DNA from: a virus
Reading direction: 5' to 3' (one strand)
Virus record (IMG/VR): IMGVR_UViG_3300021468_000001
Location: 1 to 64,000 of that record
Length of the DNA stretch: 64,000 nucleotides
Shown here: positions 1 through 64,000 of the stretch, one piece after another
Layout: the number at the start of each line of letters is the position of its first letter
How positions within the stretch are numbered: the first letter of the stretch is position 1
Made by a program: the position numbers and the translations under genes
Notes under the pieces: model-generated
The model's input: the letters and a program-made list of their open reading frames with translations, nothing else
Database searches by the model: none
What the model was told of the DNA's origin: nothing

Positions 1-142
1 TTCCCATCTCGAACTCGCCGCACTTGCCCCACAACGTAAATCTTTCGTCAGGATACTCTTCGTAAACAACGTCCATCAATTCTTGATATTTCCATACCTT
101 GCCACATCCGATACACCGCACTTCTGGTGGCAGGAACGTCAT
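1..142 (-). CDS. Hypothetical protein with CxxC motif (partial, runs off window)
   Basis: Manual translation MTFLPPEVRCIGCGKVW...; ATG overlaps the stop of 139..396. Confidence 0.6.
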   Translation of the reverse strand, partial: MTFLPPEVRCIGCGKVWKYQELMDVVYEEYPDERFTLWGKCGEFEMG

Positions 143-396
143 TTCTCACTTCCCAAAACGGCCATCTTCTTTATTTCTTGCCTACGCAATTTGGACATTG
201 CTTCGCCACGCGACCATCCCCAAGCCCAAGATTCGATAGGGTTGTCAATTCGTGCCGCGACCCATGCTATCTTTTTCCGCAACGGATTAGGGTCCACGAC
301 TAAAGAATAAATGGCGATGTTAAATTGCTTGCGCCGACCATCCGCCATCGCAAAAGATATTTTCGCGACATGACTCATTCCCTGTTTTTGCTTCAT
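139..396 (-). CDS. Hypothetical protein, possible HicB-like fold
   Basis: WAWGWSRGEAMSKL motif, shared with 12739..13008; GGAGAGG RBS. Confidence 0.55.
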   Translation of the reverse strand: MKQKQGMSHVAKISFAMADGRRKQFNIAIYSLVVDPNPLRKKIAWVAARIDNPIESWAWGWSRGEAMSKLRRQEIKKMAVLGSEK

Positions 397-409
397 GCTT
401 TCCTCTCCA

Positions 410-507
410 AAACGGCCTCAAAAGCGGGGCAAAGGGCGGCCCGTGAGCGTGGCGTGAGGAAGGCCGCCCCGCCCCTACCCCAGCGGGGAGGCCGGTTTCC
501 GCCGGGG
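410..507 (-). ncRNA. Structured intergenic RNA: two GC-rich hairpins with C/U-rich loops, possible pseudoknot
   Basis: Minus-strand stems CCCCGGCGG/CCGCUGGGG and GGGGCGGCCU/GGGCCGCCCU; G-U pairs favour the minus orientation. Confidence 0.55.
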
Positions 508-1250
508 CTATTTCTTCGCATTGTTATCTCCCCCGTCAACGCGCCGAATCAGGCGAATGGTCGAGCAAGTCACAGAAGCGGGGACTGCTGGCATAGTTGC
601 TTCCGCAACTGCCCGCGGTAACCGCTTGCCCTGTCTTTTGCATCTCCAAAATATCCGCGTCATTTTGGGGTCCCAGTTCGCGTCAGGCAATACGTTTTTT
701 ATGTACTTAACCCCTTTTGCTTCCGCTTCCCATATTTCTGCATCTCGCGCCATATATCCCGCCCAATACCTTGCCCATCCCTTACTCCAAAAGGCAAAAA
801 AAGTCTCCATCTTCATCTGCGCACTTCCACCTTCGGCGTGGAAATCTTTTTCTGAAAGGGGGCGGCGTAAAATACGAATATAACCCCTTTCCCATTTTCC
901 GCAGTAACTTGTAAACCTTTTTCACTTCAGACATCACGGCTTCTCCAGTCTGGCATCTCGTCCCACGTTCTCCCGTCGAGTTCTCGTTTCATGGTTGGTC
1001 TTCTACGCATCGGGCCGCCAGTAATACTTTTCGGCGAGGTGCGGGAATATCGCCGCCGCAAAGTCGCGCGAAACCACTTTGCCGTTGTCGAAAGCGTTGC
1101 GTCCAACTTTGCTCTCCAGTCAGAGAGGATTTGCGCTTCCCAAAGCGGCGTATCGCCCTTGAACTTCTCGCCCCAAACCATCGCCACGGCGACAATATCT
1201 GGTGCGATGGCGCGCACCCATATCTCCGTCACTTCTAATGCTTCTGACAT
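508..1250 (-). other. Two hypothetical CDSs (508..816, 927..1250)
   Basis: Co-oriented with the arm, RBS present, Trp-rich products without recognisable motifs. Confidence 0.65.
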
Positions 1251-1654
1251 TTGTTGGCCTCCTTCAAAATCTCCATTATATGAAGAAATGCCTCGTCGGA
1301 ATACCAGTCCTGTCTATAGTATAACAACAACGCCATGTAGTCCACAAGGTCGTCGAAGCGCCCTTCCAGAAACGCATAAACGGCACGCCGCGCATATCCC
1401 AAAAACAAGCCTCCCTCATCTCCCCAAGGCCATACGCCTTGCTTTACCGCTTGCAGCCATTTTGCTGCATATTTGCGACGCCGTGGGTCCGCCGCACCTA
1501 AGTTAACCTTGCGTTGGTTGAATTTCAAAAGCATGGCTTCATATGCGTTTTCTTTTTCCCAACGCTTCCACCGCCATTCTGTCACGCCTGCCAACAACGC
1601 GGCTGTTCTTTGCGATATGCCAAGTAGTTGTCTTGTCTTTATGACTTCATTCAC
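1235..1654 (-). CDS. XRE/Cro-type helix-turn-helix protein
   Basis: RQLLGISQRTAALLAGVTEWRWKRWE; GTG start at 1654 follows a GAGGAGG RBS. Confidence 0.75.
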   Translation of the reverse strand: MNEVIKTRQLLGISQRTAALLAGVTEWRWKRWEKENAYEAMLLKFNQRKVNLGAADPRRRKYAAKWLQAVKQGVWPWGDEGGLFLGYARRAVYAFLEGRFDDLVDYMALLLYYRQDWYSDEAFLHIMEILKEANKCQKH

Positions 1655-1841
1655 TCTTTGGCCTCCTCTTTCGTTTTCCTGAAGGTTTGAACCCGATACG
1701 CTGTTCCACCTTGCACTTCTTCGCCAGCTTTTCGTAGATTCTCGCCGCTTCACGGTAGCGATTGGCCGCCTCTATACAACATTCAGCAGCCTCTTCTAGA
1801 CATTCGACAGGATCCTTTTCTTCTTCCTTTTGCTCATTCAT
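1647..1841 (-). CDS. Hypothetical protein; paralog of the N-terminus of 11808..12215
   Basis: MNEQ...LEEAA.C..EA shared; DNA-level repeat. Confidence 0.6.
   Translation of the reverse strand: MNEQKEEEKDPVECLEEAAECCIEAANRYREAARIYEKLAKKCKVEQRIGFKPSGKRKRRPKSE
1663..1685. repeat. 23-bp exact repeat, second copy at 12101..12123
   Basis: CTCCTCTTTCGTTTTCCTGAAGG at both positions. Confidence 0.9.
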
Positions 1842-2103
1842 TTCAGCCTCCTCACAGATACTCACAGTTAGTATCAGGAATTTCCTCGCCTAATCGCTCT
1901 GCCTCCATCTTTTCCCAAAGGCAGTCCGCTTTTCGGATCCAGTTAGGGCACGTGTTTGCTTCTATCTCAAGGACTTCCTCTATGAATTTCTTTGCTTTGC
2001 GAAAGGGGATGCCGCGCAACAAAAATATGTTCATGGTTTCTGTTACATCGACTTTAACCCAAACCCTTCTGGTCCGAGACTTCCTCATTTTGGCCTCCTT
2101 CAA

Positions 2104-2445
2104 TCAATAAAAAGAAACGAGGATTTTCTCCCAATCGCCAATTGGGGCAGCGATGAGGATTTGCCCGCATTTCTCACAGATACCAAACCAACAATGTATT
2201 TTGTAGGGCCCTGTTTTTATTGTATGCCTTTCCAGTGTTACATACGAAAGAGGGAGGGACGGTTCGTAGTCTGGCACCCTTTCGGGACATTGTGGACATA
2301 GGAAAAGAAGTTTGTCTTCAGGAAAAACATCTTGCTCCGCCTTCTTTACGTCATACGGGTTTAATCCCCCAATTTGCTCCATCGTTGGCCTTCCGTGGAA
2401 ATGCCGGGCGTTCCACTGCTTGGAGTAACGCAACTCGATTTTCAT
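2104..2445 (-). CDS. Zinc-binding protein, paralog of 2948..3316
   Basis: CPQCP...WFGICEKCGQ...DW. Confidence 0.7.
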   Translation of the reverse strand: MKIELRYSKQWNARHFHGRPTMEQIGGLNPYDVKKAEQDVFPEDKLLFLCPQCPERVPDYEPSLPLSYVTLERHTIKTGPYKIHCWFGICEKCGQILIAAPIGDWEKILVSFY

Positions 2446-2951
2446 TCTCCGGCCTCCTCGTTTATTTTCGCAATCGCGCGGCGCATTCGCCTAAGGGTCT
2501 CACTGTCCCATTCGCTTTTTGCGGCCTCGGCGAGTGGCTTGATAGCGCGCTTATCTCCAATTCTCCCAAGCGCTATTGCAGCACCCCAGCGAACAAACTC
2601 GTGCTCATCCTTCAACGCTTCGATGAGCGGCACAACCGCGCGCCTGTCGCCGATTTCGCCGAGCGCCAGTGCGACTGCTCCGCGGACCCGAACTTCCAGG
2701 TCTTTTAATTTTCCTATCAGCGGACGAATCGCGTGCCTATCCTTGATTTTACCGAGCGCATGGGCCGATATGCTCCGGACAAAACCATCGGTATCTTCCA
2801 ATAGCCTTTTGATAAGGGGCTTCACAAAGTGCTTGTCGCCAACTTCGCAGGTTCTATATATCTCTAAAACAGCCTTCGTCCGATTTTGAACGTCAACATC
2901 TTCGAGCATTCTGATAAGTTTTTCGGCATTCTCTTCACTTCGCTCGCTCAT
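2442..2951 (-). CDS. HEAT-repeat (PBS lyase-like) protein
   Basis: Repeated VR..AA.ALG.IGD.RA..PLI..L.D units. Confidence 0.92.
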   Translation of the reverse strand: MSERSEENAEKLIRMLEDVDVQNRTKAVLEIYRTCEVGDKHFVKPLIKRLLEDTDGFVRSISAHALGKIKDRHAIRPLIGKLKDLEVRVRGAVALALGEIGDRRAVVPLIEALKDEHEFVRWGAAIALGRIGDKRAIKPLAEAAKSEWDSETLRRMRRAIAKINEEAGE

Positions 2952-3316
2952 CGTTCGGCCTCCTCTAACCCCCAAAGCCACCGGAACCATCTATCTTCTT
3001 CCATACGCTGAATTGCAAGAGCCTCAAAGTATGTGTTCACTTCTGACCAATCAAAATAAGCAACCGTCGTTTGGCCGCACCTCCCACAGGCGCCAATCCA
3101 AATTGATATCGGCAGGTCTTTTGTGGGAACAAGGAATCTACGTTCCTTCATCTCAACAATGCTTTCCACGAGACTGTCAGGCGGCTCGCTCTCACCGATA
3201 AACAAGTAAGGGCAAACAGGACACGGCACTTTGATGACAGAGTTTCTGGGGACCGTTATTTGCCATGCGTGCTTTTTGTCAGGAATCGTTGCGACTTCTA
3301 ACTCGACTACGTTCAT
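2948..3316 (-). CDS. Zinc-binding protein, paralog of 2104..2445
   Basis: CPVCP...WIGACGRCGQ...DW. Confidence 0.7.
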   Translation of the reverse strand: MNVVELEVATIPDKKHAWQITVPRNSVIKVPCPVCPYLFIGESEPPDSLVESIVEMKERRFLVPTKDLPISIWIGACGRCGQTTVAYFDWSEVNTYFEALAIQRMEEDRWFRWLWGLEEAER

Positions 3317-3783
3317 TCTTCGGCCTCCTCATCTGCCTTCACAACCAGAATAAATCCCCACGCCGCCAGCACCAGCACGCCTATCACAACCGGCCACCAC
3401 CACGTCGCCCTGCCGAGCGAAGCCATGACTGCAAGCGTGAACGTGGCCACAGGCCCCAGCACCACGGCGAAGAGCGCCACAAAGACAAGTAGCATCCGCC
3501 AGAGAATCCAAGCGGTGGCGTTAAAACGGCTCATGGGAAAGTCCCTCGAAACCAGCCATACTCCGCTACTCTGGCGTTTGAGATACACGATTAAAATTAG
3601 CGACCATGCCGCTGCCACAATTGCACCTGTCGCAACTGGCCACCACCATATTACATTATCAAGTGCGGCCAGAACGATAAGTGCAACAGTAAGAAGTGGG
3701 CCAAACGTAGCGCAAAGCAGAACCACAACGAGGAGCATTATTCCGATAGCCCACGCCACGCCACTAAGGAATTTACCCATCAC
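3313..3783 (-). CDS. Membrane protein with internal tandem duplication
   Basis: Two copies of GP..T..L.V.A.L....WWWPV..G.....AW..IL. Confidence 0.8.
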   Translation of the reverse strand: MMGKFLSGVAWAIGIMLLVVVLLCATFGPLLTVALIVLAALDNVIWWWPVATGAIVAAAWSLILIVYLKRQSSGVWLVSRDFPMSRFNATAWILWRMLLVFVALFAVVLGPVATFTLAVMASLGRATWWWPVVIGVLVLAAWGFILVVKADEEAEE

Positions 3784-4054
3784 CGCTCTCCTCCAAATAA
3801 ACTGTGATTTGATTTTCCCAAAATATCGAGACCTGCATCAATCATATCGCAATGATGGCCAGACCTGCTTGCTAAAATCATCATCCACGTTACTGCCCCT
3901 AAGAGGCTATCTTTCTGTCCAGCCAAGAGTGCCCTAACTGCAACTTTAGATAGCGCACGAACCTCGCGCTCTTCTTTCGTTCCGTTAGGACGCATCCATC
4001 GTTTTATTTTCCGCAACCATTGCGTTGCGTATTTCCGGCGCCGGGCGATTGTTT

Positions 4055-5047
4055 TTAGCATCTATTACCTCCTCTTTTCGCAAATGGGAGCGGAGGTGCA
4101 GTTGTTGCAACCCTCCATCTCGCAAACTTTACCGTTTCAGGATTCAATTCGATTCCGATAAAATGACGCCCGAGGCGCTTTGCGACCGCAGCCACCGTTC
4201 CAGATCCGATGAATGGATCAAGCACGACTCCACCCGGTGGGGATCCTGCAAGAATTGCAGGCTCAACGAGTTTTTCCGGGAATGCCGTAAGATGTAAGCT
4301 AAAAGATTTTGCCGGAGGTATCGTCCAAACATCTCCTGGGTTCTTGCCTTTCTGCCCCGGCTTTTCGCCAATCGGGACTCCACCACTATCATGCCGTTCT
4401 TTTTCTGCGGAACTTGCTTTTGCCCCAACAAGTTTTGCTCCCCGCCTTTTGCTCTTTGCCTCACGAACACGATAATTGAATTTTGCAGGCCCAGTTTTAT
4501 GAGGTACGCGGATGGCGTCCAGGTCGAAATAATATCGAGGATTCTTAGCGAAAAGAATAAATGGTTCCCAGGTTACTGCGAGACGGTCTCGTACTGATTC
4601 CGGTATTGGATTGGGTTTTCTCCATACAATCCAATTCCGCAAAGTCCATCCTAGGCGGTCCACCATCGCAATTGAGAAACGTTGTGGAATTTGTAAAAGA
4701 CACTTTGGCTGATGCTTGCGAATCCTTGCTTTTGGCGGATTGTCGGGATGGTAGTCTTCGTTCGCCCACGATCTTGATATTCCCTTCCCGCCACCAGAAG
4801 CATACGTATCGCCAATATTGACCCAGCAAGTACCGGAGTCTTTTAACGCCCTCCTAACTTCGGCAAAGATTTCGATTAGTCGATCAATATACTCACCAAT
4901 CGATCCTTCAAGCCCTAATTGCCCATCCACTCCGTAGTCGCGCTGCGAAAAATACGGCGGTGACGTGATTACGCAATCAACGCTTTCACTAGGAACCTGC
5001 TCCATGATCTCTAACGCATCGCCCTGATAAATTGTGTCCAGTTCCAT
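4055..5047 (-). CDS. DNA methyltransferase, N4/N6 family (beta class)
   Basis: TSPPY catalytic motif N-terminal, VLDPFIGSGT SAM-binding motif C-terminal. Confidence 0.95.
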   Translation of the reverse strand: MELDTIYQGDALEIMEQVPSESVDCVITSPPYFSQRDYGVDGQLGLEGSIGEYIDRLIEIFAEVRRALKDSGTCWVNIGDTYASGGGKGISRSWANEDYHPDNPPKARIRKHQPKCLLQIPQRFSIAMVDRLGWTLRNWIVWRKPNPIPESVRDRLAVTWEPFILFAKNPRYYFDLDAIRVPHKTGPAKFNYRVREAKSKRRGAKLVGAKASSAEKERHDSGGVPIGEKPGQKGKNPGDVWTIPPAKSFSLHLTAFPEKLVEPAILAGSPPGGVVLDPFIGSGTVAAVAKRLGRHFIGIELNPETVKFARWRVATTAPPLPFAKRGGNRC

Positions 5048-5066
5048 AATTCATTCCTCTCAATTC

Positions 5067-5098
5067 GGGTAGGGGCGGCTGCTTAACCGCCCCCACCC
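5067..5098 (-). promoter_or_regulatory. 14-bp GC-rich hairpin upstream of the methylase RBS
   Basis: GGGUGGGGGCGGUU-AAGC-AGCCGCCCCUACCC; no U-tract, so more likely a stabilising or processing hairpin than a terminator. Confidence 0.5.
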
Positions 5099-5993
5099 TG
5101 CGCGCCGGTGGGGAGGCCATCCACCGACGAACTTACTATCGGTACTAGAAATAAAAACTTCTTCTGCTTTACAGCAATCTTGGCAATTCGCTTTGCGATA
5201 ACGCCCCCAACCTTACAATACTCATTTACAAGAGTTGCTACCACTTTCTCAACCGATTTTTCAGACACTTTCAAACTCGCAACGCATTCTCCCTCGCGTT
5301 TTATCCTTATATTTATAGCCGCATACCACTTCTCGATCTCTATTTCCCACCGAACACCAGACAATCCTTCTTTCAATCTTCGTCCTCCCCATACAGCGTT
5401 GATAAGTGGAACTTCACATCCTCAAGCATTCTATCCGCCAAAAAATCCGAAGGCGAAACCCAACTTCCTTCATTCTTCTTTCTCTGCTGGTTGTTCGCTC
5501 GCCATTCTCTTGCAAGGTCGCAATGGCAAATTGAAAAAGCCTTCGGTGCAATCCTATGCGCGAGTTCATTGGCGGCATCTCTTGTGTCCTTGCCAATCGC
5601 AAAAAGATTCGATGGAGCACTTAGCGCAACGATGAACACAAAGTTTTCAAATTCAAATACTGCAATTTTGAACTGGCCTCTTCTTGAACATGCAGGACAT
5701 TGTACACTGATCCAATCTACCTTTGATGAAACAACATTCGGCTGCATTTACTGGCAACCTCCTATCAGAAAGAGAAAGAAGCAGAGACAAATAAAGGCGA
5801 ACGGCAGCATGATTATAAAAGTAAGCCAAAGAACCCCATGAGCTGCGAGAGGCACGCGGTCCTCAAACTGGACGGGCTCGTAGTAACGTTCACCTCGCGA
5901 CCAATGCCGTCGTGGACGCTTCGAGTATCTCGGTCTTTCTCTTTCTGATCGTAACCGCCTCGGGTAAGATCGCCTTGGATAATTTCGTCTCAC
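5083..5993 (-). other. Three hypothetical CDSs (5083..5376; 5373..5747 with CxxC; 5748..5993 Arg-rich with C-terminal TM helix)
   Basis: Coupled starts and stops, RBSs. Confidence 0.7.
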
Positions 5994-6023
5994 AACAAGA
6001 CCTCCAACTAGTTTGTAAAAACG

Positions 6024-6081
6024 GGCGGGGCGACCCTAAGTGGGTGAGGTGGTGATGCCAAAAGAAAGGAATCGCCCCGCC
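6024..6081 (-). ncRNA. Large-loop hairpin with anti-RBS loop, followed by U-tract
   Basis: Stem GGCGGGGCGAUUC/GGGUCGCCCCGCC; 32-nt loop contains CAUCACCACCUC. Confidence 0.55.
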
Positions 6082-6090
6082 GCATTTTTT

Positions 6091-6624
6091 TCAAATCCAT
6101 TCTCCGTCTACGTCCCTTACTTGCTTTATAACTAGTTCGAGCGCTTTCAAAAACGCACCTTTCGCATCTTCTCTGCTAGGCATAAAGAGAAATGGAATGC
6201 CAAAGCAAACATGCCACGAAACAATTGAGCCCCAAATCGCAGTCTGCCGAATGGCCCTTCCAGTAGTTGCGGCAATAAGAGAACTAAGAGAGAACTCGCA
6301 AATCACACAGCGAAACTCAAACTTCTGAAGCCTACGGAGTTCGTTTTCCCATCTATTGCGCTCTGGCCCGATCATCGAAAGAAACTCATTGGGGCTTCCT
6401 TTTCGCTCGATAGCAAAAACGTTGCGTAGGTCAAGGTCGCCAACAATTGCTGAATAGTCTCCCGTTTCAAGCCGCACTTTTCTTGATAGCGAAAATCCCC
6501 ACGGATCTTGTTCTCTTTCATCAATCAATACAATTGCGCTGTCGATCAACCGCTTCACCGTTTTTGTTCGCGGCTCGCTGAAAAGGCTTGTACCCCAATC
6601 TTTTGACCAATCAACTCTTGGCAT
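6091..6624 (-). CDS. ERCC4/XPF-family nuclease (probable junction resolvase)
   Basis: IDEREQ, LETGDY, AIERK motifs. Confidence 0.92.
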   Translation of the reverse strand: MPRVDWSKDWGTSLFSEPRTKTVKRLIDSAIVLIDEREQDPWGFSLSRKVRLETGDYSAIVGDLDLRNVFAIERKGSPNEFLSMIGPERNRWENELRRLQKFEFRCVICEFSLSSLIAATTGRAIRQTAIWGSIVSWHVCFGIPFLFMPSREDAKGAFLKALELVIKQVRDVDGEWI

Positions 6625-6626
6625 CT

Positions 6627-8009
6627 TTATCCCTCGATTTGCGCGGGATCGCCTACCACCCGAATCCTAAAACGCATTGCTTCATATTGCCTCTTTCGCG
6701 CAAAGAAGAGAACCTGCCCAAATCCCCCATCAAAAAGATCAACCACCAAAGGAGATTTTGATCCGCTCGCACCTTTTCGCATGACCCTGCCAACCCTTTG
6801 CTTAGTTTTTACTTTGCCCCCAGCCGGGGCGCAGAGAATTAGTGCATCGCATTCGGGGAAGTCAGTTCCCTCTCCAAGGAGTTGTTCGGTTGCCACCAAA
6901 ACCCCGATTGTGGAATGCCTAAAGTCCTCAATGTTTTTTGCACTTTCCCTAGCCCTTCCATGAGCAATCGAGTTATCAATCCCTGCATCCTTGATTTTTT
7001 GGCTTAAGGCCTTAACGTGGCCAACTCGCGACGTCAACAATAAAATCTTCTTCTTCCCGATGTTACGTAATCGCTCGACAGTTTTTGTAATTAGCGTATC
7101 GCGCTGCCTTGATGCGAGGATTTCCGCAACAAAAACCTGGAAGAACGTCTTTCTCAAGTACCCACATTCTTTTGGATTGATTTTGCAACGCTGCCTGAAC
7201 TTGCACTTCTCAAGGCAAAAATCAGCCTCGGAACTTGAGACGTTCGTTTTCAAAAAGAAGACTGTCGGTAGCGCAAGTACATTTCTTGCGTCCTCCAGTG
7301 AAATCTTATAGACGAAGCTTGAAAGCAAAAACCTAAAGCACTTCCCAAACTCATCTCTTCTATGAAGCGTTGCGGTCAACCCAAAACGGTATTTTGCCTC
7401 GGCCCATTCAAGAACTTGAATGAACTTCTGCGCCGGGACATGAGCCACCTCATCCAGTATAATACAACCGTAGTCATCAGAAATGTACCCTTGATACAGA
7501 ATTTTTTGAAACGTTGCGATTGTAATTGCAGACTCTGCCCGTTTCTTTCTTCCCCAATTGCAATCTGCCTTGATGCCTAAAAACTTCTTACAGGCTTTCC
7601 ACGTCTGTTCCGCAATGTTTTTTGTAGGGACCAAAAATAGCGTCTTGACTCGTAACCTTGATGCCAACGCAATACCGATTATCGTTTTGCCAGAGCCCGT
7701 TGGGGCTTCCAGGTACCCGCTCTCTCTTCTGGCCAACTCACTTACTGCTTTTTCTTGAAACGGAAACAGCCTTCCGCGAAAAGACGGGAACCCAGGTTCT
7801 TCCCACGGCTCAACCAACTCGAAGGGTATGTGCACCCGCTCTGCCATCCCGCGATGAACAAAAACAGCATCTTCGTCGCGCTTGATGATTCTGTTTATTG
7901 TCTCCTGTGAAAGGCTACTCGTTAGCTGGCGAATCCGAGGCCATAGCGCATCAAATTGCTCTTTTGAGACTCTGACCATGCCATCGCGGCTAGGCTCAAT
8001 AAATCTCAT
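6627..8009 (-). CDS. Superfamily 2 DNA helicase (XPB/Rad25-like)
   Basis: APTGSGKT, DEVAH, GLTAT, QRVGRVMR. Confidence 0.93.
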   Translation of the reverse strand: MRFIEPSRDGMVRVSKEQFDALWPRIRQLTSSLSQETINRIIKRDEDAVFVHRGMAERVHIPFELVEPWEEPGFPSFRGRLFPFQEKAVSELARRESGYLEAPTGSGKTIIGIALASRLRVKTLFLVPTKNIAEQTWKACKKFLGIKADCNWGRKKRAESAITIATFQKILYQGYISDDYGCIILDEVAHVPAQKFIQVLEWAEAKYRFGLTATLHRRDEFGKCFRFLLSSFVYKISLEDARNVLALPTVFFLKTNVSSSEADFCLEKCKFRQRCKINPKECGYLRKTFFQVFVAEILASRQRDTLITKTVERLRNIGKKKILLLTSRVGHVKALSQKIKDAGIDNSIAHGRARESAKNIEDFRHSTIGVLVATEQLLGEGTDFPECDALILCAPAGGKVKTKQRVGRVMRKGASGSKSPLVVDLFDGGFGQVLFFARKRQYEAMRFRIRVVGDPAQIEG

Positions 8010-8427
8010 CTAAGTCATCTCCGTCCTCATTCTTATCAACCGGTTCTGTCTCCACTGTAAACTCTGGAGCAGGCTCGGCAGACGCAATCCGATTTACCTT
8101 CCCAAAACTAAACTCTCGGACCTCAACATCAGCGAAGATTGCTTTCCCGACGATCATTTGGGGTTTATAGTCCACCTCTTTCCCGGCAGACTGATCTTCA
8201 GGAAAGATTGCAGCGAGCACCTTTTTAACGTACCACAGCGCTTTCTCACTCCAAAGCCACCTATCGCTCATTCTTTTTCCCTTTGCATCAGGGGGATCAA
8301 TCACTTCGAAGAACACATGCCAGATTTCGTTTCCATCAGCATCAAAAGACGAACTTACAGACTGAACTCGCAGCGTGTAGCTACCTTCCGGCAAAACCCC
8401 ATCATCGCCCCAATTCACCTTCGGCAT
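7996..8427 (-). CDS. DUF669-like single-stranded DNA-binding protein
   Basis: LPEGSY start, predicted OB-fold pattern, acidic C-terminal tail (EDGDDLDEIY), between helicases. Confidence 0.75.
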   Translation of the reverse strand: MPKVNWGDDGVLPEGSYTLRVQSVSSSFDADGNEIWHVFFEVIDPPDAKGKRMSDRWLWSEKALWYVKKVLAAIFPEDQSAGKEVDYKPQMIVGKAIFADVEVREFSFGKVNRIASAEPAPEFTVETEPVDKNEDGDDLDEIY

Positions 8428-9359
8428 CGCGCGACCTCCTCAAAAAAAGGACTTTGAATTTGCCAGCAGAAAACCCTGGCGATTTTTGTTGCCAACTTCC
8501 CCATTCTCCAACTCGTGGGATCTCGGTCAATTAGCATCACTACTTCACTACAAGAGTTCTGGTTGCCCCGTCCAATTGACTGAATTATCCTAATCATGCT
8601 TTTGCTCGGCGTTGCAAGAATTACACCTTCCAGATTTTGCGGATGAAACCCCTCACTGGCAAATGAATAAGTTGTTACAAATGGCCCCTCCAACTTACTT
8701 GGGTCCAATTTTCTCCGCGGCTCCCACCATTTGGCAGCTCCATTTTTCTCAAGAATCGAAGCATGTGCTCGCAACCGTGTTAGGATTAGAACTATTTTCC
8801 CTTTGGTTTTCATCGAAAGCGCAATGTCTTTAATAAGCTGGTTCCTCGCCTGGTCGTTGGCCCTTTGCTGGTCGTTATGCCACCTTGCCCAGGTTCCCAT
8901 GACCTTAAATTTTACAGGTACCGCTCTTCCAGCGCAACGTAATCTTCGTGCTTGCGGGAAAAAGAACCCCAGTTTTTTCAAGAATCGGTATGATTCTGTT
9001 GTTAGCATCGCCGTTAGACCCAACACTCTTTTCCCTGCTCCAACCGCTTGCTTCACGATACTTTGATAACTATCAGATTGAGCATGGTGGATCTCGTCGA
9101 TTGCCACAAATCCCCTGAACGTGTATTTCCCTCGCGCGAACGCGGAGAGAACGTTTGCCGCAATCCCGTTTTGGGCTGCTCTCCGAACCCACTGCTGCGC
9201 GATATTTCTCCTATGAGTGATTATCGTGATGCTTTGATACCCCAAGTTTCTAGCCACATCAAAAGTGGTTTGCGTTTTGCCCCACCCGGGCGGAGCCAAA
9301 AGGATGACCCGGCCGAAGCGTCGTAGTAACTCGGCGACTCGCGGGATAACGCTATCCAT
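8415..9359 (-). CDS. Second, compact SF2 helicase-like protein
   Basis: APPGWGKT, DEIHH, GLTA, IQSIGRG. Confidence 0.85.
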   Translation of the reverse strand: MDSVIPRVAELLRRFGRVILLAPPGWGKTQTTFDVARNLGYQSITIITHRRNIAQQWVRRAAQNGIAANVLSAFARGKYTFRGFVAIDEIHHAQSDSYQSIVKQAVGAGKRVLGLTAMLTTESYRFLKKLGFFFPQARRLRCAGRAVPVKFKVMGTWARWHNDQQRANDQARNQLIKDIALSMKTKGKIVLILTRLRAHASILEKNGAAKWWEPRRKLDPSKLEGPFVTTYSFASEGFHPQNLEGVILATPSKSMIRIIQSIGRGNQNSCSEVVMLIDRDPTSWRMGKLATKIARVFCWQIQSPFFEEVARCRR

Positions 9360-9648
9360 AGCGGCGAATCCCAAGCGCCCTGCAAATCGCCAAAAGTCCC
9401 TGAACTATCCTTTCCGTTCCCTCTTTCCAGGCGAGTGGCGGTTGGGGTTGTTTGCCGCTGTTCCAAAAGAGAAAGAGGCTCGCGATTGCGTCGGCTGCCT
9501 TGACACGTTCATCGAACTCCATTCCCTTACCATCCATTGAGACAAACTCTACCTCTTCCATTTTCCCGCTCTTGAGAATTCGCCGCTTCAATTCTTTGCA
9601 CTTCTCACACTTTGACGTGGTAAAAATGAAAGTTCGTGGCGTTCCCAT
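9352..9648 (-). CDS. Glutaredoxin/thioredoxin-like protein
   Basis: IFTTSKCEKCKELK; ATG 9648 follows a GGAGG RBS. Confidence 0.75.
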   Translation of the reverse strand: MGTPRTFIFTTSKCEKCKELKRRILKSGKMEEVEFVSMDGKGMEFDERVKAADAIASLFLFWNSGKQPQPPLAWKEGTERIVQGLLAICRALGIRRYG

Positions 9649-10379
9649 TATTGCCCCTCCGTCATTTCCCCGCCTTACGTGAAGTTTTCTTCGCTGCTGT
9701 CTTCGTGGGTTTTTTGTGCTCCGCGATTTGGGCGATGTGGACTCGCTTTCTATCTGGCGGAACTCCATCGTCGCTTGCTTCGAGGTAATAGACTTTACAG
9801 GATTCCGCATCTTCTTTCTTCGCAATCGCTCTTTCGCAGTCTATGGAAATAGGCTTTTTCTTATACTTGTTGAACATGTACTCGTGACGGATTTCTTCAT
9901 AATCCAACATCGCCAGAATCACGTCCTTTGCGAACCAGACGTTATCGGCCTTCACCATGAACTCGCCAATCCCGTCTCGCAACTCCCCAGTTACAAGGTC
10001 TTTCGACCACCGCTTCAGCTCCTCCCTTACCTTTTTTCTCATTCTTCCAACCTTCTAAAGGGGCCATACTGCAGTAATTATGACACTGCTTCTATTTGAT
10101 CCATTTTCCGCTGCTCGGGTAACAATGTATCCCTTCGCCGCCGAATCCACCCTCTCTTTCTCAACCAACTGATCATCTCATTTTCACGCTCCTTAAAAAC
10201 ACGAAAAGCTACAACCGAAAACCTTTGGCCTTTGAGGAACCTTTCGGTAAAAGCAATAGCCTCCAGTGCCGCGGGCGCTTCCCGCGCAGCAGAAAGAACT
10301 TCATGCCAGGAGGGTGCTAACAAGAGAATCTGTGAAAACTGGCGCATCTATCGGCCTCCAAATAAGCCCATTTCCCGGT

Positions 10380-10952
10380 TTACGGTTTTCGCTTTAGTGC
10401 CTTGTTTATCTTCGCAAGCGCCCGCTCGGCCGCCTTGATAACTTCACGGTCTTTTTCGCGGCACACCGCGCTATAGATTACCGCCTTCACGTGCTCGCTA
10501 CATGCGTTGCCGAGCGCAACCATCGCCCATTTGCGTATCCCTCTATCGTCATCATTCAACAATTCGGCGAGCGCATCAATGGCAAGGTTGCCCATCTTGC
10601 CGAGGGCCTTTGCTGCGCGCCCGGCTCCTGCTGCGGTTTTCGCGCTCCTTTTCAATATCTCGACAAGCGGTCTAACGGCAAGTTCGCCCAGTAACATAAG
10701 CGCCTCGAAGATTTCGTCATCCCAACTGTAGCCAAGCCGCTCTTTGATTCCCAGAAGCGCCTCAGCCGCGCGTTGCCCGCCGATTTCGCCGATGCTCTTA
10801 ATCGCGCGACCGCGAACACGAAAGTCCTCATCTTCCGCCACCTTGACAAGCACATCAATCATCTCTTCGTCGCCAGATTCGCCGAGCGCTTGCGCAGCAG
10901 TCCAGCGAACATACCAGTTTGTGTCTTTCAACGATTCAAGCGGGTTATTCAT
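10380..10952 (-). CDS. HEAT-repeat protein
   Basis: WYVRWTAAQALG, FRVRGRAIKSIGEIG, IRKWAMVALG repeats. Confidence 0.9.
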   Translation of the reverse strand: MNNPLESLKDTNWYVRWTAAQALGESGDEEMIDVLVKVAEDEDFRVRGRAIKSIGEIGGQRAAEALLGIKERLGYSWDDEIFEALMLLGELAVRPLVEILKRSAKTAAGAGRAAKALGKMGNLAIDALAELLNDDDRGIRKWAMVALGNACSEHVKAVIYSAVCREKDREVIKAAERALAKINKALKRKP

Positions 10953-11821
10953 TTCGTGCCTCCTACTGCTTTCGCAATCGCCTTTGCCCTGTTGATCATT
11001 CTGATAAGACCGCCGTCGATGTCTCCAATGGAGAAAAGACCTTCTGATTGGCATGTCATAAAGGTAAATGTATAACGCTGTTTGTGGTACTTGGGGAAGG
11101 TTACAAACAGTTGTCCTTCATGCCAAACGTAGCCTTGGATTTCGGTTGTTTTGGACTCCGGGAGGCTCGCGCATCCAATCTCCATTTCCTCTTCATAGAA
11201 GGCTTCTGCGAAGGCAAGCAGATACCACGGCCTGATAGCGAACACGTGAGGCCGACAACCGTGATTACATTCAGTAGTCGCGAAAATGTGGCCTTCATCA
11301 GATGGGAGCATGAAGATTGCCCGCCTTCCGTCCAAAATCACAAACATGGCTTTGTGCGAAGGAAAGAGGCGGAGCGCATCACATATTTCGCCAGCGAATG
11401 GGAAATGAAAGAGCGCCTTGATGCTGTTCTTCCTCTCGCATACATTGGCGATTCCTGTTGCAGTAGGGAAGGTTGTTGGCGTGCCGACGCTATCTTTCAC
11501 ATGTATTGCTTTGCCTGTTGTCTTGCCTGCCCCCCTGCCTATGCGCCACCAGATTAGTTTTTTGAATTCCAGCAATTGCCTGCGGTCGAGGTAAAACTGA
11601 TTGGGTATGATTGAGTCTTTGATTGGAATGCGCGCGACCATCAACGCTGCCATTGCCCCGTCTATGACAGTTATTTCTGCGCTCTTGCCCTTTCTGGCGA
11701 CCTTTGCGAATCGCGTATGCGGATGCTCGGGGTTACGTTTTGTGGGCAAAAGGCGAAATGCCAGATTAAACACGCTGTCAAACCACTGTTCCTCTTTCAA
11801 CTCTTTCTCATCCTTGTTCAT
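10949..11821 (-). CDS. Divergent DNA polymerase III beta-clamp-like protein
   Basis: AEITVIDG resembles the clamp ATDG strand; FAIRPWYLLAFAEAF..EEMEIG resembles IGFNP.YLLD.L....EEV. Confidence 0.45.
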   Translation of the reverse strand: MNKDEKELKEEQWFDSVFNLAFRLLPTKRNPEHPHTRFAKVARKGKSAEITVIDGAMAALMVARIPIKDSIIPNQFYLDRRQLLEFKKLIWWRIGRGAGKTTGKAIHVKDSVGTPTTFPTATGIANVCERKNSIKALFHFPFAGEICDALRLFPSHKAMFVILDGRRAIFMLPSDEGHIFATTECNHGCRPHVFAIRPWYLLAFAEAFYEEEMEIGCASLPESKTTEIQGYVWHEGQLFVTFPKYHKQRYTFTFMTCQSEGLFSIGDIDGGLIRMINRAKAIAKAVGGTK

Positions 11822-12092
11822 TTTCAGCCTCCTTCAAGTGATTCGCAATGTGGGCAAAAACTTCTACTGGAAGCCCAAGACTGCAATTGTGAATGCTGCG
11901 CCCAATCATTATTTCTTCCAGGTCTTCTGCATCTGGCCCATATGGACCGCGACTCTGATGCCACTGGAACGTTATGATATAAACTCTTCTCCCCTGCTGT
12001 TTGTAAAGATAATAAGCCGTGATTGCGGCATTCGCCCGCCTTTCAAGTAGGTACCATTTGTCACCGAATATCTCTACTTGCTCTGCTTTCAT
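11808..12092 (-). CDS. Hypothetical protein, paralog of 22870..23139 (in frame with upstream start at 12215)
   Basis: QV...G.KWY.........YYL....GR.V..I.F.W...RGP shared. Confidence 0.75.
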   Translation of the reverse strand: MKAEQVEIFGDKWYLLERRANAAITAYYLYKQQGRRVYIITFQWHQSRGPYGPDAEDLEEIMIGRSIHNCSLGLPVEVFAHIANHLKEAENEQG

Positions 12093-12439
12093 TCTCTGGT
12101 CTCCTCTTTCGTTTTCCTGAAGGCTGGAGTCCGCCTCGCAGTGGCAATTAGCCGCCTCTTCCAAACTAAACCGCAGATACCGAGTAAGGTCCATTTTTTT
12201 ACCCTGCTCATTCATTTTCGGCCTCCTCCAATTCCCGCACTACCTGCAACAACTCCCGCTTGCCGATGCCCAACTTGCGGCAGAAATCGACAAGCGTGAT
12301 TTCGTGCGCTTCGATGCCGACGAGTTCGTCATACCACCCGTCAACGCGGATTACGCGCCGAGACTTCACAAACTCAATGCCAATACCGGTCCATGCATTC
12401 CCGAAGATTATTGATTTAGGCTCGCCCATCAACTTGCCC

Positions 12440-12739
12440 TCACAAAAGCACTCTATTGCCAGATCTGATTATCAACGCTGCATCTTCCACTGCTTCTTTT
12501 ACCTTTTGCCATGCTTTCTTCACGCTGTTGTTGCGAGCACGGCTAATGACTTTCTCGACTGTTTTATAAAACGCCCCTGACAGCACGCCGGCTCCACGGA
12601 TACGCATTGCATGGGAGCAAGCAAGTCGGCCTTGTTTGCTTATTTGCTTGCCATACTTTTTGCTTTCACGCAACGCATTCACAAGGGCGTTCCAGATGCG
12701 TGCTATTGATTGCACATGCTCAATCCCATCCTTGTCCAT
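12440..12739 (-). CDS. Hypothetical protein, paralog of 14196..14507
   Basis: A..W.AL..AL.ES...LS.AFY..V..V..RA.N..V..AW.KV shared. Confidence 0.75.
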   Translation of the reverse strand: MDKDGIEHVQSIARIWNALVNALRESKKYGKQISKQGRLACSHAMRIRGAGVLSGAFYKTVEKVISRARNNSVKKAWQKVKEAVEDAALIIRSGNRVLL

Positions 12740-13008
12740 CAATCCCCCCTTTCGCCTTCTAACGCTTTCGAGTTTTTCTCCCTCCCATGCAGCACATCGG
12801 CGAATCGGCGCTTCAGCTTCCTTATCACTTCTTCGCGCGAATATCCCCAAGCCCAGACGTCTTCCGGGACCGTGAGATACACCCCGAAGAAAAGATCAAG
12901 CAGCCCACAGGGGAGGCACCAAATACCTGCATTGAAGGCGACCTTCTTGCCGCCAATTCCAATCGTGTGCAGAAACACTTGTTCGAATGATTCAGTCTCT
13001 CCCCCCAT
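12739..13008 (-). CDS. Hypothetical protein, possible HicB-like fold
   Basis: VWAWGYSREEVIRKL. Confidence 0.55.
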   Translation of the reverse strand: MGGETESFEQVFLHTIGIGGKKVAFNAGIWCLPCGLLDLFFGVYLTVPEDVWAWGYSREEVIRKLKRRFADVLHGREKNSKALEGERGD

Positions 13009-13294
13009 GTGATTCCCTCCTAATGGAATTTTCAAGATCCGCGCGAAGAGCGCCCTCCAGATTGTAAATTGCTCGGCCGAGGACGGTTGCGTGCTTCACT
13101 CCCCATTCACTCATAGGTTTGCCCACAAGATAAAGAGGGGGGAAGTCGCCGTATCGCAGGTAATACGCTCCACGCAGTTGGTCTATCAGAAACTGTCGGG
13201 GTTCCCCTTCTCTCAAATCACAAACTGCCTGTCTGAGCATTACCATGATGCGCTTTCGGAGCCTCTCGCTTCTAACAATTTCACACATAGTCAC
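12992..13294 (-). CDS. Hypothetical protein, paralog of the C-terminus of 14498..14953
   Basis: I.QL.G...LRYG..P...TVL.RAI..L shared. Confidence 0.7.
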   Translation of the reverse strand: MTMCEIVRSERLRKRIMVMLRQAVCDLREGEPRQFLIDQLRGAYYLRYGDFPPLYLVGKPMSEWGVKHATVLGRAIYNLEGALRADLENSIRRESHGGRD

Positions 13295-13312
13295 TCCTCT
13301 CCCTAAACGAAA

Positions 13313-13648
13313 TCAAACTGCATCAATTATTATTTGTAAGCGCCACCGGTTATTAAGCCGCGCACCTGGCACTCTACCATTATCTTTTAGATAATGCTCA
13401 AGCGCTTTTTTATCAACCGCTCCCCCACGAAGGCACCATGATGCGCTCTCTTTCGCCCACGTTATTACACCCTCCTCATCCTCAATCACCAGTTCCAAAT
13501 CAGGAGGGGCCAATACAAGCGTTATCCCGTCAACATTGACTCTATTTACTTTTTCCAACAACTGCATTTGATCGCCAAGATGCACGATATCTCGTAAAGA
13601 TCCCGATGCCAATTTCAATAACTCTTTGATTTGCGTTGAGGGCAACAT
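13313..13648 (-). CDS. Gp157/Mu Gam-like protein (C-terminal part)
   Basis: VIEDEE...VDKKALEHYLK..GRVPGARL. Confidence 0.6.
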   Translation of the reverse strand: MLPSTQIKELLKLASGSLRDIVHLGDQMQLLEKVNRVNVDGITLVLAPPDLELVIEDEEGVITWAKESASWCLRGGAVDKKALEHYLKDNGRVPGARLNNRWRLQIIIDAV

Positions 13649-16600
13649 TGCTTTCAAGCCTCCATTAGACTTCATATCCCTCTTCTCTTCTCCGTTTTTG
13701 TATTAGGTATTTCTCTATCATACGGAATATGCGAACCGCTAATTCTGGCGTGTGAGGCTCGCCTTCGCTCAAAGCCTTTATCATTTCCTTTACAACTTTG
13801 CGTTCATCCGGTGTTGTAAAGTCAGGGAGGCTGAATTCGAGGCGCCAGTCACCTGCTATGAACAGAAGCCACGAGCGCTCAAAAACGATGGTCCGTTTCC
13901 CCCATTCTACAGCCTCAATACCCCTCATAAAAATATCCTCCAAAAGGAAACTGTTTTTCAATCCCACTCAGATTCATGAAATAAAGGACACAACTTCCCG
14001 CAGCTACAGCCTTTCTGCCATGCCTCAATTTGCGCTTTAACTTCTTCTAAGCGACCCTCATCAGTTGCGTTGGCAAGAGCTTCCTGTTTTGCATCTTCGA
14101 AGAGAGTCGTATCGTCATCTAGCGCACAGTGAAACCGTGAGATTAGCCGGTCGCCAAGAAATTCGTAATTGTAGGAAGCGTAGCGACAGCTTGAATCACA
14201 GGAGCACATTTGGTGTTCCTCCGCCTTCTCCTTTCAGTCCCCACAGCCGCGTTGTCGTGTCCGCGACTAAACGACCGACTTTCTCCCAAGCGCTCCGCAC
14301 AGCATCGTTGCTGGCGCGCCGCACTACGTCGCAAACTGCCGTGTAGAACGCGAAGGACAACATCCTGCCGTCAAGTGCGTCTTGCATCGCAACGATCACT
14401 GGTCTACTGAGTTTCCCGCGCTGCCCGCTTTCATATAGTGCCTCGGCAAGTGCCTGCCACAACTGTGCCATCGCTTCTGTCTTTTCATCTTCACCGCTCA
14501 TTCCCACTCTCCTTTACGTCCGGTCCAGTAATCAGGATTGCCGCCGCACTTTACCCAGCGCTTCTGTAGCCGCCGAATCGCGCGCCAAAGGACGGTTTCC
14601 GGCCGCATCACGGCGACCGGATATGTGCCGTAGCGTAGCGCGTGCATCCCTTCCAGTTGGTGGATACGCTTTTTTGCGAGTTCGAGGTTATTAGTTTCCA
14701 AGGCAGCAACGGCAAGGTGCAACCTCGTTCTAATTGTAGCGATTGCCCAGGGATTAAAACCCCTTACCCTCGCTGTTTTTTTCGCGCAATCAAGAGCATC
14801 GCGTGCGGTTTTTACCGCCAGCACAATGTCGTCGATGAGCCTCCGAATTGCGCCCCACTTTACTTTCACGACATCTTCATCTTGAATCGCTTTCGCGTAG
14901 CACGCTTTAACCAAGCGCAATACCTCTTCCTGAAAGTCCTTGTCCTCGTTCACCCTCGACCTCCTTTACTATCTTCCTGCCGCATTCCTATAACGCCTTT
15001 TCCATCAGAAGGCTCAAAGAGTCCTCAATCGCATGAAGGCTATCTTCCCATTCCGACACCAATATGCCATGTAGCCGCGCTATTTCGCGGACTTGTTTGT
15101 TCTTCAATTCAGACGTTTCTGTGAGTTGAAAAGCAAGAATTAGAACGGCAAGCGCGGCCGCGCAATCCGAACGGGCACCGACAGCGTAGTTGTGCGCCCT
15201 CAAATACTCTTCGTCCCGAAGCGCGGCCCAATACTCCGACATGCGGTCGCGTGCCGTCTTCTCTAACTTCCGCGCGCTCTCCACAATCCACTCGACAACT
15301 TCTTTCGCCTTTTTCATTTCCTGACTCCCTATTCCCAAGCCCCACAGTCTATCATGTCCCGCACGCTGTTACCGTCGCCGTCAGGTAGCGCCTTCGGCTC
15401 GGCGGCGAGGTCTATCCGCTCCGCCTTCTCCAGGCCGCTTCCAAGCGTGCGCCCATGCTCACCGGACTCTTGCCATCTTCTTTCATGCTTTGGCCTCCCA
15501 CGAAGCAGGAAGAATGCCATTGATGCGGACATACTGCCGAATATAATGCCACACATCAAGGCGCAAGGAAAAATCACAAATTAGCATCGCGGTCCATACA
15601 GCATGGAACCATTCGCGCTCGCGCACCGAAAGCACGGCCTTGCGCGCCGTTGCTTGGTCGTCAACGGATGCTTTTGCATAAGACACAAGCGTATCAAGAT
15701 ACTCGTAAGGAAGCAAGCCCCTCATCATTTCACTTCTCCTTTCTTTCCTCTGCGGCTCGACCCCAACGCTGTTTCCAACGCCGTGTGTCTTGCCAAGCCG
15801 ATAACGTGCACAGCATAACTACAATCCACATAGGAATCAGCATCAGTATCCGCAACCACAGCGGGTAGAGAACAGAGAGCGTTGGGTCCAGAACAATGTA
15901 AGTTACCGGTCCTGCCGCCACCGCCTCATACAGAATGAACAACAAAAAGGCAGGGTCAAATCCATGCCTTTCCGCCCACTCCTTAACGCTCATTCGCCTT
16001 CTCCCTTCAACTCCAACAGCCGCGCGGCGATGCGCAGCATACCGACTACGTCTTCTACTGTTGCGCTTTCGTTCAGTCCAGCACGTATTACGTCCATCAT
16101 TTCATCCCTTTCCGTAGGCAGCGGCCGCCGCGGCAGCAGAATTGTCAATATCCAGTTGCTTCGGTGCGCTGTTATCTGATCACCTATGAACGATATGCAC
16201 CAACCGCAGAAAGCACGGCCAAAAAGGCGCGTCTCGTATGCCTTCTCATTTTCACTACTCATCACTGAACTCCTTCCGCTTTTCAAGCACATCCGTCGCT
16301 ACATCGAAAGCCCTCTCTCCGACATAGCCACTCGCTATATCCTCGACCGCTTTCTCCGTCGCAAACGCGATTTCGTCAGCGACTATCGCGTAGAACGGGT
16401 CCGAACTTCTGCGCAACAACGAGGCTTTATGCTCCACCGCGCTTTCTATCGCCTCTATCACGCGATTTCTTATCTCCTCCTTCAGGATGTTTGTGAAGTC
16501 TCCATTAACAACCGCGCTTGCGATTTTCCTCGCAACCATTTCGGCGACGCTACTTTTGCGCCTCGGTTTGCCCTTACTCATTTTCGTCTCTCCAAAACAT

Positions 16601-17154
16601 GTGCTGTTTCGCACTATCAAGCGCTCTGGTTATCGCCTCGAATGCCTGCTCGACGATTTTGAACGCCTCGGCCCTTTCCTCATCGGAGTACTCCTGCGAA
16701 AAGACCCAGGTTGATTGTACCGCGCTCGCAACATCTACCGCGGCATCTACGGTAGCCTCCAGTTGGAAAAGCGCGCCGTCCATCGTTCTGCACTGTTCGG
16801 CACGCGCCGCACCAACCTCAACCGCCCGCAATGCCCGTTTTGCTTGTTCAAGACTCATTTTGTGTCCCCCTCTTCTAACAAACGCGCGTCTACCAACCGC
16901 GCTATCGTGGGCCACTCTTTTGCGAGCCCCCACCAATACTCACCCGTGGCTGGCCGACAAAGAACAAAATACTCGCCGTTCGATTCCTCGTCAGCAAGCC
17001 ACTGAACCGAGAGTCCCAAGTGAGGGTAGTGATAGTATTCGCCAAGCACCAAGTAATCCCCCTCCGCGTCCGCTTCCTCTGCTTCTTCCCAAGAAGAATA
17101 GAGCTTGTACCCTTCTTCCCGCGCGACCTTCCGCGCAAGCCTTTCTACCGATTT

Positions 17155-17445
17155 TCTCCGCATCACTCGGCCTCCTCCTTCAGCGCCTCTTTCAGCGTCC
17201 GCCAAACGCGATAGCGAAACAGGTCATTTGGATCATACTGGCGAAATGGCCTGCACATTTGCCGCGCTTGCGTCCGACTAAATATCAGATAGTCCTTTGA
17301 ATGCTCGCCAGTCTCGACAAACCTTGTTTTTTCTTCTTCTGTCGGCCAGTAGCGTTGGCCGGGATAGCCATATCGTAGAGACCTAGACCCCGCCCATACC
17401 CAAATTGCCCTTTCCCTTGCGTCTCTCCGCATCACTCGGCCTCCT
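17155..17445. repeat. 22-bp direct repeat (17155..17176, 17424..17445) flanking one ORF
   Basis: TCTCCGCATCACTCGGCCTCCT twice. Confidence 0.9.
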
Positions 17446-19179
17446 ATATTGCCAATTGCGCGGACGCGGCGATTTCCTCAATAAGACAGTCTGCGCGATA
17501 CTCCATCTGCATCCAGTAGTAGTAACAACCCCGCCCGCGACACTGGCGATATTCGCCGCTCTCTGGGCAAGTGATGTATTCGCGCCCGCACGGAGCATTA
17601 GCCGCACCCTGCTGGGCTCCACGATAGTATTGCCCCAGCGTCAACACTATCTGCATATATCTCGCGTAGTGCCGAATCACGGGCAGGTCGTCCGGGTCAT
17701 AATAATTTGTCTCTTTCCAATTCCATCCGCTGTGATGCCACTCCGTTTCCACGCCCAACCTGTCTACGGCCGCCGCCGTTACCCGACGGCGACGCCCGCG
17801 CACGCGCACGGTCCCGCATCGCCGGGCCACTTCTGCGGCAGTCAGCAAGCCGCGCGCGCTCGCATCTGCCGCACGCCGACTCCGCCGCGCTCCGCATTTC
17901 GTCAACATCACTCGGCCTCCTTCAATATCACAAGGTCGCATATCCGAAGCCAGTCGGGCTCGCTTACGATTGTTGATCGTGAGCCATCCCGCGACCAATC
18001 GCTTACGCTAAAAATGCCAGTTTCCAACAATGGGACTACCTTACTATCCCAAAACCTTCGCTCCTGAAGACGTCGGTTTTTCGCGGCGCGCAACTTGATG
18101 ACTACCTCATCCCCGCGAATCTGCCCGCCCGTTACTAAGGCTATAATTCTACGGGCTGCATCAACGCTCATTGAGAAACTTTCGGACATCTCTCGGCCTC
18201 CTCCAACTTATACTGGGCGACGTCCTCGAACAGAAGCGACCACACGTCCAGAAGCAACTGCTTGTTGTCGCCTTCCAATACTCGCCTTGCGCCGTCGCCC
18301 CAGTCCATGAACACGTATTCGACCCGGTGAACGTGGAGCGCGGCATCTGTGTAAAACCGGAACTCGTCGCTCGGCCCGCCCCAAGATATTTGGTAGCAGA
18401 AGTATCCCTCGTCCTGTCCGTCGAACGTGCCCGCCAACACGTAGTCGAAGCACAGGCCGTGCTCGTAAATGGCTTCTTCGGGATGTTCTCCATACTCCGC
18501 GACCATTGCGTCACGCTCCTTTTCCGAAAGATCGTCGGTTGCAGCGCGATAGAGCAGCCGGAGCTCTTCTATCTCGTCCGCCAAACTTGCCTCGATTCTT
18601 TCCTCACACGTCAACATTACTCGGCCTCCTTAAAGCAGGCGGCCTCGACCGCGTATCCAACCCCGTCGCTGCCATCCAGTATTCTGGTGTGATACTCTGC
18701 GGCGATTTCTCTTGGCAGGAGGCGCGCTACGCTTCCAACAATTCGGTATAGCCGCTCGGCTACTTCGAGCACGTCGTCGCTTGCGTCGCCTTTCACGTGG
18801 TTAGCAACGTTTCCGAGCGCTTCCATTGCGAGGCAGGCGTCTTCAGCGACACACTCTGCGATTCTTTTTACCATCCTTCCTATCTGCATTACTCGGCCTC
18901 CTCTACATGTTCAAAGATAAGCATCCGCATCTTCCCAAGCGCTAGAGATATCACACCGAATGCCTGGTTTAGAAGCTTCCCGAGTTCTTTCCTTTCTTCC
19001 TCTGTTCCGTTAATCCAGGCGTCCTCTGCTTCAAGTGCCATAGCCATCGCTGCGTCAACTGCGGCCTTTATTTGGTGAAGTGCCCCGCTCAACATCTTAT
19101 GATTGCTAGCCCTTGTAGAAGCTACTTGAACTCCATTTAACGCCTTCCGCGCCTCCTCAAGCCCCATGTGCTGACCCTC

Positions 19180-19428
19180 TCAGAGCAAAAACCTATAGTA
19201 ACCGCGCCCCACGCGCACGCAACGCCCAGCTTTCCGTAGGCTCTGTATCCCCCTGTGAAAGGCACGACGTGTAGTGTCCGAGTCTACTATCCCTTTCCGC
19301 TCCCGGTAGTCCCGCGTTATCCTGAATACTTGCGTTGCTGACAGCGCATAGCCCAAGTTGATTACGTGATACAGCCTTGCTTCATCGAGCGCCTTGAGTA
19401 TGCTATCCGCCCACGATTCTTTTAACAT
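19180..19428 (-). CDS. Probable winged-helix DNA-binding protein
   Basis: SLRKAGRCVRVGRGYYRF wing pattern. Confidence 0.55.
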   Translation of the reverse strand: MLKESWADSILKALDEARLYHVINLGYALSATQVFRITRDYRERKGIVDSDTTRRAFHRGIQSLRKAGRCVRVGRGYYRFLL

Positions 19429-20268
19429 TGCAGGACCTCCCACCTTGTTCCGGAGTGCATTATGCGATCCGCCAATTGCCGCTCTACCATTTCACTAGCA
19501 CGGCTTTACTATCTTTTCCACGCATCGAAAGCCTCTTGTTCCGCAATATACCATTCGTCCCCGCGGAAGTAAACCTTTCCGCCCCAACGAGCAACACGCA
19601 GTACTCCTACATGTTCTCGCGAGTCGCCTTCCACCCAAAAAGATCCTCTTACCAGGTTATCTTTTATATCCTCCGTTATCCTAAATTTGACAATCCGTTT
19701 CGGCTCTCCAAGTAAAGCAGTCATCTCACTTTCTGCGTTGGCTATTTCCGCAAAAGCAGAATCTATAAGGCGTGCTAGCCTTCGTGAGTCTCCTTCTACT
19801 TTGTCAGCTTCATTAAGCGCAACGCACGCGCGCTCAAGAAACTCAAGCGCCCGAAGCGCTCTCCATTCTGTTTCGGACTGGGCGCAATCAATATGATTCC
19901 TTCCTCGCATTGCGAGATCTCCTACTGCATCCACGCAGGCACGAATACTCGCTCCGGGTCAAGCCCCAAAGCGCGGATATACTTGTGTCCCGCTTTCGTG
20001 GCGTAAACTATGCCGTTCGGTGTCGCCGGGACAAGGTCGAAAACGGCTACAGGGCAGCACTTCTGCGGCGTGATAATCTCTGCGACTCCCACTTTAGCGC
20101 GCCCATCACGGTAGCCCGTGCCCTCGTTCGCATCGTAGAGCACGTAGCGCTTCCTGTCCACCTCGAACCCGACAAACGGGTTGAAAGCGTCCGCAGGCAA
20201 CGCCTGCATAGCCTCTCCAACACTCGCATCACAAGACCATCCCATTGTGTGGCCTCCTCAAATTGCGC

Positions 20269-20745
20269 TTAGTGGTGCAGGTCCACTAAAACCGCAAACG
20301 CATTCCCGACATGCGCCTCCACTTCGCGGCCATCGAGCACCCAGTACCAGGGCTGCATCAGGTCACAGCCTTCATCTACGCTACCCATTTCTGACCTTAG
20401 ATACTTTGCGATTTCCTTATTCAGCGGCAGCACATCATCAGGATACTCACCGTCTTTGAAGCCATCTCGCTTTTCTATAGGCGGAGATATTTCAGGATAC
20501 TCTTCAGCCTCAGAAGTAGCCTCATCCCGCCGGAATTTCCAATACCGCTCGGCGCCCAGCGATATTGCTTTTAATATCCCTGAGTATCCGCCGCCGATTC
20601 GGAACCAGTCGTAGAGCGGCCACACGAAGAGTCCGGGTTTCGCCCCCACGCCTTCCTCTGCCAACTTACCCCTAACAAGATCTTTCGCTTCCTCTTCAGA
20701 AGAAGCCATGCTCTTCGGAACGATTACCACTGCCATCATGTGCAT
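20269..20745 (-). CDS. Phage hypothetical protein
   Basis: YDWFRIGGGYSG motif, ends LVDLHH; GGAGG RBS. Confidence 0.75.
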   Translation of the reverse strand: MHMMAVVIVPKSMASSEEEAKDLVRGKLAEEGVGAKPGLFVWPLYDWFRIGGGYSGILKAISLGAERYWKFRRDEATSEAEEYPEISPPIEKRDGFKDGEYPDDVLPLNKEIAKYLRSEMGSVDEGCDLMQPWYWVLDGREVEAHVGNAFAVLVDLHH

Positions 20746-20757
20746 CTTCAGGCCTCC

Positions 20758-20796
20758 AAAAAAAAGCGAGCCTCACAACTCGTCGTTTCCGGCTCG
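20758..20796 (-). terminator. Intrinsic terminator or attenuator
   Basis: CGAGCC...GGCUCG followed by U8, immediately before the RBS of 20269..20745. Confidence 0.65.
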
Positions 20797-20802
20797 TAAA
20801 GC

Positions 20803-20902
20803 GGTGCAAGGGCCAAGTAGGGGCACGCGCGCCTCCTTGATGTACCGCGGACCCCTTCAGCCGAGCGAAGGCGAGACTCGACTTCAGACTCGGCCCTGCA
20901 CC
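20803..20902 (-). ncRNA. Three-way-junction structured RNA with complementary loops
   Basis: P1 GGUGCAGGGCCGAGU/ACUUGGCCCUUGCACC, P2 AGUCGAG/CUCGGCU, P3 AGGGGUCCGCG/CGCGUGCCCCU; each stem has a G-U pair only in minus orientation. Confidence 0.65.
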
Positions 20903-20930
20903 AGCGCAAGAAGGAGCAGGACAATCAATA

Positions 20931-20959
20931 ACTTTATCATTCCTGCACTTCCTTTTCAA
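20931..20959 (-). promoter_or_regulatory. Sigma70-type promoter upstream of the structured RNA
   Basis: TTGAAA-17 nt-TAAAGT with TGn extended -10. Confidence 0.55.
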
Positions 20960-21566
20960 CTTCAGGCGGCTGAACGACCATGTAGTTTTGAGTCTGTGCG
21001 ATAGGCGACTCGACATTCCCCTCGCCGAGCGCTTTTCGCAATCCCTCGTAAAGCGCCGCGATAAAGGCCGTTGATTCGTTGATGTTCCTGGCGAGCACTT
21101 TCAGGTCCCTTGTCTCGTAGAAGTCACCTTCGTCATAGACGCGCGCTAAAATACCGTGCGCCTTGCAAATATCCAGCATCCGCACGACAAGAAGGTGCGC
21201 CTTCAAAAACTCTTCTGCGTATTGCGTTTTCGTGAAGTGGCCTCCACGCCACCGCTCTGACTTCCCAAGCCGCCCGAGTATGATGGTGAAACTTTCGCAA
21301 CCAGGCCCGACGTTTACCCTGAGTATGAGCCCGTTCGCATACCCGCAGTAAAGGCTCCTGTCACTGGGGAAGTCGTCCGATATCTTCATCATTTTGGCGA
21401 GTTCAAATTCATCTCTGTCTCCGCTTTCTGTCGCTACTACCGAGCGAACTAGCCCTACCGCGCTCACGGGAAGGCCCAGAATCTCTTGCCGAATGGCATT
21501 CAGCTTGCGTTCGAGCACAGCCTTGGGACCGTCGAACGCAAAGCCGTAATGGATTGTGAGTCCCAT
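20937..21566 (-). CDS. Phage hypothetical protein
   Basis: MGLTIHY...FTKTQYA...AH...DEGDFYETRD; RBS. Confidence 0.8.
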   Translation of the reverse strand: MGLTIHYGFAFDGPKAVLERKLNAIRQEILGLPVSAVGLVRSVVATESGDRDEFELAKMMKISDDFPSDRSLYCGYANGLILRVNVGPGCESFTIILGRLGKSERWRGGHFTKTQYAEEFLKAHLLVVRMLDICKAHGILARVYDEGDFYETRDLKVLARNINESTAFIAALYEGLRKALGEGNVESPIAQTQNYMVVQPPEVEKEVQE

Positions 21567-24500
21567 CTTCAATCCTCCTCACTCATTTTCTGCAGCGCAT
21601 CGTTCGCCGCTTTCGCAAGTAACAACCACCCGCCTAGCCGCATCTTTCGCGCAACGTCAACCGCGCTGCTTGCATACTGCCTCCCGCGGCGGATGTTACC
21701 ATCTTCCAGGCAACAAATCACGAGCCGTAAGTACTGCTTCAACATTTCAACTGCTTCTCCCTTCGACATGCCTGCCCCTCCAAAACAGCCCTCCGGGCTT
21801 GTCGAATACGAGCGCGCAACTCTAAAACTACATCACCGCCAAACTCTGTTGAGATTGAAGATAGCAGCCTTGAAGCACGCTCAATCATTCCCGGGTTGCC
21901 CGTAGTAACCGCGGCTTCGAGAACCTCAAGTACTTCACGCTGCCTATTCCTGACAACCTCAACTTGCCTGCGAAGCGTCGAAGTCTCCGCCATCCCATCT
22001 ACTGCCTCAATAAACCGCTCGCAAAACGAAAGGAAGTCGCAGTCGAGGCCCGCGACGATGTAAAGATTACGCAGTGCGTCTATTCGAAGTCCACGTTGCG
22101 CTATCGCCCCTCTTCGTTTTTGCTTTCGCTCCGGGTTGAACCGTATCATCATAGCCTCCTTTTATCCATATTGCCGTAGTAATCTGAGACCCGAACTCTT
22201 GCTCCAGTGCCGCGACTATTCCCCAATTTGCAGGCAATCCCAGTCGCTTGAGCCCGCGCTTCACGCGCCTGCTCCACTGCGCTGCTTTACCGCGACACTT
22301 GTTCAACTCAATCTTTATCTGATGTTTGCTTATCATCGTTCTATCCTTTCGACTCGCCCCGTCGTGAAGTCTGTCAACTTTAAGCCCGGGCCTTCCTGCT
22401 CCACCTTGATCTCCGCTTTCCACCACATTGGCGTCTGCAGTCCAATCACGACTCCCCAGCGCCGCTCCTTCCGAACCACCAAGGCAACCCCCCCCTGCTC
22501 CGCCATCTTGATAGCCCAGGCCAAAGCACCGCGTAAACTCCACCACTTCCGCATCTTTACGCCTGCACCCTCTAGCCTCGCATTCATGAAGATTCTCCCA
22601 AAGGAGGCCGTTACGTTGCGGCTCGTCCACCGCTCAGTCCAGCTCGGCAAGCTGCGTGCCTACTGTATCCGTCCCATCGGGCTCAGTCGCATGAAACAAC
22701 ACGCCGTTGTCAATCCACCACACGAAGCCGTGATAGTCGTCCATCTTTTCGCCAGACAGCAGGCATTTCCAGCAAGCCTCACAGACCTGCAATTCGCAGC
22801 CGCAGTAGCCTGCTTTCATCTCTTTCTCTGCATCCTTACCGCAAAAGACGCAGTCCATCTCAAACCTCCTTATAAGGCCGCATCCTCCAGGCATCTTGCG
22901 ATGAATCGGAAAACGTCCACTAATATAGTGAGACGCCACACGTCAGGCTCACGCCCGAAGACCATTCTCGCCAACTCCTTCTTGCTTGGCCCGCGGTGAA
23001 AGCACCAGCGGAATTTTATCACCCGGACTACTCTCCCCTCGCGCCTCCACAGGTAGTAATCTGCGTTCATTACGCCTAGCGGCACCCGCATTTGATACCA
23101 CTTCTCGCCGTCCACTGTTACTTGCCTTGCATTCATCACTCGGCCTCCCTATAGCAGCTCAACACGCCAATTGGCTTTCCAGTTGCTTAACCTGCCTCAC
23201 GCTCCACTTTTCAAACTCGCTGCTGAACCGTCCCGGTGTGCTCCACCTTCCGCGGTGCGAGCCTTCACGCCCGAGACCCCTTCGTTCTAATTCCGCCCAC
23301 GTCCACATACGCGGCGCGCTGCGTTTCCAGGCGCTCCTATCTACTACCGCTAACTGCCGCGTTATCGGCTCCCGCAAGTGGCCAGAGAATCGGAAGCCTG
23401 CGAATGCTCCGTTCATGCGCAGCGACACGTAAAATGACTCCGTTGTCTTCGCGCTGCTTACATACAGGTCTTTCGCGTTGCAGCCCCATCTGGCCAATAT
23501 CAGAAGCACGCACGCCGCGTCGCGCGCATACGTATCCTCTCCCGCTACTAGTCGCCGCAATGCGCAGCGTATGTTGCCTTTCTCTTTCTTCCAGAGCGGG
23601 TCCAACTCCGTCCTTTCCCAGGCCTCCCGCACCAGTTTACGAGCAATGCGCGCCGCCTTGCGCCAAACCTGCCGCCCTAATTCGTCACTCATCTGTCGCT
23701 GCCTCCTTCAGCGGCTTGATAAAAACTCCAATTCATAAGCAATCCTTGGCGCTGGCGCTATCTTCACACGAACGCCGTTCACGGTCTGAACAGGCTCTCC
23801 GCGCCGCGTCGTCCAGCCCACAAAATCAAGCCCGGCCCTCTCAACCGCGCCCTTGAGTTTACGGCAAAACCGCTGCCGGCTTTCCTCAACCCGCTTCTTC
23901 AACAATGACAATTTATACTCCAGATCATCTGCCCGTGAAGCCCTCGAAGTCTCCATCTCCACTACATCAATCACATGTTGAGAGTCGCCGTCTATCACCC
24001 AAACAACAAACGGCCTCCCCGTCTTGCTTTTCTCGGACGCTCGCACATAGGCTGTGTATCCAAGTCGCTCCAACGCCGCAGCCACACCTTCTGCCTCTTC
24101 CCTTGTTCGCATTGCATGGAACACCGCAAACTTTTCCGCCTCCGTCTTGCGCTTCATTATATCCTCCCTATATCGCTACGATTATTTCTCTGCGCTCAAC
24201 ACAAGGCCGCTTCTCAAGCGCGATCATCGCACGCTCCCAATTTCTCCACTTCTCCTCGTAGGCCTCCTCCGCCTCACGCCGCGCCCTGTAAACCGTCTTG
24301 CCGCCGTCGTGACTCCACACTACGCCCGGCGGCACGCCTTCGCCGCACCAGACTTTCCCAACGCGCTCCCACCGCGGCCCCATCCCGTTCCGAAACCTGC
24401 TCATTGCTCGCCCCCTCTAAAATTTCCCCCTCCACGCAAACGGGCCTATTACCAATGTTCCTCCTTCGTCCTCTGACCGAGCAGGCACCATCACCGCCTT

Positions 24501-25533
24501 CTCCTTCCGAAGTACCTGAGCCAAAATGTCAATGTGCTGACGAACCCATAAGTCCGCTTCAACAAACCCTATAGCCCACTCTATCGCTTCTCGCGCAGTC
24601 TCGCACTGCGATACGCCAAGCGGCGGAACGTCAACTATCCGCCCGTCCCGCCTCACAACTATCGCCAAGTATGCATTCCGCTCCATAATTCTTCCCTCAA
24701 CCGCTCAATCTATTCCGCCTACTGTTGTTTCCACTGCGATTGTCGGATACAGGCGACGTAGCAACCGCTTGAACGCCCCTTCGACTTCGTCCGGGTTTCT
24801 TGGCGCATTGCCCACCGATTCGCAGAGCCGAATTGCTTTCATGCAGTTCCGCACTGCTTCTCCGGCTGTATCGCCCCAGTCTGTCCATCTCCAATCCGTC
24901 CATTCCGCTCGCGCCTTCCATCGCTTCGTTTCCAGCGAGAATTCGATTGATACCTTTATCATCAGCACGTCCTCCAATCCACGACGTTTTTGCGAGCAGG
25001 CGAGTCAGGCTATTCACGCCTCAGTATTGCGTCCGTAACTTCCGCCGCCGCGTCGCGCACTTTCTCCATCATCTGGACGGCTTCCTGCAGCACTCGCAGC
25101 AGCTGCTTGGCAGGGCCTTCCGCCCCGCTGCCACTGTGGTCATAAACCGCGTCCTCGAGCGCGGCAAACCACATGAAGACGTTGCACAGACGCCCGCGCA
25201 ATTCCGCCGTGAATTTCTCCGCTTTCTCAATCGCGGCATCATGCTTTGCCTGCCCTTCCATTTTCCAGCCTCCTACGATTTGTCCGCAACCGCGGCGATT
25301 GTCTCCGCGGCCGACCGCAATTCGCCTATTTCACGGAACAAGTCATCCATAGCGCACGACAGGTCGCGCCCGTCACTATAGACCTTGTTCCTGATCGCCT
25401 CAAACTGCGTGGCCACCCTGCGGAGTTGCTCGCGAAACAGCACGAACAAGGCGGTTACTTCTCCGAGTTGTTGCGCTCCCATCTTCCGGCCTCCTATTGC
25501 AGCCCGACCGCATCCTGTTTTAGGGACGCGCGC

Positions 25534-25818
25534 GCGCCCGTATATCGCACGCCCGTATATAATATATATAGCCGGTCGCGCTCTGCGTTCCAGGGCGCGT
25601 GCGATCTGCGTTGTCTGCGCCTGCGCACTCCCAGGGGATTTCCCGCCCGCGTATTTGCGCTCGCACAAGTCGCAAGTCGACAGGGTTTTCTGCGAGCATA
25701 CGAGCCGTATGTGCGCGCTCGCGTAGCACGCACCCGCGCCCGCCCGTAGTACGTAGCACGTTTGCCCGCGCCCGTAGTACGTGCGCCCGTAGCACGCGCT
25801 CGCGCCTGTGTAGCACGT
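25534..25818. repeat. Non-coding cluster of GCCCGTA and TAGCACG direct repeats beside an AT-rich patch
   Basis: GCCCGTATAT x2, CGCCCGTAGTACGT x2, TAGCACG x4; TATATAATATATATA near 25556-25570. Confidence 0.7.
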
Positions 25819-25825
25819 GAGCGCG

Positions 25826-25868
25826 AAAAAAAAGAGCGCGGGGCGGGGCGCCCGCCGCCCACGCCCGC
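25826..25868 (-). terminator. Intrinsic terminator
   Basis: GC-rich hairpin followed by U8 downstream of 25975..26289. Confidence 0.6.
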
Positions 25869-26740
25869 GCCCACGTGATCCCGTGTCCGTGTCCGCGCGC
25901 CCCACCACGAACGGCGGACGGGGCGGCCCTGTGGCCGCCCGCGCCCGTCCGCGCCCGTGTGGTGGTGGTAGTGATCATTTTCGCGCGCCCGCCTTCTGCG
26001 CGGTTTTCTGGCCGGCCTGCATTTCGGCGAAGGCCGCGTCCACGACCGCGGCCAGTTTGCCAGAATACGCGAGCGCGGCCAGTTTGTACTTGTCCACCGC
26101 GGCCGCGCCACGTTTCAGTTGCGCGAATTCCGCGCCCGTGTCCACACAGACGCCCGCGCCCGGTTCTGTTCCGTCGCGCTCGTGACGTTCGCGAATGTGC
26201 GCGCGCGCGAGAAGCCAGTACGCGTGCGCCGGCTCGGCATTTTTGCCGTTGCCGTTGCCGTTGTTTCGACCATTGTTCGAGAGTCCCATCCCAAGACCTC
26301 CTATAGGGTTATTCTACGCGCGCGTTATACGCGCACCTTTTTCCGCGAACACCGCGGCGACCGCATCTGCCGCCGCACGTAACAGATTGTATTCGTGCTC
26401 GTTCATCACGTATCCCCTTATACACGCGCCCGCGTCGCCGCCGACCACCCGCGGCGCGCGTTCCATGTCGCGCCCTCGAGCGCCGTCTGTCGCCCGCCGC
26501 CTGCCGCACAGGCCCAATCCGCGAGCGCGTATCGCAACGCCGCGGATATCACCGACGCCAACGCCGCCGACGCCAACGCCACCACGCCCGCCTTGAACGC
26601 GCTCACGAAGAGCCGCGCGTTGAATCGGTCTTCCACGCCCGCGTTTCGATATGCGCCCGCAAATTCCCGCTTCCAATCCACCGCGTATTCCATGATCACC
26701 ACCTCCACATTGTCCGCCGCGGCCCACCCGTGACCGCCAC

Positions 26741-26769
26741 AATATACCCCACGGTCGCCGGACCCGCAA
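26741..26769 (-). promoter_or_regulatory. Leftward sigma70-type promoter (early arm)
   Basis: TTGCGG-17 nt-TATATT. Confidence 0.65.
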
Positions 26770-26909
26770 ACTTGCCCAAAACAAAAAATCCGCCGCCGCC
26801 GCGGGACGGCCGCAAACCGTTGCGCCACAAGGGGTTGCAAAATTGAAGCGGGGTCCGCAACGGGCCACGCAGCCCTCCACTCTCCTCGATGTATGAAGCT
26901 AAATGGGGC

Positions 26910-26938
26910 TTGCGTGTGGTGGGGTAGGGATGTAGAAT
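26910..26938 (+). promoter_or_regulatory. Rightward sigma70-type promoter (packaging/structural arm)
   Basis: TTGCGT-17 nt-TAGAAT. Confidence 0.65.
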
Positions 26939-26966
26939 AGTGTAGGAGATAGGGAGGAGACGAGAC

Positions 26967-27389
26967 GTGGGGCGAAAGGTAAGGGGGTTAGGGCGCGAGG
27001 TAGTTGAGGCGGTGATAGGGGGGATAGAGCGCGGGATAGAGGTAGGGGACATGGTACAGTTAGCGGTGCTGTGGGGCGAGTTATGGGAGGCGGAGGTAAG
27101 GAGCATGGGGGCAGTGAGGGCGCGGATAGGGGAGGTGAGGGAGCGGTTGGAAGGGGAGGTAGTAAAGCGGTTAGGGGAGGCAGAAGAGGTAAAAGGGAGG
27201 ATGTTAGAGGGGTGTGGGCGGATGATACAGGTGATGGCAGCGCGGCGGTATTTGATGGCGGAGCGTGCTGAGGCAGTAGAGCGTGGCGAGTGGAGGGCGG
27301 ATGGGCGGATAAAGGAGTGGCGCAAGATAGTGGGGGAGGTAGGGCGGTGCGCGAAGAAGAAGAATGGGGGCAAGGCAAGTGACGAATGA
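26967..27389 (+). CDS. Putative terminase small subunit
   Basis: Directly upstream of and overlapping the large subunit, helical, GGAGG RBS; function by position only. Confidence 0.5.
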   Translation: MGRKVRGLGREVVEAVIGGIERGIEVGDMVQLAVLWGELWEAEVRSMGAVRARIGEVRERLEGEVVKRLGEAEEVKGRMLEGCGRMIQVMAARRYLMAERAEAVERGEWRADGRIKEWRKIVGEVGRCAKKKNGGKASDE

Positions 27390-30192
27390 GGACAAGTTAC
27401 GGCGATTGGTAGGGTATCGGCCGGAGAGCAAGGAAGAGTTGTGGTTGTACTACAAAGCGGCGTTTGGGATGGGGCTGGTGCGAGAAAGTGTCTGTGAGGC
27501 ACACAGTTCGCAATTAGATTTTGCGTGGGAGATGGTGCGAGGCGGTGCGGGGAACATAATAGCGCTGGCATGTCGGCATGGTGGGAAGACAAGCACGGCA
27601 GCGGCAAGTACGTTGGTGCGGGCAGTTACGCAGCCTGATCTTGATGGATTTGTAATGAGCGGATGTGTTGCACCGTGGCAATTTTTGGTAGTGCAGGAAG
27701 GTGGGATGGTGTATTGCAAGCCGCTTGGTTGGGCAAAGGCAGGTGACGTGGTATGGACAAAAGAGGGATGGCGGAAGGTTAAAGCAGTAATGGTAAAGCC
27801 TGGGATAGAGGAGTTTTCGCGGCTTCGGACCGCGATAGGAGATATAACGACGACCGGCGACCATCTAATATACATAAAGGATGCAATAGATGGGGACCGG
27901 AAGTGGGTTCCTGCGAAGGATATAGGGCGTTTGCAGGTGCCGCTAGTCCCGACGCGAGGGGCTGACGGCTCGAGATTGTTACCATCGGATGAAAACTCCA
28001 CGCTCGATCCATATCTGGCTGGAGTGATGGCAGGTCTTCCGGTAGACAAAAAGAGAAGTACAAGCGAAATGCTTTATGTCAGGTGGGGGTGGCGGGCTCC
28101 TGTGGGCATGAAGAGCAAAAAGGGATTGGCTTGGCGAGCTGAGCGCGAGAAGGCATCATGCTTGGGGGCACTAGGGTATGCGGCAAAGATACTGAAAGGC
28201 GTGGGGGTCTATCTTCACATATATGAATGTAGTGGCGAGAAGGAAGGGTCTTTTAGCACAACTGTACCGGTAGCTTCGATTCCTCGAGCGTATCTCGAAC
28301 AGGACATTCGTTGGTATTGGCGGTACGATCGCGAGTGGCGGAGGCGCTTTCTGGAAGCATTTTTTGCGGTCGCATTTCGGAAAACTTCGTATGGGAAGGC
28401 GGGATATTTTCGGAGAAATGCTGGGGATGCTATATATTTTAGGGCAAGAGGATTGCCGCAAATCCCGGATCTTGTGAACGAACCTCTTTGGCGGCAGGAG
28501 ATTGCTAAGGCAAGCATAATCCTTTTGCTGAGTTTGGACGTTGCCGAGTTGTGGATGATCCCTACATGGCCGAAGTTCCCAACATGGATGCCATATAGTA
28601 GTCAGTTTCCTGCATTGGTTTGGTTTAGGCCGGGGTCCTCAATACCGATAACAGATATGCCGTTTAGGTCAGCAGTTTTCAAGGATAGCACGCTTTACAA
28701 TCCTGTTTTAATAGAACCGGCTCCTAGCGAGGTTTTTATAGGGAGGGCTGGGATAAAGGACAAGAGAAAGCGGGGCGATCCATCGGTATTTTTTGATCTT
28801 GAGATTGAGGGCGCCGACAACTTTATGATTCTACCTGGTTGCATCGTTCACAATTCAAAACGGCAGGCACGAAGATTTTATCAGTTTTTTGAAAAGATGT
28901 CGCGGAAGTCTTGGTTTGAAGATGATTTTGATGGTAGGCCGGAGAAGGAGGAAGTGCGATTCAAAACCGGGAGTCGTGTAGAGATTCTTGCTACTTCGGA
29001 AACGTCAGCGCGATCTCCTCATGGGAACTTAATTATTGCCGATGAAGCAGATGCAATTCCATCAGGCGTCTATGAATCGTTGAATTTTGCGGTTGACCTA
29101 ACAGACGAAATATCAGATAGGCGCGCCCTGTTCGTTATTACGTCAACGCAGCATAGGCTTGGTGGAAATATCTCGCGATTGCTCGAGAGATTAGAAGAAC
29201 AGGGATCGAAGCATACTCGCGTTTTTCGATGGTGCATGAGGGAGGTGATTGCTCCATGCCCGCGCGATGCGGTTTGTGCGAATTGCGACTTGTTCAATGA
29301 TTGTGGAGGTGTAGCAAAAGAAAAGCAAGACGGGTTTCTAACGAGAGAAAAACTGGTTTCATTGAAAGAACGACTGGTTAGTAAGGATGCGTGGGATCGC
29401 GAGATGATGCTGAAGCCGCCTCGAGCAGGCGATACCGCTTGTCCTCTTTTCAGGGATGGATTTCCTTATGTCTATCGCTTCGATGCGATGAAAACACTAC
29501 CTTCTTTTCATGGCTGGGATTTTGGAGTTTCGACGGCGATTGTGTTTGCCAATTTTGATGAGAAGAAACAGCGAGTTTTTGTCTTTGATGAGCGGCTTAT
29601 TCAGCATAAAGACCATCAGCACGTTGTTGATGTTGTGAATCGGATAGATGCGTATCACAGACTACCTAACCCGAAATCGTTTGGAGATCCGCATGGCGGG
29701 CAAGATATTCTTACATATGCACGTCTTGGGCATGTAATTTTGTCATATATGGGGCGGAGAAAACAGAGTAGACTAGATGTTCTAAACTGGTTTATGGAGT
29801 ATCGGGACGACGGCAAGCCCGGGATTGCAATACATCCGCGGTGCAAACAGCTAAGGCATGAATTGATTGTTGCTACTAGGGGTGACCTTATTCAGTATGA
29901 TCCGGTTTCAAAGAAGAGACTTGTAGTTGCAAAAGAAGGATTCCATATCCTAAATGCCCTAATATATCTTTTGGATGGGATTTATATGGGCCTTGATAGA
30001 AGCCGAGAGGTGTTGGCAAGAGAACGGAGAAAAGCGATAAATGCATCTTTGGGGACTGTTCCTCATCCTAATTGGGGAAAGGGCAAGAGAATTCATAATG
30101 AAGGTTCTCCGCCCTTTATCATCGAGCCTGGTGCCCCGCCTTCTCTTGATGGCATTGATGAAGGACTTGACCTTAATGCTGGCTTAGGTTAA
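27364..30192 (+). CDS. terL: Terminase large subunit with intein
   Basis: Walker A CRHGGKT, Walker B IIADEAD, TSTQ coupling motif, nuclease GWDFG. Confidence 0.93.
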   Translation: MGARQVTNEDKLRRLVGYRPESKEELWLYYKAAFGMGLVRESVCEAHSSQLDFAWEMVRGGAGNIIALACRHGGKTSTAAASTLVRAVTQPDLDGFVMSGCVAPWQFLVVQEGGMVYCKPLGWAKAGDVVWTKEGWRKVKAVMVKPGIEEFSRLRTAIGDITTTGDHLIYIKDAIDGDRKWVPAKDIGRLQVPLVPTRGADGSRLLPSDENSTLDPYLAGVMAGLPVDKKRSTSEMLYVRWGWRAPVGMKSKKGLAWRAEREKASCLGALGYAAKILKGVGVYLHIYECSGEKEGSFSTTVPVASIPRAYLEQDIRWYWRYDREWRRRFLEAFFAVAFRKTSYGKAGYFRRNAGDAIYFRARGLPQIPDLVNEPLWRQEIAKASIILLLSLDVAELWMIPTWPKFPTWMPYSSQFPALVWFRPGSSIPITDMPFRSAVFKDSTLYNPVLIEPAPSEVFIGRAGIKDKRKRGDPSVFFDLEIEGADNFMILPGCIVHNSKRQARRFYQFFEKMSRKSWFEDDFDGRPEKEEVRFKTGSRVEILATSETSARSPHGNLIIADEADAIPSGVYESLNFAVDLTDEISDRRALFVITSTQHRLGGNISRLLERLEEQGSKHTRVFRWCMREVIAPCPRDAVCANCDLFNDCGGVAKEKQDGFLTREKLVSLKERLVSKDAWDREMMLKPPRAGDTACPLFRDGFPYVYRFDAMKTLPSFHGWDFGVSTAIVFANFDEKKQRVFVFDERLIQHKDHQHVVDVVNRIDAYHRLPNPKSFGDPHGGQDILTYARLGHVILSYMGRRKQSRLDVLNWFMEYRDDGKPGIAIHPRCKQLRHELIVATRGDLIQYDPVSKKRLVVAKEGFHILNALIYLLDGIYMGLDRSREVLARERRKAINASLGTVPHPNWGKGKRIHNEGSPPFIIEPGAPPSLDGIDEGLDLNAGLG
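27664..28854 (+). mobile_element. Intein (397 aa) with probable degenerate LAGLIDADG endonuclease
   Basis: Starts CVAPW, block B TTGDH, PYLAGVMAG, FFDLEIEG.DNF, ends IVHN followed by Ser. Confidence 0.92.
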
Positions 30193-30224
30193 TCTCTGTT
30201 TGATACTCGGGGAGGATAACTTAG

Positions 30225-31772
30225 ATGCCGAGTCGAAAAGTGTTTCCGCCTCAACTCCTTCCGGAAAAGTCTAAGGGAGTTCTCAAAAGCATAGAGGATG
30301 GAACTGATGAAAGAAAAAAAGAGCGCCTTTTGCAAGACTATCAGAAGATGCGAGACTGTCCTACCATTAGGTTCTGTTTTTTTCTTATTTCCTTGCCGAT
30401 TCGTAGAGCAAGAATTACGTATCAGCATCCAGATGCCGAAATACGAGAGTTTGTGAACAGGAACCTCGCAATTATTAGGCGAAACCTTACTGAGCATATC
30501 CTTGCTGGTCTTGAATTTGGGTTCGCACCATTCGAGAAACGATTTCAGGTAATTGACTCGCGAGTTTTTTACAAAGAGTTTTTGCCGCTTCGTCCCTGGC
30601 ATGTGAAAGTCTTGACAGATGGAGTATCTTTCAAAGGAATGAGGCTTTTTAAGCAGCCGATTTATCATGGTGAAGGCGGTTCATTTGTTGAGATTCCGCC
30701 GAGAAAAAGCTTTATCTATACCCATCAATTCAGATTCATGGACTTTCGAGGCGAATCACTCTACCGTTCAGCGCGGATTCCTTGGCTTCTTTGGAAAGAA
30801 GTGGTACGACTTCACGCGCACACCATGCAGGACCATGCACTTCCGCCGCTTGAGGCGAGAGCGCCTGATGCTGTTCTTACCATAAACTATGATGATAGGG
30901 TTGAACAAATAACTGCTCGCGAGTTGATGATAAGGGTAGCAGAGGCGATTCGGTCGAGGTCGTCCTATTTGCTGCCTCCCGACGAGGATTATGGGATTGA
31001 GGCGAAACAAACTGCGCGACAGTGGGACTATGAGAAAGATTACGACCTTTGTGAGCGGATGATTGCTCAATCTTTATTGACGCCGAGAGACCTTTTTAGG
31101 GAAGGTGGCGGATCCTATGCAAAAGCGTACGTCCAGTCGCATTGGTTTGCTGGGATTGTAGATGCTATAGTCGAGGAAATTATATCTTTCGTGTTCTCAT
31201 TTGCGATAGTCCCCATCGTCCGCTATAACTTTGCGAAATACCAGGATCCCGCAATTCATGATTTTGGCAGGCTTTCGTATGAAAGCTTGTCACTGAAAGA
31301 CATTGACTTTCTTCAGAAACTTGCGTTGACGATGGTAAAAGAAGGGTTTGCAGATGAAGTACCGGAACCGGCAGAAATTTTGAAGCGCCTTCACGTACCA
31401 ATCAAAACCCGCCCGGGCAAGCCGTTGCTTTCGATGCCAATATCAAAGGCATCGCTTTTCGAGAGTCTGAGAAAAGAACTATTTGCAGAGATTGCCCGAA
31501 CGAAAGAAGAGCTTGGGTTCTCCGAATACATTTCTGTTCCACCTCAAGTGATGGCATTCTTGAAAAATTTTGCCGGGAAAACAATGGACCTCGTTGAGGA
31601 AAGTACGGATCGCGATGCCGTCTTGTCGGATGCGTTGCTTAAGGCGCATTCACTTGCTCGTGCTTTGACGTATACTGCTCTTGGTTCTAAGGTCTGGAGG
31701 GTTGATACTCATGACGATTCTGGATCTATTGAAAGTCCCGCCAGAGAAATACTCGCCTCAAAAGATAAGTGA
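30225..31772 (+). CDS. Portal protein (DUF935/Mu gp29-like)
   Basis: Follows terL; LEFGFAPFEK, GESLYRSARIPWLLWK, GGSYA. Confidence 0.88.
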   Translation: MPSRKVFPPQLLPEKSKGVLKSIEDGTDERKKERLLQDYQKMRDCPTIRFCFFLISLPIRRARITYQHPDAEIREFVNRNLAIIRRNLTEHILAGLEFGFAPFEKRFQVIDSRVFYKEFLPLRPWHVKVLTDGVSFKGMRLFKQPIYHGEGGSFVEIPPRKSFIYTHQFRFMDFRGESLYRSARIPWLLWKEVVRLHAHTMQDHALPPLEARAPDAVLTINYDDRVEQITARELMIRVAEAIRSRSSYLLPPDEDYGIEAKQTARQWDYEKDYDLCERMIAQSLLTPRDLFREGGGSYAKAYVQSHWFAGIVDAIVEEIISFVFSFAIVPIVRYNFAKYQDPAIHDFGRLSYESLSLKDIDFLQKLALTMVKEGFADEVPEPAEILKRLHVPIKTRPGKPLLSMPISKASLFESLRKELFAEIARTKEELGFSEYISVPPQVMAFLKNFAGKTMDLVEESTDRDAVLSDALLKAHSLARALTYTALGSKVWRVDTHDDSGSIESPAREILASKDK

Positions 31773-33495
31773 CAGCGAACTCAAATATGATTTGACGTTG
31801 GCTGTGTCTTGGGGTACGAAAGGCGCTCCGGACATAAGACAGAAGGCTCAGAAATACGCGCTCAAGATCATCCCTGAACTTCTGAAACGAGGGAAAGTCA
31901 CATTTCATTTTGAGTCCTGGAAAGAAGCGCCGCGCAAATTTTTGGTCGAAATCTTCAAGCGCCTTTTTACTTCAGGGATCTATCTTGTTCCCCCGCATGG
32001 CGAGATGATCTACAAGGGCCGAAAGACGGCAATTGTTAAGGTCAAACCAGATCAAAGACTCCCGGAAACGTTTTCTGTTCTCGTGAGCGGGAAACACGCT
32101 TTCGGGTTCATACGAGCGAAGGAATCTCGTGAGATTACCGTCGCCGAGTTCCAACGGCTCAAGAAGTATCACCGCATCACCGAAGATGAGCGAAACTCGT
32201 GGTGGCCGAACAAGGAGAAATTCCAGTACTATGAGATTCGCGATTTTTTGCCTTTTGAAAAGCCTCATCCGGTTGAGGTCGTTCATGGGATCCAGACGAG
32301 GATAAAGAAAGTGAGTTTCGACGATGCGTCGTGGGATGATTTCGATGAAGCAGGGGTTGTTTTTCTGGAGAGGCGGAGTCGAATTTACAAGCCATTTAAC
32401 TTCTATATGGGATCACATTTCCAGTATGGACTTCTGAAAAGCCTACTGCGGAAGCAAGACTGGGACCTCTACTGTGAGCCGTTCTGTGGTTCGGCCAGCG
32501 TTTTTTGGGGTCTCCGCCGCGACATTGGAAATGATTTTAAGGCAATCCTTTCCGATTTACACCCGACTGTCATTTTCATATTTCGCTTTCTGAAAGGGTT
32601 GACGCCTGAACAAGCAAAGCGCGTCCGGCAGAAGAACTGCAAGTTCAGTGTTGCTCGATACAAAGAATTCAGGAAATCGAAATTTCAAGATCCTGTCGAT
32701 GAGTTCTTCAGGGCGATCTATGTAGCGCATTTTTCATTCGGCGGTTTGAGAGTTGTTCCTGAAAAGGCTTCTTTGATAGTTGCCGAAAACAGGATATCTA
32801 CTTCTTTAGCAATAAAGAGTTGCGAAAGAAGGCTCAGGTCAACGATCGAAAGGCTTGAATATTTTCGAGACGCGTTGAAAAACACCACTGTTTTACAGGA
32901 TGATGCTCTCGTCGTGATCGAAAAGTTCAATTCGAGCAAAACATTTTTCTACATCGACCCGCCATATCAGAAATGGTCTATGAAGGATGAAGGGGGGAAA
33001 GATGGTTTGATTGCAAGGATCCCGGCCTTCAATCGCGTTTTGAAATCGATCAAGGGCCGGTTCATCATGGAGACTACAGGGGAAAGTCCAATTCTACATG
33101 GGATCAAAGGCTTTCATAGAAAGAAAATCGTGCGCAAATCGCCACTCAAATCAGAGAAGAATCTTTCGTTTGTATTTCTTTCTAACTTCCCCATCGATCC
33201 GAAGCTTTCTGTTGTCTTGGATGATGAACCGGAAGATCTTGATGCTTTGCTCGAACGGCTTTCCGAATTGAGTCCGTTCGAGCTGATTTGCATTCACGGA
33301 TGGTTGCATGGCGAGGCTGATCAAGAAGATCCAATACCGCAGCATATTGCGATGGCGCATCTTCTTCTTGTTTCCAGAATGAAACAGATAGGAATGGAAC
33401 ACCGCTGGGAATCGTTTCTTGATGAAGAAAGCGAGATGCTTGCCGCGAAGGCACAGATGATTACTGGCGCTGATTTGGAAGGGGAGGCTTACTGA
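31711..33495 (+). CDS. Multidomain protein: ASCH-like domain plus Dam/D12-class adenine methyltransferase
   Basis: LVPPHGEMIYKGRKTAIVK; YCEPFCGSASV; FYIDPPY; ATG 31711 follows GGAGG. Confidence 0.85.
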   Translation: MTILDLLKVPPEKYSPQKISDSELKYDLTLAVSWGTKGAPDIRQKAQKYALKIIPELLKRGKVTFHFESWKEAPRKFLVEIFKRLFTSGIYLVPPHGEMIYKGRKTAIVKVKPDQRLPETFSVLVSGKHAFGFIRAKESREITVAEFQRLKKYHRITEDERNSWWPNKEKFQYYEIRDFLPFEKPHPVEVVHGIQTRIKKVSFDDASWDDFDEAGVVFLERRSRIYKPFNFYMGSHFQYGLLKSLLRKQDWDLYCEPFCGSASVFWGLRRDIGNDFKAILSDLHPTVIFIFRFLKGLTPEQAKRVRQKNCKFSVARYKEFRKSKFQDPVDEFFRAIYVAHFSFGGLRVVPEKASLIVAENRISTSLAIKSCERRLRSTIERLEYFRDALKNTTVLQDDALVVIEKFNSSKTFFYIDPPYQKWSMKDEGGKDGLIARIPAFNRVLKSIKGRFIMETTGESPILHGIKGFHRKKIVRKSPLKSEKNLSFVFLSNFPIDPKLSVVLDDEPEDLDALLERLSELSPFELICIHGWLHGEADQEDPIPQHIAMAHLLLVSRMKQIGMEHRWESFLDEESEMLAAKAQMITGADLEGEAY

Positions 33496-36362
33496 TGGGG
33501 TCCGACCAAAAGAAAATTCATGCTTCGGAGTTCTTTGCGAGACTTCCTTTTTATAAGATTGTATTCAAAGACTATCTGAAGTTGGTCGGGTCGGTGGCCA
33601 TTTCCGGGGCGGGGAACGATCTTGACGTTTTGATTGACGGAGAGCCGTTGCGCGCTGTTGAGTTTAATTTGAAACGAATGTTCCCGCCATCTATCGCAGA
33701 ACGCCTCCATGTTTTTCACGATCAAGGGCCTTTCACATCTTATATCCCCCTTGCAGATCTGGTTTTGCAATTCAAACCGCCTATGGTTGAGTCGCTTTCT
33801 GTTGGCAAGTCGCTTGAACCGGAGGGTAGAAAATCTGCTCGTGAAGACAAGGTTGTTCCTTTTCGGTTTTTCTTTCCGCAGAAGACTAGAGCAGGATACC
33901 ACAAGCGTGAGTTTTTTACGGTCGAAGATGCACTGGAAGTTGCTGAGTCAAAATGGTACCCGTGGGTCGGAGAAGAGAAACTAGATGGAATGCTGTGGGA
34001 GGTTCATAAAGTAGGAGACCGGGTTGAGGTCTTTTCTGAAGATGGACGGGAGGTTAATATCAACCAGGCTGGTCCTTTGATAAACGAGATTCGCTCGCAG
34101 CCAGAAGATTTTGTTGCGGTTGGAGAATTGGAGACTTGGCTTGCTCCTGATGCGGCAAAAAAGTTTGGTGAAGAGGTAACTTCGCAAAAAATGTTCAAGG
34201 GGAAGGTTCATGTGGGACGAGCAAAAACTACAGGATACATCCACTCAAGTAAATTTGATCGTGAGTTTGCCGAAGGGCTAAGGCTTACCTTTCATACTCT
34301 TGTTTGGTGGGGGCGCGACGGAAAAGATGATTTCCACAAGAAGCCAGAGATTGAAAGGCTGAAAATCCTTGATAGAATTGTAAAAGAGGGAGAGCACATC
34401 CGAAAGGTTTATTGGCGACTTCTAAAACGCCCAAAAGATGTAAGGCGGTTTTGGGTGGGTGTGTTGCGCGAGCGGGGTTATCTCGAAGGAATCATGCTGA
34501 AGCCGGCAATGGAACGATACTATTTGAATCCTAACCAGGGTCACTGGGTAAAGGTTAAAAAACTATACGAATTGAAAGTTCGTATCCTTGCCCGTGAACG
34601 CGGGAAGACAAAAGAGGGTGTCCCCCTGAACGTTTATCGTTTTGCCTGTGCAATCGAGGGCAAGAAGGGGAATCCGGTTTGGATCGGGTGGACATACCAT
34701 AGGAGGTTCAAAAAAGTTCCGAAGGTTGGTGATGTAATTGAAGTTCGCTTCCAGAATCTTAACAAGTACACCGATCCCAAAACAGGGAAAATTTGGATGA
34801 ACTGGTGGTGCCCGGTTGTTGTGTCCGATGAGCCGGAAAGTGCACAGCCAGACTCCGTCGTAATTGCCGAAAGAATGGTTGCGGCAAGCAAGGGCGACGT
34901 TTCGACGAAGCGCCCACCCAAGGATGTGAGAGATATAATGCGGGGGGTTGGTGTCGAATTCCAAATGACATCTGATGAGGTACTCGAAATTTTGGAAAGG
35001 ACGCCGCCCCTCGATTCTACAAACCTTGCAAAAGTTAGTAAGAATCCCGCGATGCCAAAAGAGATGGTGGAGGCAATAGAAAAAGCGCGCTCGTTTTCGG
35101 TTGACAAGCAGGTTCAGGTTGCAAAATCTAGAAATTACGGAAAGATTCCGCCGCACTTTGGAGTCTTTCAACTCCATTTCAGAGGTAAAAGTTTGCACAT
35201 TGACTTTAGGTTTCTCCTGCCAGATCGGGCCAGTTGGTCAGGAAAGACAATCCTTAACCAGATTGAGGGCGTTCCAAGCGAGCCCGTTACGGCGATTGAA
35301 GAAGCGAAACGTTTTGCCAATATGATTCTAAAGAAAAAAGCCGAAGTGTCGAAATTTTATCCGGGGATGCCATCTGGCCAGGGAGTTGTTGTTATTCCAA
35401 AGTTTGAAGGGAAGTCTTCGTTTTTGGAATGGCTGGTTTTAGGTGCAGCGAAAGTAGATTGGCCGCACGCAGGCGCAACAAAAGAGTTTCCTGGCGTTTT
35501 CTACCCGCTAGATTTTGGATGGCATATGCAGACTGTAGATAAGCCTTGGTTTGAAGAGCATTGGATTTTCTTTAAGCACTTTCGGGGTAGATTGGTATTT
35601 CGTGCGCTACCGGCGAGCAAGAAGTATAAAGGAAGGATCGGGAAAGCGCCGATCTTTTGGCGAGCGCACTTTGCCAATCCTGAATCCCCGCCGTATGTCT
35701 TTTCGCGCTCTTTCTTTGATGACCCAGAAGATTGGGTACCCGTTGACTCTGCGCTCCCGCCTCATTGGGAGGCCGTTGTTCCGAAAGACCTCCGTTGGTG
35801 GGAACAATCGTACTCAAAAAAGAAAAGGCTGTCGATGATTGTCGAAGCGCATAATGCATTGATCGAGCAGGGATACTTAAAGGGAAGGCCTATTTCACTA
35901 TCTTCTAGTCTTGAGCGTGCAAAGTGGGTGCTCCATGAAATTTCATGGAAAGGGCCTATTCATGTGCGAGGGGAGTGGATAAGTACATATTACTTGCGTC
36001 TTTTTGGCCCGAATGGCATCGAGACGTTTGCGGGAAGCGACAACCCCTTACTGGCTGCAAAGGGAACGAAAATCCCAATGCGGAAACTTCCGGCTGATGA
36101 GGTACCCTTACCGCCACAGGGGAAGGATCAGGATGATTGGCTTCGGTTTGAAGGGAAAATTCCCCCGAAGAGGGCGGACAACCCAAATTTGGAAATTGAA
36201 GCTGACTGCTCTATCATCGAGTCTGGGGTTGCCGAAATAGAGCGTGATGCTTCACTTCGACGAATTCTTTTAAGACTTGAAGGAGAGAACTTAAAAGGAT
36301 ACTATACTCTACAGCGAGAAGGGAAAGGTTCGCCGCTCTTCTCGTTTGAGAAAGTCAAGTAG
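33495..36362 (+). CDS. Fusion of pol-beta-type nucleotidyltransferase, ATP-dependent DNA ligase and two LigD-type 3'-phosphoesterase-like domains
   Basis: LVGS...NDLDVL; EEKLDG, EGIMLK, WVKVK; QLHFRGKSLHIDFR; WLRFEGKIPP...LEGENLKGYYTL. Confidence 0.85.
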   Translation: MGSDQKKIHASEFFARLPFYKIVFKDYLKLVGSVAISGAGNDLDVLIDGEPLRAVEFNLKRMFPPSIAERLHVFHDQGPFTSYIPLADLVLQFKPPMVESLSVGKSLEPEGRKSAREDKVVPFRFFFPQKTRAGYHKREFFTVEDALEVAESKWYPWVGEEKLDGMLWEVHKVGDRVEVFSEDGREVNINQAGPLINEIRSQPEDFVAVGELETWLAPDAAKKFGEEVTSQKMFKGKVHVGRAKTTGYIHSSKFDREFAEGLRLTFHTLVWWGRDGKDDFHKKPEIERLKILDRIVKEGEHIRKVYWRLLKRPKDVRRFWVGVLRERGYLEGIMLKPAMERYYLNPNQGHWVKVKKLYELKVRILARERGKTKEGVPLNVYRFACAIEGKKGNPVWIGWTYHRRFKKVPKVGDVIEVRFQNLNKYTDPKTGKIWMNWWCPVVVSDEPESAQPDSVVIAERMVAASKGDVSTKRPPKDVRDIMRGVGVEFQMTSDEVLEILERTPPLDSTNLAKVSKNPAMPKEMVEAIEKARSFSVDKQVQVAKSRNYGKIPPHFGVFQLHFRGKSLHIDFRFLLPDRASWSGKTILNQIEGVPSEPVTAIEEAKRFANMILKKKAEVSKFYPGMPSGQGVVVIPKFEGKSSFLEWLVLGAAKVDWPHAGATKEFPGVFYPLDFGWHMQTVDKPWFEEHWIFFKHFRGRLVFRALPASKKYKGRIGKAPIFWRAHFANPESPPYVFSRSFFDDPEDWVPVDSALPPHWEAVVPKDLRWWEQSYSKKKRLSMIVEAHNALIEQGYLKGRPISLSSSLERAKWVLHEISWKGPIHVRGEWISTYYLRLFGPNGIETFAGSDNPLLAAKGTKIPMRKLPADEVPLPPQGKDQDDWLRFEGKIPPKRADNPNLEIEADCSIIESGVAEIERDASLRRILLRLEGENLKGYYTLQREGKGSPLFSFEKVK

Positions 36363-36378
36363 TTTGGGGGTTTGAAGA

Positions 36379-38043
36379 ATGTCGGATCTGGACCTGGTCT
36401 TGAACCTTGGCGAGAGCGTGGAGTTTGAGGAAGTTGAGGGCGGGGCGCTTGTTGTAAAAAGGGTCCCGGCTCTCATTGAGGGTACGCACAAAGGACACGA
36501 GTTTACACCAGATATTATCGAAGAAACAGCCAAAAATATGCAGGATGTTACCGATGTGCAGTTGTTCAAGTCTCACGAAGAAGCGGAACAGAACCTAGTT
36601 GGTGGGGCAGTCAATTTCACTTTCGGTGAAAGTAATGGCAAGAAGGCGGTGCTTGCTGATCTTGTGATTGGCGATACCGATACCGCCACTCTCGTTAAAA
36701 ACCTCAAGAATTCTGGACTGAAAAACCTGGCAATCTCTCCGAGAGTTGACGTTTCTGAAAACAAAATCCTCCATGTTGCCCTTGTTTTGGAGCCTGCACA
36801 GGGTGAAGATGTTAGGCTAAAGGCTGACAAGGAGCCCGATGAAGAAGATCCCGAAGAAAAACCGGATGAAGAGCCGAAACAGAAAGAGAAGAAAATAGAG
36901 GAGAAGAAAGACGGTTCGTGGCCTGCATACACCCCTTATAAAACGTGGTGGGAAAATGTCAAGGCTATAATCTCTAAGACGCAGAACCCGGAGGAGGCGA
37001 TAAAGAAACTGAAAGAGCTTATCGAGAAAGCAGAAAAGGCTTGCCGGGGGAAAAACCAAGAGCGTCCATATCCGAACGTAAAAGCGGCGATGTCTTCGGG
37101 CGTTCAGGTTGTGGAAATGTTACCTTCGCCGTCAGTGAACTTTCAGCAGGCAACTGACAGTATCTATCGGGTCTTCCTTTTTGAAGAAGGTAAATATGTT
37201 TTTGGTGAAGACCGGTACCTCGTGGCGAACGCCAAAACATTCAAAGACTGGAAAGAAAGCCTTAGCTTGCTCAAGAAGGTTCCTGTTTTTCTTGGCCATC
37301 CGAAGAAGGGTGAGGAAAATGCTCCGGCCGTTGTTGGGTGGTTACTTGATGTCGATACAGAGGGCAAAAAGTGTTACGGGGTGATGGAAATTGTCGAAAA
37401 AGAAGTTGCCGATGCGATTGATAAAGGCAAGATTCTCGGAGTTTCAGTAGGGACAATGCCGCTGCGCCGAACCGAAGATGGTAACTTTATTTCGAATGCC
37501 CTCGACCATGTTGCCCTAACCGTTGATCCTGTTCTGAGGCAAACATTGGAGGAGGGATTTGAGAAGTTGGAACGCTATGTTGCTTCTGAGGAAGAGAAGG
37601 AGTATGTCGAGGGGTCGCTGGAAAGAATTGTTGATGAAGAAGAGGTAAGCCGTCTCAGAAGGGAAATCGAGGAGCAAAAACAGAAACTTAGCGAGGTAGT
37701 GAAGCGCCTTATGGCAACTGAAAATGAAAAGGCGAAGAGGGACCGAGAAGCAATAGATGAGCTTTTCAATAAGGCCATTGCTGAAGGAAGGATAACTCCG
37801 GCAGAAGTGACCTTGCGAAAGCCGGTTTACTACCAACTCCTTAACCTCAGGCGTCCCGTAAAAGTCGGGGATGAGGAAATCTCAGTTGTGGAGATGCTTC
37901 AAAGGGAGTTGGCGGTTCGCAAATCGGAATCGCTTGAGCCGGTCAACCAGTCGCAGGAAGCAAAGGCGTTCAATATCGAGAGCCTAATAGGGCTTCCACC
38001 GGATGAGTTCGTTTCGAAATTGAGGGATGTTTTCGGGGATTAA
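36379..38043 (+). CDS. Prohead protease/scaffold with two tandem Mu gpI-like protease domains
   Basis: KSHE..ISP..HVALVLEPA and LGHP..VSV..HVALTVDPV; coiled-coil C-terminus with EGRITPAE. Confidence 0.8.
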   Translation: MSDLDLVLNLGESVEFEEVEGGALVVKRVPALIEGTHKGHEFTPDIIEETAKNMQDVTDVQLFKSHEEAEQNLVGGAVNFTFGESNGKKAVLADLVIGDTDTATLVKNLKNSGLKNLAISPRVDVSENKILHVALVLEPAQGEDVRLKADKEPDEEDPEEKPDEEPKQKEKKIEEKKDGSWPAYTPYKTWWENVKAIISKTQNPEEAIKKLKELIEKAEKACRGKNQERPYPNVKAAMSSGVQVVEMLPSPSVNFQQATDSIYRVFLFEEGKYVFGEDRYLVANAKTFKDWKESLSLLKKVPVFLGHPKKGEENAPAVVGWLLDVDTEGKKCYGVMEIVEKEVADAIDKGKILGVSVGTMPLRRTEDGNFISNALDHVALTVDPVLRQTLEEGFEKLERYVASEEEKEYVEGSLERIVDEEEVSRLRREIEEQKQKLSEVVKRLMATENEKAKRDREAIDELFNKAIAEGRITPAEVTLRKPVYYQLLNLRRPVKVGDEEISVVEMLQRELAVRKSESLEPVNQSQEAKAFNIESLIGLPPDEFVSKLRDVFGD

Positions 38044-38058
38044 AAAGGAGGAACCGAG

Positions 38059-39147
38059 ATGATTCAGGTTGCTAAGGATGCTTTTATCGTAAGACCGTTT
38101 GAGGACCTTCTGAGTGTAGCAAATTTCGGTGAGGAAGTTATGGCGCAGTTTGCAAACTACACCCAGGCTATGAAAAAGGCAGACCTCACCGACAAGCTGA
38201 TTCAGCCGCTCTTTTCGGCGCGGACTATTCAGGATCTTCAAACGACATCTGCGCTTCTTGACCTAGCGCGAAAGATGGTCAAGATTAGCTGGAAGGGGCA
38301 GGGAGACCCCCTTCAGGTTCCCTATATCGACTATCTGAGTGGATCCGGTGTTTCTGAGGGAACCTCAACTGAGGGTTCTGAGGAAAAACTTTCGGTGACA
38401 ATGAAGTCGGTGGCTCTTGCCGAAAAGGCCCATTCAACGGCCTGGACGAGACATGCAGGGCGGCTGGCGCGATACTCTGTGCTGGAAGCGTCTCGTGAGG
38501 CGCTCAAAGATTGGGCAGTTCGAAAGATAGAGGCTGATATTCGTACCTCGCTTCAGACTTCGATCACTCAAATCATACGTCCGAATGATAAAGGTTCTGA
38601 TGAGGCAATGACCGCTACCGATGTTCTGGACACCGAGACGATTCGTCAGGCGCGGTGGATTCTTTGGAAGAAGAGGGCGGCCAGTTTCTCGCCTAAGGAC
38701 GTGGATACCGAGGGTAAGATGAAAAAGTCGATGGGGACGTACGTTCTCATTTGCCCGGGCGAGTTGCTTAAAGACCTCGAGGATGATACCGATTTTAAGA
38801 ATGCTCAGGAGAAAGCTGCCGACCTTGCGCGTGGATTCTCGCCGTGGGAAGGCGATATTTATCTCTATAAGGGCGTTCTTATCGTGAAGGGCGATCCGAG
38901 AATCTGGACGACTGAGACCATTTCGGCCGGGTACTCGTACAAGATGGCTCGTGCCCTAATGCTCGGGTCCGACGCTTTTGTCTTAGGCCTTGGCCAGCCG
39001 GAAGGCGAAAACTTCCTGACCGTGACACCCGAGGAAAGCGATGGTGGCCGTTTGCAGCGGCTGGTTCTGTCCATCATATACGGAGTCGGGGTTATCCGGG
39101 CGACTTCGGGTGTTTGGATTCATGCGGCGACGCAAGACCTAATCTAA
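38059..39147 (+). CDS. Major capsid protein
   Basis: 362 aa after the scaffold, strong AAGGAGG RBS, terminator downstream, GDIYLYKGV and YGVGVIR patterns. Confidence 0.88.
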   Translation: MIQVAKDAFIVRPFEDLLSVANFGEEVMAQFANYTQAMKKADLTDKLIQPLFSARTIQDLQTTSALLDLARKMVKISWKGQGDPLQVPYIDYLSGSGVSEGTSTEGSEEKLSVTMKSVALAEKAHSTAWTRHAGRLARYSVLEASREALKDWAVRKIEADIRTSLQTSITQIIRPNDKGSDEAMTATDVLDTETIRQARWILWKKRAASFSPKDVDTEGKMKKSMGTYVLICPGELLKDLEDDTDFKNAQEKAADLARGFSPWEGDIYLYKGVLIVKGDPRIWTTETISAGYSYKMARALMLGSDAFVLGLGQPEGENFLTVTPEESDGGRLQRLVLSIIYGVGVIRATSGVWIHAATQDLI

Positions 39148-39170
39148 CCGGTTAGGTCGGCCCAGAGAGC

Positions 39171-39205
39171 GAGGAGGGGAGGATTTCCTCCCCTTCTCTT
39201 TTTTT
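39171..39205 (+). terminator. Intrinsic terminator after the capsid gene
   Basis: AGGGGAGG-ATTT-CCTCCCCT followed by a T-run. Confidence 0.8.
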
Positions 39206-39208
39206 CGC

Positions 39209-39237
39209 TTGACGGCGAAGTCCCAATCTGCTATCTT
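39209..39237 (+). promoter_or_regulatory. Sigma70-type promoter, predicted leaderless transcript
   Basis: TTGACG-17 nt-TATCTT with TGn; ATG starts 7 nt after the -10 and has no RBS. Confidence 0.65.
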
Positions 39238-39243
39238 CAAGTC

Positions 39244-42114
39244 ATGGACTTTGTGGAGGTTCTAGTCTTGGAGCTTTTCGTCGTAGAAAATATAAGCCCG
39301 GTTGCTCACACCTTGAAAGACTTTCAAGGGAAGCGAAAAACGATTGGATTCTCTCAGAAAGCTATAGTTTCGGCTGAAGTAGCATCTCTTTTAAGGCGGA
39401 CTGGTCAGTTCAAGATTCATGGAGTAGATTGGGATAAGATTGTTTCGGTTCTTGAGAAAGACATATCAGAGCCGACAGCAATCCAAAAACTCCAGAAATT
39501 TCGCCCGCCAACCGCTGGAAGTTTTGTCTTTGCAGTATTTCCAGAGGAAGAAGATATATCAATCCAAAGGTGGTTCTTTTCACAACTCGTTCGTCTATCG
39601 AGGGGCAATGATTCGCTTTGTGTTTACGCAAGAGACCTGCCAAAATTTGCCAGATTTTACTTTGGAACTCACAATATCGGGTGGATTTTTACTGAGAGTT
39701 TCTTTGGCAAGGTCGATGTGGTCATTGGGTTTTCTCAAAGCAATATAAGGAAATATTGTAGCAAATTTGGCGCGAGGGGGCTTCAAATATCGCCATCCCT
39801 GCTTCCAGATTGGGAAACTTCCGACCAGTTTCTTAATTCTCGAAGTAGCGGTAATAAAAACACGTTCCTTCTTTTGAGCAAGGATGTCCCGCCAAAATGG
39901 GTACAGGGATTTTCGGATTCTTTGAGAATCGAACACGTGAAGCCGGATGATGCCGAATGGATTTTTGATGCTGAAAGGGCAAGGCTTCTGTCTAGGGCTT
40001 TAATCTTTTTGAATCTTGAGAAGACGACCCTGCCATTCTATGAAAGAGAGGCAAAGCTGTGCGGGGCCTATGTTGTTTCAGATGCAAATCTGTTTTCGGA
40101 TATTGGTCCCGATGTGGCGCGCAATGAAAAGCCGCACGACTTGGTTGAGAAAGCGAGAACTATCCGCCCAGCTAGGCCGATCTCTCTCTCTTCGATTACC
40201 ACACTCGACTTGCTTCCAAAACGATCTACCCCTTCTCGAACCAAGGAGTATGACGTTCTAATTGTTCATTCGCCTTCATTGTCTGGGCGTTCCGGGGCAG
40301 ATAAAGCAACTATTGCGCTGAAAAAGCACTTGAGTAAAGAATGGAATGTAGGGCTGATGATTGCATCAACAGGGGAAAAATCCGGCCCGCTTGCCGAGAT
40401 AGCAGATTTTTGGGCACCGCTTTCTAAAATCGTATCCGATCATAATAAGTTTCCAGTGGCAAGTCTGTACATTGTGTCAGATTCTCTTATTCCTGCTGTC
40501 TCGGAAGTAGTGCCGAAATCGTCTATTCTTGGATATTTGCATTACTTGGGCGACCTGGCTGACGACAAAAACCGCGCCATCGAAACGCTTAAGGCAGGCT
40601 TCCTTCAAGGGGTGAAGATTCTTTCTCCATCCCGCTGTCTTGCTGAGAAGCTAAGAGAGATGTACTCGCTTGATGTTGAACACTGCGTGCCGAAGTATGA
40701 CTTCCCGCAAAAAAAGTCGCCTCCGCCTTCGGGAAAGAATAGAGATATGGTTTTTGTCCCGGTTCTTTATAACTCGGCGAAAGATCTTCAATTCTTACAC
40801 GAGATTGCAGAGTTGGTTCCTGAGGCTAACTTTGTTGTCGGAGATTGTCGGGCTCCGAAGTCGGCTATCAAGGCAAGAAATGTGAAGGTCCAATATTTTG
40901 AAAACGTACAAAATGCCTTTTCAAGGGCAAAGATAGTTCTTGTATTTAGTACAATTTCTACAACCCTTTCTATTTCTGCATGGGAGGCTTTAGCGGCCGG
41001 GATCCCGGTAATCGCCGAGGATAAAGTCCCATTTAAGGATCTCTTCGACCGATTTCGGCTTCCGAGAAACCCGGATATATGGGCGTCAGTAATTCGGAAG
41101 AATCTTAATCTCGAAAGTTATGCGTGGGGTGGAACGCGAAGGGCATGTAGAAGTGATTTCATGTCTTATATGGAAAAGGCAGACCGCTGGGACATATTGG
41201 TTTCTGAGGCAATTTCAAGGCGGGAAGTCGGCTTCAGTGTTCGTCCGTCGCCTTATGCTGGCGTTCAGAATGCGCTGGAGTGCATGAAACATGTTATTGT
41301 AAATGAGAACTCTGACATCGTAGTCGCATCTGTTTTGGACCATGATGCCCCTCATGGGTGTATAGGGTTTATAGCGTCATCCCTATCGCAACTCGCACTA
41401 GATGGACAGAATGACTTGATTGGCGAGTGTGCATCTTCATTGTCGCGCGGGAGGTTTTCTGCAATCATCACATTCGATACTGCAATTGCACGTCTTTTGA
41501 ATATGATCGTCGGAGATGAATTTGCGTTTGCACTGCCCGTTCCAATCAAGCCGATTAGAGGAATTGCGCGCCTTAAACCGCTAAAAACATCCATTCTTTT
41601 CAGGTCAAACGCACCAAGAAAAGATTTCTTTTTCAACTTGCTTTTGGCGGCTGAGGCGGGGGTCCAGGCCGTTGAGGTTTCAGATTCAGTTCCGCCGGAA
41701 GCATCTGCGATTGCCCAACGAATGGGGGTCATCCTTCGATTTCACCCGCTTTACTCGGGTGATGCCTATAGGAGTTTTTTGTCAGAAGTCAAGGTTGGCT
41801 TGCAGGTCACGCTATCGGAGTCTTTCAATTATACTGCCTTCGATCATTTTCAGGTAGGTACGCCTTGTCTTGTCTCCGAGCAGACAAGATGTATTTTCGA
41901 CTTGCCCAAAAGATGGAGATGGCTGATAATCAACCAAAGAGATCTTTTAGGCGCAGTTGATGTTTTCAGGGATGCAGCTAAAATGACAGAAAGGGATAGA
42001 CTTTCTCTTGCAAAGGATGCTCGGAAGGTGGCTGATGCGCTAAATATACGATTTAAGGCTGCTTTTTCTAGAGTGATGAGGTTGGTTCAGCGTAGAGCAA
42101 AAATATTAGCGTGA
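39244..42114 (+). CDS. Multidomain glycosyltransferase (about three GT-B/GT4-like modules)
   Basis: EAKLCGAYVVS, WEALAAGIPVI, SESFNYTAFDHFQVGTPCLVS. Confidence 0.75.
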   Translation: MDFVEVLVLELFVVENISPVAHTLKDFQGKRKTIGFSQKAIVSAEVASLLRRTGQFKIHGVDWDKIVSVLEKDISEPTAIQKLQKFRPPTAGSFVFAVFPEEEDISIQRWFFSQLVRLSRGNDSLCVYARDLPKFARFYFGTHNIGWIFTESFFGKVDVVIGFSQSNIRKYCSKFGARGLQISPSLLPDWETSDQFLNSRSSGNKNTFLLLSKDVPPKWVQGFSDSLRIEHVKPDDAEWIFDAERARLLSRALIFLNLEKTTLPFYEREAKLCGAYVVSDANLFSDIGPDVARNEKPHDLVEKARTIRPARPISLSSITTLDLLPKRSTPSRTKEYDVLIVHSPSLSGRSGADKATIALKKHLSKEWNVGLMIASTGEKSGPLAEIADFWAPLSKIVSDHNKFPVASLYIVSDSLIPAVSEVVPKSSILGYLHYLGDLADDKNRAIETLKAGFLQGVKILSPSRCLAEKLREMYSLDVEHCVPKYDFPQKKSPPPSGKNRDMVFVPVLYNSAKDLQFLHEIAELVPEANFVVGDCRAPKSAIKARNVKVQYFENVQNAFSRAKIVLVFSTISTTLSISAWEALAAGIPVIAEDKVPFKDLFDRFRLPRNPDIWASVIRKNLNLESYAWGGTRRACRSDFMSYMEKADRWDILVSEAISRREVGFSVRPSPYAGVQNALECMKHVIVNENSDIVVASVLDHDAPHGCIGFIASSLSQLALDGQNDLIGECASSLSRGRFSAIITFDTAIARLLNMIVGDEFAFALPVPIKPIRGIARLKPLKTSILFRSNAPRKDFFFNLLLAAEAGVQAVEVSDSVPPEASAIAQRMGVILRFHPLYSGDAYRSFLSEVKVGLQVTLSESFNYTAFDHFQVGTPCLVSEQTRCIFDLPKRWRWLIINQRDLLGAVDVFRDAAKMTERDRLSLAKDARKVADALNIRFKAAFSRVMRLVQRRAKILA

Positions 42115-42123
42115 AGGAGAAAT

Positions 42124-43551
42124 GTGATGGAATATGGGCTTGCTCTCAAGGATTTCAAAAAGCTTTTTAAGCGACTAGGTCTTCTTCATAGGATTTATAA
42201 GGACATAGAGACGCTTCGAGATAAGATAAGGGACTACTCTTTCTCGATTGAAGAGTTTGGAGACGTAGATAGCCAGCTGTCTTCATGGTCGCTATCCGGC
42301 GTAGAGTTCGAAACCAATACGGATGTAGATGGGCTAATTTATGTCTCGCTTGATTATAATGGGGTAGACACATATACTGTATCTCTTTTCAAGGATTCTG
42401 GAAGAACAGAAAAAGTAGCTGAGGGGACAACCGGATCTTCAACTGGGACGGTTTCGCTATCTGAACAAAATGACTCGGGTCTTTCGGGTTTAGTTAATCT
42501 TGATTATTCCAATGATTCGACTGATATTTATCTCAAAATCATTCCCGATTTTCGGTTGGTACTTAAGTGGTTATCTCCAGAGGAAGGCGAGGAATGGCAA
42601 GAAGCTTACCAGCGTTTTGTGTTTGATCTTTTAGATAAACTGAAGGCCCAAATGGAATCAGCGTTGTCGAAAGTTGAAAGCTCTTTTGACAAATTCCTTA
42701 CTGATGCTTGGGCAAAATTGGTCGGCTCCACCGAGTCTACGATAACGTCTCAAGATGTTGATACTGATGCAAGCGGTGACACAACTATTTCTTACGAGGG
42801 GCTTGCAGGCGATTTCGCAGACTCGATGGATGATGTTGGCGTTTCAGTTACGGAAGCGGGTTTTTCGGTTAGTAGTGAGTTTGATGATGACAACACTGGC
42901 GAGGGTGAGATTGATGCAACTCTTGACCCCCTTGCTCATTGCCGCCTTGCTGAAGCAACGCTTGAATGTACAGATGAAACGATCGGATCTGAAACGTTCG
43001 AGGTTAAAGGACGCCTTCCAGATGACACAATTGTTTATCCTGAGAGCGACCTGGTTGTGAAGAAGCACTGGAAGTCACCGGCGCTTGGGTTGAATATGCG
43101 CATCCTTAGGGCGATTACGGACACAATAGATGATGTTTATGTGGATGTGTCACAATGGAGTTTTAGCGGAGAAACATCGGCTAATACAGACGGCGGGATC
43201 CTCCATGCAAAGTTTACAACCTCGGACTCTAAGTTTCATTTTTACTCTTCCGCGGCAAAGCAAAGTACGGATGAGGTTGCCGAAAGTGAGGAAATAACTG
43301 GAAGTGGAACTTTTGATATTGAAGAAGTTAATAATTCGGGACTTACTGGAACGGTTGTTGTGCTTTCGGTGCCGCCAAGCGATATTAACTTTCAGGTCGA
43401 CCTCCATGTTTTCAAGGAAGGAGACAAGATCCGGCTTTCCTTTACATCAACATTGAGTGAGTATAACAGGCTTTTTGGATGGGCAATGAGCACTCCGCTG
43501 CCAGATTCAGATAGTCCCAACATACCTGAATCGTATGCGACACGTGGATAG
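42124..43551 (+). CDS. Acidic virion structural protein with internal repeat
   Basis: S.WS.SG....NTD...E.N.SGL.G.V occurs twice; position in head-tail region. Confidence 0.65.
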   Translation: MMEYGLALKDFKKLFKRLGLLHRIYKDIETLRDKIRDYSFSIEEFGDVDSQLSSWSLSGVEFETNTDVDGLIYVSLDYNGVDTYTVSLFKDSGRTEKVAEGTTGSSTGTVSLSEQNDSGLSGLVNLDYSNDSTDIYLKIIPDFRLVLKWLSPEEGEEWQEAYQRFVFDLLDKLKAQMESALSKVESSFDKFLTDAWAKLVGSTESTITSQDVDTDASGDTTISYEGLAGDFADSMDDVGVSVTEAGFSVSSEFDDDNTGEGEIDATLDPLAHCRLAEATLECTDETIGSETFEVKGRLPDDTIVYPESDLVVKKHWKSPALGLNMRILRAITDTIDDVYVDVSQWSFSGETSANTDGGILHAKFTTSDSKFHFYSSAAKQSTDEVAESEEITGSGTFDIEEVNNSGLTGTVVVLSVPPSDINFQVDLHVFKEGDKIRLSFTSTLSEYNRLFGWAMSTPLPDSDSPNIPESYATRG

Positions 43552-43560
43552 AGGAGAAGA

Positions 43561-44241
43561 TTGATGGCCCTTCCTTTCGGTTCTGTTGATGGCGTGAAAG
43601 CAGTTTTGCGCAGTTCTCCTCCGACTGGAGGAGGAGAGTCCTTTATCCGAGTGCCGGAGGATATTGCGGAGTCGAGAGTCGAACACCTGCTTAATGTTAC
43701 TGCTGAAGAGATAATCTCAAAGATCGGGTTTCAGCCAGTGGCGAACTATATCTTAAAAGAGATTAACAACAAGCTAGCAGCCTGGCATGTCTATATGGAG
43801 GTTTGGTCATCCGCAGGGCAGTTTGAACGCGGAATTCCTGAACAAGTTAGTGCTTGGCGTTTGTGGGCTTTTGAGAAGCTTGAGGATCCCGATTTTGTTT
43901 CTTCTCTTGAACCGGAGACATCAACAGAGGTGGTTTCGCCGGAGGAGATTTGTGAGGATTTCGTAAGGATTCAAGACGAGTCAATCATTTTTTACTCTGA
44001 CCATGACTCTTTCCTGGGAACAGTTCCGATTATAGAGGGATCAGAAGAGGTTAGAACGGCAAAGCGTGGTGGAGGAACTGTTTTCAAAAGAGGAACCGAT
44101 TATCATATCTGGTATGCGGATGGACGTATGCGGGTTATAAGCGGCGGTTCGATAACGATAGGACAGCAGTTGTATGTAACGTATCATGCAGTTCGTAGGC
44201 GTGAGTTTCTTGATAAGATTTCATCGGAACTCGACAATTGA
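43561..44241 (+). CDS. Putative head-tail adaptor
   Basis: Position; N-terminal FGSVDGVKAVL adaptor-like pattern. Confidence 0.55.
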   Translation: MMALPFGSVDGVKAVLRSSPPTGGGESFIRVPEDIAESRVEHLLNVTAEEIISKIGFQPVANYILKEINNKLAAWHVYMEVWSSAGQFERGIPEQVSAWRLWAFEKLEDPDFVSSLEPETSTEVVSPEEICEDFVRIQDESIIFYSDHDSFLGTVPIIEGSEEVRTAKRGGGTVFKRGTDYHIWYADGRMRVISGGSITIGQQLYVTYHAVRRREFLDKISSELDN

Positions 44242-45446
44242 AAGCATTTCAACAAGCAATAGCTTGGGTAATTAGCGATGCGGCAAATCTCATAACGCGG
44301 CAATGCGCTATGGTGTTGCAAAAGGCGTCGTTACTTGCAGCGGATGAGATGAAAAGGATGAGAACAAGACAGAGAAGGTTAAAGCCGGTATCGTTTAGCG
44401 TTTTGGCGGGGACTATCGGGCTTGGATATCTTATTAGGAAGCTAGACGCAGAAACGCGAGAAACTTTGATGGGCGCGCTTCCGAGTTTCTATGCTACTGT
44501 TTTTTCGATTATGGCGAAGAGATCCTGGCAGAACATTTACGAGTCGTTCATGATCGGCGGCCCTAGGGCGAACGATCTCGAACCGCATGGTCCGTGGCCA
44601 AAACTTTCGAAAAAAACCACGGACAGAAAAGGACATGACCGCTTCGGAGTTGACGATGGTCAAATGCTTAAGCGGATAAGAAGGTGGGCTAGGATAGCAG
44701 AGAGGCGGGGTCAGGCGTTCAGGCGGCTTGCCGGGGTTATCGAGCAGGCCGTTTCTGGCGCCCCTTCCCGTGATTTTGCAATCGCCAATCTTGAAAGTGC
44801 AGTAGACATGGTTCGGTCTAAAGGCGGATGGAGTGTCCGCCGGCTAAATGCGTTGATTGCGCAGCTTGATAAGCCAGTGCCACGAGTAGGGCGTTCTGGT
44901 GGGGTTCCGCCCAGACTCCATGCAAAAATGGGACCGTTAAGCCTGATTGGCGTTATCCCTCGTTCTCAAATGGGGAAGGGTCGTTGGTTACTTTCAATTT
45001 CTGTGGTCCATCGCTTGAAGGCTGAAAGAAAATGGGAGCAGAAACTTGTGTGGTTCCATAGTGGAAGAAGGGCATCTGAAAGGAGTGGGCCGCAGCCGCC
45101 AAGACCGTTCACCATTTTTACAACCAGGGATTATGAGGAGTCAACTGACCTGGCCGCAAAGGTGTTTCTCTCGGTTATTGCACCGAAAGTGCGAGAATCT
45201 GTTAGTAGAACAAAAATGGGCTTCAATCGTTTCATGCAGAGATTGTATGTTAAATTAACGCAGCAGGGGTTTCGCGTCGAGCGTCAGATTTCGCTTGCCG
45301 AGAAACGGATATTGGCGATTGCAGAGCGAATGCGCAAAGTTGGGAAAGGTCCGCCGGGACGGCCGGGGGCATTCGAGGCTGGTGCGAAGGAAATTTTGAA
45401 AGCGGCTTACTCCTTTCAAGCGGCTGTAGCACAATCGGAGGCGTGA
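44238..45446 (+). CDS. Virion morphogenesis/neck protein (Mu gpG-like)
   Basis: WPKLSKKT..RKG, FHSG...PPRPF. Confidence 0.65.
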   Translation: MKAFQQAIAWVISDAANLITRQCAMVLQKASLLAADEMKRMRTRQRRLKPVSFSVLAGTIGLGYLIRKLDAETRETLMGALPSFYATVFSIMAKRSWQNIYESFMIGGPRANDLEPHGPWPKLSKKTTDRKGHDRFGVDDGQMLKRIRRWARIAERRGQAFRRLAGVIEQAVSGAPSRDFAIANLESAVDMVRSKGGWSVRRLNALIAQLDKPVPRVGRSGGVPPRLHAKMGPLSLIGVIPRSQMGKGRWLLSISVVHRLKAERKWEQKLVWFHSGRRASERSGPQPPRPFTIFTTRDYEESTDLAAKVFLSVIAPKVRESVSRTKMGFNRFMQRLYVKLTQQGFRVERQISLAEKRILAIAERMRKVGKGPPGRPGAFEAGAKEILKAAYSFQAAVAQSEA

Positions 45447-45447
45447 A

Positions 45448-45891
45448 ATGGCGCTTTCTTCCAAAATTCAGGAAGTTAGGGACGCCCTAAAAACTCTATT
45501 GCAGGGCATTTCTGGAGATATAGGAAGTCCGCATTTTGTAGATACTGAACCTTCAGAGAAGGGATGGAACCTTCTCCCTGTTGTCTTTATCGCTGCTGCT
45601 AGCGCACAACTGGGAAGGCTGACAAATGCTACTGTGATTTACAGCCTTGATTTTGTCATCAACTACTTTTACTCTGAAGTTCCTCCTGGTGATAGGCGGC
45701 ACCAAGCATGGGATGCGGCTGCTACAATCGCGGAGAAGATTCAAAGCGATCCGTCTCTTGGTGGTCTTGTGGTAGGAATTGATGGAGATATTGGAATTAG
45801 GGATTCGGCAGTTGAGTTTGGGATTCAAGAAAGATTCTTGACCGGAATTCAATTAACAGTAACTTATGTATTGACTCCTTTCGAAAAATGA
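45448..45891 (+). CDS. Tail completion/terminator protein
   Basis: DPSLGGLV motif, size, position before tail tube. Confidence 0.65.
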   Translation: MALSSKIQEVRDALKTLLQGISGDIGSPHFVDTEPSEKGWNLLPVVFIAAASAQLGRLTNATVIYSLDFVINYFYSEVPPGDRRHQAWDAAATIAEKIQSDPSLGGLVVGIDGDIGIRDSAVEFGIQERFLTGIQLTVTYVLTPFEK

Positions 45892-45903
45892 GGAGATAGA
45901 AGA

Positions 45904-46821
45904 ATGGCGGAAGATTGGAAAAAGGTCTGCGGAATAGCGTTCGAAACCGGGGGGTGGCCCCCGGCCTCTTCTACTGACCCGACTGTTTGGTTTCCTGGCA
46001 TGACGGAAGCCGATTTTCAACAGGAACCTGCTATTGTTGATGTTCCCGATACTCGCGGGGATCGCGCAGAATATCTACAGCCACTTGGAGGCTTTACGAC
46101 AACGGGGAGCGTCCGTGACGCCTATATAACGATGGGGATCGCAAGGCTTTTGCTTCCTCATGTTTTTGCTAAGTTAAGTGATACCGCGTATTATGAACGC
46201 TTCGATGGAGCTCCTGGTGATGCTGGTAGCGCTGCTTATCCGCTTTCTGTTACATTCGAAAAGGGTGGTATTTGGCGGGCTGGAATCGGATGTTTCGTCA
46301 AGAGCCTGGAAATGCTATATAGTTCTAATGTCTTGACTGCAAATATTGACCTTTCTGGGTATTCTGTTGTCACTCCATCTCCCACTCCGACTCCTTCATT
46401 TAATAATCCAATAAAGCTTTTTCCGCTTCACAACTTGAAGGTTATACTCGACTCTTCCGAAGTTCACGTGACAGATGTAACTTTCCGGGCGGAAACCGGT
46501 GTTCCCGATACAGATCTTCGGTCTGGCTCACAGTATCCAGCTGCACTAACGCAAGGGAAGCTTGCAGTCTCAGTTGAATTTTCCGTGGAAGCATCGGGCA
46601 CGATTTGGGATAATATAAAGAGCGGGCACGAATACAATGTCGTTCTTGAGATGAAAAATCAAGACTCGACTGAGAAGATTGTGATCGAACTCCCGCAACT
46701 TCGCGTCAATCCGTCACGTCACGATGATTCTGAAGACAGAAATCTACTCTTTACAAAACTTGCCTGTAATGCTCTTGTTGATACTACGCTTGGTTATGAA
46801 ACACGCGTTTATCTTGCGTAA
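45904..46821 (+). CDS. Major tail tube protein
   Basis: 305 aa beta-rich, SVTFEKG, GCFVKSLE; precedes chaperones and tape measure. Confidence 0.75.
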   Translation: MAEDWKKVCGIAFETGGWPPASSTDPTVWFPGMTEADFQQEPAIVDVPDTRGDRAEYLQPLGGFTTTGSVRDAYITMGIARLLLPHVFAKLSDTAYYERFDGAPGDAGSAAYPLSVTFEKGGIWRAGIGCFVKSLEMLYSSNVLTANIDLSGYSVVTPSPTPTPSFNNPIKLFPLHNLKVILDSSEVHVTDVTFRAETGVPDTDLRSGSQYPAALTQGKLAVSVEFSVEASGTIWDNIKSGHEYNVVLEMKNQDSTEKIVIELPQLRVNPSRHDDSEDRNLLFTKLACNALVDTTLGYETRVYLA

Positions 46822-46847
46822 GTTGCGATTGAACTACTGATTTTCGT

Positions 46848-46875
46848 TTGACAAGTCTGTTTTTGCTCGTAAACT
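46848..46875 (+). promoter_or_regulatory. Possible internal promoter
   Basis: TTGACA-16 nt-TAAACT in an intergenic gap. Confidence 0.4.
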
Positions 46876-46905
46876 TTAGGCAGGTTATTAAGTGGAGGTT
46901 TCAGA

Positions 46906-47283
46906 ATGGCGTTCGTTTACAAGCCCGGGGTCAGGCGGATCGAAGTTGAAATAGAGGATGATGAGGGGAAAGAGGAAAAGATTGTGCTTTTCGTCAAGCG
47001 GCCTGAAGTTAGCGATCTGGAGGCATACGTGAGGGCTGAAGGGAATACAACGCGAAATACCATGGTTATTCTTTCCCATGTTGAAGGATGGGAAGGTGTC
47101 GTGGATTCAGAGGGAGCAGAGGTTCCGTTCACACGAGAAAACTTTAACCGGCTTCCGCTTGCTGCAGCTCGAATCATAGCGGAAAAAATTACAGACGTTT
47201 TTTTTCGAAGAACCCTTGAGAAAATTGGCGGAGTGGGAGCGAGCGGTACAGGAATTGGCAGTTCGGAAAATCCCAACATGTAG
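46906..47283 (+). CDS. Tail assembly chaperone (G-like)
   Basis: VEGWEGVVDSEGAEVPFTREN; between tube and tape measure. Confidence 0.8.
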   Translation: MAFVYKPGVRRIEVEIEDDEGKEEKIVLFVKRPEVSDLEAYVRAEGNTTRNTMVILSHVEGWEGVVDSEGAEVPFTRENFNRLPLAAARIIAEKITDVFFRRTLEKIGGVGASGTGIGSSENPNM

Positions 47284-47587
47284 TGCATGTAGAGAGAAAT
47301 TTCAGGGCATTCCGGGCCGACCTGATTGCGACAAGCCAGATGGATTTCAGTGGGATTGTCCGCGAGCGCGGATCAATCGGCTGCCAAAATCTATCCTCTT
47401 CAACATCCAACTTGCTCAAGTCTGCATAGAGATTAAGTGTTTGCCGAAACCAGGCGGTTTGCTTTCTCAAGACCTTGAGTTCTTCTTCGTTTTGATGCGG
47501 GTTTTGGAGTTGAGGCAGAAACTGTCTGGTGCGCTTTTAAAAGAATCTCAAGGCCAGATGAGACTTCAACGCTATCCAATCTACTAG
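47180..47587 (+). CDS. Tail assembly chaperone second ORF (T-like), probably reached by frameshift
   Basis: Open from 47180, overlaps the G-like ORF, no clear RBS, T8 run at 47198..47205; LPKPGGLLSQD. Confidence 0.65.
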   Translation, partial: RKKLQTFFFEEPLRKLAEWERAVQELAVRKIPTCSACREKFQGIPGRPDCDKPDGFQWDCPRARINRLPKSILFNIQLAQVCIEIKCLPKPGGLLSQDLEFFFVLMRVLELRQKLSGALLKESQGQMRLQRYPIY

Positions 47588-47649
47588 ACTTGACTTGACA
47601 TATCCTATTCCCGCCTAAAAGATATTGAGAGGTTACTGAGGAATTTAGT

Positions 47650-50598
47650 ATGCCTGAGTCAAGATTGCGCATAGAAACGGGGGGGCTTTCGGGCGTTGTT
47701 GGCTATCTTGGAAGTCTTGCCTCCCAGGTCCGATCTCTTATACTCGCACCCGGAGCAGCGGTTCCAAGAGATGTTACAGTCCGTGCACCAACAACAACGC
47801 TGTTGAAAAGTGAAGTTTCAATGCTTCTGAGACAGTTAACGCCGGGGGGTATTGGTGGAAAACCAGCGCTGAAAGGAGTCCCAACTTTTCCCAGAGAAGA
47901 AACTATTGCGAAAGGTTTTGGGGGCTTGATAGCGCAAGTTCGGCAGCAAACTGGAATGCGACTAGAGGGGTTGACTCAAATCCAGCAGGTCGCATCCAGG
48001 TTTTCCCGTGATTTTTATCGCTTGATTGCGAAACTTCCAAAACTTGATCCCCGCGTTGCTACTAGAAGAGTCGCTAGCTTTATGAAGAGATATGCTGGTA
48101 TAGGAAAAGATCTTAGTCAGCTATTCACTCGCGAAATAAACCGCTTAATCCCTATCCTTAAAAGAGCAACGCCGGAACACAGGGCAATTCTTAAAAGACT
48201 AGTCGGGGCATTGAGGCGTTATCGGGGAAATTGGACAGCAAACGCGCACAAAATCCAGGCTGAAATGGCTGCTTTTTGTAGAGCAATTATTAGTGATGTT
48301 CATCGGATATCGGAACAGGCGAAAATTCGAAAACTCCCCCGGCCAGCCATCCCAGTTGTTAAAAGAATATACGGCGGTTTGGTACCGAACGATATAGCTG
48401 GGGCTGGTGCGGAAGAGGCGGGAGAAAAGGCAGAGTCGAGATGGAGCAAGACAGGGGGGCACCTTCGGCGCGTCGCATCTTTAGTTTCGCAAGTTTCTTC
48501 ATCTTTTACCCGCGCGGGACGGGTTATCGGCGAATCTCTTTTCGCGCCTTTGAAAATTCTCCATAACCTACATATGGAAGTCAGAAGGTGGATGTTCTCC
48601 GCATTGTTGTTCTGGTACTCGATGGACAGATTTTTTAGGCCAGCTGCTGCTGTCATCCGCAAGGTTCAGGCCGCTACTATAATGGCAACCGGGGCGTTCA
48701 AGGATTGGGGAACCCACCTTTCTTATGTTTCGCGTCTTGGTGGCAAGTTTGCGGTTCCTCTCCGCCAGATTTCTGAAGGATATTACACGCTAACGAAGGC
48801 TGGGTTTTCCGCGCAAGAATCTCAAAATATGCTTACGGCTTCACTGTCTTACGCCACGATTCACGGCTCTGAACTTCAGGGCGTAATCGGTCAGTTGATT
48901 ACAGTCATACATGCGTGGAACTTAAAGGGTGAGGATGCAACGAGGATCGTTAACTCGCTTCAAAATGCAGTTGCAAAGTCTAACCTTGGGATCAACGATC
49001 TCAACACTGCATTGGGATATGTTGCGAGTTCGGCTGGGGATCTTGGAATATCGCTGAACGAAACGTTGGCCGCAATGATGGCGCTTCGTGATGCTGGCGT
49101 TCGTGCAGGAAGAATCGGGACCGGTCTCCGCAGGGTTATTCAGGGGCTAGTACAGGCGACGGCAAGAGCTGTTGGTGAGCAGATGAATGCCAAGGATGCA
49201 ATTGGAGTGTTAGAAGCATCTGGTGTTCAGTGGAAACGCCTTGCTAGTGCGATTGAAAATGCAGGGAAAGGTCCATCATTTTTTAGGGTTGCGCTTGAAG
49301 AATTAAACAAGGTCGTTCGGGACGGGATTACGGTTCAAGAGCGATATGCATTCAAAGTACTTTTTGGCTTGAGGGGCGTTCAAGTCGCGACCCTTTTGGC
49401 TAGAAAACGCAAAGAAATCCTCGAAGAGAATATTCGGAAACTAGAAGAGAATGCTAGACTTGAAGAAAAAGCTGCTCAGGTTACTTCCCAATTTGCCGGC
49501 ATCTTCGATGTCCTTAACAATCTCTGGTTAATATTTAGAAGCGGTGTACTTGAGGGGTTGGGTACATTTGGGAACGAATTTACCAAAACCACTACAAGCA
49601 TTGCAGATTCCCTATTACAAACTGGGAAGCGCATTGGGACAATGATTGCAAAAGAGTTTGGGATCGAAAACCTTTTTAAGGGTATTGGGGGTGGATTGCC
49701 AAAGACGATAGAGTGGATCGCCGGGGAAATAATGGGATTCATAAAATATATTGGTCGTGGAATCAAGGAAAGTGCTAGAATCCTAATGGATGCTTTTGGA
49801 ATGGCTATAGGGAAGGGAAAAGGTGTTGGCGAAACAATTGGGGCAGTGGTTTCTGGAATTCTCATCGGCCTTTCAAAGGTATCCGCAATAATCATCAAAA
49901 TCATTAACGAAATTATGAAGGCTATTGGTGGTGGAGAAAGTTTTGAGAAAACAGTGGCGAAAATGGTGCAGGTATTTGCAACATTAAAACTTGGCGTGGC
50001 TGCTGTACTCACGCCCTTTACATCACTGGTAAAACTTGGCTGGCAGTTGACAATGATCTCCGCAATTTTAGGGAAAGGTGGTCTTTTCGGTGGTGCGGCT
50101 GCGGGGAAAGGCGCCGGTCTCTTTGGCGGTGCTGGTTTCCTTGGTGGCGCAAAGTGGATTTTTGGGAAAGCGTTACTGCCGGTTGGCGCGGGGATAGCGG
50201 GCGCAGAAGTAGCCGGAGCTTTTGGCGGAGGGAAATGGTGGCAAATGGGTACGGGAGCGGCCACAGGTGCGGGGGTGGGGTTTGCAACTGGTGGACCAGT
50301 AGGGGCAGTTGTTGGCGCTATTGGCGGAGGGATATATGGATACCTCCGTGGTAGTTCCGAAGAAGCCGCCCAAAGGGAGGCTGAAATTGCGCGAGAAAGA
50401 GCGCTAGACCGACAAGAAAGACTTGAAAGAATTGCTGCTGAAAGAGAACGGAGGTGGGCTGAGTATCGTAGAAAGATTGGGGTTGAAATCACTCATAAAG
50501 GGGGCGGTAAAGAAGAAGAGGAGCGGGTCTATGAAACTATAATATCTGCGCTCAAAAAAGAATATAATGTGATTGCGACTATGAGAGAGGAGGCGTGA
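47650..50598 (+). CDS. Tape measure protein (TP901-like core)
   Basis: L..ALGYVA..A..LGISL.ET.A....L.DAG....GT.LR; Gly/Ala-rich C-terminus. Confidence 0.92.
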   Translation: MPESRLRIETGGLSGVVGYLGSLASQVRSLILAPGAAVPRDVTVRAPTTTLLKSEVSMLLRQLTPGGIGGKPALKGVPTFPREETIAKGFGGLIAQVRQQTGMRLEGLTQIQQVASRFSRDFYRLIAKLPKLDPRVATRRVASFMKRYAGIGKDLSQLFTREINRLIPILKRATPEHRAILKRLVGALRRYRGNWTANAHKIQAEMAAFCRAIISDVHRISEQAKIRKLPRPAIPVVKRIYGGLVPNDIAGAGAEEAGEKAESRWSKTGGHLRRVASLVSQVSSSFTRAGRVIGESLFAPLKILHNLHMEVRRWMFSALLFWYSMDRFFRPAAAVIRKVQAATIMATGAFKDWGTHLSYVSRLGGKFAVPLRQISEGYYTLTKAGFSAQESQNMLTASLSYATIHGSELQGVIGQLITVIHAWNLKGEDATRIVNSLQNAVAKSNLGINDLNTALGYVASSAGDLGISLNETLAAMMALRDAGVRAGRIGTGLRRVIQGLVQATARAVGEQMNAKDAIGVLEASGVQWKRLASAIENAGKGPSFFRVALEELNKVVRDGITVQERYAFKVLFGLRGVQVATLLARKRKEILEENIRKLEENARLEEKAAQVTSQFAGIFDVLNNLWLIFRSGVLEGLGTFGNEFTKTTTSIADSLLQTGKRIGTMIAKEFGIENLFKGIGGGLPKTIEWIAGEIMGFIKYIGRGIKESARILMDAFGMAIGKGKGVGETIGAVVSGILIGLSKVSAIIIKIINEIMKAIGGGESFEKTVAKMVQVFATLKLGVAAVLTPFTSLVKLGWQLTMISAILGKGGLFGGAAAGKGAGLFGGAGFLGGAKWIFGKALLPVGAGIAGAEVAGAFGGGKWWQMGTGAATGAGVGFATGGPVGAVVGAIGGGIYGYLRGSSEEAAQREAEIARERALDRQERLERIAAERERRWAEYRRKIGVEITHKGGGKEEEERVYETIISALKKEYNVIATMREEA

Positions 50599-51986
50599 CT
50601 GTGGCTTTTGTGATGAAGATTTTTAGCAATTCAAGTTCGTATGAATTTCAGGCTCCTCCACGCTTCAAAGTTTCTGAGGAGATGGAAATTGTTGATGACA
50701 AAAAAGTTTGGCGTGAGAACTGGGAGTTTGAAGGGCTCGAACCGTGTTCCGGCAATGATGATGCAAAAACCCGGTGGGAAAACATCCTTGCAATTCTTCA
50801 TCCTGAAACCTTTGATGGCTTCACGATTTATAAAGATATTGGTGGATCTTTGATCTCTTTCATTTCGAGGCGCGATGCTGACTGTCTTGTTCGCCCAAGA
50901 ATCGGGGCCGTAAGCCTGCCGAGCTCTGGCGCTGATGCAGCTTGGGCAACAAATATACGTTACTCGTTTACCGTTTCGGCACTTCCTCGGTATAGTGATC
51001 TTGCAACTGGAGAAGCCAGAAGGAACTGGCGCGTCGAAATCCAGATCGACGAATTGGGATTTATGGCGATTACGGAAAGTGGGGAGGTAGAGTATTCTGA
51101 AGAACCGAATCATGGCCCGTTGCCGCGTATGTCACCGAGTAAGCGCAGATTCGAATCTAAGGGGCTAAGAACAACGTGGAGTGAAGGAAAACGCAAGTGC
51201 TCATATTCTTATTCATGGAAGGAGAGGCGTTTTGTTCTTGATGAGGATATGGATGTAGTCGGATTGCAATTTTCCTGTAACAGGTCGTTTGCGCCTTTTT
51301 TTAAGCGATTTGAGATAAAGATTTCATGTGGTGTTCCGAAGGCAAAAGGTGGTGCGGTCAGATGGTCAAGCGAGTTGGGAAAGTTTAAGCGGAGTGGCGG
51401 TGCTGTTCGTGTGGGAATGATAAGTTCTGAACCTGATGTTACACCAACCGAGTTTTTGGATTCGCTTCCTCCCGAAGCAAAAGATGTTGCGGTAAAAATT
51501 GAGGAAGCGCTAGTTCCATCTTCTGCGTTTGATATTGATAGGCGTGCATCGTGGGATTCTGAATCAAGGAACCTTTCGCTTGATTTGTCGTATTCGGTTT
51601 TGAAATCTGATGCGAAGTGGGTCTCCCTTTCGTTTTCACTTGATTTACAAGAATCCTTGCCATCTGTGTCTGAATTTAAGAGAGCATACGGGCGGTACCC
51701 CATTCTGTTCTTTTCCGGCAACAACGCAAAGCGGATTGCGGTTTCGATTCGAGTTGAAAGCCTATCTCAGATTCCGAATGAGAACCTTTTGTTCCCAAGG
51801 ATAGAGACGGGGCTTTGGTGGTCAAGGCGGCGTGTCCGAAAGGGCGTTGCAAAGATTTTTAATGATGGCACCTATTCTTGGGCCTACTCGGCCGACGGTG
51901 AGTTGGTCGTTCCAGAGTCGTCTAGAAGTGTGAGCCTTTCGGGGATTACATCCAAGATATTTGCCGCACTGGGGGTATCGCCGTGA
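50595..51986 (+). CDS. Putative distal tail/tail-tip protein
   Basis: Position directly after the tape measure. Confidence 0.5.
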   Translation: MTVAFVMKIFSNSSSYEFQAPPRFKVSEEMEIVDDKKVWRENWEFEGLEPCSGNDDAKTRWENILAILHPETFDGFTIYKDIGGSLISFISRRDADCLVRPRIGAVSLPSSGADAAWATNIRYSFTVSALPRYSDLATGEARRNWRVEIQIDELGFMAITESGEVEYSEEPNHGPLPRMSPSKRRFESKGLRTTWSEGKRKCSYSYSWKERRFVLDEDMDVVGLQFSCNRSFAPFFKRFEIKISCGVPKAKGGAVRWSSELGKFKRSGGAVRVGMISSEPDVTPTEFLDSLPPEAKDVAVKIEEALVPSSAFDIDRRASWDSESRNLSLDLSYSVLKSDAKWVSLSFSLDLQESLPSVSEFKRAYGRYPILFFSGNNAKRIAVSIRVESLSQIPNENLLFPRIETGLWWSRRRVRKGVAKIFNDGTYSWAYSADGELVVPESSRSVSLSGITSKIFAALGVSP

Positions 51987-54900
51987 CCAAGGTATTTTCG
52001 GGCGTTGCCAGGCTAGTTGATCTTAATGTTATAAAAGGAGGAAAGTTCGGACCATCTCCAAGGGAGCGTATCCGCAGTGGGAAATTTCATACGCGAGTTA
52101 CTGTTGGCGGTTCTGGAGGACAGAATACCGCTGCTGTACCGCCCCCTCAAAAATTGCTTTCGCAAAAAGAGTTCGAGGTAGTTGAGTTTACGATGACAAG
52201 ACAGTCGGGGGTTTCCCCTTCGAAGGGAAGCACCATTATTCTTGGTCCCCCGGGTATCGCAACTGCCTTAAAAACCCGTCCGTTCATTGAGTTTGACCTG
52301 CTTGAAGAAGATCTTGAATTGAACTCTACTGTGAAAAGAAAAATTAGAAAACTGAAAGTAGTTCGTTACGAAGAAGTCATGCCGCGCTTGTCGAAGAAGG
52401 TCCCAGCTGGGATGCTTGCTTATAAAGTAGAGTTTGAGGACTTTCGATGGATACTCAATTTTGGTGGCGTTTTTGGGGAGTTCAATATAATCCAAGACTT
52501 TGCGTTCGACGGAAAGCCGATATTCAAAAGGCATTCATTAAAGAAGGACGGAACTCCTTGGTTATACGGGGAATTGATTTCGTTAGTTCTCAAAAGCTTG
52601 TTAGTCTCATTTGAAGGCGGGCGAGAGAATGTCGATTGCAAAGTGATTTTCCTTACAAAAGGAAAATCGGAGACAAGGACGAGGGCGGTGGTGGCGGAGC
52701 CCCAATTAGGCTCGCATCTTACTGGAGATGTGATTGACGTTGCTTTTGAAAGTAAGGAAACGGCATTGGGAAACTTTCCTTGGAATAAAAAGTGGTGGGG
52801 CACTTCTAGGAGGGCGGTTCTTAATGAGTTGCTAAGAGAAATAGGTTATGAACTTTCTATAGATGATGCTGGTGATATATTTATAGTTCCGCAGCCCAAA
52901 CAAGTTGATGTTAGAGTTTCAGGAATTGAAGACGAGAAAAGCCCGCGGGTGGGGCTTTTCAAGGGGGCCGTCCCCGAAAAGGTGTTTGTAATTGGTGCGA
53001 AATCCGTAAGAATGGAACTTGTTGAGGCAATGCTTCCACAATCAAAATCGTACCAACAGACAGTTTCAGATTTTATAGAAGAAATTGGGGCTAGCACTTC
53101 ACTTGCAACTGCGAATGACGCAATCGCAAAGTTTATTGCGAGAAAGTTCAACGAGTTAGCCGGGACGGTTGATTATCCTATTTGGCCAGCAATTCCAGAT
53201 CTTTCTGGTCGCTGGCGCATTCTTTGGGATATTTTGGACCAGTGGGATATAGATATAGGCGGGTTTTGTCTTTGGATGGGATCGCAAGAAAGCATCAAAA
53301 CGCTGCAGGACAATATCCCGCATGATCCTCCTAATGCAGCACTGCCAGAAGTTTTGTATCCGGAAGAGGTTGAATTTGTAGAAACGCTTTTGAAACTCGG
53401 GCTTCCGGTTGATTGCAAGCAAACAAAAGCATCTTTACTTCATGCAAATGCTTTTAAGGCTTGGTGGTTAAAAGGGCCAATAAGAGTGGAATATAATTGG
53501 GATGCCGAACAGAAAAAAATCATCTCGGATTTTGCAGGAGATGTTCCGAGCGGTACCACGGAACTTGACTCAGAGCAGTTTCTCCCGCTTCGAGATTTTC
53601 TTTCTCCGATATGGGTTTTTTCTAGCAAGGAGAAAGAAGAGGGCAAAGATGGTCTCATAAATCTTTTTGGCGATTCAAAAGGATCAAGGGCGGGTAAGCA
53701 TGGTTACGGTTCTGCGCGGCAAAAAGTGCGAATGTTGGCCTGGCTTCCTGAGTGGTCAAAACATCTTTCCGGTCAACTTGGATGGTACGAGCCCAGATTT
53801 TGCGAGTCTTGGGCAAAAACGTTTAAGACGGTTGCGTCATTAGGGTATGTTGCTCCATCTTTGTTGAGAAAACAGGGATTCACGCTTGAGCAACCGATGG
53901 TGTTGGATGCACAGAAGGGAGTAATCGCATTTGCGAACCGTACGCGCGGTCTTCGAATTCCGAACCCAGGTCTTTCTGAACACTCGCCGTTCATGCCATT
54001 CATCCAGCCTATGTCGCTATTATTTGCATTTGAGTCGCATGATGAACGGCTTGGCGTCCTCAACTTTTTCATTCATGAGGTCAAGCGGCCTAATAAAGAT
54101 AGGTTTATGTACCCGATAAAGGGATTGGCCAAGTTTGTAAGAATTGAGGAGCTCAGGGAGTATATCAGGCTTGGAGAAAGCGTAAATCGCGAGGAGCTTT
54201 GCAATCTAGTTGATGAGTTTGCGCCCCAAATTTGGGATGCTGCGGTTGAAGGAAGGAGTCAGCGGATCTCGACTAGGGTGGGGACGATTTCTCTTGATGC
54301 GAGTTCGATCTATCCTCAATCGAGCATAACATGGCGGGCAAAGGGCGAAACGTCTACGTCAATCGAGATCTCTTCGCCTCATAAAGCGGGGATGCCGCTT
54401 CTCCCGTTAAAGCGCCGGATTGCTCGTGACTGGGGCGAAAAAAGAAAAGACCACGATCTAACGTTGTTTTCCCACGATGCGGCAAGTGATTTTGCAGATG
54501 GAAGAGATGAGTTTGCAGAAAAGCAGGTTCTGGCACCTGACCGCTCATCGGAGGAGCGCCGACTTCTGAATGCGCAGCACTTCGGGATACTCGGCATGTA
54601 TGATCCGAATGAAGATGAGGATGTTATTGCCGCTGAGGTTGTTCTTGCGCGCCCAGACTGGCACATTCACTCGCTTTCGAAAATTGGCCCGTTGCTCTCC
54701 CGCGAACCAATAGGACAAGATCCAGCCGGGTATGGTTCCAACGAGTTTATGATTTTGTATGGTCATTTTTGGTGGACACCAAATGTTGACAAAGCAGGCT
54801 GCGGCCACTCGCATAAAATTGGCGGGTTTTGGTATCCCTATGTGCGGCTTCCATTGAGAATTCTGACTGGAGGACCGAAGAGTTCCTGGCAACGCGCCGG

Positions 54901-55372
54901 GAGTGATTTGTATCCTGATGTTACTTCTGTTGGTAGAGTCACGGGGCTTGTTTTCCCGCAGGGATCGGACAAAAAGGCCAGGCTTGAACTAAATGTAATG
55001 AACCGTCCCGAGCAAAATGGGGAGCCTGTAAAGTTTGGGTTGCTTTTTGAGTATGTTTTTACGGATACCGCGAGCGACAAAAACGCTGTGTTTCAGTTTG
55101 ATTACGTTTCGCATTCCCAAGGCGACTCCGTAACTGATCCCATTCCATCTACCCTAACGGTTTCCCTTTCGATAGACGGCGATGCAGGAGTGCTCCAAAA
55201 AAGAACCTTGGTGGTATTCCCGGATGGCTTCGACGCCTGGTCTCTTTCGGCAATTGATATTTCAAGACCAAGTCATGCTTCAGATACATATACCGGCGAT
55301 GTAATCGTATTGGGAGTCAAGCCGGTTTATGGATTGGATGAAATGATTTCCATAGGAGGAGCACCATCATGA
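51983..55372 (+). CDS. Large tail-tip/hub protein
   Basis: 1129 aa; LNELLREIGYELSIDDAGDIFI hub-like pattern; position. Confidence 0.55.
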   Translation: MTKVFSGVARLVDLNVIKGGKFGPSPRERIRSGKFHTRVTVGGSGGQNTAAVPPPQKLLSQKEFEVVEFTMTRQSGVSPSKGSTIILGPPGIATALKTRPFIEFDLLEEDLELNSTVKRKIRKLKVVRYEEVMPRLSKKVPAGMLAYKVEFEDFRWILNFGGVFGEFNIIQDFAFDGKPIFKRHSLKKDGTPWLYGELISLVLKSLLVSFEGGRENVDCKVIFLTKGKSETRTRAVVAEPQLGSHLTGDVIDVAFESKETALGNFPWNKKWWGTSRRAVLNELLREIGYELSIDDAGDIFIVPQPKQVDVRVSGIEDEKSPRVGLFKGAVPEKVFVIGAKSVRMELVEAMLPQSKSYQQTVSDFIEEIGASTSLATANDAIAKFIARKFNELAGTVDYPIWPAIPDLSGRWRILWDILDQWDIDIGGFCLWMGSQESIKTLQDNIPHDPPNAALPEVLYPEEVEFVETLLKLGLPVDCKQTKASLLHANAFKAWWLKGPIRVEYNWDAEQKKIISDFAGDVPSGTTELDSEQFLPLRDFLSPIWVFSSKEKEEGKDGLINLFGDSKGSRAGKHGYGSARQKVRMLAWLPEWSKHLSGQLGWYEPRFCESWAKTFKTVASLGYVAPSLLRKQGFTLEQPMVLDAQKGVIAFANRTRGLRIPNPGLSEHSPFMPFIQPMSLLFAFESHDERLGVLNFFIHEVKRPNKDRFMYPIKGLAKFVRIEELREYIRLGESVNREELCNLVDEFAPQIWDAAVEGRSQRISTRVGTISLDASSIYPQSSITWRAKGETSTSIEISSPHKAGMPLLPLKRRIARDWGEKRKDHDLTLFSHDAASDFADGRDEFAEKQVLAPDRSSEERRLLNAQHFGILGMYDPNEDEDVIAAEVVLARPDWHIHSLSKIGPLLSREPIGQDPAGYGSNEFMILYGHFWWTPNVDKAGCGHSHKIGGFWYPYVRLPLRILTGGPKSSWQRAGSDLYPDVTSVGRVTGLVFPQGSDKKARLELNVMNRPEQNGEPVKFGLLFEYVFTDTASDKNAVFQFDYVSHSQGDSVTDPIPSTLTVSLSIDGDAGVLQKRTLVVFPDGFDAWSLSAIDISRPSHASDTYTGDVIVLGVKPVYGLDEMISIGGAPS

Positions 55373-55977
55373 AGGACTACTGGGCAGAAAGAGTAAAGCG
55401 CCAGGGCTTTCTTTACGTTGGGAATAATAAATACCGCAGTATGGACGACTTAAATCGCCAAACGTCTCTAATTCTGCCATTTTTGAGGTCTGCGAAAGAT
55501 AGGGTGGCCGCCGAACTTGATGCACCGTATCGCGTTCTTGACTTCGGATGCGGGTGGGGACGGTTTTGTGAATTTTTCTCCTTCCCATTTGACTGGGTTG
55601 GCATTGATATTTGCGAGGCAGCAGCAAAACTTTCAGGCAACCCAAAAATTTCTATCTACGATGGAGATGATTTGCCGTATAAAGATGGAGTGTTTTCTTT
55701 GGTTCTAGCAATTTTTGTTTTTCAGCATATTGTAGATGACTCAGAGCTGCGCATCTCAATTCTTGAAATAGTAAGAGTCTTGAAAGACAATGGGTTTTTG
55801 TTTGTGGTTGACAATGCGGCCGTGAACCGGAAGTTTGTTAAAAGTAGGCCGGGTCTTGTAAAAATGCTAAAGGCTTACGGTTTCCAATTAGATTTCGAGA
55901 CTCAAATTTTGATTGACGGGGAAAGCCATAACGTGTATCTTTTCTGCTGGCGACCATCACCGATGGTAACGAGTTAA
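55369..55977 (+). CDS. Class I SAM-dependent methyltransferase
   Basis: VLDFGCGWGR, GIDI, LPYKDGVFS, VFQHI, RVLKDNG. Confidence 0.92.
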   Translation: MKDYWAERVKRQGFLYVGNNKYRSMDDLNRQTSLILPFLRSAKDRVAAELDAPYRVLDFGCGWGRFCEFFSFPFDWVGIDICEAAAKLSGNPKISIYDGDDLPYKDGVFSLVLAIFVFQHIVDDSELRISILEIVRVLKDNGFLFVVDNAAVNRKFVKSRPGLVKMLKAYGFQLDFETQILIDGESHNVYLFCWRPSPMVTS

Positions 55978-55987
55978 TGGAGGTAGA

Positions 55988-57139
55988 TTGATGCCGCAAG
56001 TTGCTTGGCCGGTTGAACATCTACCAACAGGACATCATTCGCTAGTTGCCGATCTTCCCATGAACGGAAACTTTCTCAAGGAACCAGGTGGCGTCAAGGA
56101 TTCGGCGGGCAATAAACACACAATCTACGTGGAAGAAGGCGATGACATCAAGTCCATAATCGAAGCCGCGCCCGCAGGCTCAAAGGTGTATATCTTGAGC
56201 GGCACCCATACCTTTACCGATACTATCAACCCGCCCGACGGCGTAGAAATCGAAGGCGAAAACAAACATAAGACCATTCTCAACTTCAAACCTTCGGCAA
56301 ATAACAAGGCCGCTTTTGGCTGGAGTGCTGTTGATTGTCTATTTAAGGCCCATAATTTCACGCTGCAATATGACGATTCGGTTGCGGGAAGCCCGACGTG
56401 GGGATGCTATGGATTCAGCATCAAATATGTCGGCTCAACGAAGTTGTTTGCGGTCCAACTTGAGAACTTGATAATCACCGACTTTCATTCGGGAATAGTG
56501 TGGGCGGGCAACAAGTATAAGTACACCAGCATGTTTTTGCGCAATATCCTTTGTAAAAGTTGCTCGTATGCAGGCTTTTACGGCGGCGGATATCATTCCC
56601 TGTTTACTTCGATAACGGCGCGAAGTTGCGGTATCGGTTTTTACTTCAGCAATCAATTCGCTACAACCGTCAACATGTTTGAAACCGTCGATTGCAGCAC
56701 TGGTATTCTGGTTTATTCGCAGTCAGGCGAAAGCGCTCGGTATCCGGGTAGCCTTTTCACAAACGGCATTATCGTCAGGCCGACAAATGCAGTGTGGTTG
56801 CGGACCACCGGTAGCGGTACTGACCTGCGTCGCCTTCACGCCCCCCGCATAACGAACGTCAGAATCAATAACTGCTCGGGCAAAATGGTCGCCTGTGGCG
56901 GCATCAACAACCTCGGCTACATTGACGGCATCGTCCTTGAAAACATAGAGCATCTCACAGGCGACGAAGCAGGAACGTCTATCGTCACGCCGGATTACGG
57001 GCTTTACATCAACGTTGCGAGCGACATAGACTTCGCCAAGGTATTCGGCTGTGACTTCTCTGCCGCTACGACCCCCGTCTATATCGCCGCCGGTGCGAAC
57101 ACAAACTGGAGCACATGCTGGAAGGAGGTTCTGATATGA
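55988..57139 (+). CDS. Beta-helix (pectin lyase-like) tail spike/receptor-binding protein
   Basis: IKSIIEAA..G.KVYI.SGTH, VEIEGE...TIL, repeated beta-helix rungs. Confidence 0.8.
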   Translation: MMPQVAWPVEHLPTGHHSLVADLPMNGNFLKEPGGVKDSAGNKHTIYVEEGDDIKSIIEAAPAGSKVYILSGTHTFTDTINPPDGVEIEGENKHKTILNFKPSANNKAAFGWSAVDCLFKAHNFTLQYDDSVAGSPTWGCYGFSIKYVGSTKLFAVQLENLIITDFHSGIVWAGNKYKYTSMFLRNILCKSCSYAGFYGGGYHSLFTSITARSCGIGFYFSNQFATTVNMFETVDCSTGILVYSQSGESARYPGSLFTNGIIVRPTNAVWLRTTGSGTDLRRLHAPRITNVRINNCSGKMVACGGINNLGYIDGIVLENIEHLTGDEAGTSIVTPDYGLYINVASDIDFAKVFGCDFSAATTPVYIAAGANTNWSTCWKEVLI

Positions 57140-57298
57140 GAGTGAAGCGTGAGGTGCCGGTCGAGCGGCTTGAAGTATTCCCTGATGGGCGTGCGGTTAT
57201 CTGGCTTGCGGGCGGAGAAGGTGTCGAAGTCCATTTGCCGGAGAAGGTGATGAGCGCGATTGTCAATGCGCTTGCCGCGAAGGTGGAGGTCATAACCG

Positions 57299-58213
57299 AT
57301 GACCGTGAGGCGTAGTGGTTTCACGGTAGATGGCGATATCATTCCCGATGCGGATGACACACGCAATCTCGGCTCGTCAAGCAAGCAGTTCGCGGCAATC
57401 TACGCCGTGGACGGATATTTCGAGACCGCGGAAGGCGAGAAAGTCGAGGTCAACAACGCAGCGGGCACATGGCGCAGCGTCGAGTATCAAACCGGCGGGA
57501 GTATGCGCTGGGTAATCACCGCCGACTCCGCATCCGAATCGGGCGGGAACGCGGGGAGCAATTTTCAAGTCCGGCGGTATGACGACAGCGGCTCGTATAT
57601 TGACAACCCGATTCACATTTACAGAAGCGACGGCGTGGTCCGTATGGTGAACGGCGCGAAGATGGACACGATTGAGGAATACACTTCCGATACGGGCGTG
57701 ACGGTTGACGGGGTGTTGATAAAGGATGGCCAAGTTGATGGGGTGGACATAAGCGCTCATGCCTCTCGCCACCAAAACGGGGGCGCGGATGAACTCGACC
57801 TCACGGGACTTGAAGGCGACAACATCAAGGTTGATACGATTGGCGAAAAGACCCCTGGCGCGGGTGTGAGTTTCGGGAGCGTGGTTGACTTCGGCCACGC
57901 CGTTACGCGAGAGGTGAAGACGCTTTCACTCGGAGATTACACCATCACCGATAGCGACCCGGACTTATTTTTCCTGGACAATCCAGGGGATACAGATAGT
58001 ACTATCACGCTCCCCACAGCAGCGGACAACAAGGGGCGGATTTTACGGTTTGTGGTAAGGTCTCCGCAGGTAGGCGCGAACAATTGGATTCTGGATGGAG
58101 AAGGAACGGAGACCATCAATGGGGACGCGACTTATACCTTATCGGCGGCCACGTATGACCGCGTAACTATAGCCTGTGACGGCAGCAACTGGTTCATTCT
58201 GGCGGAGCAGTGA
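57299..58213 (+). CDS. Tail fibre-like protein
   Basis: IIPDADDTRNLGSSSKQF, HASRHQNGGADEL, TITLPTAA...DGEGTETING...CDGSNWFI. Confidence 0.75.
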   Translation: MTVRRSGFTVDGDIIPDADDTRNLGSSSKQFAAIYAVDGYFETAEGEKVEVNNAAGTWRSVEYQTGGSMRWVITADSASESGGNAGSNFQVRRYDDSGSYIDNPIHIYRSDGVVRMVNGAKMDTIEEYTSDTGVTVDGVLIKDGQVDGVDISAHASRHQNGGADELDLTGLEGDNIKVDTIGEKTPGAGVSFGSVVDFGHAVTREVKTLSLGDYTITDSDPDLFFLDNPGDTDSTITLPTAADNKGRILRFVVRSPQVGANNWILDGEGTETINGDATYTLSAATYDRVTIACDGSNWFILAEQ

Positions 58214-58464
58214 TGGCGAAGAAGTTTATGGCGTGGTGTCCGGTGTGCAAAGGGGCGCGGCGGTTCAACGCATCCGGGCACCACGTCGCTTACTGTGAAG
58301 ATTGCGGCGAATACATCTGGGCGCACACTTTCCGCACGTGTCCGCGATGCAGGTCGCCGAGGCGGTTCTACGTTATGAACAAGGACGGGACGCGGCTGCG
58401 GTGTCGCGTCTGCGGGTTCATCCTGGATGAGGAGGAAAAGGACTATGGCACCGGAAAGGTTTAG
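58210..58464 (+). CDS. Small protein with four CxxC pairs (zinc ribbons)
   Basis: CPVC, CEDC, CPRC, CRVC. Confidence 0.75.
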   Translation: MMAKKFMAWCPVCKGARRFNASGHHVAYCEDCGEYIWAHTFRTCPRCRSPRRFYVMNKDGTRLRCRVCGFILDEEEKDYGTGKV

Positions 58465-58966
58465 ACTGCTGGCGGCCGTTGTCGCCGCGCATCCCGATAG
58501 ACGGGTTGTTTGTCAAGGCCGCCTTCAAAATACAGTCCTGCTCCTACAAAGCGCAGGTCTTTCAACCGACTACGACTACACAACGCATTTTCACAGACCC
58601 TATAGTGAGGGACTTCAAGCAGAAATCGGGCTGCTTGAACATATGGGACTTGCAGAAGGGCATCCTCCTCGTCCAGCGGAAGATAGACCCTGTTATGTCA
58701 TCAAGGCAAAGCCGAAAGCAGCGCTGAAAGAAGTGGAGGAGCAATTCGGAGACGCGATTCGATTGACAGCACAATCCGACCTCGAAGTTCTGGAGTTGGC
58801 GGCGACCTATGTGGTGTTTCGTGAGAAAGGGATGACGCACGACGAGGCGCTGGCAGTTATCCGTCGGAGAAAGGGCGCTGAGCGCGTAGCCAAAAACGAA
58901 AAGAGCATTTTTGAATTGCTTGATAAACTTGGGCTTCTGGAGGAGGAGCATCGTGAGTATTCCTGA
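58445..58966 (+). CDS. YwgA/SocA-like winged-helix protein, degenerate motifs
   Basis: GRLQNTVLLLQ...YDYTTHFHRPYSEGL...LELAAT resembles the RLQK...HFYGPYS..L family pattern. Confidence 0.6.
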   Translation: MAPERFRLLAAVVAAHPDRRVVCQGRLQNTVLLLQSAGLSTDYDYTTHFHRPYSEGLQAEIGLLEHMGLAEGHPPRPAEDRPCYVIKAKPKAALKEVEEQFGDAIRLTAQSDLEVLELAATYVVFREKGMTHDEALAVIRRRKGAERVAKNEKSIFELLDKLGLLEEEHREYS

Positions 58967-59213
58967 ATGGGCACGCGAGTTGCTTGACCGCATGGGGAAG
59001 GTCGAGGACAAGGTCGGCGACCTTTCCGAGCGCATGGGCAAGGTTGAGGCCAAACTCGGCAATCTTGAAGGCTGGCTTGACAAGCAGAACGGCCGCGTCT
59101 GGACTCTTTCGGAGCGGCAGGGGCGCCTGACCGGCAAGGTAGCGATACTCGTGGTCTTGACAAGCGCGGCTGTATCGGCTATATTTGGTGTGGTGTTGTC
59201 TCTTTTGAAGTAG
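58953..59213 (+). CDS. XhlA-like holin or lysis protein
   Basis: Coiled coil, KQNGRV, single C-terminal TM helix. Confidence 0.55.
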   Translation: MSIPEWARELLDRMGKVEDKVGDLSERMGKVEAKLGNLEGWLDKQNGRVWTLSERQGRLTGKVAILVVLTSAAVSAIFGVVLSLLK

Positions 59214-59224
59214 GAGGAAGGACG

Positions 59225-59380
59225 ATGGTGAGAAATCTCAACCCGCCCCGCGACGGACGGGGCAAAGGACGCGGGATGCCTGGCGGCGGGCGTCGGGGTC
59301 GGAACACAGGGCCCTGTAAGAAAGGCGGTCCGGGACACGGTCGTGGCGGAGGCCGTGGCGGAGGGCGCGGCCGTGGGTAG
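59225..59380 (+). CDS. 51-aa Gly/Arg-rich peptide (absent from ORF track)
   Basis: AGGAGG RBS; MVRNLNPPRDGRGKGRGMPGGGRRGRNTGPCKKGGPGHGRGGGRGGGRGRG; fills the gap between neighbours. Confidence 0.75.
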   Translation: MVRNLNPPRDGRGKGRGMPGGGRRGRNTGPCKKGGPGHGRGGGRGGGRGRG

Positions 59381-59609
59381 AGGAGCACGAATCGGCATCA
59401 TTCTCATTCTGTTCCTGCTCGTGACCGTAAGCGCCAGCTGCAACAGGGCGATGATACCTGTTAACGACCTGCGAGACTTCCGCGACTGCTACAAAGCGAT
59501 GGAGCAGGGGGTAACGTTCGATAAGCCAGAAGCGAGATCTATCTACGATGACCTGCGAAAGACACTTGATAACTGGCTTAAACCTTTTGAGGAGAACAAG
59601 GGTGAGTGA
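59373..59609 (+). CDS. Small lipoprotein (possible spanin component)
   Basis: Basic N-terminus, hydrophobic stretch, SAS-C lipobox-like site. Confidence 0.55.
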   Translation: MGRGARIGIILILFLLVTVSASCNRAMIPVNDLRDFRDCYKAMEQGVTFDKPEARSIYDDLRKTLDNWLKPFEENKGE

Positions 59610-59901
59610 CAAGATGAGTCTGGAAGAGGCTGCGGAAAAGGCCAAGAAACTGGCTACCCGCAGCGGCGCGAAGTCCACAGAGTTTTGGGCTGTGGCCGCT
59701 GCCGCCGTCGCTGGCGTGGTGATGTCCGTGTTCAAGGTCGGCGCGGAGCACTGGGTCGTCCAAATCATCTCGAACTGGCTACCGCTCGTCGGCGCGCTCG
59801 CCTATGCCGCCTTCCGGGGCCGGCTCAAAAAGGTCGCGCTCGACGTGCTGCCGATGCTGGTTGAGAAACTGAAAGAAAAAGAGAAGGAGCGTTCGATATG
59901 A
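59602..59901 (+). CDS. Holin
   Basis: GAKSTEFW then two TM helices, Y...RG..K, basic tail. Confidence 0.7.
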   Translation: MSDKMSLEEAAEKAKKLATRSGAKSTEFWAVAAAAVAGVVMSVFKVGAEHWVVQIISNWLPLVGALAYAAFRGRLKKVALDVLPMLVEKLKEKEKERSI

Positions 59902-60434
59902 TGAAAAATCTTTCGTTCAAAGAACTTTGGGAATACCTTGAAGAAAGAGCAAAGACAACTAAGGGGTGGCACATTTCAATTCGAGGAGAACCTGAGGAAA
60001 TTCTGCGGGCATTGAAGGGTATAATCCCGAAGGGTAGGATTCTTGAAGTTGGGGCTCGTGGCGGTCGGCTTCAAAAACTGTGTGATTCGCTAAAATATGA
60101 TTATGCTGGCGTGGAATTTTCGGAAGCGATGGTCGAAGGTAACGATGCGCTTCTTCCGGTTCGGAAACCGTCTGATTTGCCAGAGGGGCCTTTCGACTGC
60201 GTAGTTTTGAACACAACAATTTGTATGCTATCACGGAAGGCTGCGAAGTCTCTTGTGAATGAGGCGACAGCCCGCTTAAAAGAAAACGGGGTTCTGATTC
60301 AGGTTGATCCCAAAGCCAAAAGGCTGTTTACCCTCCCAGATGGGAATATGATTGAAGTTACGGCGTTCAGCGAACCACACGTAATCATTCACCGAAAGAA
60401 AGAAAAGGATGCCCGCTCCAGTCGTCGGCGTTAA
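59898..60434 (+). CDS. Class I SAM-dependent methyltransferase-like protein
   Basis: ILEVGARGGR, GVEFSEAM, GPFDCVV, LKENG. Confidence 0.75.
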   Translation: MMKNLSFKELWEYLEERAKTTKGWHISIRGEPEEILRALKGIIPKGRILEVGARGGRLQKLCDSLKYDYAGVEFSEAMVEGNDALLPVRKPSDLPEGPFDCVVLNTTICMLSRKAAKSLVNEATARLKENGVLIQVDPKAKRLFTLPDGNMIEVTAFSEPHVIIHRKKEKDARSSRRR

Positions 60435-61284
60435 GATTCATGGCGGAATCGGAAATGCGCTTCAGTCGTTGCCGTTAATTCGCCACCTTCAGTCCTTAGG
60501 GATTACACCGAATGTTTTACCTGGGCGATTAGAATCTGGCGGGATCTCAGATATTTTCCGGTGTCTCGCGCAACACGAAAGGGTGCTCTTTGATGCAAAC
60601 GTTATAATGCAATTTGTGCTAGATCTCCCCTATTTTAAGAACTGCGTTTCGCCCATGACGGGAATGCCGCTTTTTTGGCATGAAGTATTTGATGTTTCAT
60701 GGGGATGGCTTTCTGGTGAAGCGGCCCTTTACTTGAGGATGGCAACAACGGAAAAAACATTGCCTCCACCTCAGAAGTACCGTTTTTATCTAGATGCGGA
60801 TATAAAACGAGTTGAGCAATGGAAGGGGCGAACGGTGGTTTCTTTTGAGGGGAAGCGTAAACAGAAAATTAAACGGTATCCATTTGCGGTTGAAGTAGCA
60901 GAGCGTCTTCCGGGATCCGTTTTTGTTGGCCTTGAACGTCTGCCTGCACTTCCTGAGTCTGTCATCGACCTACGCGGAAAATTGAAACTAACGGAGGTTG
61001 CCGCTCTTTTGGGCAGTGCAAAAAGGTGTATTGCAAATGACAGTGGGATTGCTCATCTATCAGCCGCTGTTGGTTGTCCAACTTTTGTTATTTTTGGGCC
61101 AACATCTCCGTTAAAAAATAGACCGCCCTGGCCTTGGGTTGAGGTTTTCACGAAGCAAGAAGGATGCATTGATTGCCAGTCAAAGGGGGCAATGAAAGAA
61201 GATTGCCCGCTTTCAATGCCCCCGCCCTGCCTTTCAATCGATCCTGGCTATATCCTTGCCGAGTTTAAAAAAAGATTTCCTTGA
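60409..61284 (+). CDS. Glycosyltransferase family 9 (heptosyltransferase-like)
   Basis: GGIGN, DLRGKL.L, IANDSGIAHLSAAVGCPTFVIFGPT. Confidence 0.92.
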   Translation: MPAPVVGVKIHGGIGNALQSLPLIRHLQSLGITPNVLPGRLESGGISDIFRCLAQHERVLFDANVIMQFVLDLPYFKNCVSPMTGMPLFWHEVFDVSWGWLSGEAALYLRMATTEKTLPPPQKYRFYLDADIKRVEQWKGRTVVSFEGKRKQKIKRYPFAVEVAERLPGSVFVGLERLPALPESVIDLRGKLKLTEVAALLGSAKRCIANDSGIAHLSAAVGCPTFVIFGPTSPLKNRPPWPWVEVFTKQEGCIDCQSKGAMKEDCPLSMPPPCLSIDPGYILAEFKKRFP

Positions 61285-62230
61285 CTTTTGCCATCCACTT
61301 CTCAGCGCGGTGCCTATAAGTATGAAACCCATGCGCTTGTTTCCATGCGCTCTCTCGCTTTTCGTAAATCTCATCTTCTCCAATTGTTTCGATGATGTTT
61401 AGTGCAGACTCCACAATGTTAGATTTGCTCGTCCAAAACACCGAATCGCCGAATTCCAGTTTTAATTCTTGTCGCTCGATTGCGAGATAGCTTGCACCCC
61501 ACCCTGTCATTATGTAAATGCGGTTTGACCAATAATGGTCCATAACCAAATTGGGAGCATCAAGTACGATCTTATATTGCGGAATTACCTGCCCGAGCCT
61601 CCACCCATATACTCCACGCCTGATATTTTTTACTTTGCCATCCAGCCCTTCGATCATCTCTATCCGTTCTTTTTGATAGAGCATCCCAACGAAAAGGGCT
61701 TTTTTTCTAATAGGAACCGTTAGGAACGGCCACTTGCTTCTACAACCCTGTCTGATTAGAACCCAGTCAACGTGAGGGGCTAGATACTCCCATCGCCCAG
61801 TTGCAAATACTGGTATCTCAGACGGAACCTTTTTGAGAAAAATCTTTCTACTACGAGTGTCCATGCAATCAAAAGTGAAAAGTAGAAGTCTTGACTTATC
61901 TACTCTCTGCCATCCTGGCATGTCTTCTTTTCTAAGTGGAATCGCGACGATAGAATCTGGTGGGGCATCCAAAGGATCCCGAACAGCGTGGACAATAAAA
62001 TTACTTGCTGCTTTCTTGATATGATAAGGAGGGTTTGCCCTCGGCAATGGGAGCGGTCCTTCGTAGCTTGCCCCCGCCTCGCAGAATCCTTCAATTAGGT
62101 CCCACTCTGTTGGGATTTGCCCCCAAGGATATTGCGAGATTCTAATTACAAAGGTTAGGCGGGGGGACCGCCCGCGAGGTGCGGGATGGAGGGGCTCGCT
62201 CCGCACCCCGCGAGTTTTGCCCGGCCCCAT
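61265..62230 (-). CDS. GT-B glycosyltransferase (CgeB/YkvP-like)
   Basis: ALFVG, YWSNRIY..TGWG, HTYRHRA. Confidence 0.75.
   Translation of the reverse strand: MGPGKTRGVRSEPLHPAPRGRSPRLTFVIRISQYPWGQIPTEWDLIEGFCEAGASYEGPLPLPRANPPYHIKKAASNFIVHAVRDPLDAPPDSIVAIPLRKEDMPGWQRVDKSRLLLFTFDCMDTRSRKIFLKKVPSEIPVFATGRWEYLAPHVDWVLIRQGCRSKWPFLTVPIRKKALFVGMLYQKERIEMIEGLDGKVKNIRRGVYGWRLGQVIPQYKIVLDAPNLVMDHYWSNRIYIMTGWGASYLAIERQELKLEFGDSVFWTSKSNIVESALNIIETIGEDEIYEKRESAWKQAHGFHTYRHRAEKWMAKVKEIFF
62171..62214 (-). ncRNA. 14-bp hairpin with anti-Shine-Dalgarno loop inside the 5' end of the glycosyltransferase ORF
   Basis: CUCGCGGGGUGCGG/CCGCACCUCGCGGG; loop AGCGAGCCCCUCCAUC. Confidence 0.5.
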
Positions 62231-62236
62231 TTTTGT

Positions 62237-62671
62237 TTACTCCAAGGTTGGTTCAGGAATCGCATTGAAAACTGCGTCAAGATCAAGGAATGTGTCGAAC
62301 CGTTGATTGATAATTTCACGCTTTATGGCGCCGAATATAACTTTCAACCGCGATTCGCATTTTTCCTTCGTAAGCGGGCTTTTGGCAGTGCCTTCCCGCG
62401 ACTTGAAAATCGTTGGGCCAACACCGGGGATGGAAACACGCAAAGTTTGCTGAATAGGAATCGACTCCCCGCTTTTTCTGGGGAAATGAATGTCTGCTGT
62501 GCCCTCGTGAAAAACAAAGATTGGCTTCGGTATTGAAGAATGAACGAAAAGTACCGCCCACTCAGCTCTAGGAATTTTGCACCACCCCTCGTACGTAAGG
62601 CTCGTCCAGATAACGCCAATTGGGAGAGATGTTAGACTATCCATTTCGTTCCTCCTGTTGCGCGATTTCAA
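62237..62671 (-). CDS. Hypothetical protein
   Basis: Coupled to the upstream gene; the real start may be the internal Met after a GGAGG RBS. Confidence 0.65.
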   Translation of the reverse strand: MKSRNRRNEMDSLTSLPIGVIWTSLTYEGWCKIPRAEWAVLFVHSSIPKPIFVFHEGTADIHFPRKSGESIPIQQTLRVSIPGVGPTIFKSREGTAKSPLTKEKCESRLKVIFGAIKREIINQRFDTFLDLDAVFNAIPEPTLE

Positions 62672-63812
62672 TCAAATAAACTAAGAGCAAGACAACTTGT
62701 TCTTTGGAAAGATCGTCTATTTTGACCGGCGATGATGCGCTGAGTCCGATTTTTTCTTTGAACTCCTTTATCGCGGCAATAAACTTTTCCCTATCAGCGT
62801 GTTTTGCCCTTCGTCTCCATTCTGCAAGAACGTCTTTCCTCTGTTCTATGTTTTCGATTTTACTTGCGATTTCAGCCGCGAGTTTTTCTGCTTTTGCTTG
62901 TTTGGGCTCAGGTTTCGTCGGTTCTTCTTTGCTTTCTTTTTCTACGTCAAGTTCGGGTTCTTCACAAAGATCTTCCCCTTCAGAATGTTCACGAGGTTCG
63001 TCTTCGGTTTTTGCTTCCTTTTCTATCTTTTTCTTTTTAGGCCTACCACGCTTTTTCTTTTCCGAAGGCTTCGATTCCTTTTCCCCTCCCGTCGTTTCTG
63101 ATTCGAGATCCTTAATCAGTTGCGCTTCGATAGGTTCTTTTGTTTCGTCAGCCTCGTTAAAATGAGGTATTTCATCTTCTAGGAATAGTTCGGTCATGTT
63201 TTCACTGTACGGAACCAGGCTGATAATGGCACGCTTCCTGGCTCTCGTAATTGCCCGGCCAAAAGCCGCATGGATTTTATCAGACGTCTGGAGGCTGATA
63301 CCCTGGATTGGCGTTATTGTCATGCCGAAATCTGTGGAAACGCGGTTAAACCGGTCTCGTATCCGAACCTTTGCAACAACCCGAAGTGTTCCCCCGCCAT
63401 TTTGAACAACTTCATCCAGGTTATCAACAACAGAAAGTTCTTCTTCTTGGACGCCAAAAAAAGTGGCCATCTTTGTGGTTGCCTTCTTCAATGGTTGACA
63501 GGCAACGCGATAAGCCATCTCCTTTTCCTTCGCCATTTCGATCCACCTTTTTAACTCATCCTTTGATTGAGTAAACTTTTGTTTCCATTCATCAACTAAC
63601 TTCCCATTCTTGACCTTCTTGATTTTTATCGAGAAAATCCAAAGAAAATCGGAATCGTCCAGTATGTTGCCGACTGCCTTAAAAAGTGCCGAGTAGGACT
63701 TTGAAATTAAAGCAATCGTTTCTTCATCTGGAAGAATCACTCCGGTTTCTGGGAGAGATACCCCCATTTGTGCCTCGGGCGTGACTCTTGCAATACTAGT
63801 TTCTTCACTCAT
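62637..63812 (-). CDS. Putative single-strand annealing protein (Rad52/Red-beta-like)
   Basis: LKKATTKMATFFG, RAITRARKRAI, charged linker and C-terminal helical domain; adjacent to an exonuclease. Confidence 0.6.
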   Translation of the reverse strand: MSEETSIARVTPEAQMGVSLPETGVILPDEETIALISKSYSALFKAVGNILDDSDFLWIFSIKIKKVKNGKLVDEWKQKFTQSKDELKRWIEMAKEKEMAYRVACQPLKKATTKMATFFGVQEEELSVVDNLDEVVQNGGGTLRVVAKVRIRDRFNRVSTDFGMTITPIQGISLQTSDKIHAAFGRAITRARKRAIISLVPYSENMTELFLEDEIPHFNEADETKEPIEAQLIKDLESETTGGEKESKPSEKKKRGRPKKKKIEKEAKTEDEPREHSEGEDLCEEPELDVEKESKEEPTKPEPKQAKAEKLAAEIASKIENIEQRKDVLAEWRRRAKHADREKFIAAIKEFKEKIGLSASSPVKIDDLSKEQVVLLLVYLIEIAQQEERNG

Positions 63813-63826
63813 GACTTCTCCTTTCT

Positions 63827-64000
63827 TCAAACGACAACCCGACCTCTACCAAACTCACAGACGTCCCACCACCCGCACCACTTCTCGCTGCACCACCATC
63901 CCGATGTATTCGGAACAGGGCGCTCTTCTACCATCATCATCCCAACATTGCGAACAATTTGGGCGAAAGCCTCAATAGACTTTGCGTTAGGGGACGTTTT
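63827..64000 (-). CDS. C-terminus of a Cas4/RecB-like PD-(D/E)XK exonuclease (partial)
   Basis: Manual translation ...PVPNTSGWWCSEKWCGWWDVCEFG, three-Cys Fe-S tail pattern. Confidence 0.65.
   Translation of the reverse strand, partial: KTSPNAKSIEAFAQIVRNVGMMMVEERPVPNTSGWWCSEKWCGWWDVCEFGRGRVVV

What the first reader, a model, noticed from the sequence alone, without database searches (positions are those of the whole stretch)
410..507. Hairpin RNA whose loop is the antisense of the early-gene RBS motif: candidate RNA-based translational control system
Seen: on the transcribed minus strand a 9-bp GC stem presents the loop AAACCGGCCUCC. CGGCCUCC is the exact complement of GGAGGCCG, which precedes at least 13 left-arm start codons. 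A second hairpin presents UCCUCACGCCACGCUCAC. The first loop can alternatively pair in cis with GAGGCCGUUU (410-419) just before the next RBS, forming a pseudoknot. Inference: with the similar hairpins at 6024 and 62171, the phage may encode a set of stem-clamped anti-RBS RNAs. Made from the far end of the arm, they could shut off a whole class of early genes through one shared target. I know of no described phage system with this layout.
Basis: partly seen in the sequence, partly recalled or inferred. Interest (0 to 1): 0.85.

Follow-up and report, generated by a model that had tools for sequence, protein, structure and literature searches.

The report
GC double hairpin with anti-RBS loop
Between two small early genes of an orphan hydrothermal-vent phage sits a very stable two-hairpin RNA element, most likely a leaky terminator or mRNA-end stabiliser. 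One loop mirrors the phage's private ribosome-site tag, but nothing shows that this acts as a regulator in trans.

Summary
On the minus strand, 426-508 folds into two GC-clamped hairpins. The 12-nt loop of the first contains CGGCCUCC, the exact complement of GGAGGCCG. That tag occurs 18 times in the window against 2.4 expected, and 13 copies lie 3-5 nt before a leftward ATG.

- The record is a circular assembly (127-bp end overlap), so the element is not at the far end of the arm. About 12 kb of leftward genes follow it, including a primase-helicase.
- The "set" claim fails. The loops of hairpin 2 and of the 6024 hairpin pair with start regions no better than their own shuffles.
- No promoter, no Rfam family, no RNA data and no fetchable relatives were found.

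In favour of real pairing, the anti-tag 8-mer occurs only twice on transcribed strands, both times between genes (P about 0.0025). The loop is predicted to be open. A cis partner, GAGGCCG, lies just after the U-tract.

My estimates:
- cis-acting terminator or stabiliser hairpins: 0.45
- trans-acting anti-tag RNA: 0.22
- local translational switch using the loop-tail pairing: 0.15
- chance or relic sequence: 0.13
- small ORF: 0.05

Earlier notes of this scan describe similar anti-RBS hairpins in other phages. Here the idea stays untested.

The parts
508..816 (-). Upstream small ORF (102 aa, no family). Its UAG stop (510-508) abuts hairpin 1.
477..508 (-). Hairpin 1: a 9-10 bp GC stem closing a 12-nt loop.
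   Evidence: -19.3 kcal/mol on its own
487..498 (-). Loop 1, AAACCGGCCUCC. Positions 494-487 (CGGCCUCC) are the exact complement of the tag GGAGGCCG.
   Evidence: unpaired probability 0.8-1.0
426..475 (-). Hairpin 2: about 15 bp with a UU bulge and a 19-nt C-rich loop (461-443). It is terminator-like.
   Evidence: -29.9 kcal/mol
420..423 (-). Short U-tract (UUUU), two nucleotides after hairpin 2. In the alternative stem GCGGGGC/GCCCCGC, which I read from the sequence, it follows the stem directly.
   Evidence: Other terminator-like hairpins in this genome carry U5-U8.
410..419 (-). Tag-like GAGGCCG plus UUU, the cis partner of loop 1. An H-type pseudoknot is sterically possible.
   Evidence: P = 0.033 against shuffled tails
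394..408 (-). SD GGAGAGG and the AUG of the downstream ORF 139-396 (85 aa).
393..521 (-). Alternative 42-codon ORF across the whole element. The product is rich in Arg, Gly, Pro and Ala, and its stop overlaps the next start (ATGA). Judged unlikely to be a gene.
22603..22612 (-). Second anti-tag, CGGCCUCCUU. It complements up to 10 nt of AAGGAGGCCG and lies 3 nt upstream of the SD of ORF 22333-22587.
2450..2457 (-). RBS tag GGAGGCCG before an ATG.
2956..2963 (-). RBS tag GGAGGCCG before an ATG. It is also a breakpoint of a two-gene deletion variant.
3321..3328 (-). RBS tag before an ATG.
10352..10359 (-). RBS tag before an ATG.
12219..12226 (-). RBS tag before an ATG.
17168..18901 (-). Six consecutive junctions carrying the tag, at 17168, 17437, 17913, 18194, 18622 and 18894. 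Most read GGAGGCCGAGURAUG.
23141..23148 (-). RBS tag before an ATG.
25487..25494 (-). RBS tag before an ATG.

Best explanation
The element is a cis-acting intercistronic RNA structure in the long leftward (early and replication) transcription unit of a circularly assembled 74.6-kb siphovirus-like phage. Two GC-clamped hairpins followed by a short U-tract most likely act as a leaky intrinsic terminator. They would also form a nuclease-resistant 3' end for upstream messages and mark a module boundary. This part is inferred.

On this reading the anti-tag in loop 1 is a side feature. Either it pairs locally with the tag-like GAGGCCG that follows the U-tract, giving a pseudoknot that only read-through RNA can form, or it is a coincidence in a GC-rich loop. 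The structure, its position and its complementarities are shown. Termination, stabilisation and any pairing in the cell are inferred.
For: - The region is a GC island: 79% GC against a 50% genome mean. The 90-nt fold at 421-510 is the third most stable in the genome.
- Both helices are clean and persist in folds at 55 and 70 C. That matters because the phage comes from vent metagenomes.
- Hairpin 2 is followed by UUUU.
- The genome's other large-loop GC hairpins sit where terminators are expected: 6024 with U5, which I read on the plus strand as U7; about 20770 with U8; 39200 with U7 after the capsid gene; and 62171 where the two arms converge, again as tandem hairpins.
- Downstream genes must still be expressed. 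More small genes, a primase-helicase and a PD-(D/E)XK nuclease follow, so any termination must be partial.
- In a roughly 91%-identical strain the alignment runs through the whole element and stops at 513, the stop codon of the upstream gene. The element is therefore a mosaic boundary.
- No sigma-70-like promoter lies on the minus strand nearby, and no Rfam family matches.
- Loop-tail cis pairing is -14.6 kcal/mol (P = 0.033). It becomes the best nested fold when the 5' arm of stem 1 is blocked.
Against: - The U-tract is only 4 U, after a GC spacer. The loops of 12 and 19 nt are far larger than typical terminator loops. The simple terminator scan did not call the element on the minus strand.
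- The fold is no better than shuffles of the same composition (z = -0.64).
- A purely structural role does not explain why the loop carries the exact 8-nt complement of the tag (1.6% of shuffles of this region contain it). It also does not explain why the only other copy on the transcribed strands is intergenic too.
Confidence: 0.45

Rival explanations
1. Trans-acting anti-tag RNA. Termination at 420-423 or processing after the UAG releases a stable RNA of about 90 nt: a seed hairpin plus a terminator hairpin. Its open loop pairs with GGAGGCC(G) at 14-20 leftward ribosome sites and blocks initiation or reinitiation. The cis copy GAGGCCG lies just beyond the U-tract, so only read-through RNA would mask the loop.
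For: - The 8-nt match is exact, and the loop-tag duplex is -18.4 kcal/mol against -11.8 for a generic 16S anti-SD tail.
- The loop beats all 200 shuffles and 99.7% of controls that keep the CCUCC core.
- Unpaired probability is 0.8-1.0 in every context folded.
- The anti-tag occurs only twice on transcribed strands, both times between genes (P = 0.0025). The second copy, at 22603, complements up to 10-11 nt.
- No late, rightward gene start carries the tag. The only two sense-strand copies in the right arm, at 35768 and 59348, lie inside coding sequence.
- All four large loops are C-rich on a G-rich transcript, as read.
- The layout resembles CcsR/cuckoo and Rsa-type C-rich-loop RNAs (PMC4615179, PMC8034643, PMC2790875).
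Against: - There is no evidence that a discrete RNA exists, and no nearby promoter. The U-tract is weak.
- Each transcript carries one loop copy against 14 or more targets.
- The anti-tags lie on the same early transcripts as their targets, and none lies on a late transcript.
- The other loops show no specific complementarity.
- No relatives were available, so conservation and covariation are unknown.
- Cassette recombination at the tag offers another reason for the tag's conservation. A strain variant joins 2089 to 2956 and rebuilds a tag-spacer-ATG junction.
Confidence: 0.22
2. Local translational switch for the downstream gene. The loop-1/GAGGCCG pseudoknot here, and the CGGCCUCC-SD hairpin at 22603, act only in cis. 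They would tune ribosome loading on the next gene (139-396 and 22333-22587 respectively). The switch would respond to ribosomes terminating at the UAG that abuts stem 1.
For: - Both anti-tag copies lie directly upstream of genes whose own SD is not the tag type (GGAGAGG, GGGAGA).
- A ribosome at the UAG would cover the 5' arm of stem 1. With that arm blocked, the best fold pairs loop 1 with GAGGCCG around hairpin 2.
- Cis pairing has P = 0.033 against shuffled tails and 0.002 against shuffled loops.
- At 22603 the anti-tag pairs with sequence around the start codon in the MFE fold.
Against: - The pseudoknot does not cover the true SD (402-408).
- The fold at 22603 is weaker than its shuffles (z = +1.05).
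- The CGG extension is not needed for local anti-SD pairing.
- The strain variant changes 412 (U to C on the RNA) next to the helix and has indels at 398-403, which bear on neither reading.
Confidence: 0.15
3. No RNA-pairing function. The anti-tag match is a coincidence, or a relic of recombination at tag junctions, inside a GC-rich hairpin block that hitch-hikes at a module boundary.
For: - Over the whole transcribed leftward strand, two copies of an 8-mer are about what chance gives. The whole-window expectation is 2.36 on both strands.
- The finding was picked post hoc from a 64-kb read that yielded 24 notes on this genome.
- GGCC, the core of the tag, is its own complement.
- Tags are recombination breakpoints in strain variants.
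Against: - Both copies are intergenic, although only 13% of the genome is non-coding.
- One copy sits exactly in an exposed loop.
- No similarity to an inverted junction extends beyond the 8-mer.
Confidence: 0.13
4. The region encodes a 42-aa protein (393-521, minus strand). It would be coupled to both neighbours: its ATG lies 14 nt inside the upstream gene behind GGGGGAG, and its stop overlaps the next start as ATGA.
For: An open frame with an SD at 6-nt spacing and an ATGA overlap.
Against: - In 79% GC about half of all frames stay open over this length (my estimate).
- The Arg/Gly/Pro/Ala-rich product looks unlike the phage's other small proteins.
- The strain variant has a net +1 indel at 398-403 that would remove the ATGA stop arrangement.
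- Translation would have to melt about -50 kcal/mol of hairpins.
Confidence: 0.05

Closest known systems
Rho-independent (intrinsic) terminators and intercistronic stabiliser hairpins in phage operons
   Same: GC-rich stem-loop followed by U residues, placed between genes of a polycistronic unit. The plus strand also forms a hairpin followed by a U-rich run. It sits at a mosaic module boundary.
   Different: The U-tract is only 4 nt after a GC spacer. The loops are 12 and 19 nt instead of 3-8. There are two hairpins in tandem. Genes that must be expressed follow directly.
Cuckoo / CcsR1-4 (alpha-r14) RNAs of Alphaproteobacteria (PMC4615179, PMC8034643)
   Same: 2-4 adjacent hairpins whose loops carry an anti-Shine-Dalgarno-like C/U-rich motif. 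[quoted passage not shown]
   Different: The defining loop motif CCUCCUCCC is absent. Only one of the two loops is specifically complementary to the tag. It is a phage element, not a cellular one. No Rfam match and no expression data.
C-rich-loop regulatory RNAs of Firmicutes (Rsa family and RsaE with UCCC loops, PMC2790875; RoxS, PMC5419742)
   Same: C-rich sequence exposed in a hairpin loop, with a terminator hairpin at the 3' end. From my own knowledge, these RNAs pair with SD regions of several mRNAs.
   Different: There is no sequence or Rfam similarity. The target here would be a phage-private 3-nt extension of the SD (CCG) rather than the generic SD.
c4 antisense RNA of phages P1/P7 (own knowledge; Rfam family named in an earlier scan note)
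   Same: A phage RNA encoded upstream on the same transcript as its targets. Its loops pair with RBS-overlapping sequences.
   Different: c4 has two specific target sites in one operon, not a class of 14-20 genes. No Rfam match here.

Membership tests
Intrinsic terminator | Stable GC-rich stem-loop | tested here: met
   Hairpin 2 is -29.9 kcal/mol and hairpin 1 is -19.3 kcal/mol. Both persist at 70 C.
Intrinsic terminator | Short loop (about 3-8 nt) | tested here: not met
   The loops are 12 and 19 nt. The consensus scan did not call the element on the minus strand.
Intrinsic terminator | U-tract of 5 or more directly after the stem | tested here: inconclusive
   GC then UUUU (423-420). U4 follows directly only in an alternative 7-bp stem, which I read from the sequence. 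Other hairpins in this genome carry U5-U8.
Intrinsic terminator | RNA 3' ends form at the U-tract | not testable with these tools
   No RNA holder was listed. The contigs laid cannot show RNA ends.
Cuckoo / CcsR RNA family | 2-4 adjacent hairpins | tested here: met
   Two hairpins separated by 1 nt.
Cuckoo / CcsR RNA family | Each loop carries CCUCCUCCC | tested here: not met
   The loops are AAACCGGCCUCC and UUCCUCACGCCACGCUCAC. The motif definition comes from PMC4615179.
Cuckoo / CcsR RNA family | Processed from a 3' UTR into stable small RNAs | not testable with these tools
   No RNA data.
Any Rfam 15 family (the earlier scan note names c4 as Rfam RF01695) | Covariance-model match at the gathering score | tested here: not met
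   No hit in the whole window. The relaxed search of 330-600 gave only chance-level hits with E of 0.2 or more.
Trans-acting anti-RBS small RNA (functional class) | Exposed seed complementary to the RBS of several targets, beyond chance | tested here: met
   for loop 1 only. Not met for loop 2 or the 6024 loop.
Trans-acting anti-RBS small RNA (functional class) | Seed and targets conserved or co-varying in relatives | not testable with these tools
   No relatives in viral, genome or phage collections.
Trans-acting anti-RBS small RNA (functional class) | Discrete, accumulating transcript | not testable with these tools
   No RNA run was listed.

The most novel reading that the evidence does not exclude
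The phage marks a class of 14-20 early genes with a private 3-nt extension of the Shine-Dalgarno sequence (GGAGG-CCG). It also encodes, on the same arm, RNA anti-tags: a stem-clamped loop at 487-494 and an open copy at 22603. These would pair with the tags to shut off or pace translation of the class. A decoy copy of the tag just beyond the terminator U-tract would mean that only terminated or released RNA exposes the loop. This would be a phage counterpart of the CcsR/cuckoo or Rsa-type anti-SD RNAs with a self-addressed target class.
Probability: 0.22. Interest if true: 0.75.

Novelty: new member of a known kind. Interest (0 to 1): 0.36.

Why it matters
If the hairpins are only a leaky terminator or stabiliser, this is ordinary phage operon punctuation. 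Its value is then mainly in annotating an orphan vent phage.

If the anti-tag pairing is real, the phage would address a whole class of its own early genes through a private RBS extension and one small RNA. That would be a compact way to time gene expression. Earlier notes of this scan suggest the pattern may recur in unrelated phages, so a single bench test would bear on a wider pattern. Suitable tests are toeprinting or a reporter with compensatory mutations.

The tag junctions also appear to be breakpoints of cassette gain and loss. This bears on how phage mosaicism arises.

Tried and rejected
- **RNA evidence.** No RNA holder was listed for window 1-7000, so expression could not be examined.
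- **Strain variation.** I laid contigs of four vent runs on the stretch. One variant, about 91% identical, covers 1-513, but the table of differences is cut off. By my reading of how the table was cut, differences inside 371-513 are unknown apart from 412 A>G and the indels at 398-403, with at most about 12 more. I therefore make no claim on conservation.
- The 82%-identical homologue P0002 of the downstream protein and the 52% TerL homologue P0004 could not be placed on DNA.
- **Relatives.** The flanking small proteins, the major capsid protein, the helicase and a TerL alignment found nothing in viral contigs. Nothing was found in genome contigs or in GenBank phages.
- **Motif scans.** The 15-mer junction motif gave only single, chance-level hits. 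A two-tag pattern gave none.
- **Element centre.** A 20-mer from the centre of the element found only the same phage (L128) and unrelated REP-like palindromes in metagenome contigs.
- **Repeat family.** The hairpins at 410-507, 6024 and 62171 share only 9-10-mers.
- **Attenuator model.** I tested whether the 3' arm of hairpin 1 pairs with the 5' arm of hairpin 2 as an antiterminator. The alternative helix is -23.4 kcal/mol folded alone against -29.9 for the terminator. As a two-strand duplex it scores -24.0, which is not beyond shuffles (P = 0.067). Not supported.
- **Recoding.** I looked for a frameshift or read-through signal at the UAG. There is no slippery heptamer, and the SD-like GGGGGAG is too far from the stop for a prfB-type shift. 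This is from reading the sequence.
- **Other checks.** No tRNA or tmRNA, no Rfam family, and promoter-like sites are not enriched.
- **The 6024 loop.** Its 11-nt match to 26695-26705 has a BLAST E-value of 1.1, which is chance level.

Full report
**Where the element lies**

The window is bases 1-64000 of a 74,682-bp IMG/VR virus record. Its ends repeat over 127 bp, which I read as a circular assembly overlap. An ORF runs across the junction.

Leftward genes fill 26.9 kb down to 1 and continue from 74.5 kb down to 62.2 kb. Rightward genes (terminase, capsid, tape measure) fill 27-62 kb. Position 410-507 is therefore in the middle of the leftward arm, not at its end. About 12.4 kb of leftward genes follow it, including a Toprim/AAA primase-helicase, a PD-(D/E)XK nuclease and a radical-SAM-like protein.

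The phage comes from hydrothermal-vent metagenomes. It has no relatives in any collection I could search. Only one 52% TerL homologue and one 82% homologue of the downstream small protein exist in the protein collection.

**The observation**

On the minus strand the UAG of ORF 508-816 abuts hairpin 1. That hairpin has a 9-10 bp stem and the loop AAACCGGCCUCC. One nucleotide later comes hairpin 2, with about 15 bp and a 19-nt loop. The order after that is GC-UUUU, GAGGCCG, UUUU, the SD GGAGAGG and the AUG of ORF 139-396.

The region is 79% GC in a 50% GC genome. Its 90-nt fold is the third most stable of 4,971 windows. It is no more stable than shuffles of its own letters (z = -0.64).

GGAGGCCG occurs 18 times against 2.4 expected. 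Thirteen of the 14 minus-strand copies lie 3-5 nt before an ATG, and six read GGAGGCCGAGURAUG. About 20 of 92 leftward starts carry GGAGGCC, and no rightward gene start carries the full tag. By established knowledge, the 16S tail reads CACCUCC, so the CCG extension cannot lengthen pairing with the ribosome.

**Is the loop match more than chance?**

Loop 1 pairs with the 91 leftward start regions better than all 200 shuffles of itself. It also beats 99.7% of controls that keep CCUCC and shuffle the rest.

CGGCCUCC occurs only twice on transcribed strands: in this loop and at 22603. Both lie in the 13% of the genome that is non-coding. Dinucleotide shuffles of the 45 leftward intergenic regions (3,521 nt) give 0.059 copies, so P(2 or more) = 0.0025. 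For this region alone P = 0.016.

I found the second copy only after framing the hypothesis. It complements up to 10-11 nt of AAGGAGGCCG and lies 3 nt before the next gene's SD.

The loop is predicted unpaired at 0.8-1.0. The loop-tag duplex is -18.4 kcal/mol. A generic anti-SD tail gives -11.8 and the cis site gives -14.6.

**What fails**

- The loops of hairpin 2 and of the 6024 hairpin do no better than their shuffles. The 62171 loop is marginal.
- The three elements are not copies of one another.
- The 6024 loop's 11-mer match has E = 1.1.
- No promoter-like site lies nearby, and no Rfam family matches.
- An antiterminator-like alternative pairing is not beyond chance.
- The 42-codon ORF across the element is probably a by-product of GC richness. 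A strain variant breaks its stop arrangement.

**Context from strain variants**

A roughly 91%-identical contig aligns through the element and stops at 513, so the element is a module boundary.

Another variant joins 2089 to 2956 with three letters between. On the RNA strand this rebuilds GGAGGCCG-GAGA-AUG and removes exactly two genes. The tags are therefore breakpoints of cassette gain and loss. That gives a second reason for their conservation, independent of any RNA regulator.

**Verdict**

The hairpins are most simply a leaky terminator or 3'-end stabiliser, like the other large-loop GC hairpins of this genome at 6024, about 20770, 39200 and 62171.

The anti-tag in loop 1 is a real, statistically unusual feature. 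It may pair in cis with GAGGCCG, which lies just past the U-tract and is therefore present only in read-through RNA. It may instead pair in trans with the tagged ribosome sites. I put the trans reading at about 0.22.

Known analogues exist: cuckoo/CcsR (PMC4615179, PMC8034643), Rsa and RoxS C-rich loops (PMC2790875, PMC5419742), and P1/P7 c4. The layout is therefore not without precedent.

Earlier notes of this scan report similar anti-RBS hairpins in other phages. I used them only as leads.

Noticed in passing
window 22603-22612 (minus strand): A second copy of the anti-tag, CGGCCUCCUU. It complements up to 10-11 nt of AAGGAGGCCG and lies in the 46-nt gap before ORF 22333-22587, 3 nt upstream of that gene's SD.
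   Followed up: partly
window 2089 / 2956: In vent run X6 a contig joins 2089 to 2956 with 3 letters between. This removes exactly two genes (2104-2445 and the HEAT-repeat gene 2442-2951) and rebuilds a GGAGGCCG-GAGA-ATG junction. The tag junctions are therefore breakpoints of cassette gain and loss.
   Followed up: partly
window 2597-2673: Several runs show contigs that 'go back' 38-69 nt here and carry variable inserts. The repeat units inside the HEAT-repeat gene vary in number or sequence between strains.
   Followed up: no
window about 27380-30192 (plus strand), protein P0003: The collection's version of the large terminase is 937 aa. It and its only homologue (52% identical) share a block of about 390 residues bounded by conserved SGC and VHNS motifs. 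This looks like an intein inside TerL. Not tested.
   Followed up: no
window 817-926 (minus strand): The gap before ORF 508-816 holds a hairpin, UUCCAC-GCCGAAG-GUGGAA, that encloses that gene's SD-like AAGGUGGA. ORF 508-816 is thus flanked by structured RNA on both sides.
   Followed up: no
window 6011-6095: The 6024 hairpin has U5 after it on the minus strand and U7 after it on the plus strand, so it looks like a bidirectional terminator.
   Followed up: partly
loci L122, L123, L125-L127, L129: Unrelated metagenome contigs share a REP-like palindrome of the form GTAGGGGCGGGG-loop-CCCCGCCCCTAC next to the conserved AAACCGCTGGG. It is probably a bacterial repeated extragenic element and was matched by chance.
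   Followed up: no

Follow-up and report, generated by a model that had tools for sequence, protein, structure and literature searches.

A candidate structured RNA with a terminator-like 3' end and an overlapping mini-ORF in the early gene block of a hydrothermal-vent-community phage

We describe a genuine, well-delimited candidate structured RNA, which folding analysis places in a 191-nt intergenic spacer (20746-20936, minus strand) of a phage from a hydrothermal-vent community, and which belongs to no known RNA family and was found in one phage lineage. The virus record is 74,682 bp long (74.7 kb) and has direct terminal repeats; the DNA analysed here, hereafter the window, comprises its bases 1-64000. 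Three statements about the spacer are supported, in decreasing order of strength: a terminator-like site made of a hairpin and U8 stands before the next RBS; a three-way junction (3WJ) is predicted as a stable, strand-specific fold that is kept in a relative; and a hydrophobic mini-ORF, probably coupled translationally to the preceding gene, shares its 3' end with P1, the helix that closes the junction. In kind, the spacer RNA would fall among the already known phage cis-regulatory or 3'-end RNA structures.

Genome setting and architecture of the spacer

Bases 1 to ~27,000 hold a dense block of small minus-strand genes (the leftward early block), in which neighbouring genes often overlap and start sites mostly read GGAGG(CC) ~7 nt before ATG; the spacer is one of the few real gaps in this block. 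Positions within the spacer (pos) are numbered along the minus strand, pos 1 being window 20936. According to the ORF list, it is preceded by a gene for a 211-aa protein (20937-21572, minus strand; TGA stop at 20939-20937) and followed by a gene for a 158-aa protein (20269-20745, minus strand), neither of which has a Pfam or PHROG match. The 211-aa protein, with 20 homologues, represents a widespread but uncharacterised conserved family with the motifs GxGCE, KTQYA, H..V...LD and DEG.YWETRD. The family occurs in 9 IMG/VR contigs and 88 GTDB loci, the latter mostly in Planctomycetota MAGs, a bias that hints at the host range of related phages. Protein searches with the 158-aa protein found no homologues outside its own lineage. 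Its start site, GGAGGCC...ATG (20743-20757, minus strand), is a copy of the phage's recurrent gene-junction motif, which in the form GGAGGCC(G/T)A..(A)ATG is repeated at many minus-strand starts (18889, 18617, 17435, 12215, 11821, 3316, 2445, 1250) and often has a U-rich run before it; the copy at the downstream gene directly follows U8. On the other strand, the ORF of the large terminase (27364-30192, 942 aa) is matched by terminase profiles only over residues ~494-887. Its N-terminal half is unexplained by profiles, and a weak intein-splicing match (E = 0.004) falls below the Pfam cut-off.

Every feature named in a preliminary description of this DNA was located by direct reading of the minus strand of 20746-20959. 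The 3WJ itself covers 100 nt (20803-20902), with identical minimum free energy (MFE) and centroid folds. Read from sequence and fold, P1 has 15 bp and one bulge (pos 35-49 with 119-134; 20902-20888 with 20818-20803), P2 has 8 bp and a 9-nt loop (pos 54-61 with 71-78; 20883-20859), and P3 has 12 bp and two bulges (pos 81-118; 20856-20819). CUGA (pos 50-53) joins P1 to P2 and GA (pos 79-80) joins P2 to P3, which adjoins the 3' arm of P1 directly, giving junction strands of 4, 2 and 0 nt. In the centroid fold of the spacer, the 5' 34 nt are unpaired.

Folded alone, the 3WJ reaches -53.0 kcal/mol (z = -3.55), a value that none of 200 shuffles equalled. The antisense strand folds 8.8 kcal/mol worse (-44.2 kcal/mol, z = -2.5), as is expected when G.U pairs matter. 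Selection bias has to be allowed for in judging these values, since the z-score of the entire 191-nt spacer is only -1.36. When MFE was computed for 100-nt intervals along the two strands of the 64 kb, the exact 3WJ interval would fall ~3.1 SD below the GC-regressed mean; it is not unique in this, as roughly ten places are as stable once GC content is taken into account, and some of these lie inside genes. The complementarity of the two apical loops, which had been pointed out earlier, is real: the P2 loop segment CGCCUUC (20867-20873, minus strand), which is anti-SD-like, matches GGAGGCG in the P3 loop (20836-20830) over seven pairs, one of them G.U. Such a 7-pair match is expected in 3-4% of random loop pairs (chance p 0.03-0.04).

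A 6-nt linker separates the 3WJ from a second hairpin, CGAGCC...GGCUCG, followed by C and U8 (20758-20796, minus strand; sequence, fold and T-run scan). The hairpin occupies pos 141-170 and has an 18-nt loop on a GC-rich stem of only 6 bp; U8 (20765-20758) is followed by GGAGG, 7 nt and the ATG at 20745. This is the sequence layout of an intrinsic terminator, and the site, already singled out in the preliminary description, is a credible predicted one. In the window the hairpin abuts the U-tract at -13.0 kcal/mol, and an out-of-register hairpin that pairs GCUUUACGA with UUGUGAGGC reaches -13.3 kcal/mol and ends 4 nt before the U-tract; two registers so near in energy could make termination partial. 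The U8 says more than the loop match or the promoter-like site described below, as sense-strand T8 runs occur at two places only in the leftward early block (20758-20765 and 25826-25833), each preceded by a GC-rich hairpin. The other of these hairpin-T8 sites (25826-25853, minus strand) ends a small first transcription unit beside the CG-rich genome-end region.

At the other end of the spacer, inside the last codons of the upstream gene, a consensus scan returned the promoter-like site TTGAAA-17-TGnTAAAGT (20931-20959, minus strand), with TTGAAA at 20959-20954, a 17-nt spacing and an extended -10 (20936-20931); 9 of the 12 consensus positions agree. Sites of this quality turn up at the chance rate: 6 kb contain 5, where 3.1 ± 1.8 are expected, and 19.5 kb contain 14, where the expectation is 11.3 ± 4.0. 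The hexamers and spacing of the promoter that had been claimed for the element are therefore present, but the match is no better than chance.

The preliminary description was right in the elements that it listed, but it did not include an 18-codon ORF that overlaps them. Mini-ORF A (20884-20940, minus strand; 18 codons and a stop, peptide MIKLLIVLLLLALVQGRV), identified from its sequence and silent-change pattern, begins at an ATG at 20940 that overlaps the upstream stop codon (ATGA), in an unstructured, AU-rich start region. Its last five codons are the 5' arm of P1, and its UGA stop coincides with the CUGA junction. The peptide consists of M, one basic residue near the N-terminus and then an uninterrupted hydrophobic run, with Leu at 7 of the 18 codons. 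The sequence also suggests a possible mini-ORF B of 17 codons (20773-20838, minus strand), with the SD AAGGAGG (20838-20832) in the P3 loop, GUG 5 nt on in the P3 stem (20826-20824, pos 111) and the stop in the terminator loop.

Comparison with a relative and search for further copies

Nothing similar was found by blastn among deposited phages. Protein searches revealed one close lineage, with proteins 90% (P0002) and 88% (P0004) identical to the flanking ones, and a metagenome scan returned one contig (L012, 2497 nt) that carries the upstream gene, the spacer and the downstream gene in the same order. Ten Logan runs (2018 hydrothermal-vent and sediment metagenomes), none of them an RNA run, contain the stretch. 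The four that were compared added no new substitution, leaving only one independent relative lineage: run X10 has the L012 haplotype and run X9 an intermediate one. The sediment run X8 yielded a 151-nt contig (depth 3.5) that is window-like over pos 18-139 but has 26 unrelated bases where the terminator would begin; the break, at window 20798 (pos 139/140), reflects either an error of assembly or yet another arrangement of the element, the third.

The flanking genes share 87-88% DNA identity with L012, with differences at 32 of 149 fourfold-degenerate sites (21%). For the 3WJ the identity is 96%, pos 95-154 are invariant, and the stretch between the two mini-ORFs (pos 54-110) is nearly invariant without a coding reason. 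Identity along L012 is patchy, several coding stretches reaching 96-100% (among them the first 55 nt of the downstream gene), so the conservation of the 3WJ alone is not decisive; judging by the sequences, its 96% identity could come in part from recent exchange. Against window 19001-22743, L012 has ~560 nt and ~980 nt of neighbouring small genes absent or replaced. On this comparison, the early region around the spacer is a cassette-like mosaic with whole-gene insertions or replacements between the two phages.

The spacers differ by 14 substitutions and one 2-nt indel in the U-run. Four substitutions hit paired positions of the structural model (A40G, A81G, U86C and C169U), and a fifth, C33U, affects one of two extra P1 pairs that RNAalifold predicts. 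Pairing survives each of the five, which are all one-sided (p ~0.02); the A81-U118 pair of P3, for instance, becomes G.U. None of 41 pairs is broken by the 14 substitutions (p = 0.015; p = 0.025 given four changes at paired positions). L012 folds into the same 3WJ at -57 kcal/mol, and the RNAalifold consensus is again the same, with two more P1 pairs. In the covariation check that had been suggested for the element, the changes at paired positions all preserve pairing, but two-sided changes were seen in none of the 48 predicted pairs, with only two distinct sequences to compare; strict covariation is thus absent. Both 3WJ loops are invariant, so covariation speaks neither for nor against the loop contact. 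In the terminator, one G-C pair becomes G.U and U8 becomes U6, the rest being kept; the energies of the two registers are -10.9 (CGAGCC/GGCUCG) and -10.7 kcal/mol (GCUUUACGA/UUGUGAGGC). The promoter-like hexamers and TG are unchanged, with differences at two bases of the spacing and an adjacent 6-nt indel.

Read as codons of ORF A, four of the five changes are silent (p = 0.05). Those in the unpaired leader are silent in 4 of 4 cases (p ~0.014, from 0.346^4), and the fifth replaces Q by R and retains an A-U pair as G.U. In the other two minus-strand frames of the same region, the changes are mostly non-silent. Together with the ATGA start, this pattern argues for ORF A as a probable translated gene for an 18-codon hydrophobic membrane peptide. 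The 5' arm of P1 and CUGA would then double as the last codons and stop of a translated ORF, which changes how the element would work. The evidence on ORF B as a gene is suggestive only: its two changes are GAC to GAU, which is silent, and UGA to UAA, which is still a stop (p = 0.11), and as the changed positions are also terminator-loop positions, an RNA reading explains them equally well. Between ORFs A and B, one of three changes in the same frame is silent.

No longer coding sequence emerged from the spacer. Six-frame translations had no match elsewhere in the window, and no remnant of a homologue or paralogue was seen in any frame; the reading as a decayed gene was dropped. A 58-aa ORF (20748-20924) had no homologue in a search of 5.8 billion proteins; a representative library returned three multi-stretch matches only, all in long proteins, and these look like low-complexity matches. 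This ORF, a 106-aa minus-strand ORF and a 98-aa plus-strand ORF all span the 2-nt U-run indel and were rejected, as were alternative minus-strand frames of the spacer ORFs, where changes against L012 are mostly non-silent.

Further copies of the element were sought in several ways. IMG/VR was scanned with both flanking proteins and the terminase, and with three exact DNA patterns (taken from the RNA or the X8 junction), and neither approach produced one. Nine viral loci with distant homologues of the upstream gene, inspected by eye and with a covariance model of the 3WJ (R1), contain no similar element; by our own reading, three of the nine (L003, L007 and L008) have a hairpin or a spacer after the homologous gene. 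R1 likewise found no similar element in 80 of the 88 GTDB loci of upstream-gene relatives, and it met with none elsewhere in the phage, in two genomes of Planctomycetota or in a sample of 151 genomes from this phylum, where an empty answer shows little.

A cis-acting module and its alternatives

The RNA had been described as unrecognised, and the family searches bear this out. With Rfam 15 (4227 models), the whole window gave no match at gathering thresholds, and at E up to 10 the sole match in 20650-21050 was a spurious SNORD43 (18 bits against a threshold of 45). A tRNA and tmRNA search found none. The earlier judgement by eye that the fold is neither a hammerhead nor a TPP riboswitch holds as well, with no covariance-model match at E up to 10.

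Our tentative reading is that the spacer acts in cis as a compound 3'-end and attenuator module of the leftward early operon, coupled to ORF A, and is not a free-standing riboswitch. For this module we infer translation of ORF A, termination, stabilisation and a coupling between them. Ribosomes finishing the 211-aa gene would restart at the overlapping ATGA and, on ORF A, would unzip P1 at each passage, its 5' arm being the last five codons and the stop lying in the unpaired CUGA. Between passages, or on untranslated RNA, the stretch would snap into the very stable 3WJ, so that at any one moment a given RNA could have ORF A translated or the 3WJ folded, but not both. Six bases past the 3WJ, the moderate hairpin and U8 would end part of the transcripts before the next RBS. 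The 3WJ and hairpin would also form a nuclease-resistant 3' end for the upstream message, and leaky termination would dose read-through into the downstream gene array, marking an early/delayed-early boundary.

Intrinsic terminators or attenuators stand at such boundaries of phage early operons in lambda (tR1 and tL1) and T7 (the early terminator). The spacer resembles these in placing a hairpin and U-tract before the next RBS within a long same-strand early block, where partial read-through is plausible. It differs from them in having a 100-nt 3WJ and an overlapping mini-ORF ahead of the terminator, and no antitermination factor or nut/put-like element was identified. To our knowledge, almost nothing is known about gene regulation in hydrothermal-vent phages. 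If real, the module would place a structured RNA of no established class at a transcription boundary in a phage of such a community, with one arm of an RNA helix doubling as the end of a translated mini-gene and translation and folding mechanically linked. As it stands, the spacer is a well-defined candidate confined to one phage lineage and has no bearing on a long-standing question.

It is somewhat unlikely that the spacer has no RNA-level function beyond an ordinary terminator and holds one or two tiny protein genes, namely ORF A for a membrane peptide and perhaps ORF B, with the 3WJ as an incidental GC-rich fold or possibly a remnant of cassette shuffling. The share of silent changes (4 of 5 in ORF A and 2 of 2 in ORF B, against 1 of 3 in the same frame between them) fits this view, as does the start of ORF B (AAGGAGG-5-GUG), which is strong and of the kind used by real genes here. 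So do the ten or so other places of equal folding for GC, the mosaic of gene cassettes around the spacer and the X8 contig, in which the 3WJ runs on into different sequence after pos 139. Yet an incidental fold does not account for 14 changes without one broken stem pair, for a sense strand that folds better than the antisense, or for the near-invariance of pos 54-110 between the ORFs; nor do the searches in all frames, with three library matches of low-complexity appearance, lend support to genes. As to the kind of peptide, Ibs proteins are hydrophobic type I toxins of 18-19 aa, and Ibs/Sib-like systems include an overlapping antisense RNA gene. ORF A, which is likened to them by features since it is too short for a homology test, shares their length (18 aa), the basic residue near the N-terminal M and the uninterrupted hydrophobic run. 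Unlike them, it is coupled to an upstream gene, and no plus-strand promoter-like site that could serve an antisense RNA was seen in 19171-21257.

An independent sRNA of ~168 nt, transcribed from the promoter-like site in the last codons of the upstream gene and ending at the U8 terminator, is unlikely. It would be of the 3'-UTR type with an internal promoter, and would act in trans on GGAGG-type RBSs through a C/U-rich single-stranded 5' seed (CUCCUUCUUG), the 3WJ body and the RBS-like and anti-RBS-like loops. DapZ and MicL are 3'-UTR-derived sRNAs whose promoters lie inside the upstream coding region. The spacer is like them in that its candidate promoter lies across the last part of the upstream gene, the mRNA terminator would be shared and a single-stranded 5' stretch could serve as seed; it is unlike them in that this putative seed region is variable and probably coding. 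In favour of an sRNA, L012 keeps the -35, TGn and -10 with their 17-nt spacing amid differences at nearby bases, and the candidate RNA would end in a hairpin and a long run of U. The 34 nt at the 5' end are unpaired in the centroid fold, and both the P2 loop and the leader show complementarity to GGAGGCC, the start motif that recurs in this phage. This is countered by the chance frequency of such promoter-like sites and by the change of U26 to G in the centre of the seed in relatives, where the pattern of changes fits coding instead. A second copy or relative was likewise missing from the phage, from 89 loci, from the 151 sampled Planctomycetota genomes and from one further Pirellulaceae genome.

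A more ambitious idea, which we hold to be quite improbable, is a new class of phage regulatory RNA, in the form of a ~168-nt transcript or leader. Its 3WJ would display an RBS mimic (AAGGAGGCG) and the anti-RBS mimic CGCCUUC, which would pair with each other, with GGAGGCC starts or between RNAs, and so switch translation of, or read-through into, the delayed-early array in phages of uncultured vent bacteria, maybe Planctomycetota.

Very improbable is a ligand riboswitch, or a leader-peptide attenuator of the Leu-run type or, via ORF B into the terminator, of the pyrBI type, that toggles the terminator. Here the preliminary description of a riboswitch or attenuator retains its fold and a credible terminator, but loses the two-state pairing and any shared antiterminator. 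The pairing of the leader CCUUCUUG with CAAGGAGG in the P3 loop is present in the window, but in L012, X10 and X8 the natural variant U26G, silent in ORF A, turns its central pair into a G-G mismatch, and the two-state model was rejected on that ground. In favour of a switch, the 3WJ stands 6 nt before the terminator, and of the two near-isoenergetic hairpin registers only one abuts the U-tract. ORF A is rich in Leu codons (7 of 18), and with the ORF B stop in the terminator loop, a ribosome there would cover the 3' arm. We folded the window sequence and L012 with a ribosome footprint masked at the Leu run, at codons 13-14 and at the stop codon. The alternative folds differed between the two sequences and had no antiterminator in common, so ribosome position did not select between competing terminator and antiterminator helices, and most of the folds retained the terminator. 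Termination under regulation, as opposed to a constitutive kind, is thus unsupported. In trp, leu and pyrBI, attenuation depends on a leader peptide whose short ORF overlaps RNA structure upstream of a terminator. The spacer shares with them a Leu-rich short ORF over a structure and, as in pyrBI, a second ORF running into the terminator; it departs from them in that ORF A is coupled by ATGA to a preceding gene and is not at a transcript 5' end, and in having no conserved antiterminator.

For a ligand-binding version, the comparison is with TPP and purine riboswitches, in which conserved junction and loop nucleotides build the ligand pocket, and more closely with the purine type, a P1-closed three-way junction with kissing L2 and L3 loops. 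P1 closes the 3WJ here too, the hairpin loops are complementary and a terminator follows. Both classes were nonetheless rejected: the Rfam riboswitch models gave no match at E values up to 10, P2 and P3 are unequal in length, and the junction, with strands of only 4, 2 and 0 nt, falls well short of a purine pocket and leaves little room for one. Neither a ligand pocket nor a self-cleavage core can be shown in the spacer.

A self-cleaving, hammerhead-like ribozyme or a phi29-type self-assembling packaging RNA (pRNA) is scarcely credible, the likeness being architectural only (a 3WJ with CUGA at its junction, apical loops that complement each other, and a hairpin domain towards the 3' end) and no hammerhead or pRNA model matching at E up to 10. 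In a hammerhead core, CUGANGA links stems I and II, GAA links II and III, and the cleavage site where III meets I is an unpaired H; here CUGA is followed by a Watson-Crick-paired AGU, the second junction is GA and not GAA, and no unpaired base lies between P3 and P1. The phi29 pRNA is an early phage RNA of ~170 nt in which a 3WJ domain with a complementary pair of loops is joined by a short linker to a hairpin domain at the 3' end (PMC5066667). In the small terminal-protein phages that use it, the loops of one pRNA molecule pair with those of another on the portal. The layout is alike, but the spacer has no sequence or covariance-model similarity to it, and the present phage, which is about 75 kb long, has direct terminal repeats and encodes a large terminase of 942 aa, differs in genome type and is not phi29-like.

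Other structured stretches in the window

Very stable hairpins at other gene junctions of this phage fit a general use of structured mRNA junctions. One of them, where a 97-aa gene meets its neighbour (5031-5160, minus strand), is a stronger outlier than the 3WJ in the MFE scan, at -57.1 kcal/mol (z = -5.22), and consists of an 8-bp hairpin and a perfect 14-bp GC hairpin with no U-tract. In the late block, 39101-39230 (plus strand; z = -3.8) contains a 12-bp GC hairpin (GGGGAGGA...UCCUCCCC), extended by flanking pairs and followed by U7, which is a clear intrinsic terminator.

Follow-up and report, generated by a model that had tools for sequence, protein, structure and literature searches.

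Organization of the locus

The window (the whole 64-kb stretch of phage DNA that was analysed) carries two divergent gene arms that meet at position 26887. The purine-rich strand is the − strand to the left of this site and the + strand to its right. The opposite switch in gene orientation lies near 61 kb, the arms measure ~34 and ~40 kb, and the minimum of the cumulative GC skew coincides with the switch at 26887 and with the tract described below. The source habitat is a hydrothermal vent. The features at the junction are:

26418-26693, − strand: first gene of the leftward arm, with an ATG at 26693 (MEYAVDWK...)
26792-26810, − strand: predicted intrinsic-terminator-like GC hairpin followed by a U-run
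26872-26887, written on the + strand: pyrimidine-rich block GCCCTCCACTCTCCTC, ending exactly at the switch point
26888-26966, + strand: 79-nt leader without TC or CC, upstream of ORF140
26967-27389, + strand: ORF140, an orphan helical protein of 140 codons, overlapping the start of terL by 26 nt
27364-27663, + strand: N-extein of terL, residues 1-100 including GGKT, with intermediate bias
27664-28854, + strand: terL intein, Cys101 to Asn497, then Ser+1

The leader holds a 12-codon ORF (ATG at 26889 to TAG at 26927) and a Shine-Dalgarno-like GGGAGGAG at 26952-26959, 7 nt ahead of the GTG start of ORF140. Neither the leader RNA nor a putative ~95-nt RNA running leftward (26887-26790) showed significant structure. 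From its position, ORF140 is a candidate small terminase (TerS): it directly precedes terL, in the same orientation and with an overlap, as does its counterpart in the related contig L017. Searches of ORF140 against Pfam and PHROG gave no match, its fold model is all-helical and of too low quality (pLDDT 49) for a structural comparison, and an atlas search with the homolog P0007 gave no usable match. Repeats of ~21 nt lie within the gene at 27107-27172. Neither an Rfam family nor a tRNA gene was found. Two long Pro-rich antisense ORFs (159 and 303 aa) were considered as genes and rejected; they are not conserved in L017 and arise as a side effect of the low G and A content of their strand.

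On the leftward side, the listed ORF of the first gene begins farther upstream, at a TTG at 26840. The block at 26872-26887 forms the left arm of inverted repeat I2, the partner of which lies at 27277-27298. For leftward transcription, the terminator-like hairpin comes just after the C-rich antisense tract and before the first gene of that arm; because matches of this class do not exceed those in shuffled sequence, it is suggestive only.

A tract without TC or CC

A scan of the 64-kb window bears out an earlier note that about 530 nt of the + strand lack both TC and CC (together, YC). The run extends over 531 nt (26887-27417) and is the longest on either strand of the window, where the runners-up measure 108 nt (+) and 130 nt (−). 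The last YC before it lies at 26886-26887 and the next at 27417-27418. Positions 26887-27416 contain 263 G, 131 A, 86 T and 50 C, and all 50 C follow a purine, as had been claimed; dinucleotides ending in C comprise 41 GC, 8 AC, 0 TC and 0 CC. Overall, the tract is 74-77% purine, 50% G, 9% C and 16% T. Purine content reaches 77% in 300-nt windows, 4.6 sd above the genome mean for sense strands, for which the genome-wide content is 54-57%. Over these 530 bp the complementary strand is 50% C and has 177 YC.

The probability of such a run depends on what is held constant. Mononucleotide shuffles predict 12.7 YC (P of zero ~3.6e-7) and codon-position base frequencies predict 9.2 (P ~1e-4). Resampling the ORF140 protein with the codon usage of the phage late genes predicts 16.7, and none of 20,000 samples was free of YC. 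When the codons of ORF140 itself are permuted, the probability of zero is 0.08-0.23, so the YC-free state is embedded in the choice of codons and amino acids.

This choice is visible throughout ORF140, which is 51% G and 10% C with no YC, and in which third codon positions are 63% G, 23% A, 7% C and 6% T. The gene has no NYC, TCN or CCN codon, and the protein lacks not only Pro, in agreement with the earlier note, but also Thr, His and Phe. Purine-ending codons prevail for Val (GTA/GTG, 17 of 18), Ala (GCA/GCG, 13 of 14) and Gly (GGG, 18 of 21), and the acidic residues are 22 Glu vs 3 Asp. Codons common in the late genes are shunned: GTT (49% there) is used for 1 of 18 residues, ATT and ATC (77%) for 0 of 7, and CTT (38%) for 0 of 8. 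Between the purines, G is preferred to A, with GGA at 0 of 21, AGA at 0 of 20 Arg codons and GAA at 3 of 22. Recoding toward G and A thus reaches synonymous sites and amino-acid content alike. With these codons and four residues missing, the absence of YC largely follows from an extreme avoidance of pyrimidines. The underlying feature is extreme purine loading, which spans the 79-nt leader, ORF140 and the start of terL, and zero YC is largely its consequence. The tract, which opens the packaging operon of the phage, is an extreme, local case of the known purine loading in the direction of transcription. Shine-Dalgarno-like and GGA motifs are not enriched in it beyond composition.

Boundaries of the bias and integrity of the assembly

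The left edge is as sharp as first described, the C fraction dropping within a single 90-nt window from 0.37-0.44 to 0.07. The reported fading inside terL also holds. The bias weakens from 27417, windows over 27428-27787 contain 7 YC vs ~20 expected, and background counts return at ~27788. The N-extein of terL is 40% G and 16% C, with YC odds of 0.41 and G at 0.48 of third positions (G3); the bias then decays in the intein to the arm baseline (G3 0.37) and G3 is 0.27 in the C-extein. The GC content of third positions (GC3) is elevated on both sides of the junction (0.58-0.79 on the left, 0.70 in ORF140) and is ~0.40-0.45 within a few kb. The first leftward gene (26418-26693) is GC3-rich and not depleted of C (G3 0.54, C3 0.25, T3 0.07).

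The sharp edge had been read as a physical genome end joined to another in the assembly. This does not agree with the contig, which closes on itself through a 127-nt terminal overlap at position 1 of the window, or with contigs of the independent runs X2 (24000-27275) and X5 (26610-26929), both of which span 26887. That the tract itself is an artefact, through over-calling of G or a chimeric join, has a near-negligible probability. Depth does dip in three runs and contigs break at 26.8-27.6 kb, although the parts of 27.0-27.6 kb that have no contig cover in runs X4 and X5 are uninformative. Against an artefact, the reading frame is kept open and shares homology with ORF150 and terL of an independent contig. 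Assemblies deposited separately (JGI, ENA/Logan) contain the same protein, and a contig from another run over 27186-27347 shows zero differences, with both edges of the tract bridged.

Comparison with relatives

L017 is the only relative found with the same gene order (ORF150, then terL), and the lineage comparison is therefore one of one genome with one relative. The terL N-termini are 58% identical across 86 aligned residues. The composition of L017 is normal: 34 of the 109 C of ORF150 lie in YC, and its protein contains Pro, Thr, His and Phe. Where TTA/TTG, AGG, ATA, GTA, AGT and TTT are used here, L017 has CTN, CGG, ATC, GTC, TCT and TTC, respectively, and its C positions are mostly A or G in this phage, T being less frequent than these at third codon positions. 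The L017 gene is preceded by a gene on the same strand, whereas ORF140 heads its arm. Amino-acid composition of the homologs, which the earlier note had named as a possible cause, does not account for the tract, given the normal residues and 34 YC of the L017 homolog. By this comparison, the bias is a nucleotide-level and lineage-specific one and not a property of the protein family. Of the interpretation first offered, a strand-specific bias at the nucleotide level is retained, while the junction, deamination and protospacer-adjacent motif (PAM) components are not.

More distant relatives were sought through the portal protein, of which the closest relatives are P0002 (57% identity) and P0003 (45%). 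Portal-based scans of viral contigs and metagenomes returned no close relative, only matches of 21-29% identity, and none of 16 loci of such matches has a long YC-free run. The only genomic portal relative is a 28%-identical match in a Phycisphaerales MAG, and blastn against a phage collection gave no match. In 7 of the 16, GC skew is strongest (0.27-0.54) in a window 2-3.9 kb upstream of the portal gene; these skews are modest and may reflect charged small proteins, and they were set aside as evidence.

Deamination and motif avoidance were proposed for a terminal segment, transiently single-stranded or first injected, that would have been purged by a YC-context deaminase or would avoid YCN PAMs or the TC sites of DarT. 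The total loss of YC from one strand and the sharp onset are in keeping with this, and displacement of the + strand in an R-loop is one route by which that strand alone could be exposed. The explanation is nevertheless very improbable. The footprint of C-to-T change is missing (T is 16%, with 12 TT vs 14 expected and 4 CT vs 8.1), and C in L017 corresponds mostly to A or G. Since the complementary strand has 177 YC, PAM recognition could still target the duplex in full, which speaks against avoidance of any duplex motif. One-strand avoidance of DarT sites would require exposure of the + strand only, and the contig junction lies elsewhere, with 26887 bridged by contigs of other runs. All three ideas leave unexplained why G makes up 50% and why Thr (ACN) and His are avoided.

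A second alternative assigns the tract no dedicated function. A GC-rich island at the junction, which may derive from mosaic ancestry or biased repair, would have combined with genome-wide purine loading on a weakly constrained coiled-coil protein and pushed its gene to a G-only extreme. In its favour, GC3 is high on both arms near the junction, and composition drops stepwise through ORF140, N-extein, intein and C-extein, as it would at mosaic joints near an intein homing site. L017 is also G3-rich (0.40-0.42), and the ORF140 family (P0007-P0010) evolves fast, at 31-38% identity. In contrast, C-to-T mutation linked to single-strandedness or transcription should raise T, and T3 in ORF140 is 0.06; moreover, no donor is known at 77% purine. 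The loss of four residues and the use of codons rare in late genes indicate directional pressure and not drift. An origin of the tract without dedicated function is considered unlikely.

Transcription termination as a proposed selective pressure

The best explanation at present, which is put forward tentatively, is that selection acting on transcription termination shaped the tract, with Rho, presumably present in the host, as the selective agent. It builds on the observed composition, lineage specificity and position of the tract and on its predicted scores. The primary binding clefts of Rho take 5'-YC (PMC12360218), and rut sites are described as biased toward C over G (PMC13650167). Avoidance of Rho drives the purine bias of coding strands, purine-ending (R-ending) codons and purine-rich amino acids, while pyrimidine-rich antisense RNA is terminated by Rho; phages are named among the foreign elements that meet this barrier (Dierksheide et al. 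2026, PMC13323073). With no YC and G far above C, rightward sense RNA, from a putative transcript start near 26888, would offer no Rho loading site and would fold weakly. By prediction, no other RNA of the genome is as strong a Rho target as the leftward antisense RNA, which would then meet the terminator-like hairpin. This asymmetry, together with the hairpin, could shield the control region between the arms against antisense transcription that runs into it.

Rho scores were calculated for 300-nt fragments with the coefficients of PMC13323073, which were calibrated on Bacillus subtilis and may not fit the host of this phage; on this scale, predicted Rho targets make up 0.3% of sense vs 58% of antisense fragments. 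The highest value in the genome (log10 score 2.52) falls on the antisense strand at 26.9-27.3 kb, the next locus reaching 1.88. Excess C at 26.85-27.3 kb is 0 in the sense direction, where C exceeds G in none of the 150-nt windows, and 2.5-2.8 in the antisense direction, as expected in composition for Rho avoidance, and the codon pattern agrees, R-ending codons in four-fold boxes and purine-rich residues being favoured. The predicted folding energy of 561 nt of sense RNA is −116 kcal/mol vs −206 for the homologous L017 stretch. The composition is ordinary in L017, where another gene on the same strand precedes this one, and extreme where the gene heads an arm, which also supports a role for Rho.

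Several observations count against this role. Excess C is 0 nearly genome-wide on sense strands, so the score is saturated there and credits such an extreme with no added benefit in the sense direction. The preference for G over A does not follow from pyrimidine avoidance alone, the first leftward-arm genes show no C depletion, and no sigma-70-like promoter was found near the tract. Most antisense transcripts would meet Rho targets earlier, farther upstream, which makes the need for an additional super-target here questionable.

A predicted R-loop at the junction

A different constraint may act at the DNA level. The G-rich non-template strand would sustain a lasting R-loop, of purine-rich RNA on pyrimidine-rich DNA, from which replication is primed or by which the packaging start (pac) is marked within a terS-like gene, with the coding bent accordingly. 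Purine-rich RNA forms unusually stable hybrids with DNA, and pac sites often lie inside terS genes. The tract lies at the minimum of cumulative GC skew, where gene orientation flips. In a scan with our own implementation of QmRLFS-type rules, which derive from eukaryotic genes and ask for a G-cluster initiation zone followed by at least 100 nt with at least 40% G, the only long R-loop-forming sequence predicted in the genome falls here: initiation zones lie within 26969-27132 (the first at 26969-26993), and an elongation zone of at least 40% G extends for ~1425 nt, the longest in the genome. Shorter predicted R-loop-forming sequences lie on the − strand at 24.4-25.9 kb. Runs of three or more G number up to 22 per 500 nt vs a median of 5, iteron-like GCCCGTAGYACG occurs three times at 25742-25796 (0.28 expected), ~1 kb away, and the ~21-nt repeats inside ORF140 likewise count in favour of a DNA element. 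However, neither a canonical G-quadruplex motif nor a DnaA box was found. The bias is spread evenly across the leader and every codon of ORF140 and not gathered in discrete sites, and L017, which must also replicate and package its DNA, has no such tract. A DNA element of this kind as the cause is considered doubtful, although not implausible.

The two functions could also be joined in a one-way valve and origin, in which rightward RNA, invisible to Rho, would remain in an R-loop at the GC-skew minimum and there prime replication or license packaging, and leftward RNA would be the strongest Rho target. This combination is judged distinctly improbable.

Relation to known systems and implications

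The tract resembles the Rho-avoidance bias of PMC13323073 in its purine-rich sense and pyrimidine-rich antisense strands, its R-ending four-fold codons and its purine-rich residues. That bias is a mild genome-wide trait (~54% purine), whereas here, in a phage and by prediction only, a 530-nt leader and gene reach 74-77% purine and 50% G, lack YC entirely and begin abruptly at a strand switch.

Three other kinds of system invite comparison. Purine-rich mRNA-synonymous strands are known as Szybalski's transcription-direction rule and as the purine loading of thermophiles; the sense strands of this phage (54-57% purine genome-wide) and its hydrothermal-vent habitat fit this pattern, but the local size of the effect (4.6 sd), the preference for G over A and the sharp boundary do not. 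G-rich non-template regions that form R-loops include the ColE1 RNA II origin, mitochondrial CSB II and the immunoglobulin switch regions. As in these, G clusters precede a long G-dense non-template stretch that adjoins a control region at a turning point of GC skew; unlike these, which are non-coding or intronic and mostly shorter, the tract is a translated gene, and its R-loop is predicted only. Finally, strand-specific loss of TC and CC is shared with APOBEC-type footprints in viral genomes, but TT, CT and T are not gained, and it is G that accumulates rather than T or A.

If selection by Rho is the correct explanation, termination pressure would shape phage genes far more strongly and more locally than the mild genome-wide bias known to date, to the point that a functional gene was stripped of four amino acids and of every YC, and the two strands would offer a natural pair, one Rho-proof and one Rho-maximal, for probing what Rho needs to load. 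Should the tract prove to be an R-loop origin or a packaging signal, a DNA element would here override the composition of a protein, which is unusual. On either reading it is a compact object that is directly testable.

An extended tract without TC or CC dinucleotides

From 26887 to 27417 the plus strand contains neither TC nor CC (together, YC). This run of 531 nt is by far the longest of its kind on either strand and bears out the earlier note, which had described it at 26888–27416. The tract comprises 263 G, 131 A, 86 T and 50 C residues, with C preceded only by purines (G, 41; A, 8). It spans a 79-nt leader, a 140-codon gene (ORF140, a candidate small terminase by position) and 53 nt at the start of terL, a gene that overlaps ORF140. 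The features of this region are as follows.

26872–26887, pyrimidine block immediately 5′ of the tract onset
26967–27389, plus strand, ORF140, 140 codons, GTG start with GGGAGGAG 7 nt upstream
27364–30192, plus strand, terL, split by a 397-residue intein
27664–28854, plus strand, terL intein, Cys101 ... His-Asn497 / Ser498, 397 residues
30225–31772, plus strand, Mu-type portal
Arm opposite from terL, DNA methylase and helicase genes

The sharp onset and the fading inside terL that had been reported are both observed. The C fraction falls from 0.37–0.44 to 0.07 across neighbouring 90-nt windows, and between 27428 and ~27790 YC is still scarce (7 vs ~20 expected), reaching background beyond. Third-position G declines from 0.63 in ORF140 to 0.48 in the terL N-extein, 0.37 in the intein and 0.27 in the C-extein, the last being the baseline of the arm, while third-position T climbs from 0.06 to 0.37 from ORF140 to the C-extein. 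In 300-nt windows, purine content in the tract is 0.77 vs a mean of 0.556 for the genome's sense strands (4.6 sd, the genome maximum), and coding-strand YC odds are ~1 in nearly all other ORFs. The compositional decay ends ~130 nt into the intein, which is inserted ~25 residues past the GGKT motif and which gives no family signal other than a weak match to Pfam Intein_splicing (E 0.004) at its C-terminal end.

Several smaller features accompany the tract. A 12-codon ORF, MYEAKWGLRVVG, lies at 26889–26927, one base past the onset and with no Shine-Dalgarno sequence ahead; a transcript starting at ~26888 would make it a possible leaderless upstream ORF. A 22-nt inverted repeat (26872–26893 with 27277–27298, 82% complementary) joins the pyrimidine block to a GGAGGGC-containing site near the ORF140 3′ end; the minimum-free-energy structure contains this pairing, yet that structure does not outperform shuffled sequences. 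Long minus-strand ORFs rich in Pro, Ser, Thr and Leu (26899–27378, 159 aa; 26696–27607, 303 aa) are open solely because A and G are scarce on that strand, and neither is conserved in L017, the metagenome contig carrying the sole relative found.

Codon and amino acid choice

The absence of YC is real and statistically strong, and was set against five null models.

YC expected under each null model
Mononucleotide shuffle: 12.7 expected; P(0) ~3.6e-7
Same protein with late-gene codon usage: 16.7 expected; zero reached in 0/20,000 samples
Codon-position base frequencies: 9.2 expected; P ~1e-4
Permuted codon order of the gene: 2.2 expected; P(0) = 0.08
Own codons shuffled synonymously within the gene: 1.3 expected; P(0) = 0.23

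These results place the absence of YC in the choice of codons and amino acids. NYC, TCN and CCN codons are all missing from ORF140. The protein lacks Pro, as had been noted, and also Thr, His and Phe, where late-gene rates predict ~7, 6, 2 and 7 residues, respectively. Because Thr (ACN) and His do not need YC, general pyrimidine avoidance is the primary feature, with G favoured over A (GGA 0/21, AGA 0/20 Arg codons, GAA 3/22). The YC-free state is thus a symptom of extreme G/A recoding of leader and gene.

Genome context and authenticity

The 74,682-bp contig of this tailed phage carries the same 127 nt at both ends; the assembly is therefore circularly closed, with an arbitrary break at window position 1. 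Genes lie on the minus strand left of ~26.8 kb and right of ~61.3 kb and on the plus strand in between, so that 26887/26888 is the divergence point of the two arms; it is also the minimum of cumulative GC skew. The earlier note had taken this position for the probable site of two genome ends joined in assembly. That reading is contradicted by the terminal overlap at window position 1 and by contigs from other runs that bridge 26887. At the opposite junction, the arm-terminal genes converge with a 20-nt overlap at 61265–61284 (60409–61284, plus; 61265–62230, minus), leaving no space between them for an intrinsic terminator; transcripts of each arm would thus enter the antisense strand of the other.

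The sequence is present in 10 runs, nine labelled hydrothermal-vent metagenome and one sediment metagenome. A sequencing or assembly artefact is unlikely and was rejected, given that the same protein occurs in separately deposited assemblies and that contigs from other runs match with zero differences, one within the tract (27186–27347) and others spanning 26887. In three independent Nextera libraries (X3–X5), contig depth across 26814–27617 drops several-fold or to zero within the tract and contigs break, as a compositional bias at the library or sequencing step might produce; X3 and X5 are also several times deeper to the left of 26.8 kb than to the right.

Between 25500 and 25960 lies a very GC-rich, apparently non-coding stretch with repeats that may be an operator array or origin.

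25531–25560 and 25768–25796, 15-nt tandem units
25742–25796, three copies of the iteron-like repeat GCCCGTAGYACG (0.28 expected by chance)
25853–25834, minus strand, hairpin plus T8 terminator, right-hand border of the stretch

A DNA-level role for the tract, as a pac signal within a terS-like gene or an origin primed by an R-loop, is a less likely but serious rival explanation. The tract sits at the GC-skew minimum ~1 kb from the GCCCGTAGYACG repeats and is the genome's only long predicted R-loop-forming sequence (own implementation of QmRLFS-type rules), with G-cluster initiation zones at 26969–27132 followed by ~1.4 kb at at least 40% G. However, neither a G-quadruplex motif nor a DnaA box is found, the bias runs uniformly through the tract and not as discrete sites, and L017 is without it.

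Comparison with the relative

An exhaustive protein search yields one true family for ORF140, comprising P0007 and three close variants of 150–152 aa (family match E 1.4e-5; BLASTP 38% over 65 residues, E 9e-13). The 1,298-nt contig L017 has the same arrangement, with its counterpart gene, ORF150, overlapping terL; the N-termini of this terL and of the phage terL share 58% identity over 86 aligned residues. The gene heads the arm in the phage, whereas in L017 it is preceded by a same-strand gene. At conserved residues the phage uses TTA/TTG, AGG, ATA, GTA, AGT and TTT, vs CTN, CGG, ATC, GTC, TCT and TTC in L017. Of the 109 C in ORF150, 34 lie in YC, and its residue content is normal (P5, T8, H2, F4), which, for this one relative, argues against homolog composition as the cause. 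This comparison indicates that ORF140 is a real gene and that its bias is lineage-specific. Among 16 distantly related loci, the GC-skew peak window lies 2–3.9 kb upstream of the portal, near small pre-terL genes, in seven (L002, L003, L006, L012, L013, L014 and L016), at modest skew (0.27–0.54 vs 0.74 here).

The mechanisms that the earlier note had attached to a genome end are unlikely, and neither they nor the end itself are supported. YC-context deamination predicts an excess of YT and T, yet TT and CT are below expectation, T is 16%, and positions with C in L017 are mostly A or G in the phage. Avoidance of YCN PAMs does not hold, as the tract's complementary strand carries 177 YC. Avoidance of DarT sites is likewise not supported.

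Known strand-specific mutation spectra raise T; T is lowest in the tract, which also weighs against a local bias without function. Such a bias is a less likely but serious rival: a GC-rich island on both arms, perhaps a mosaic product close to the intein homing site, may act together with the purine loading of the whole genome on a coiled-coil protein under weak constraint.

Possible selection through transcription termination

The primary binding clefts of Rho take 5′-YC (PMC12360218), and Rho sites are biased C>G (PMC13650167). Where RNA polymerase outruns ribosomes, Rho avoidance makes coding strands rich in purines and favours codons ending in R and purine-rich residues; pyrimidine-rich antisense strands thereby become Rho targets, synonymous recoding toward pyrimidines is enough for termination, and the foreign elements listed as meeting this barrier include phages (PMC13323073, 2026). 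With score coefficients from the supplement of that study, calibrated on Bacillus subtilis, predicted Rho targets make up 0.3% of sense vs 58% of antisense 300-nt fragments of the whole genome. The whole phage obeys the purine-loading rule, with 54% sense purine in the right arm and 57% in the left.

The antisense score at 26.9–27.3 kb is the genome maximum (2.52; next locus 1.88), and sense RNA fold strength is about half that of the homologous L017 stretch. Going leftward past the tract, just before the first leftward gene, lies one further feature.

26810–26792, minus strand, GC hairpin plus U-run

Selection acting through transcription termination is tentatively proposed as the most likely cause of the tract, though at less than even confidence. 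The first genes of the leftward arm are GC3-rich and not C-poor, which counts against it; saturation of the sense score means that the published metric cannot account for such a sense-side extreme; and an R-loop, origin or pac element and an unexplained local bias are serious rivals. The Rho and R-loop readings can coexist, since a G-rich RNA that escapes Rho would likewise form R-loops most readily. Taken with the published findings, the scores on this genome suggest that the tract, heading the packaging operon and adjoining the divergent control region, may represent an extreme form of an already described strand asymmetry linked to Rho.
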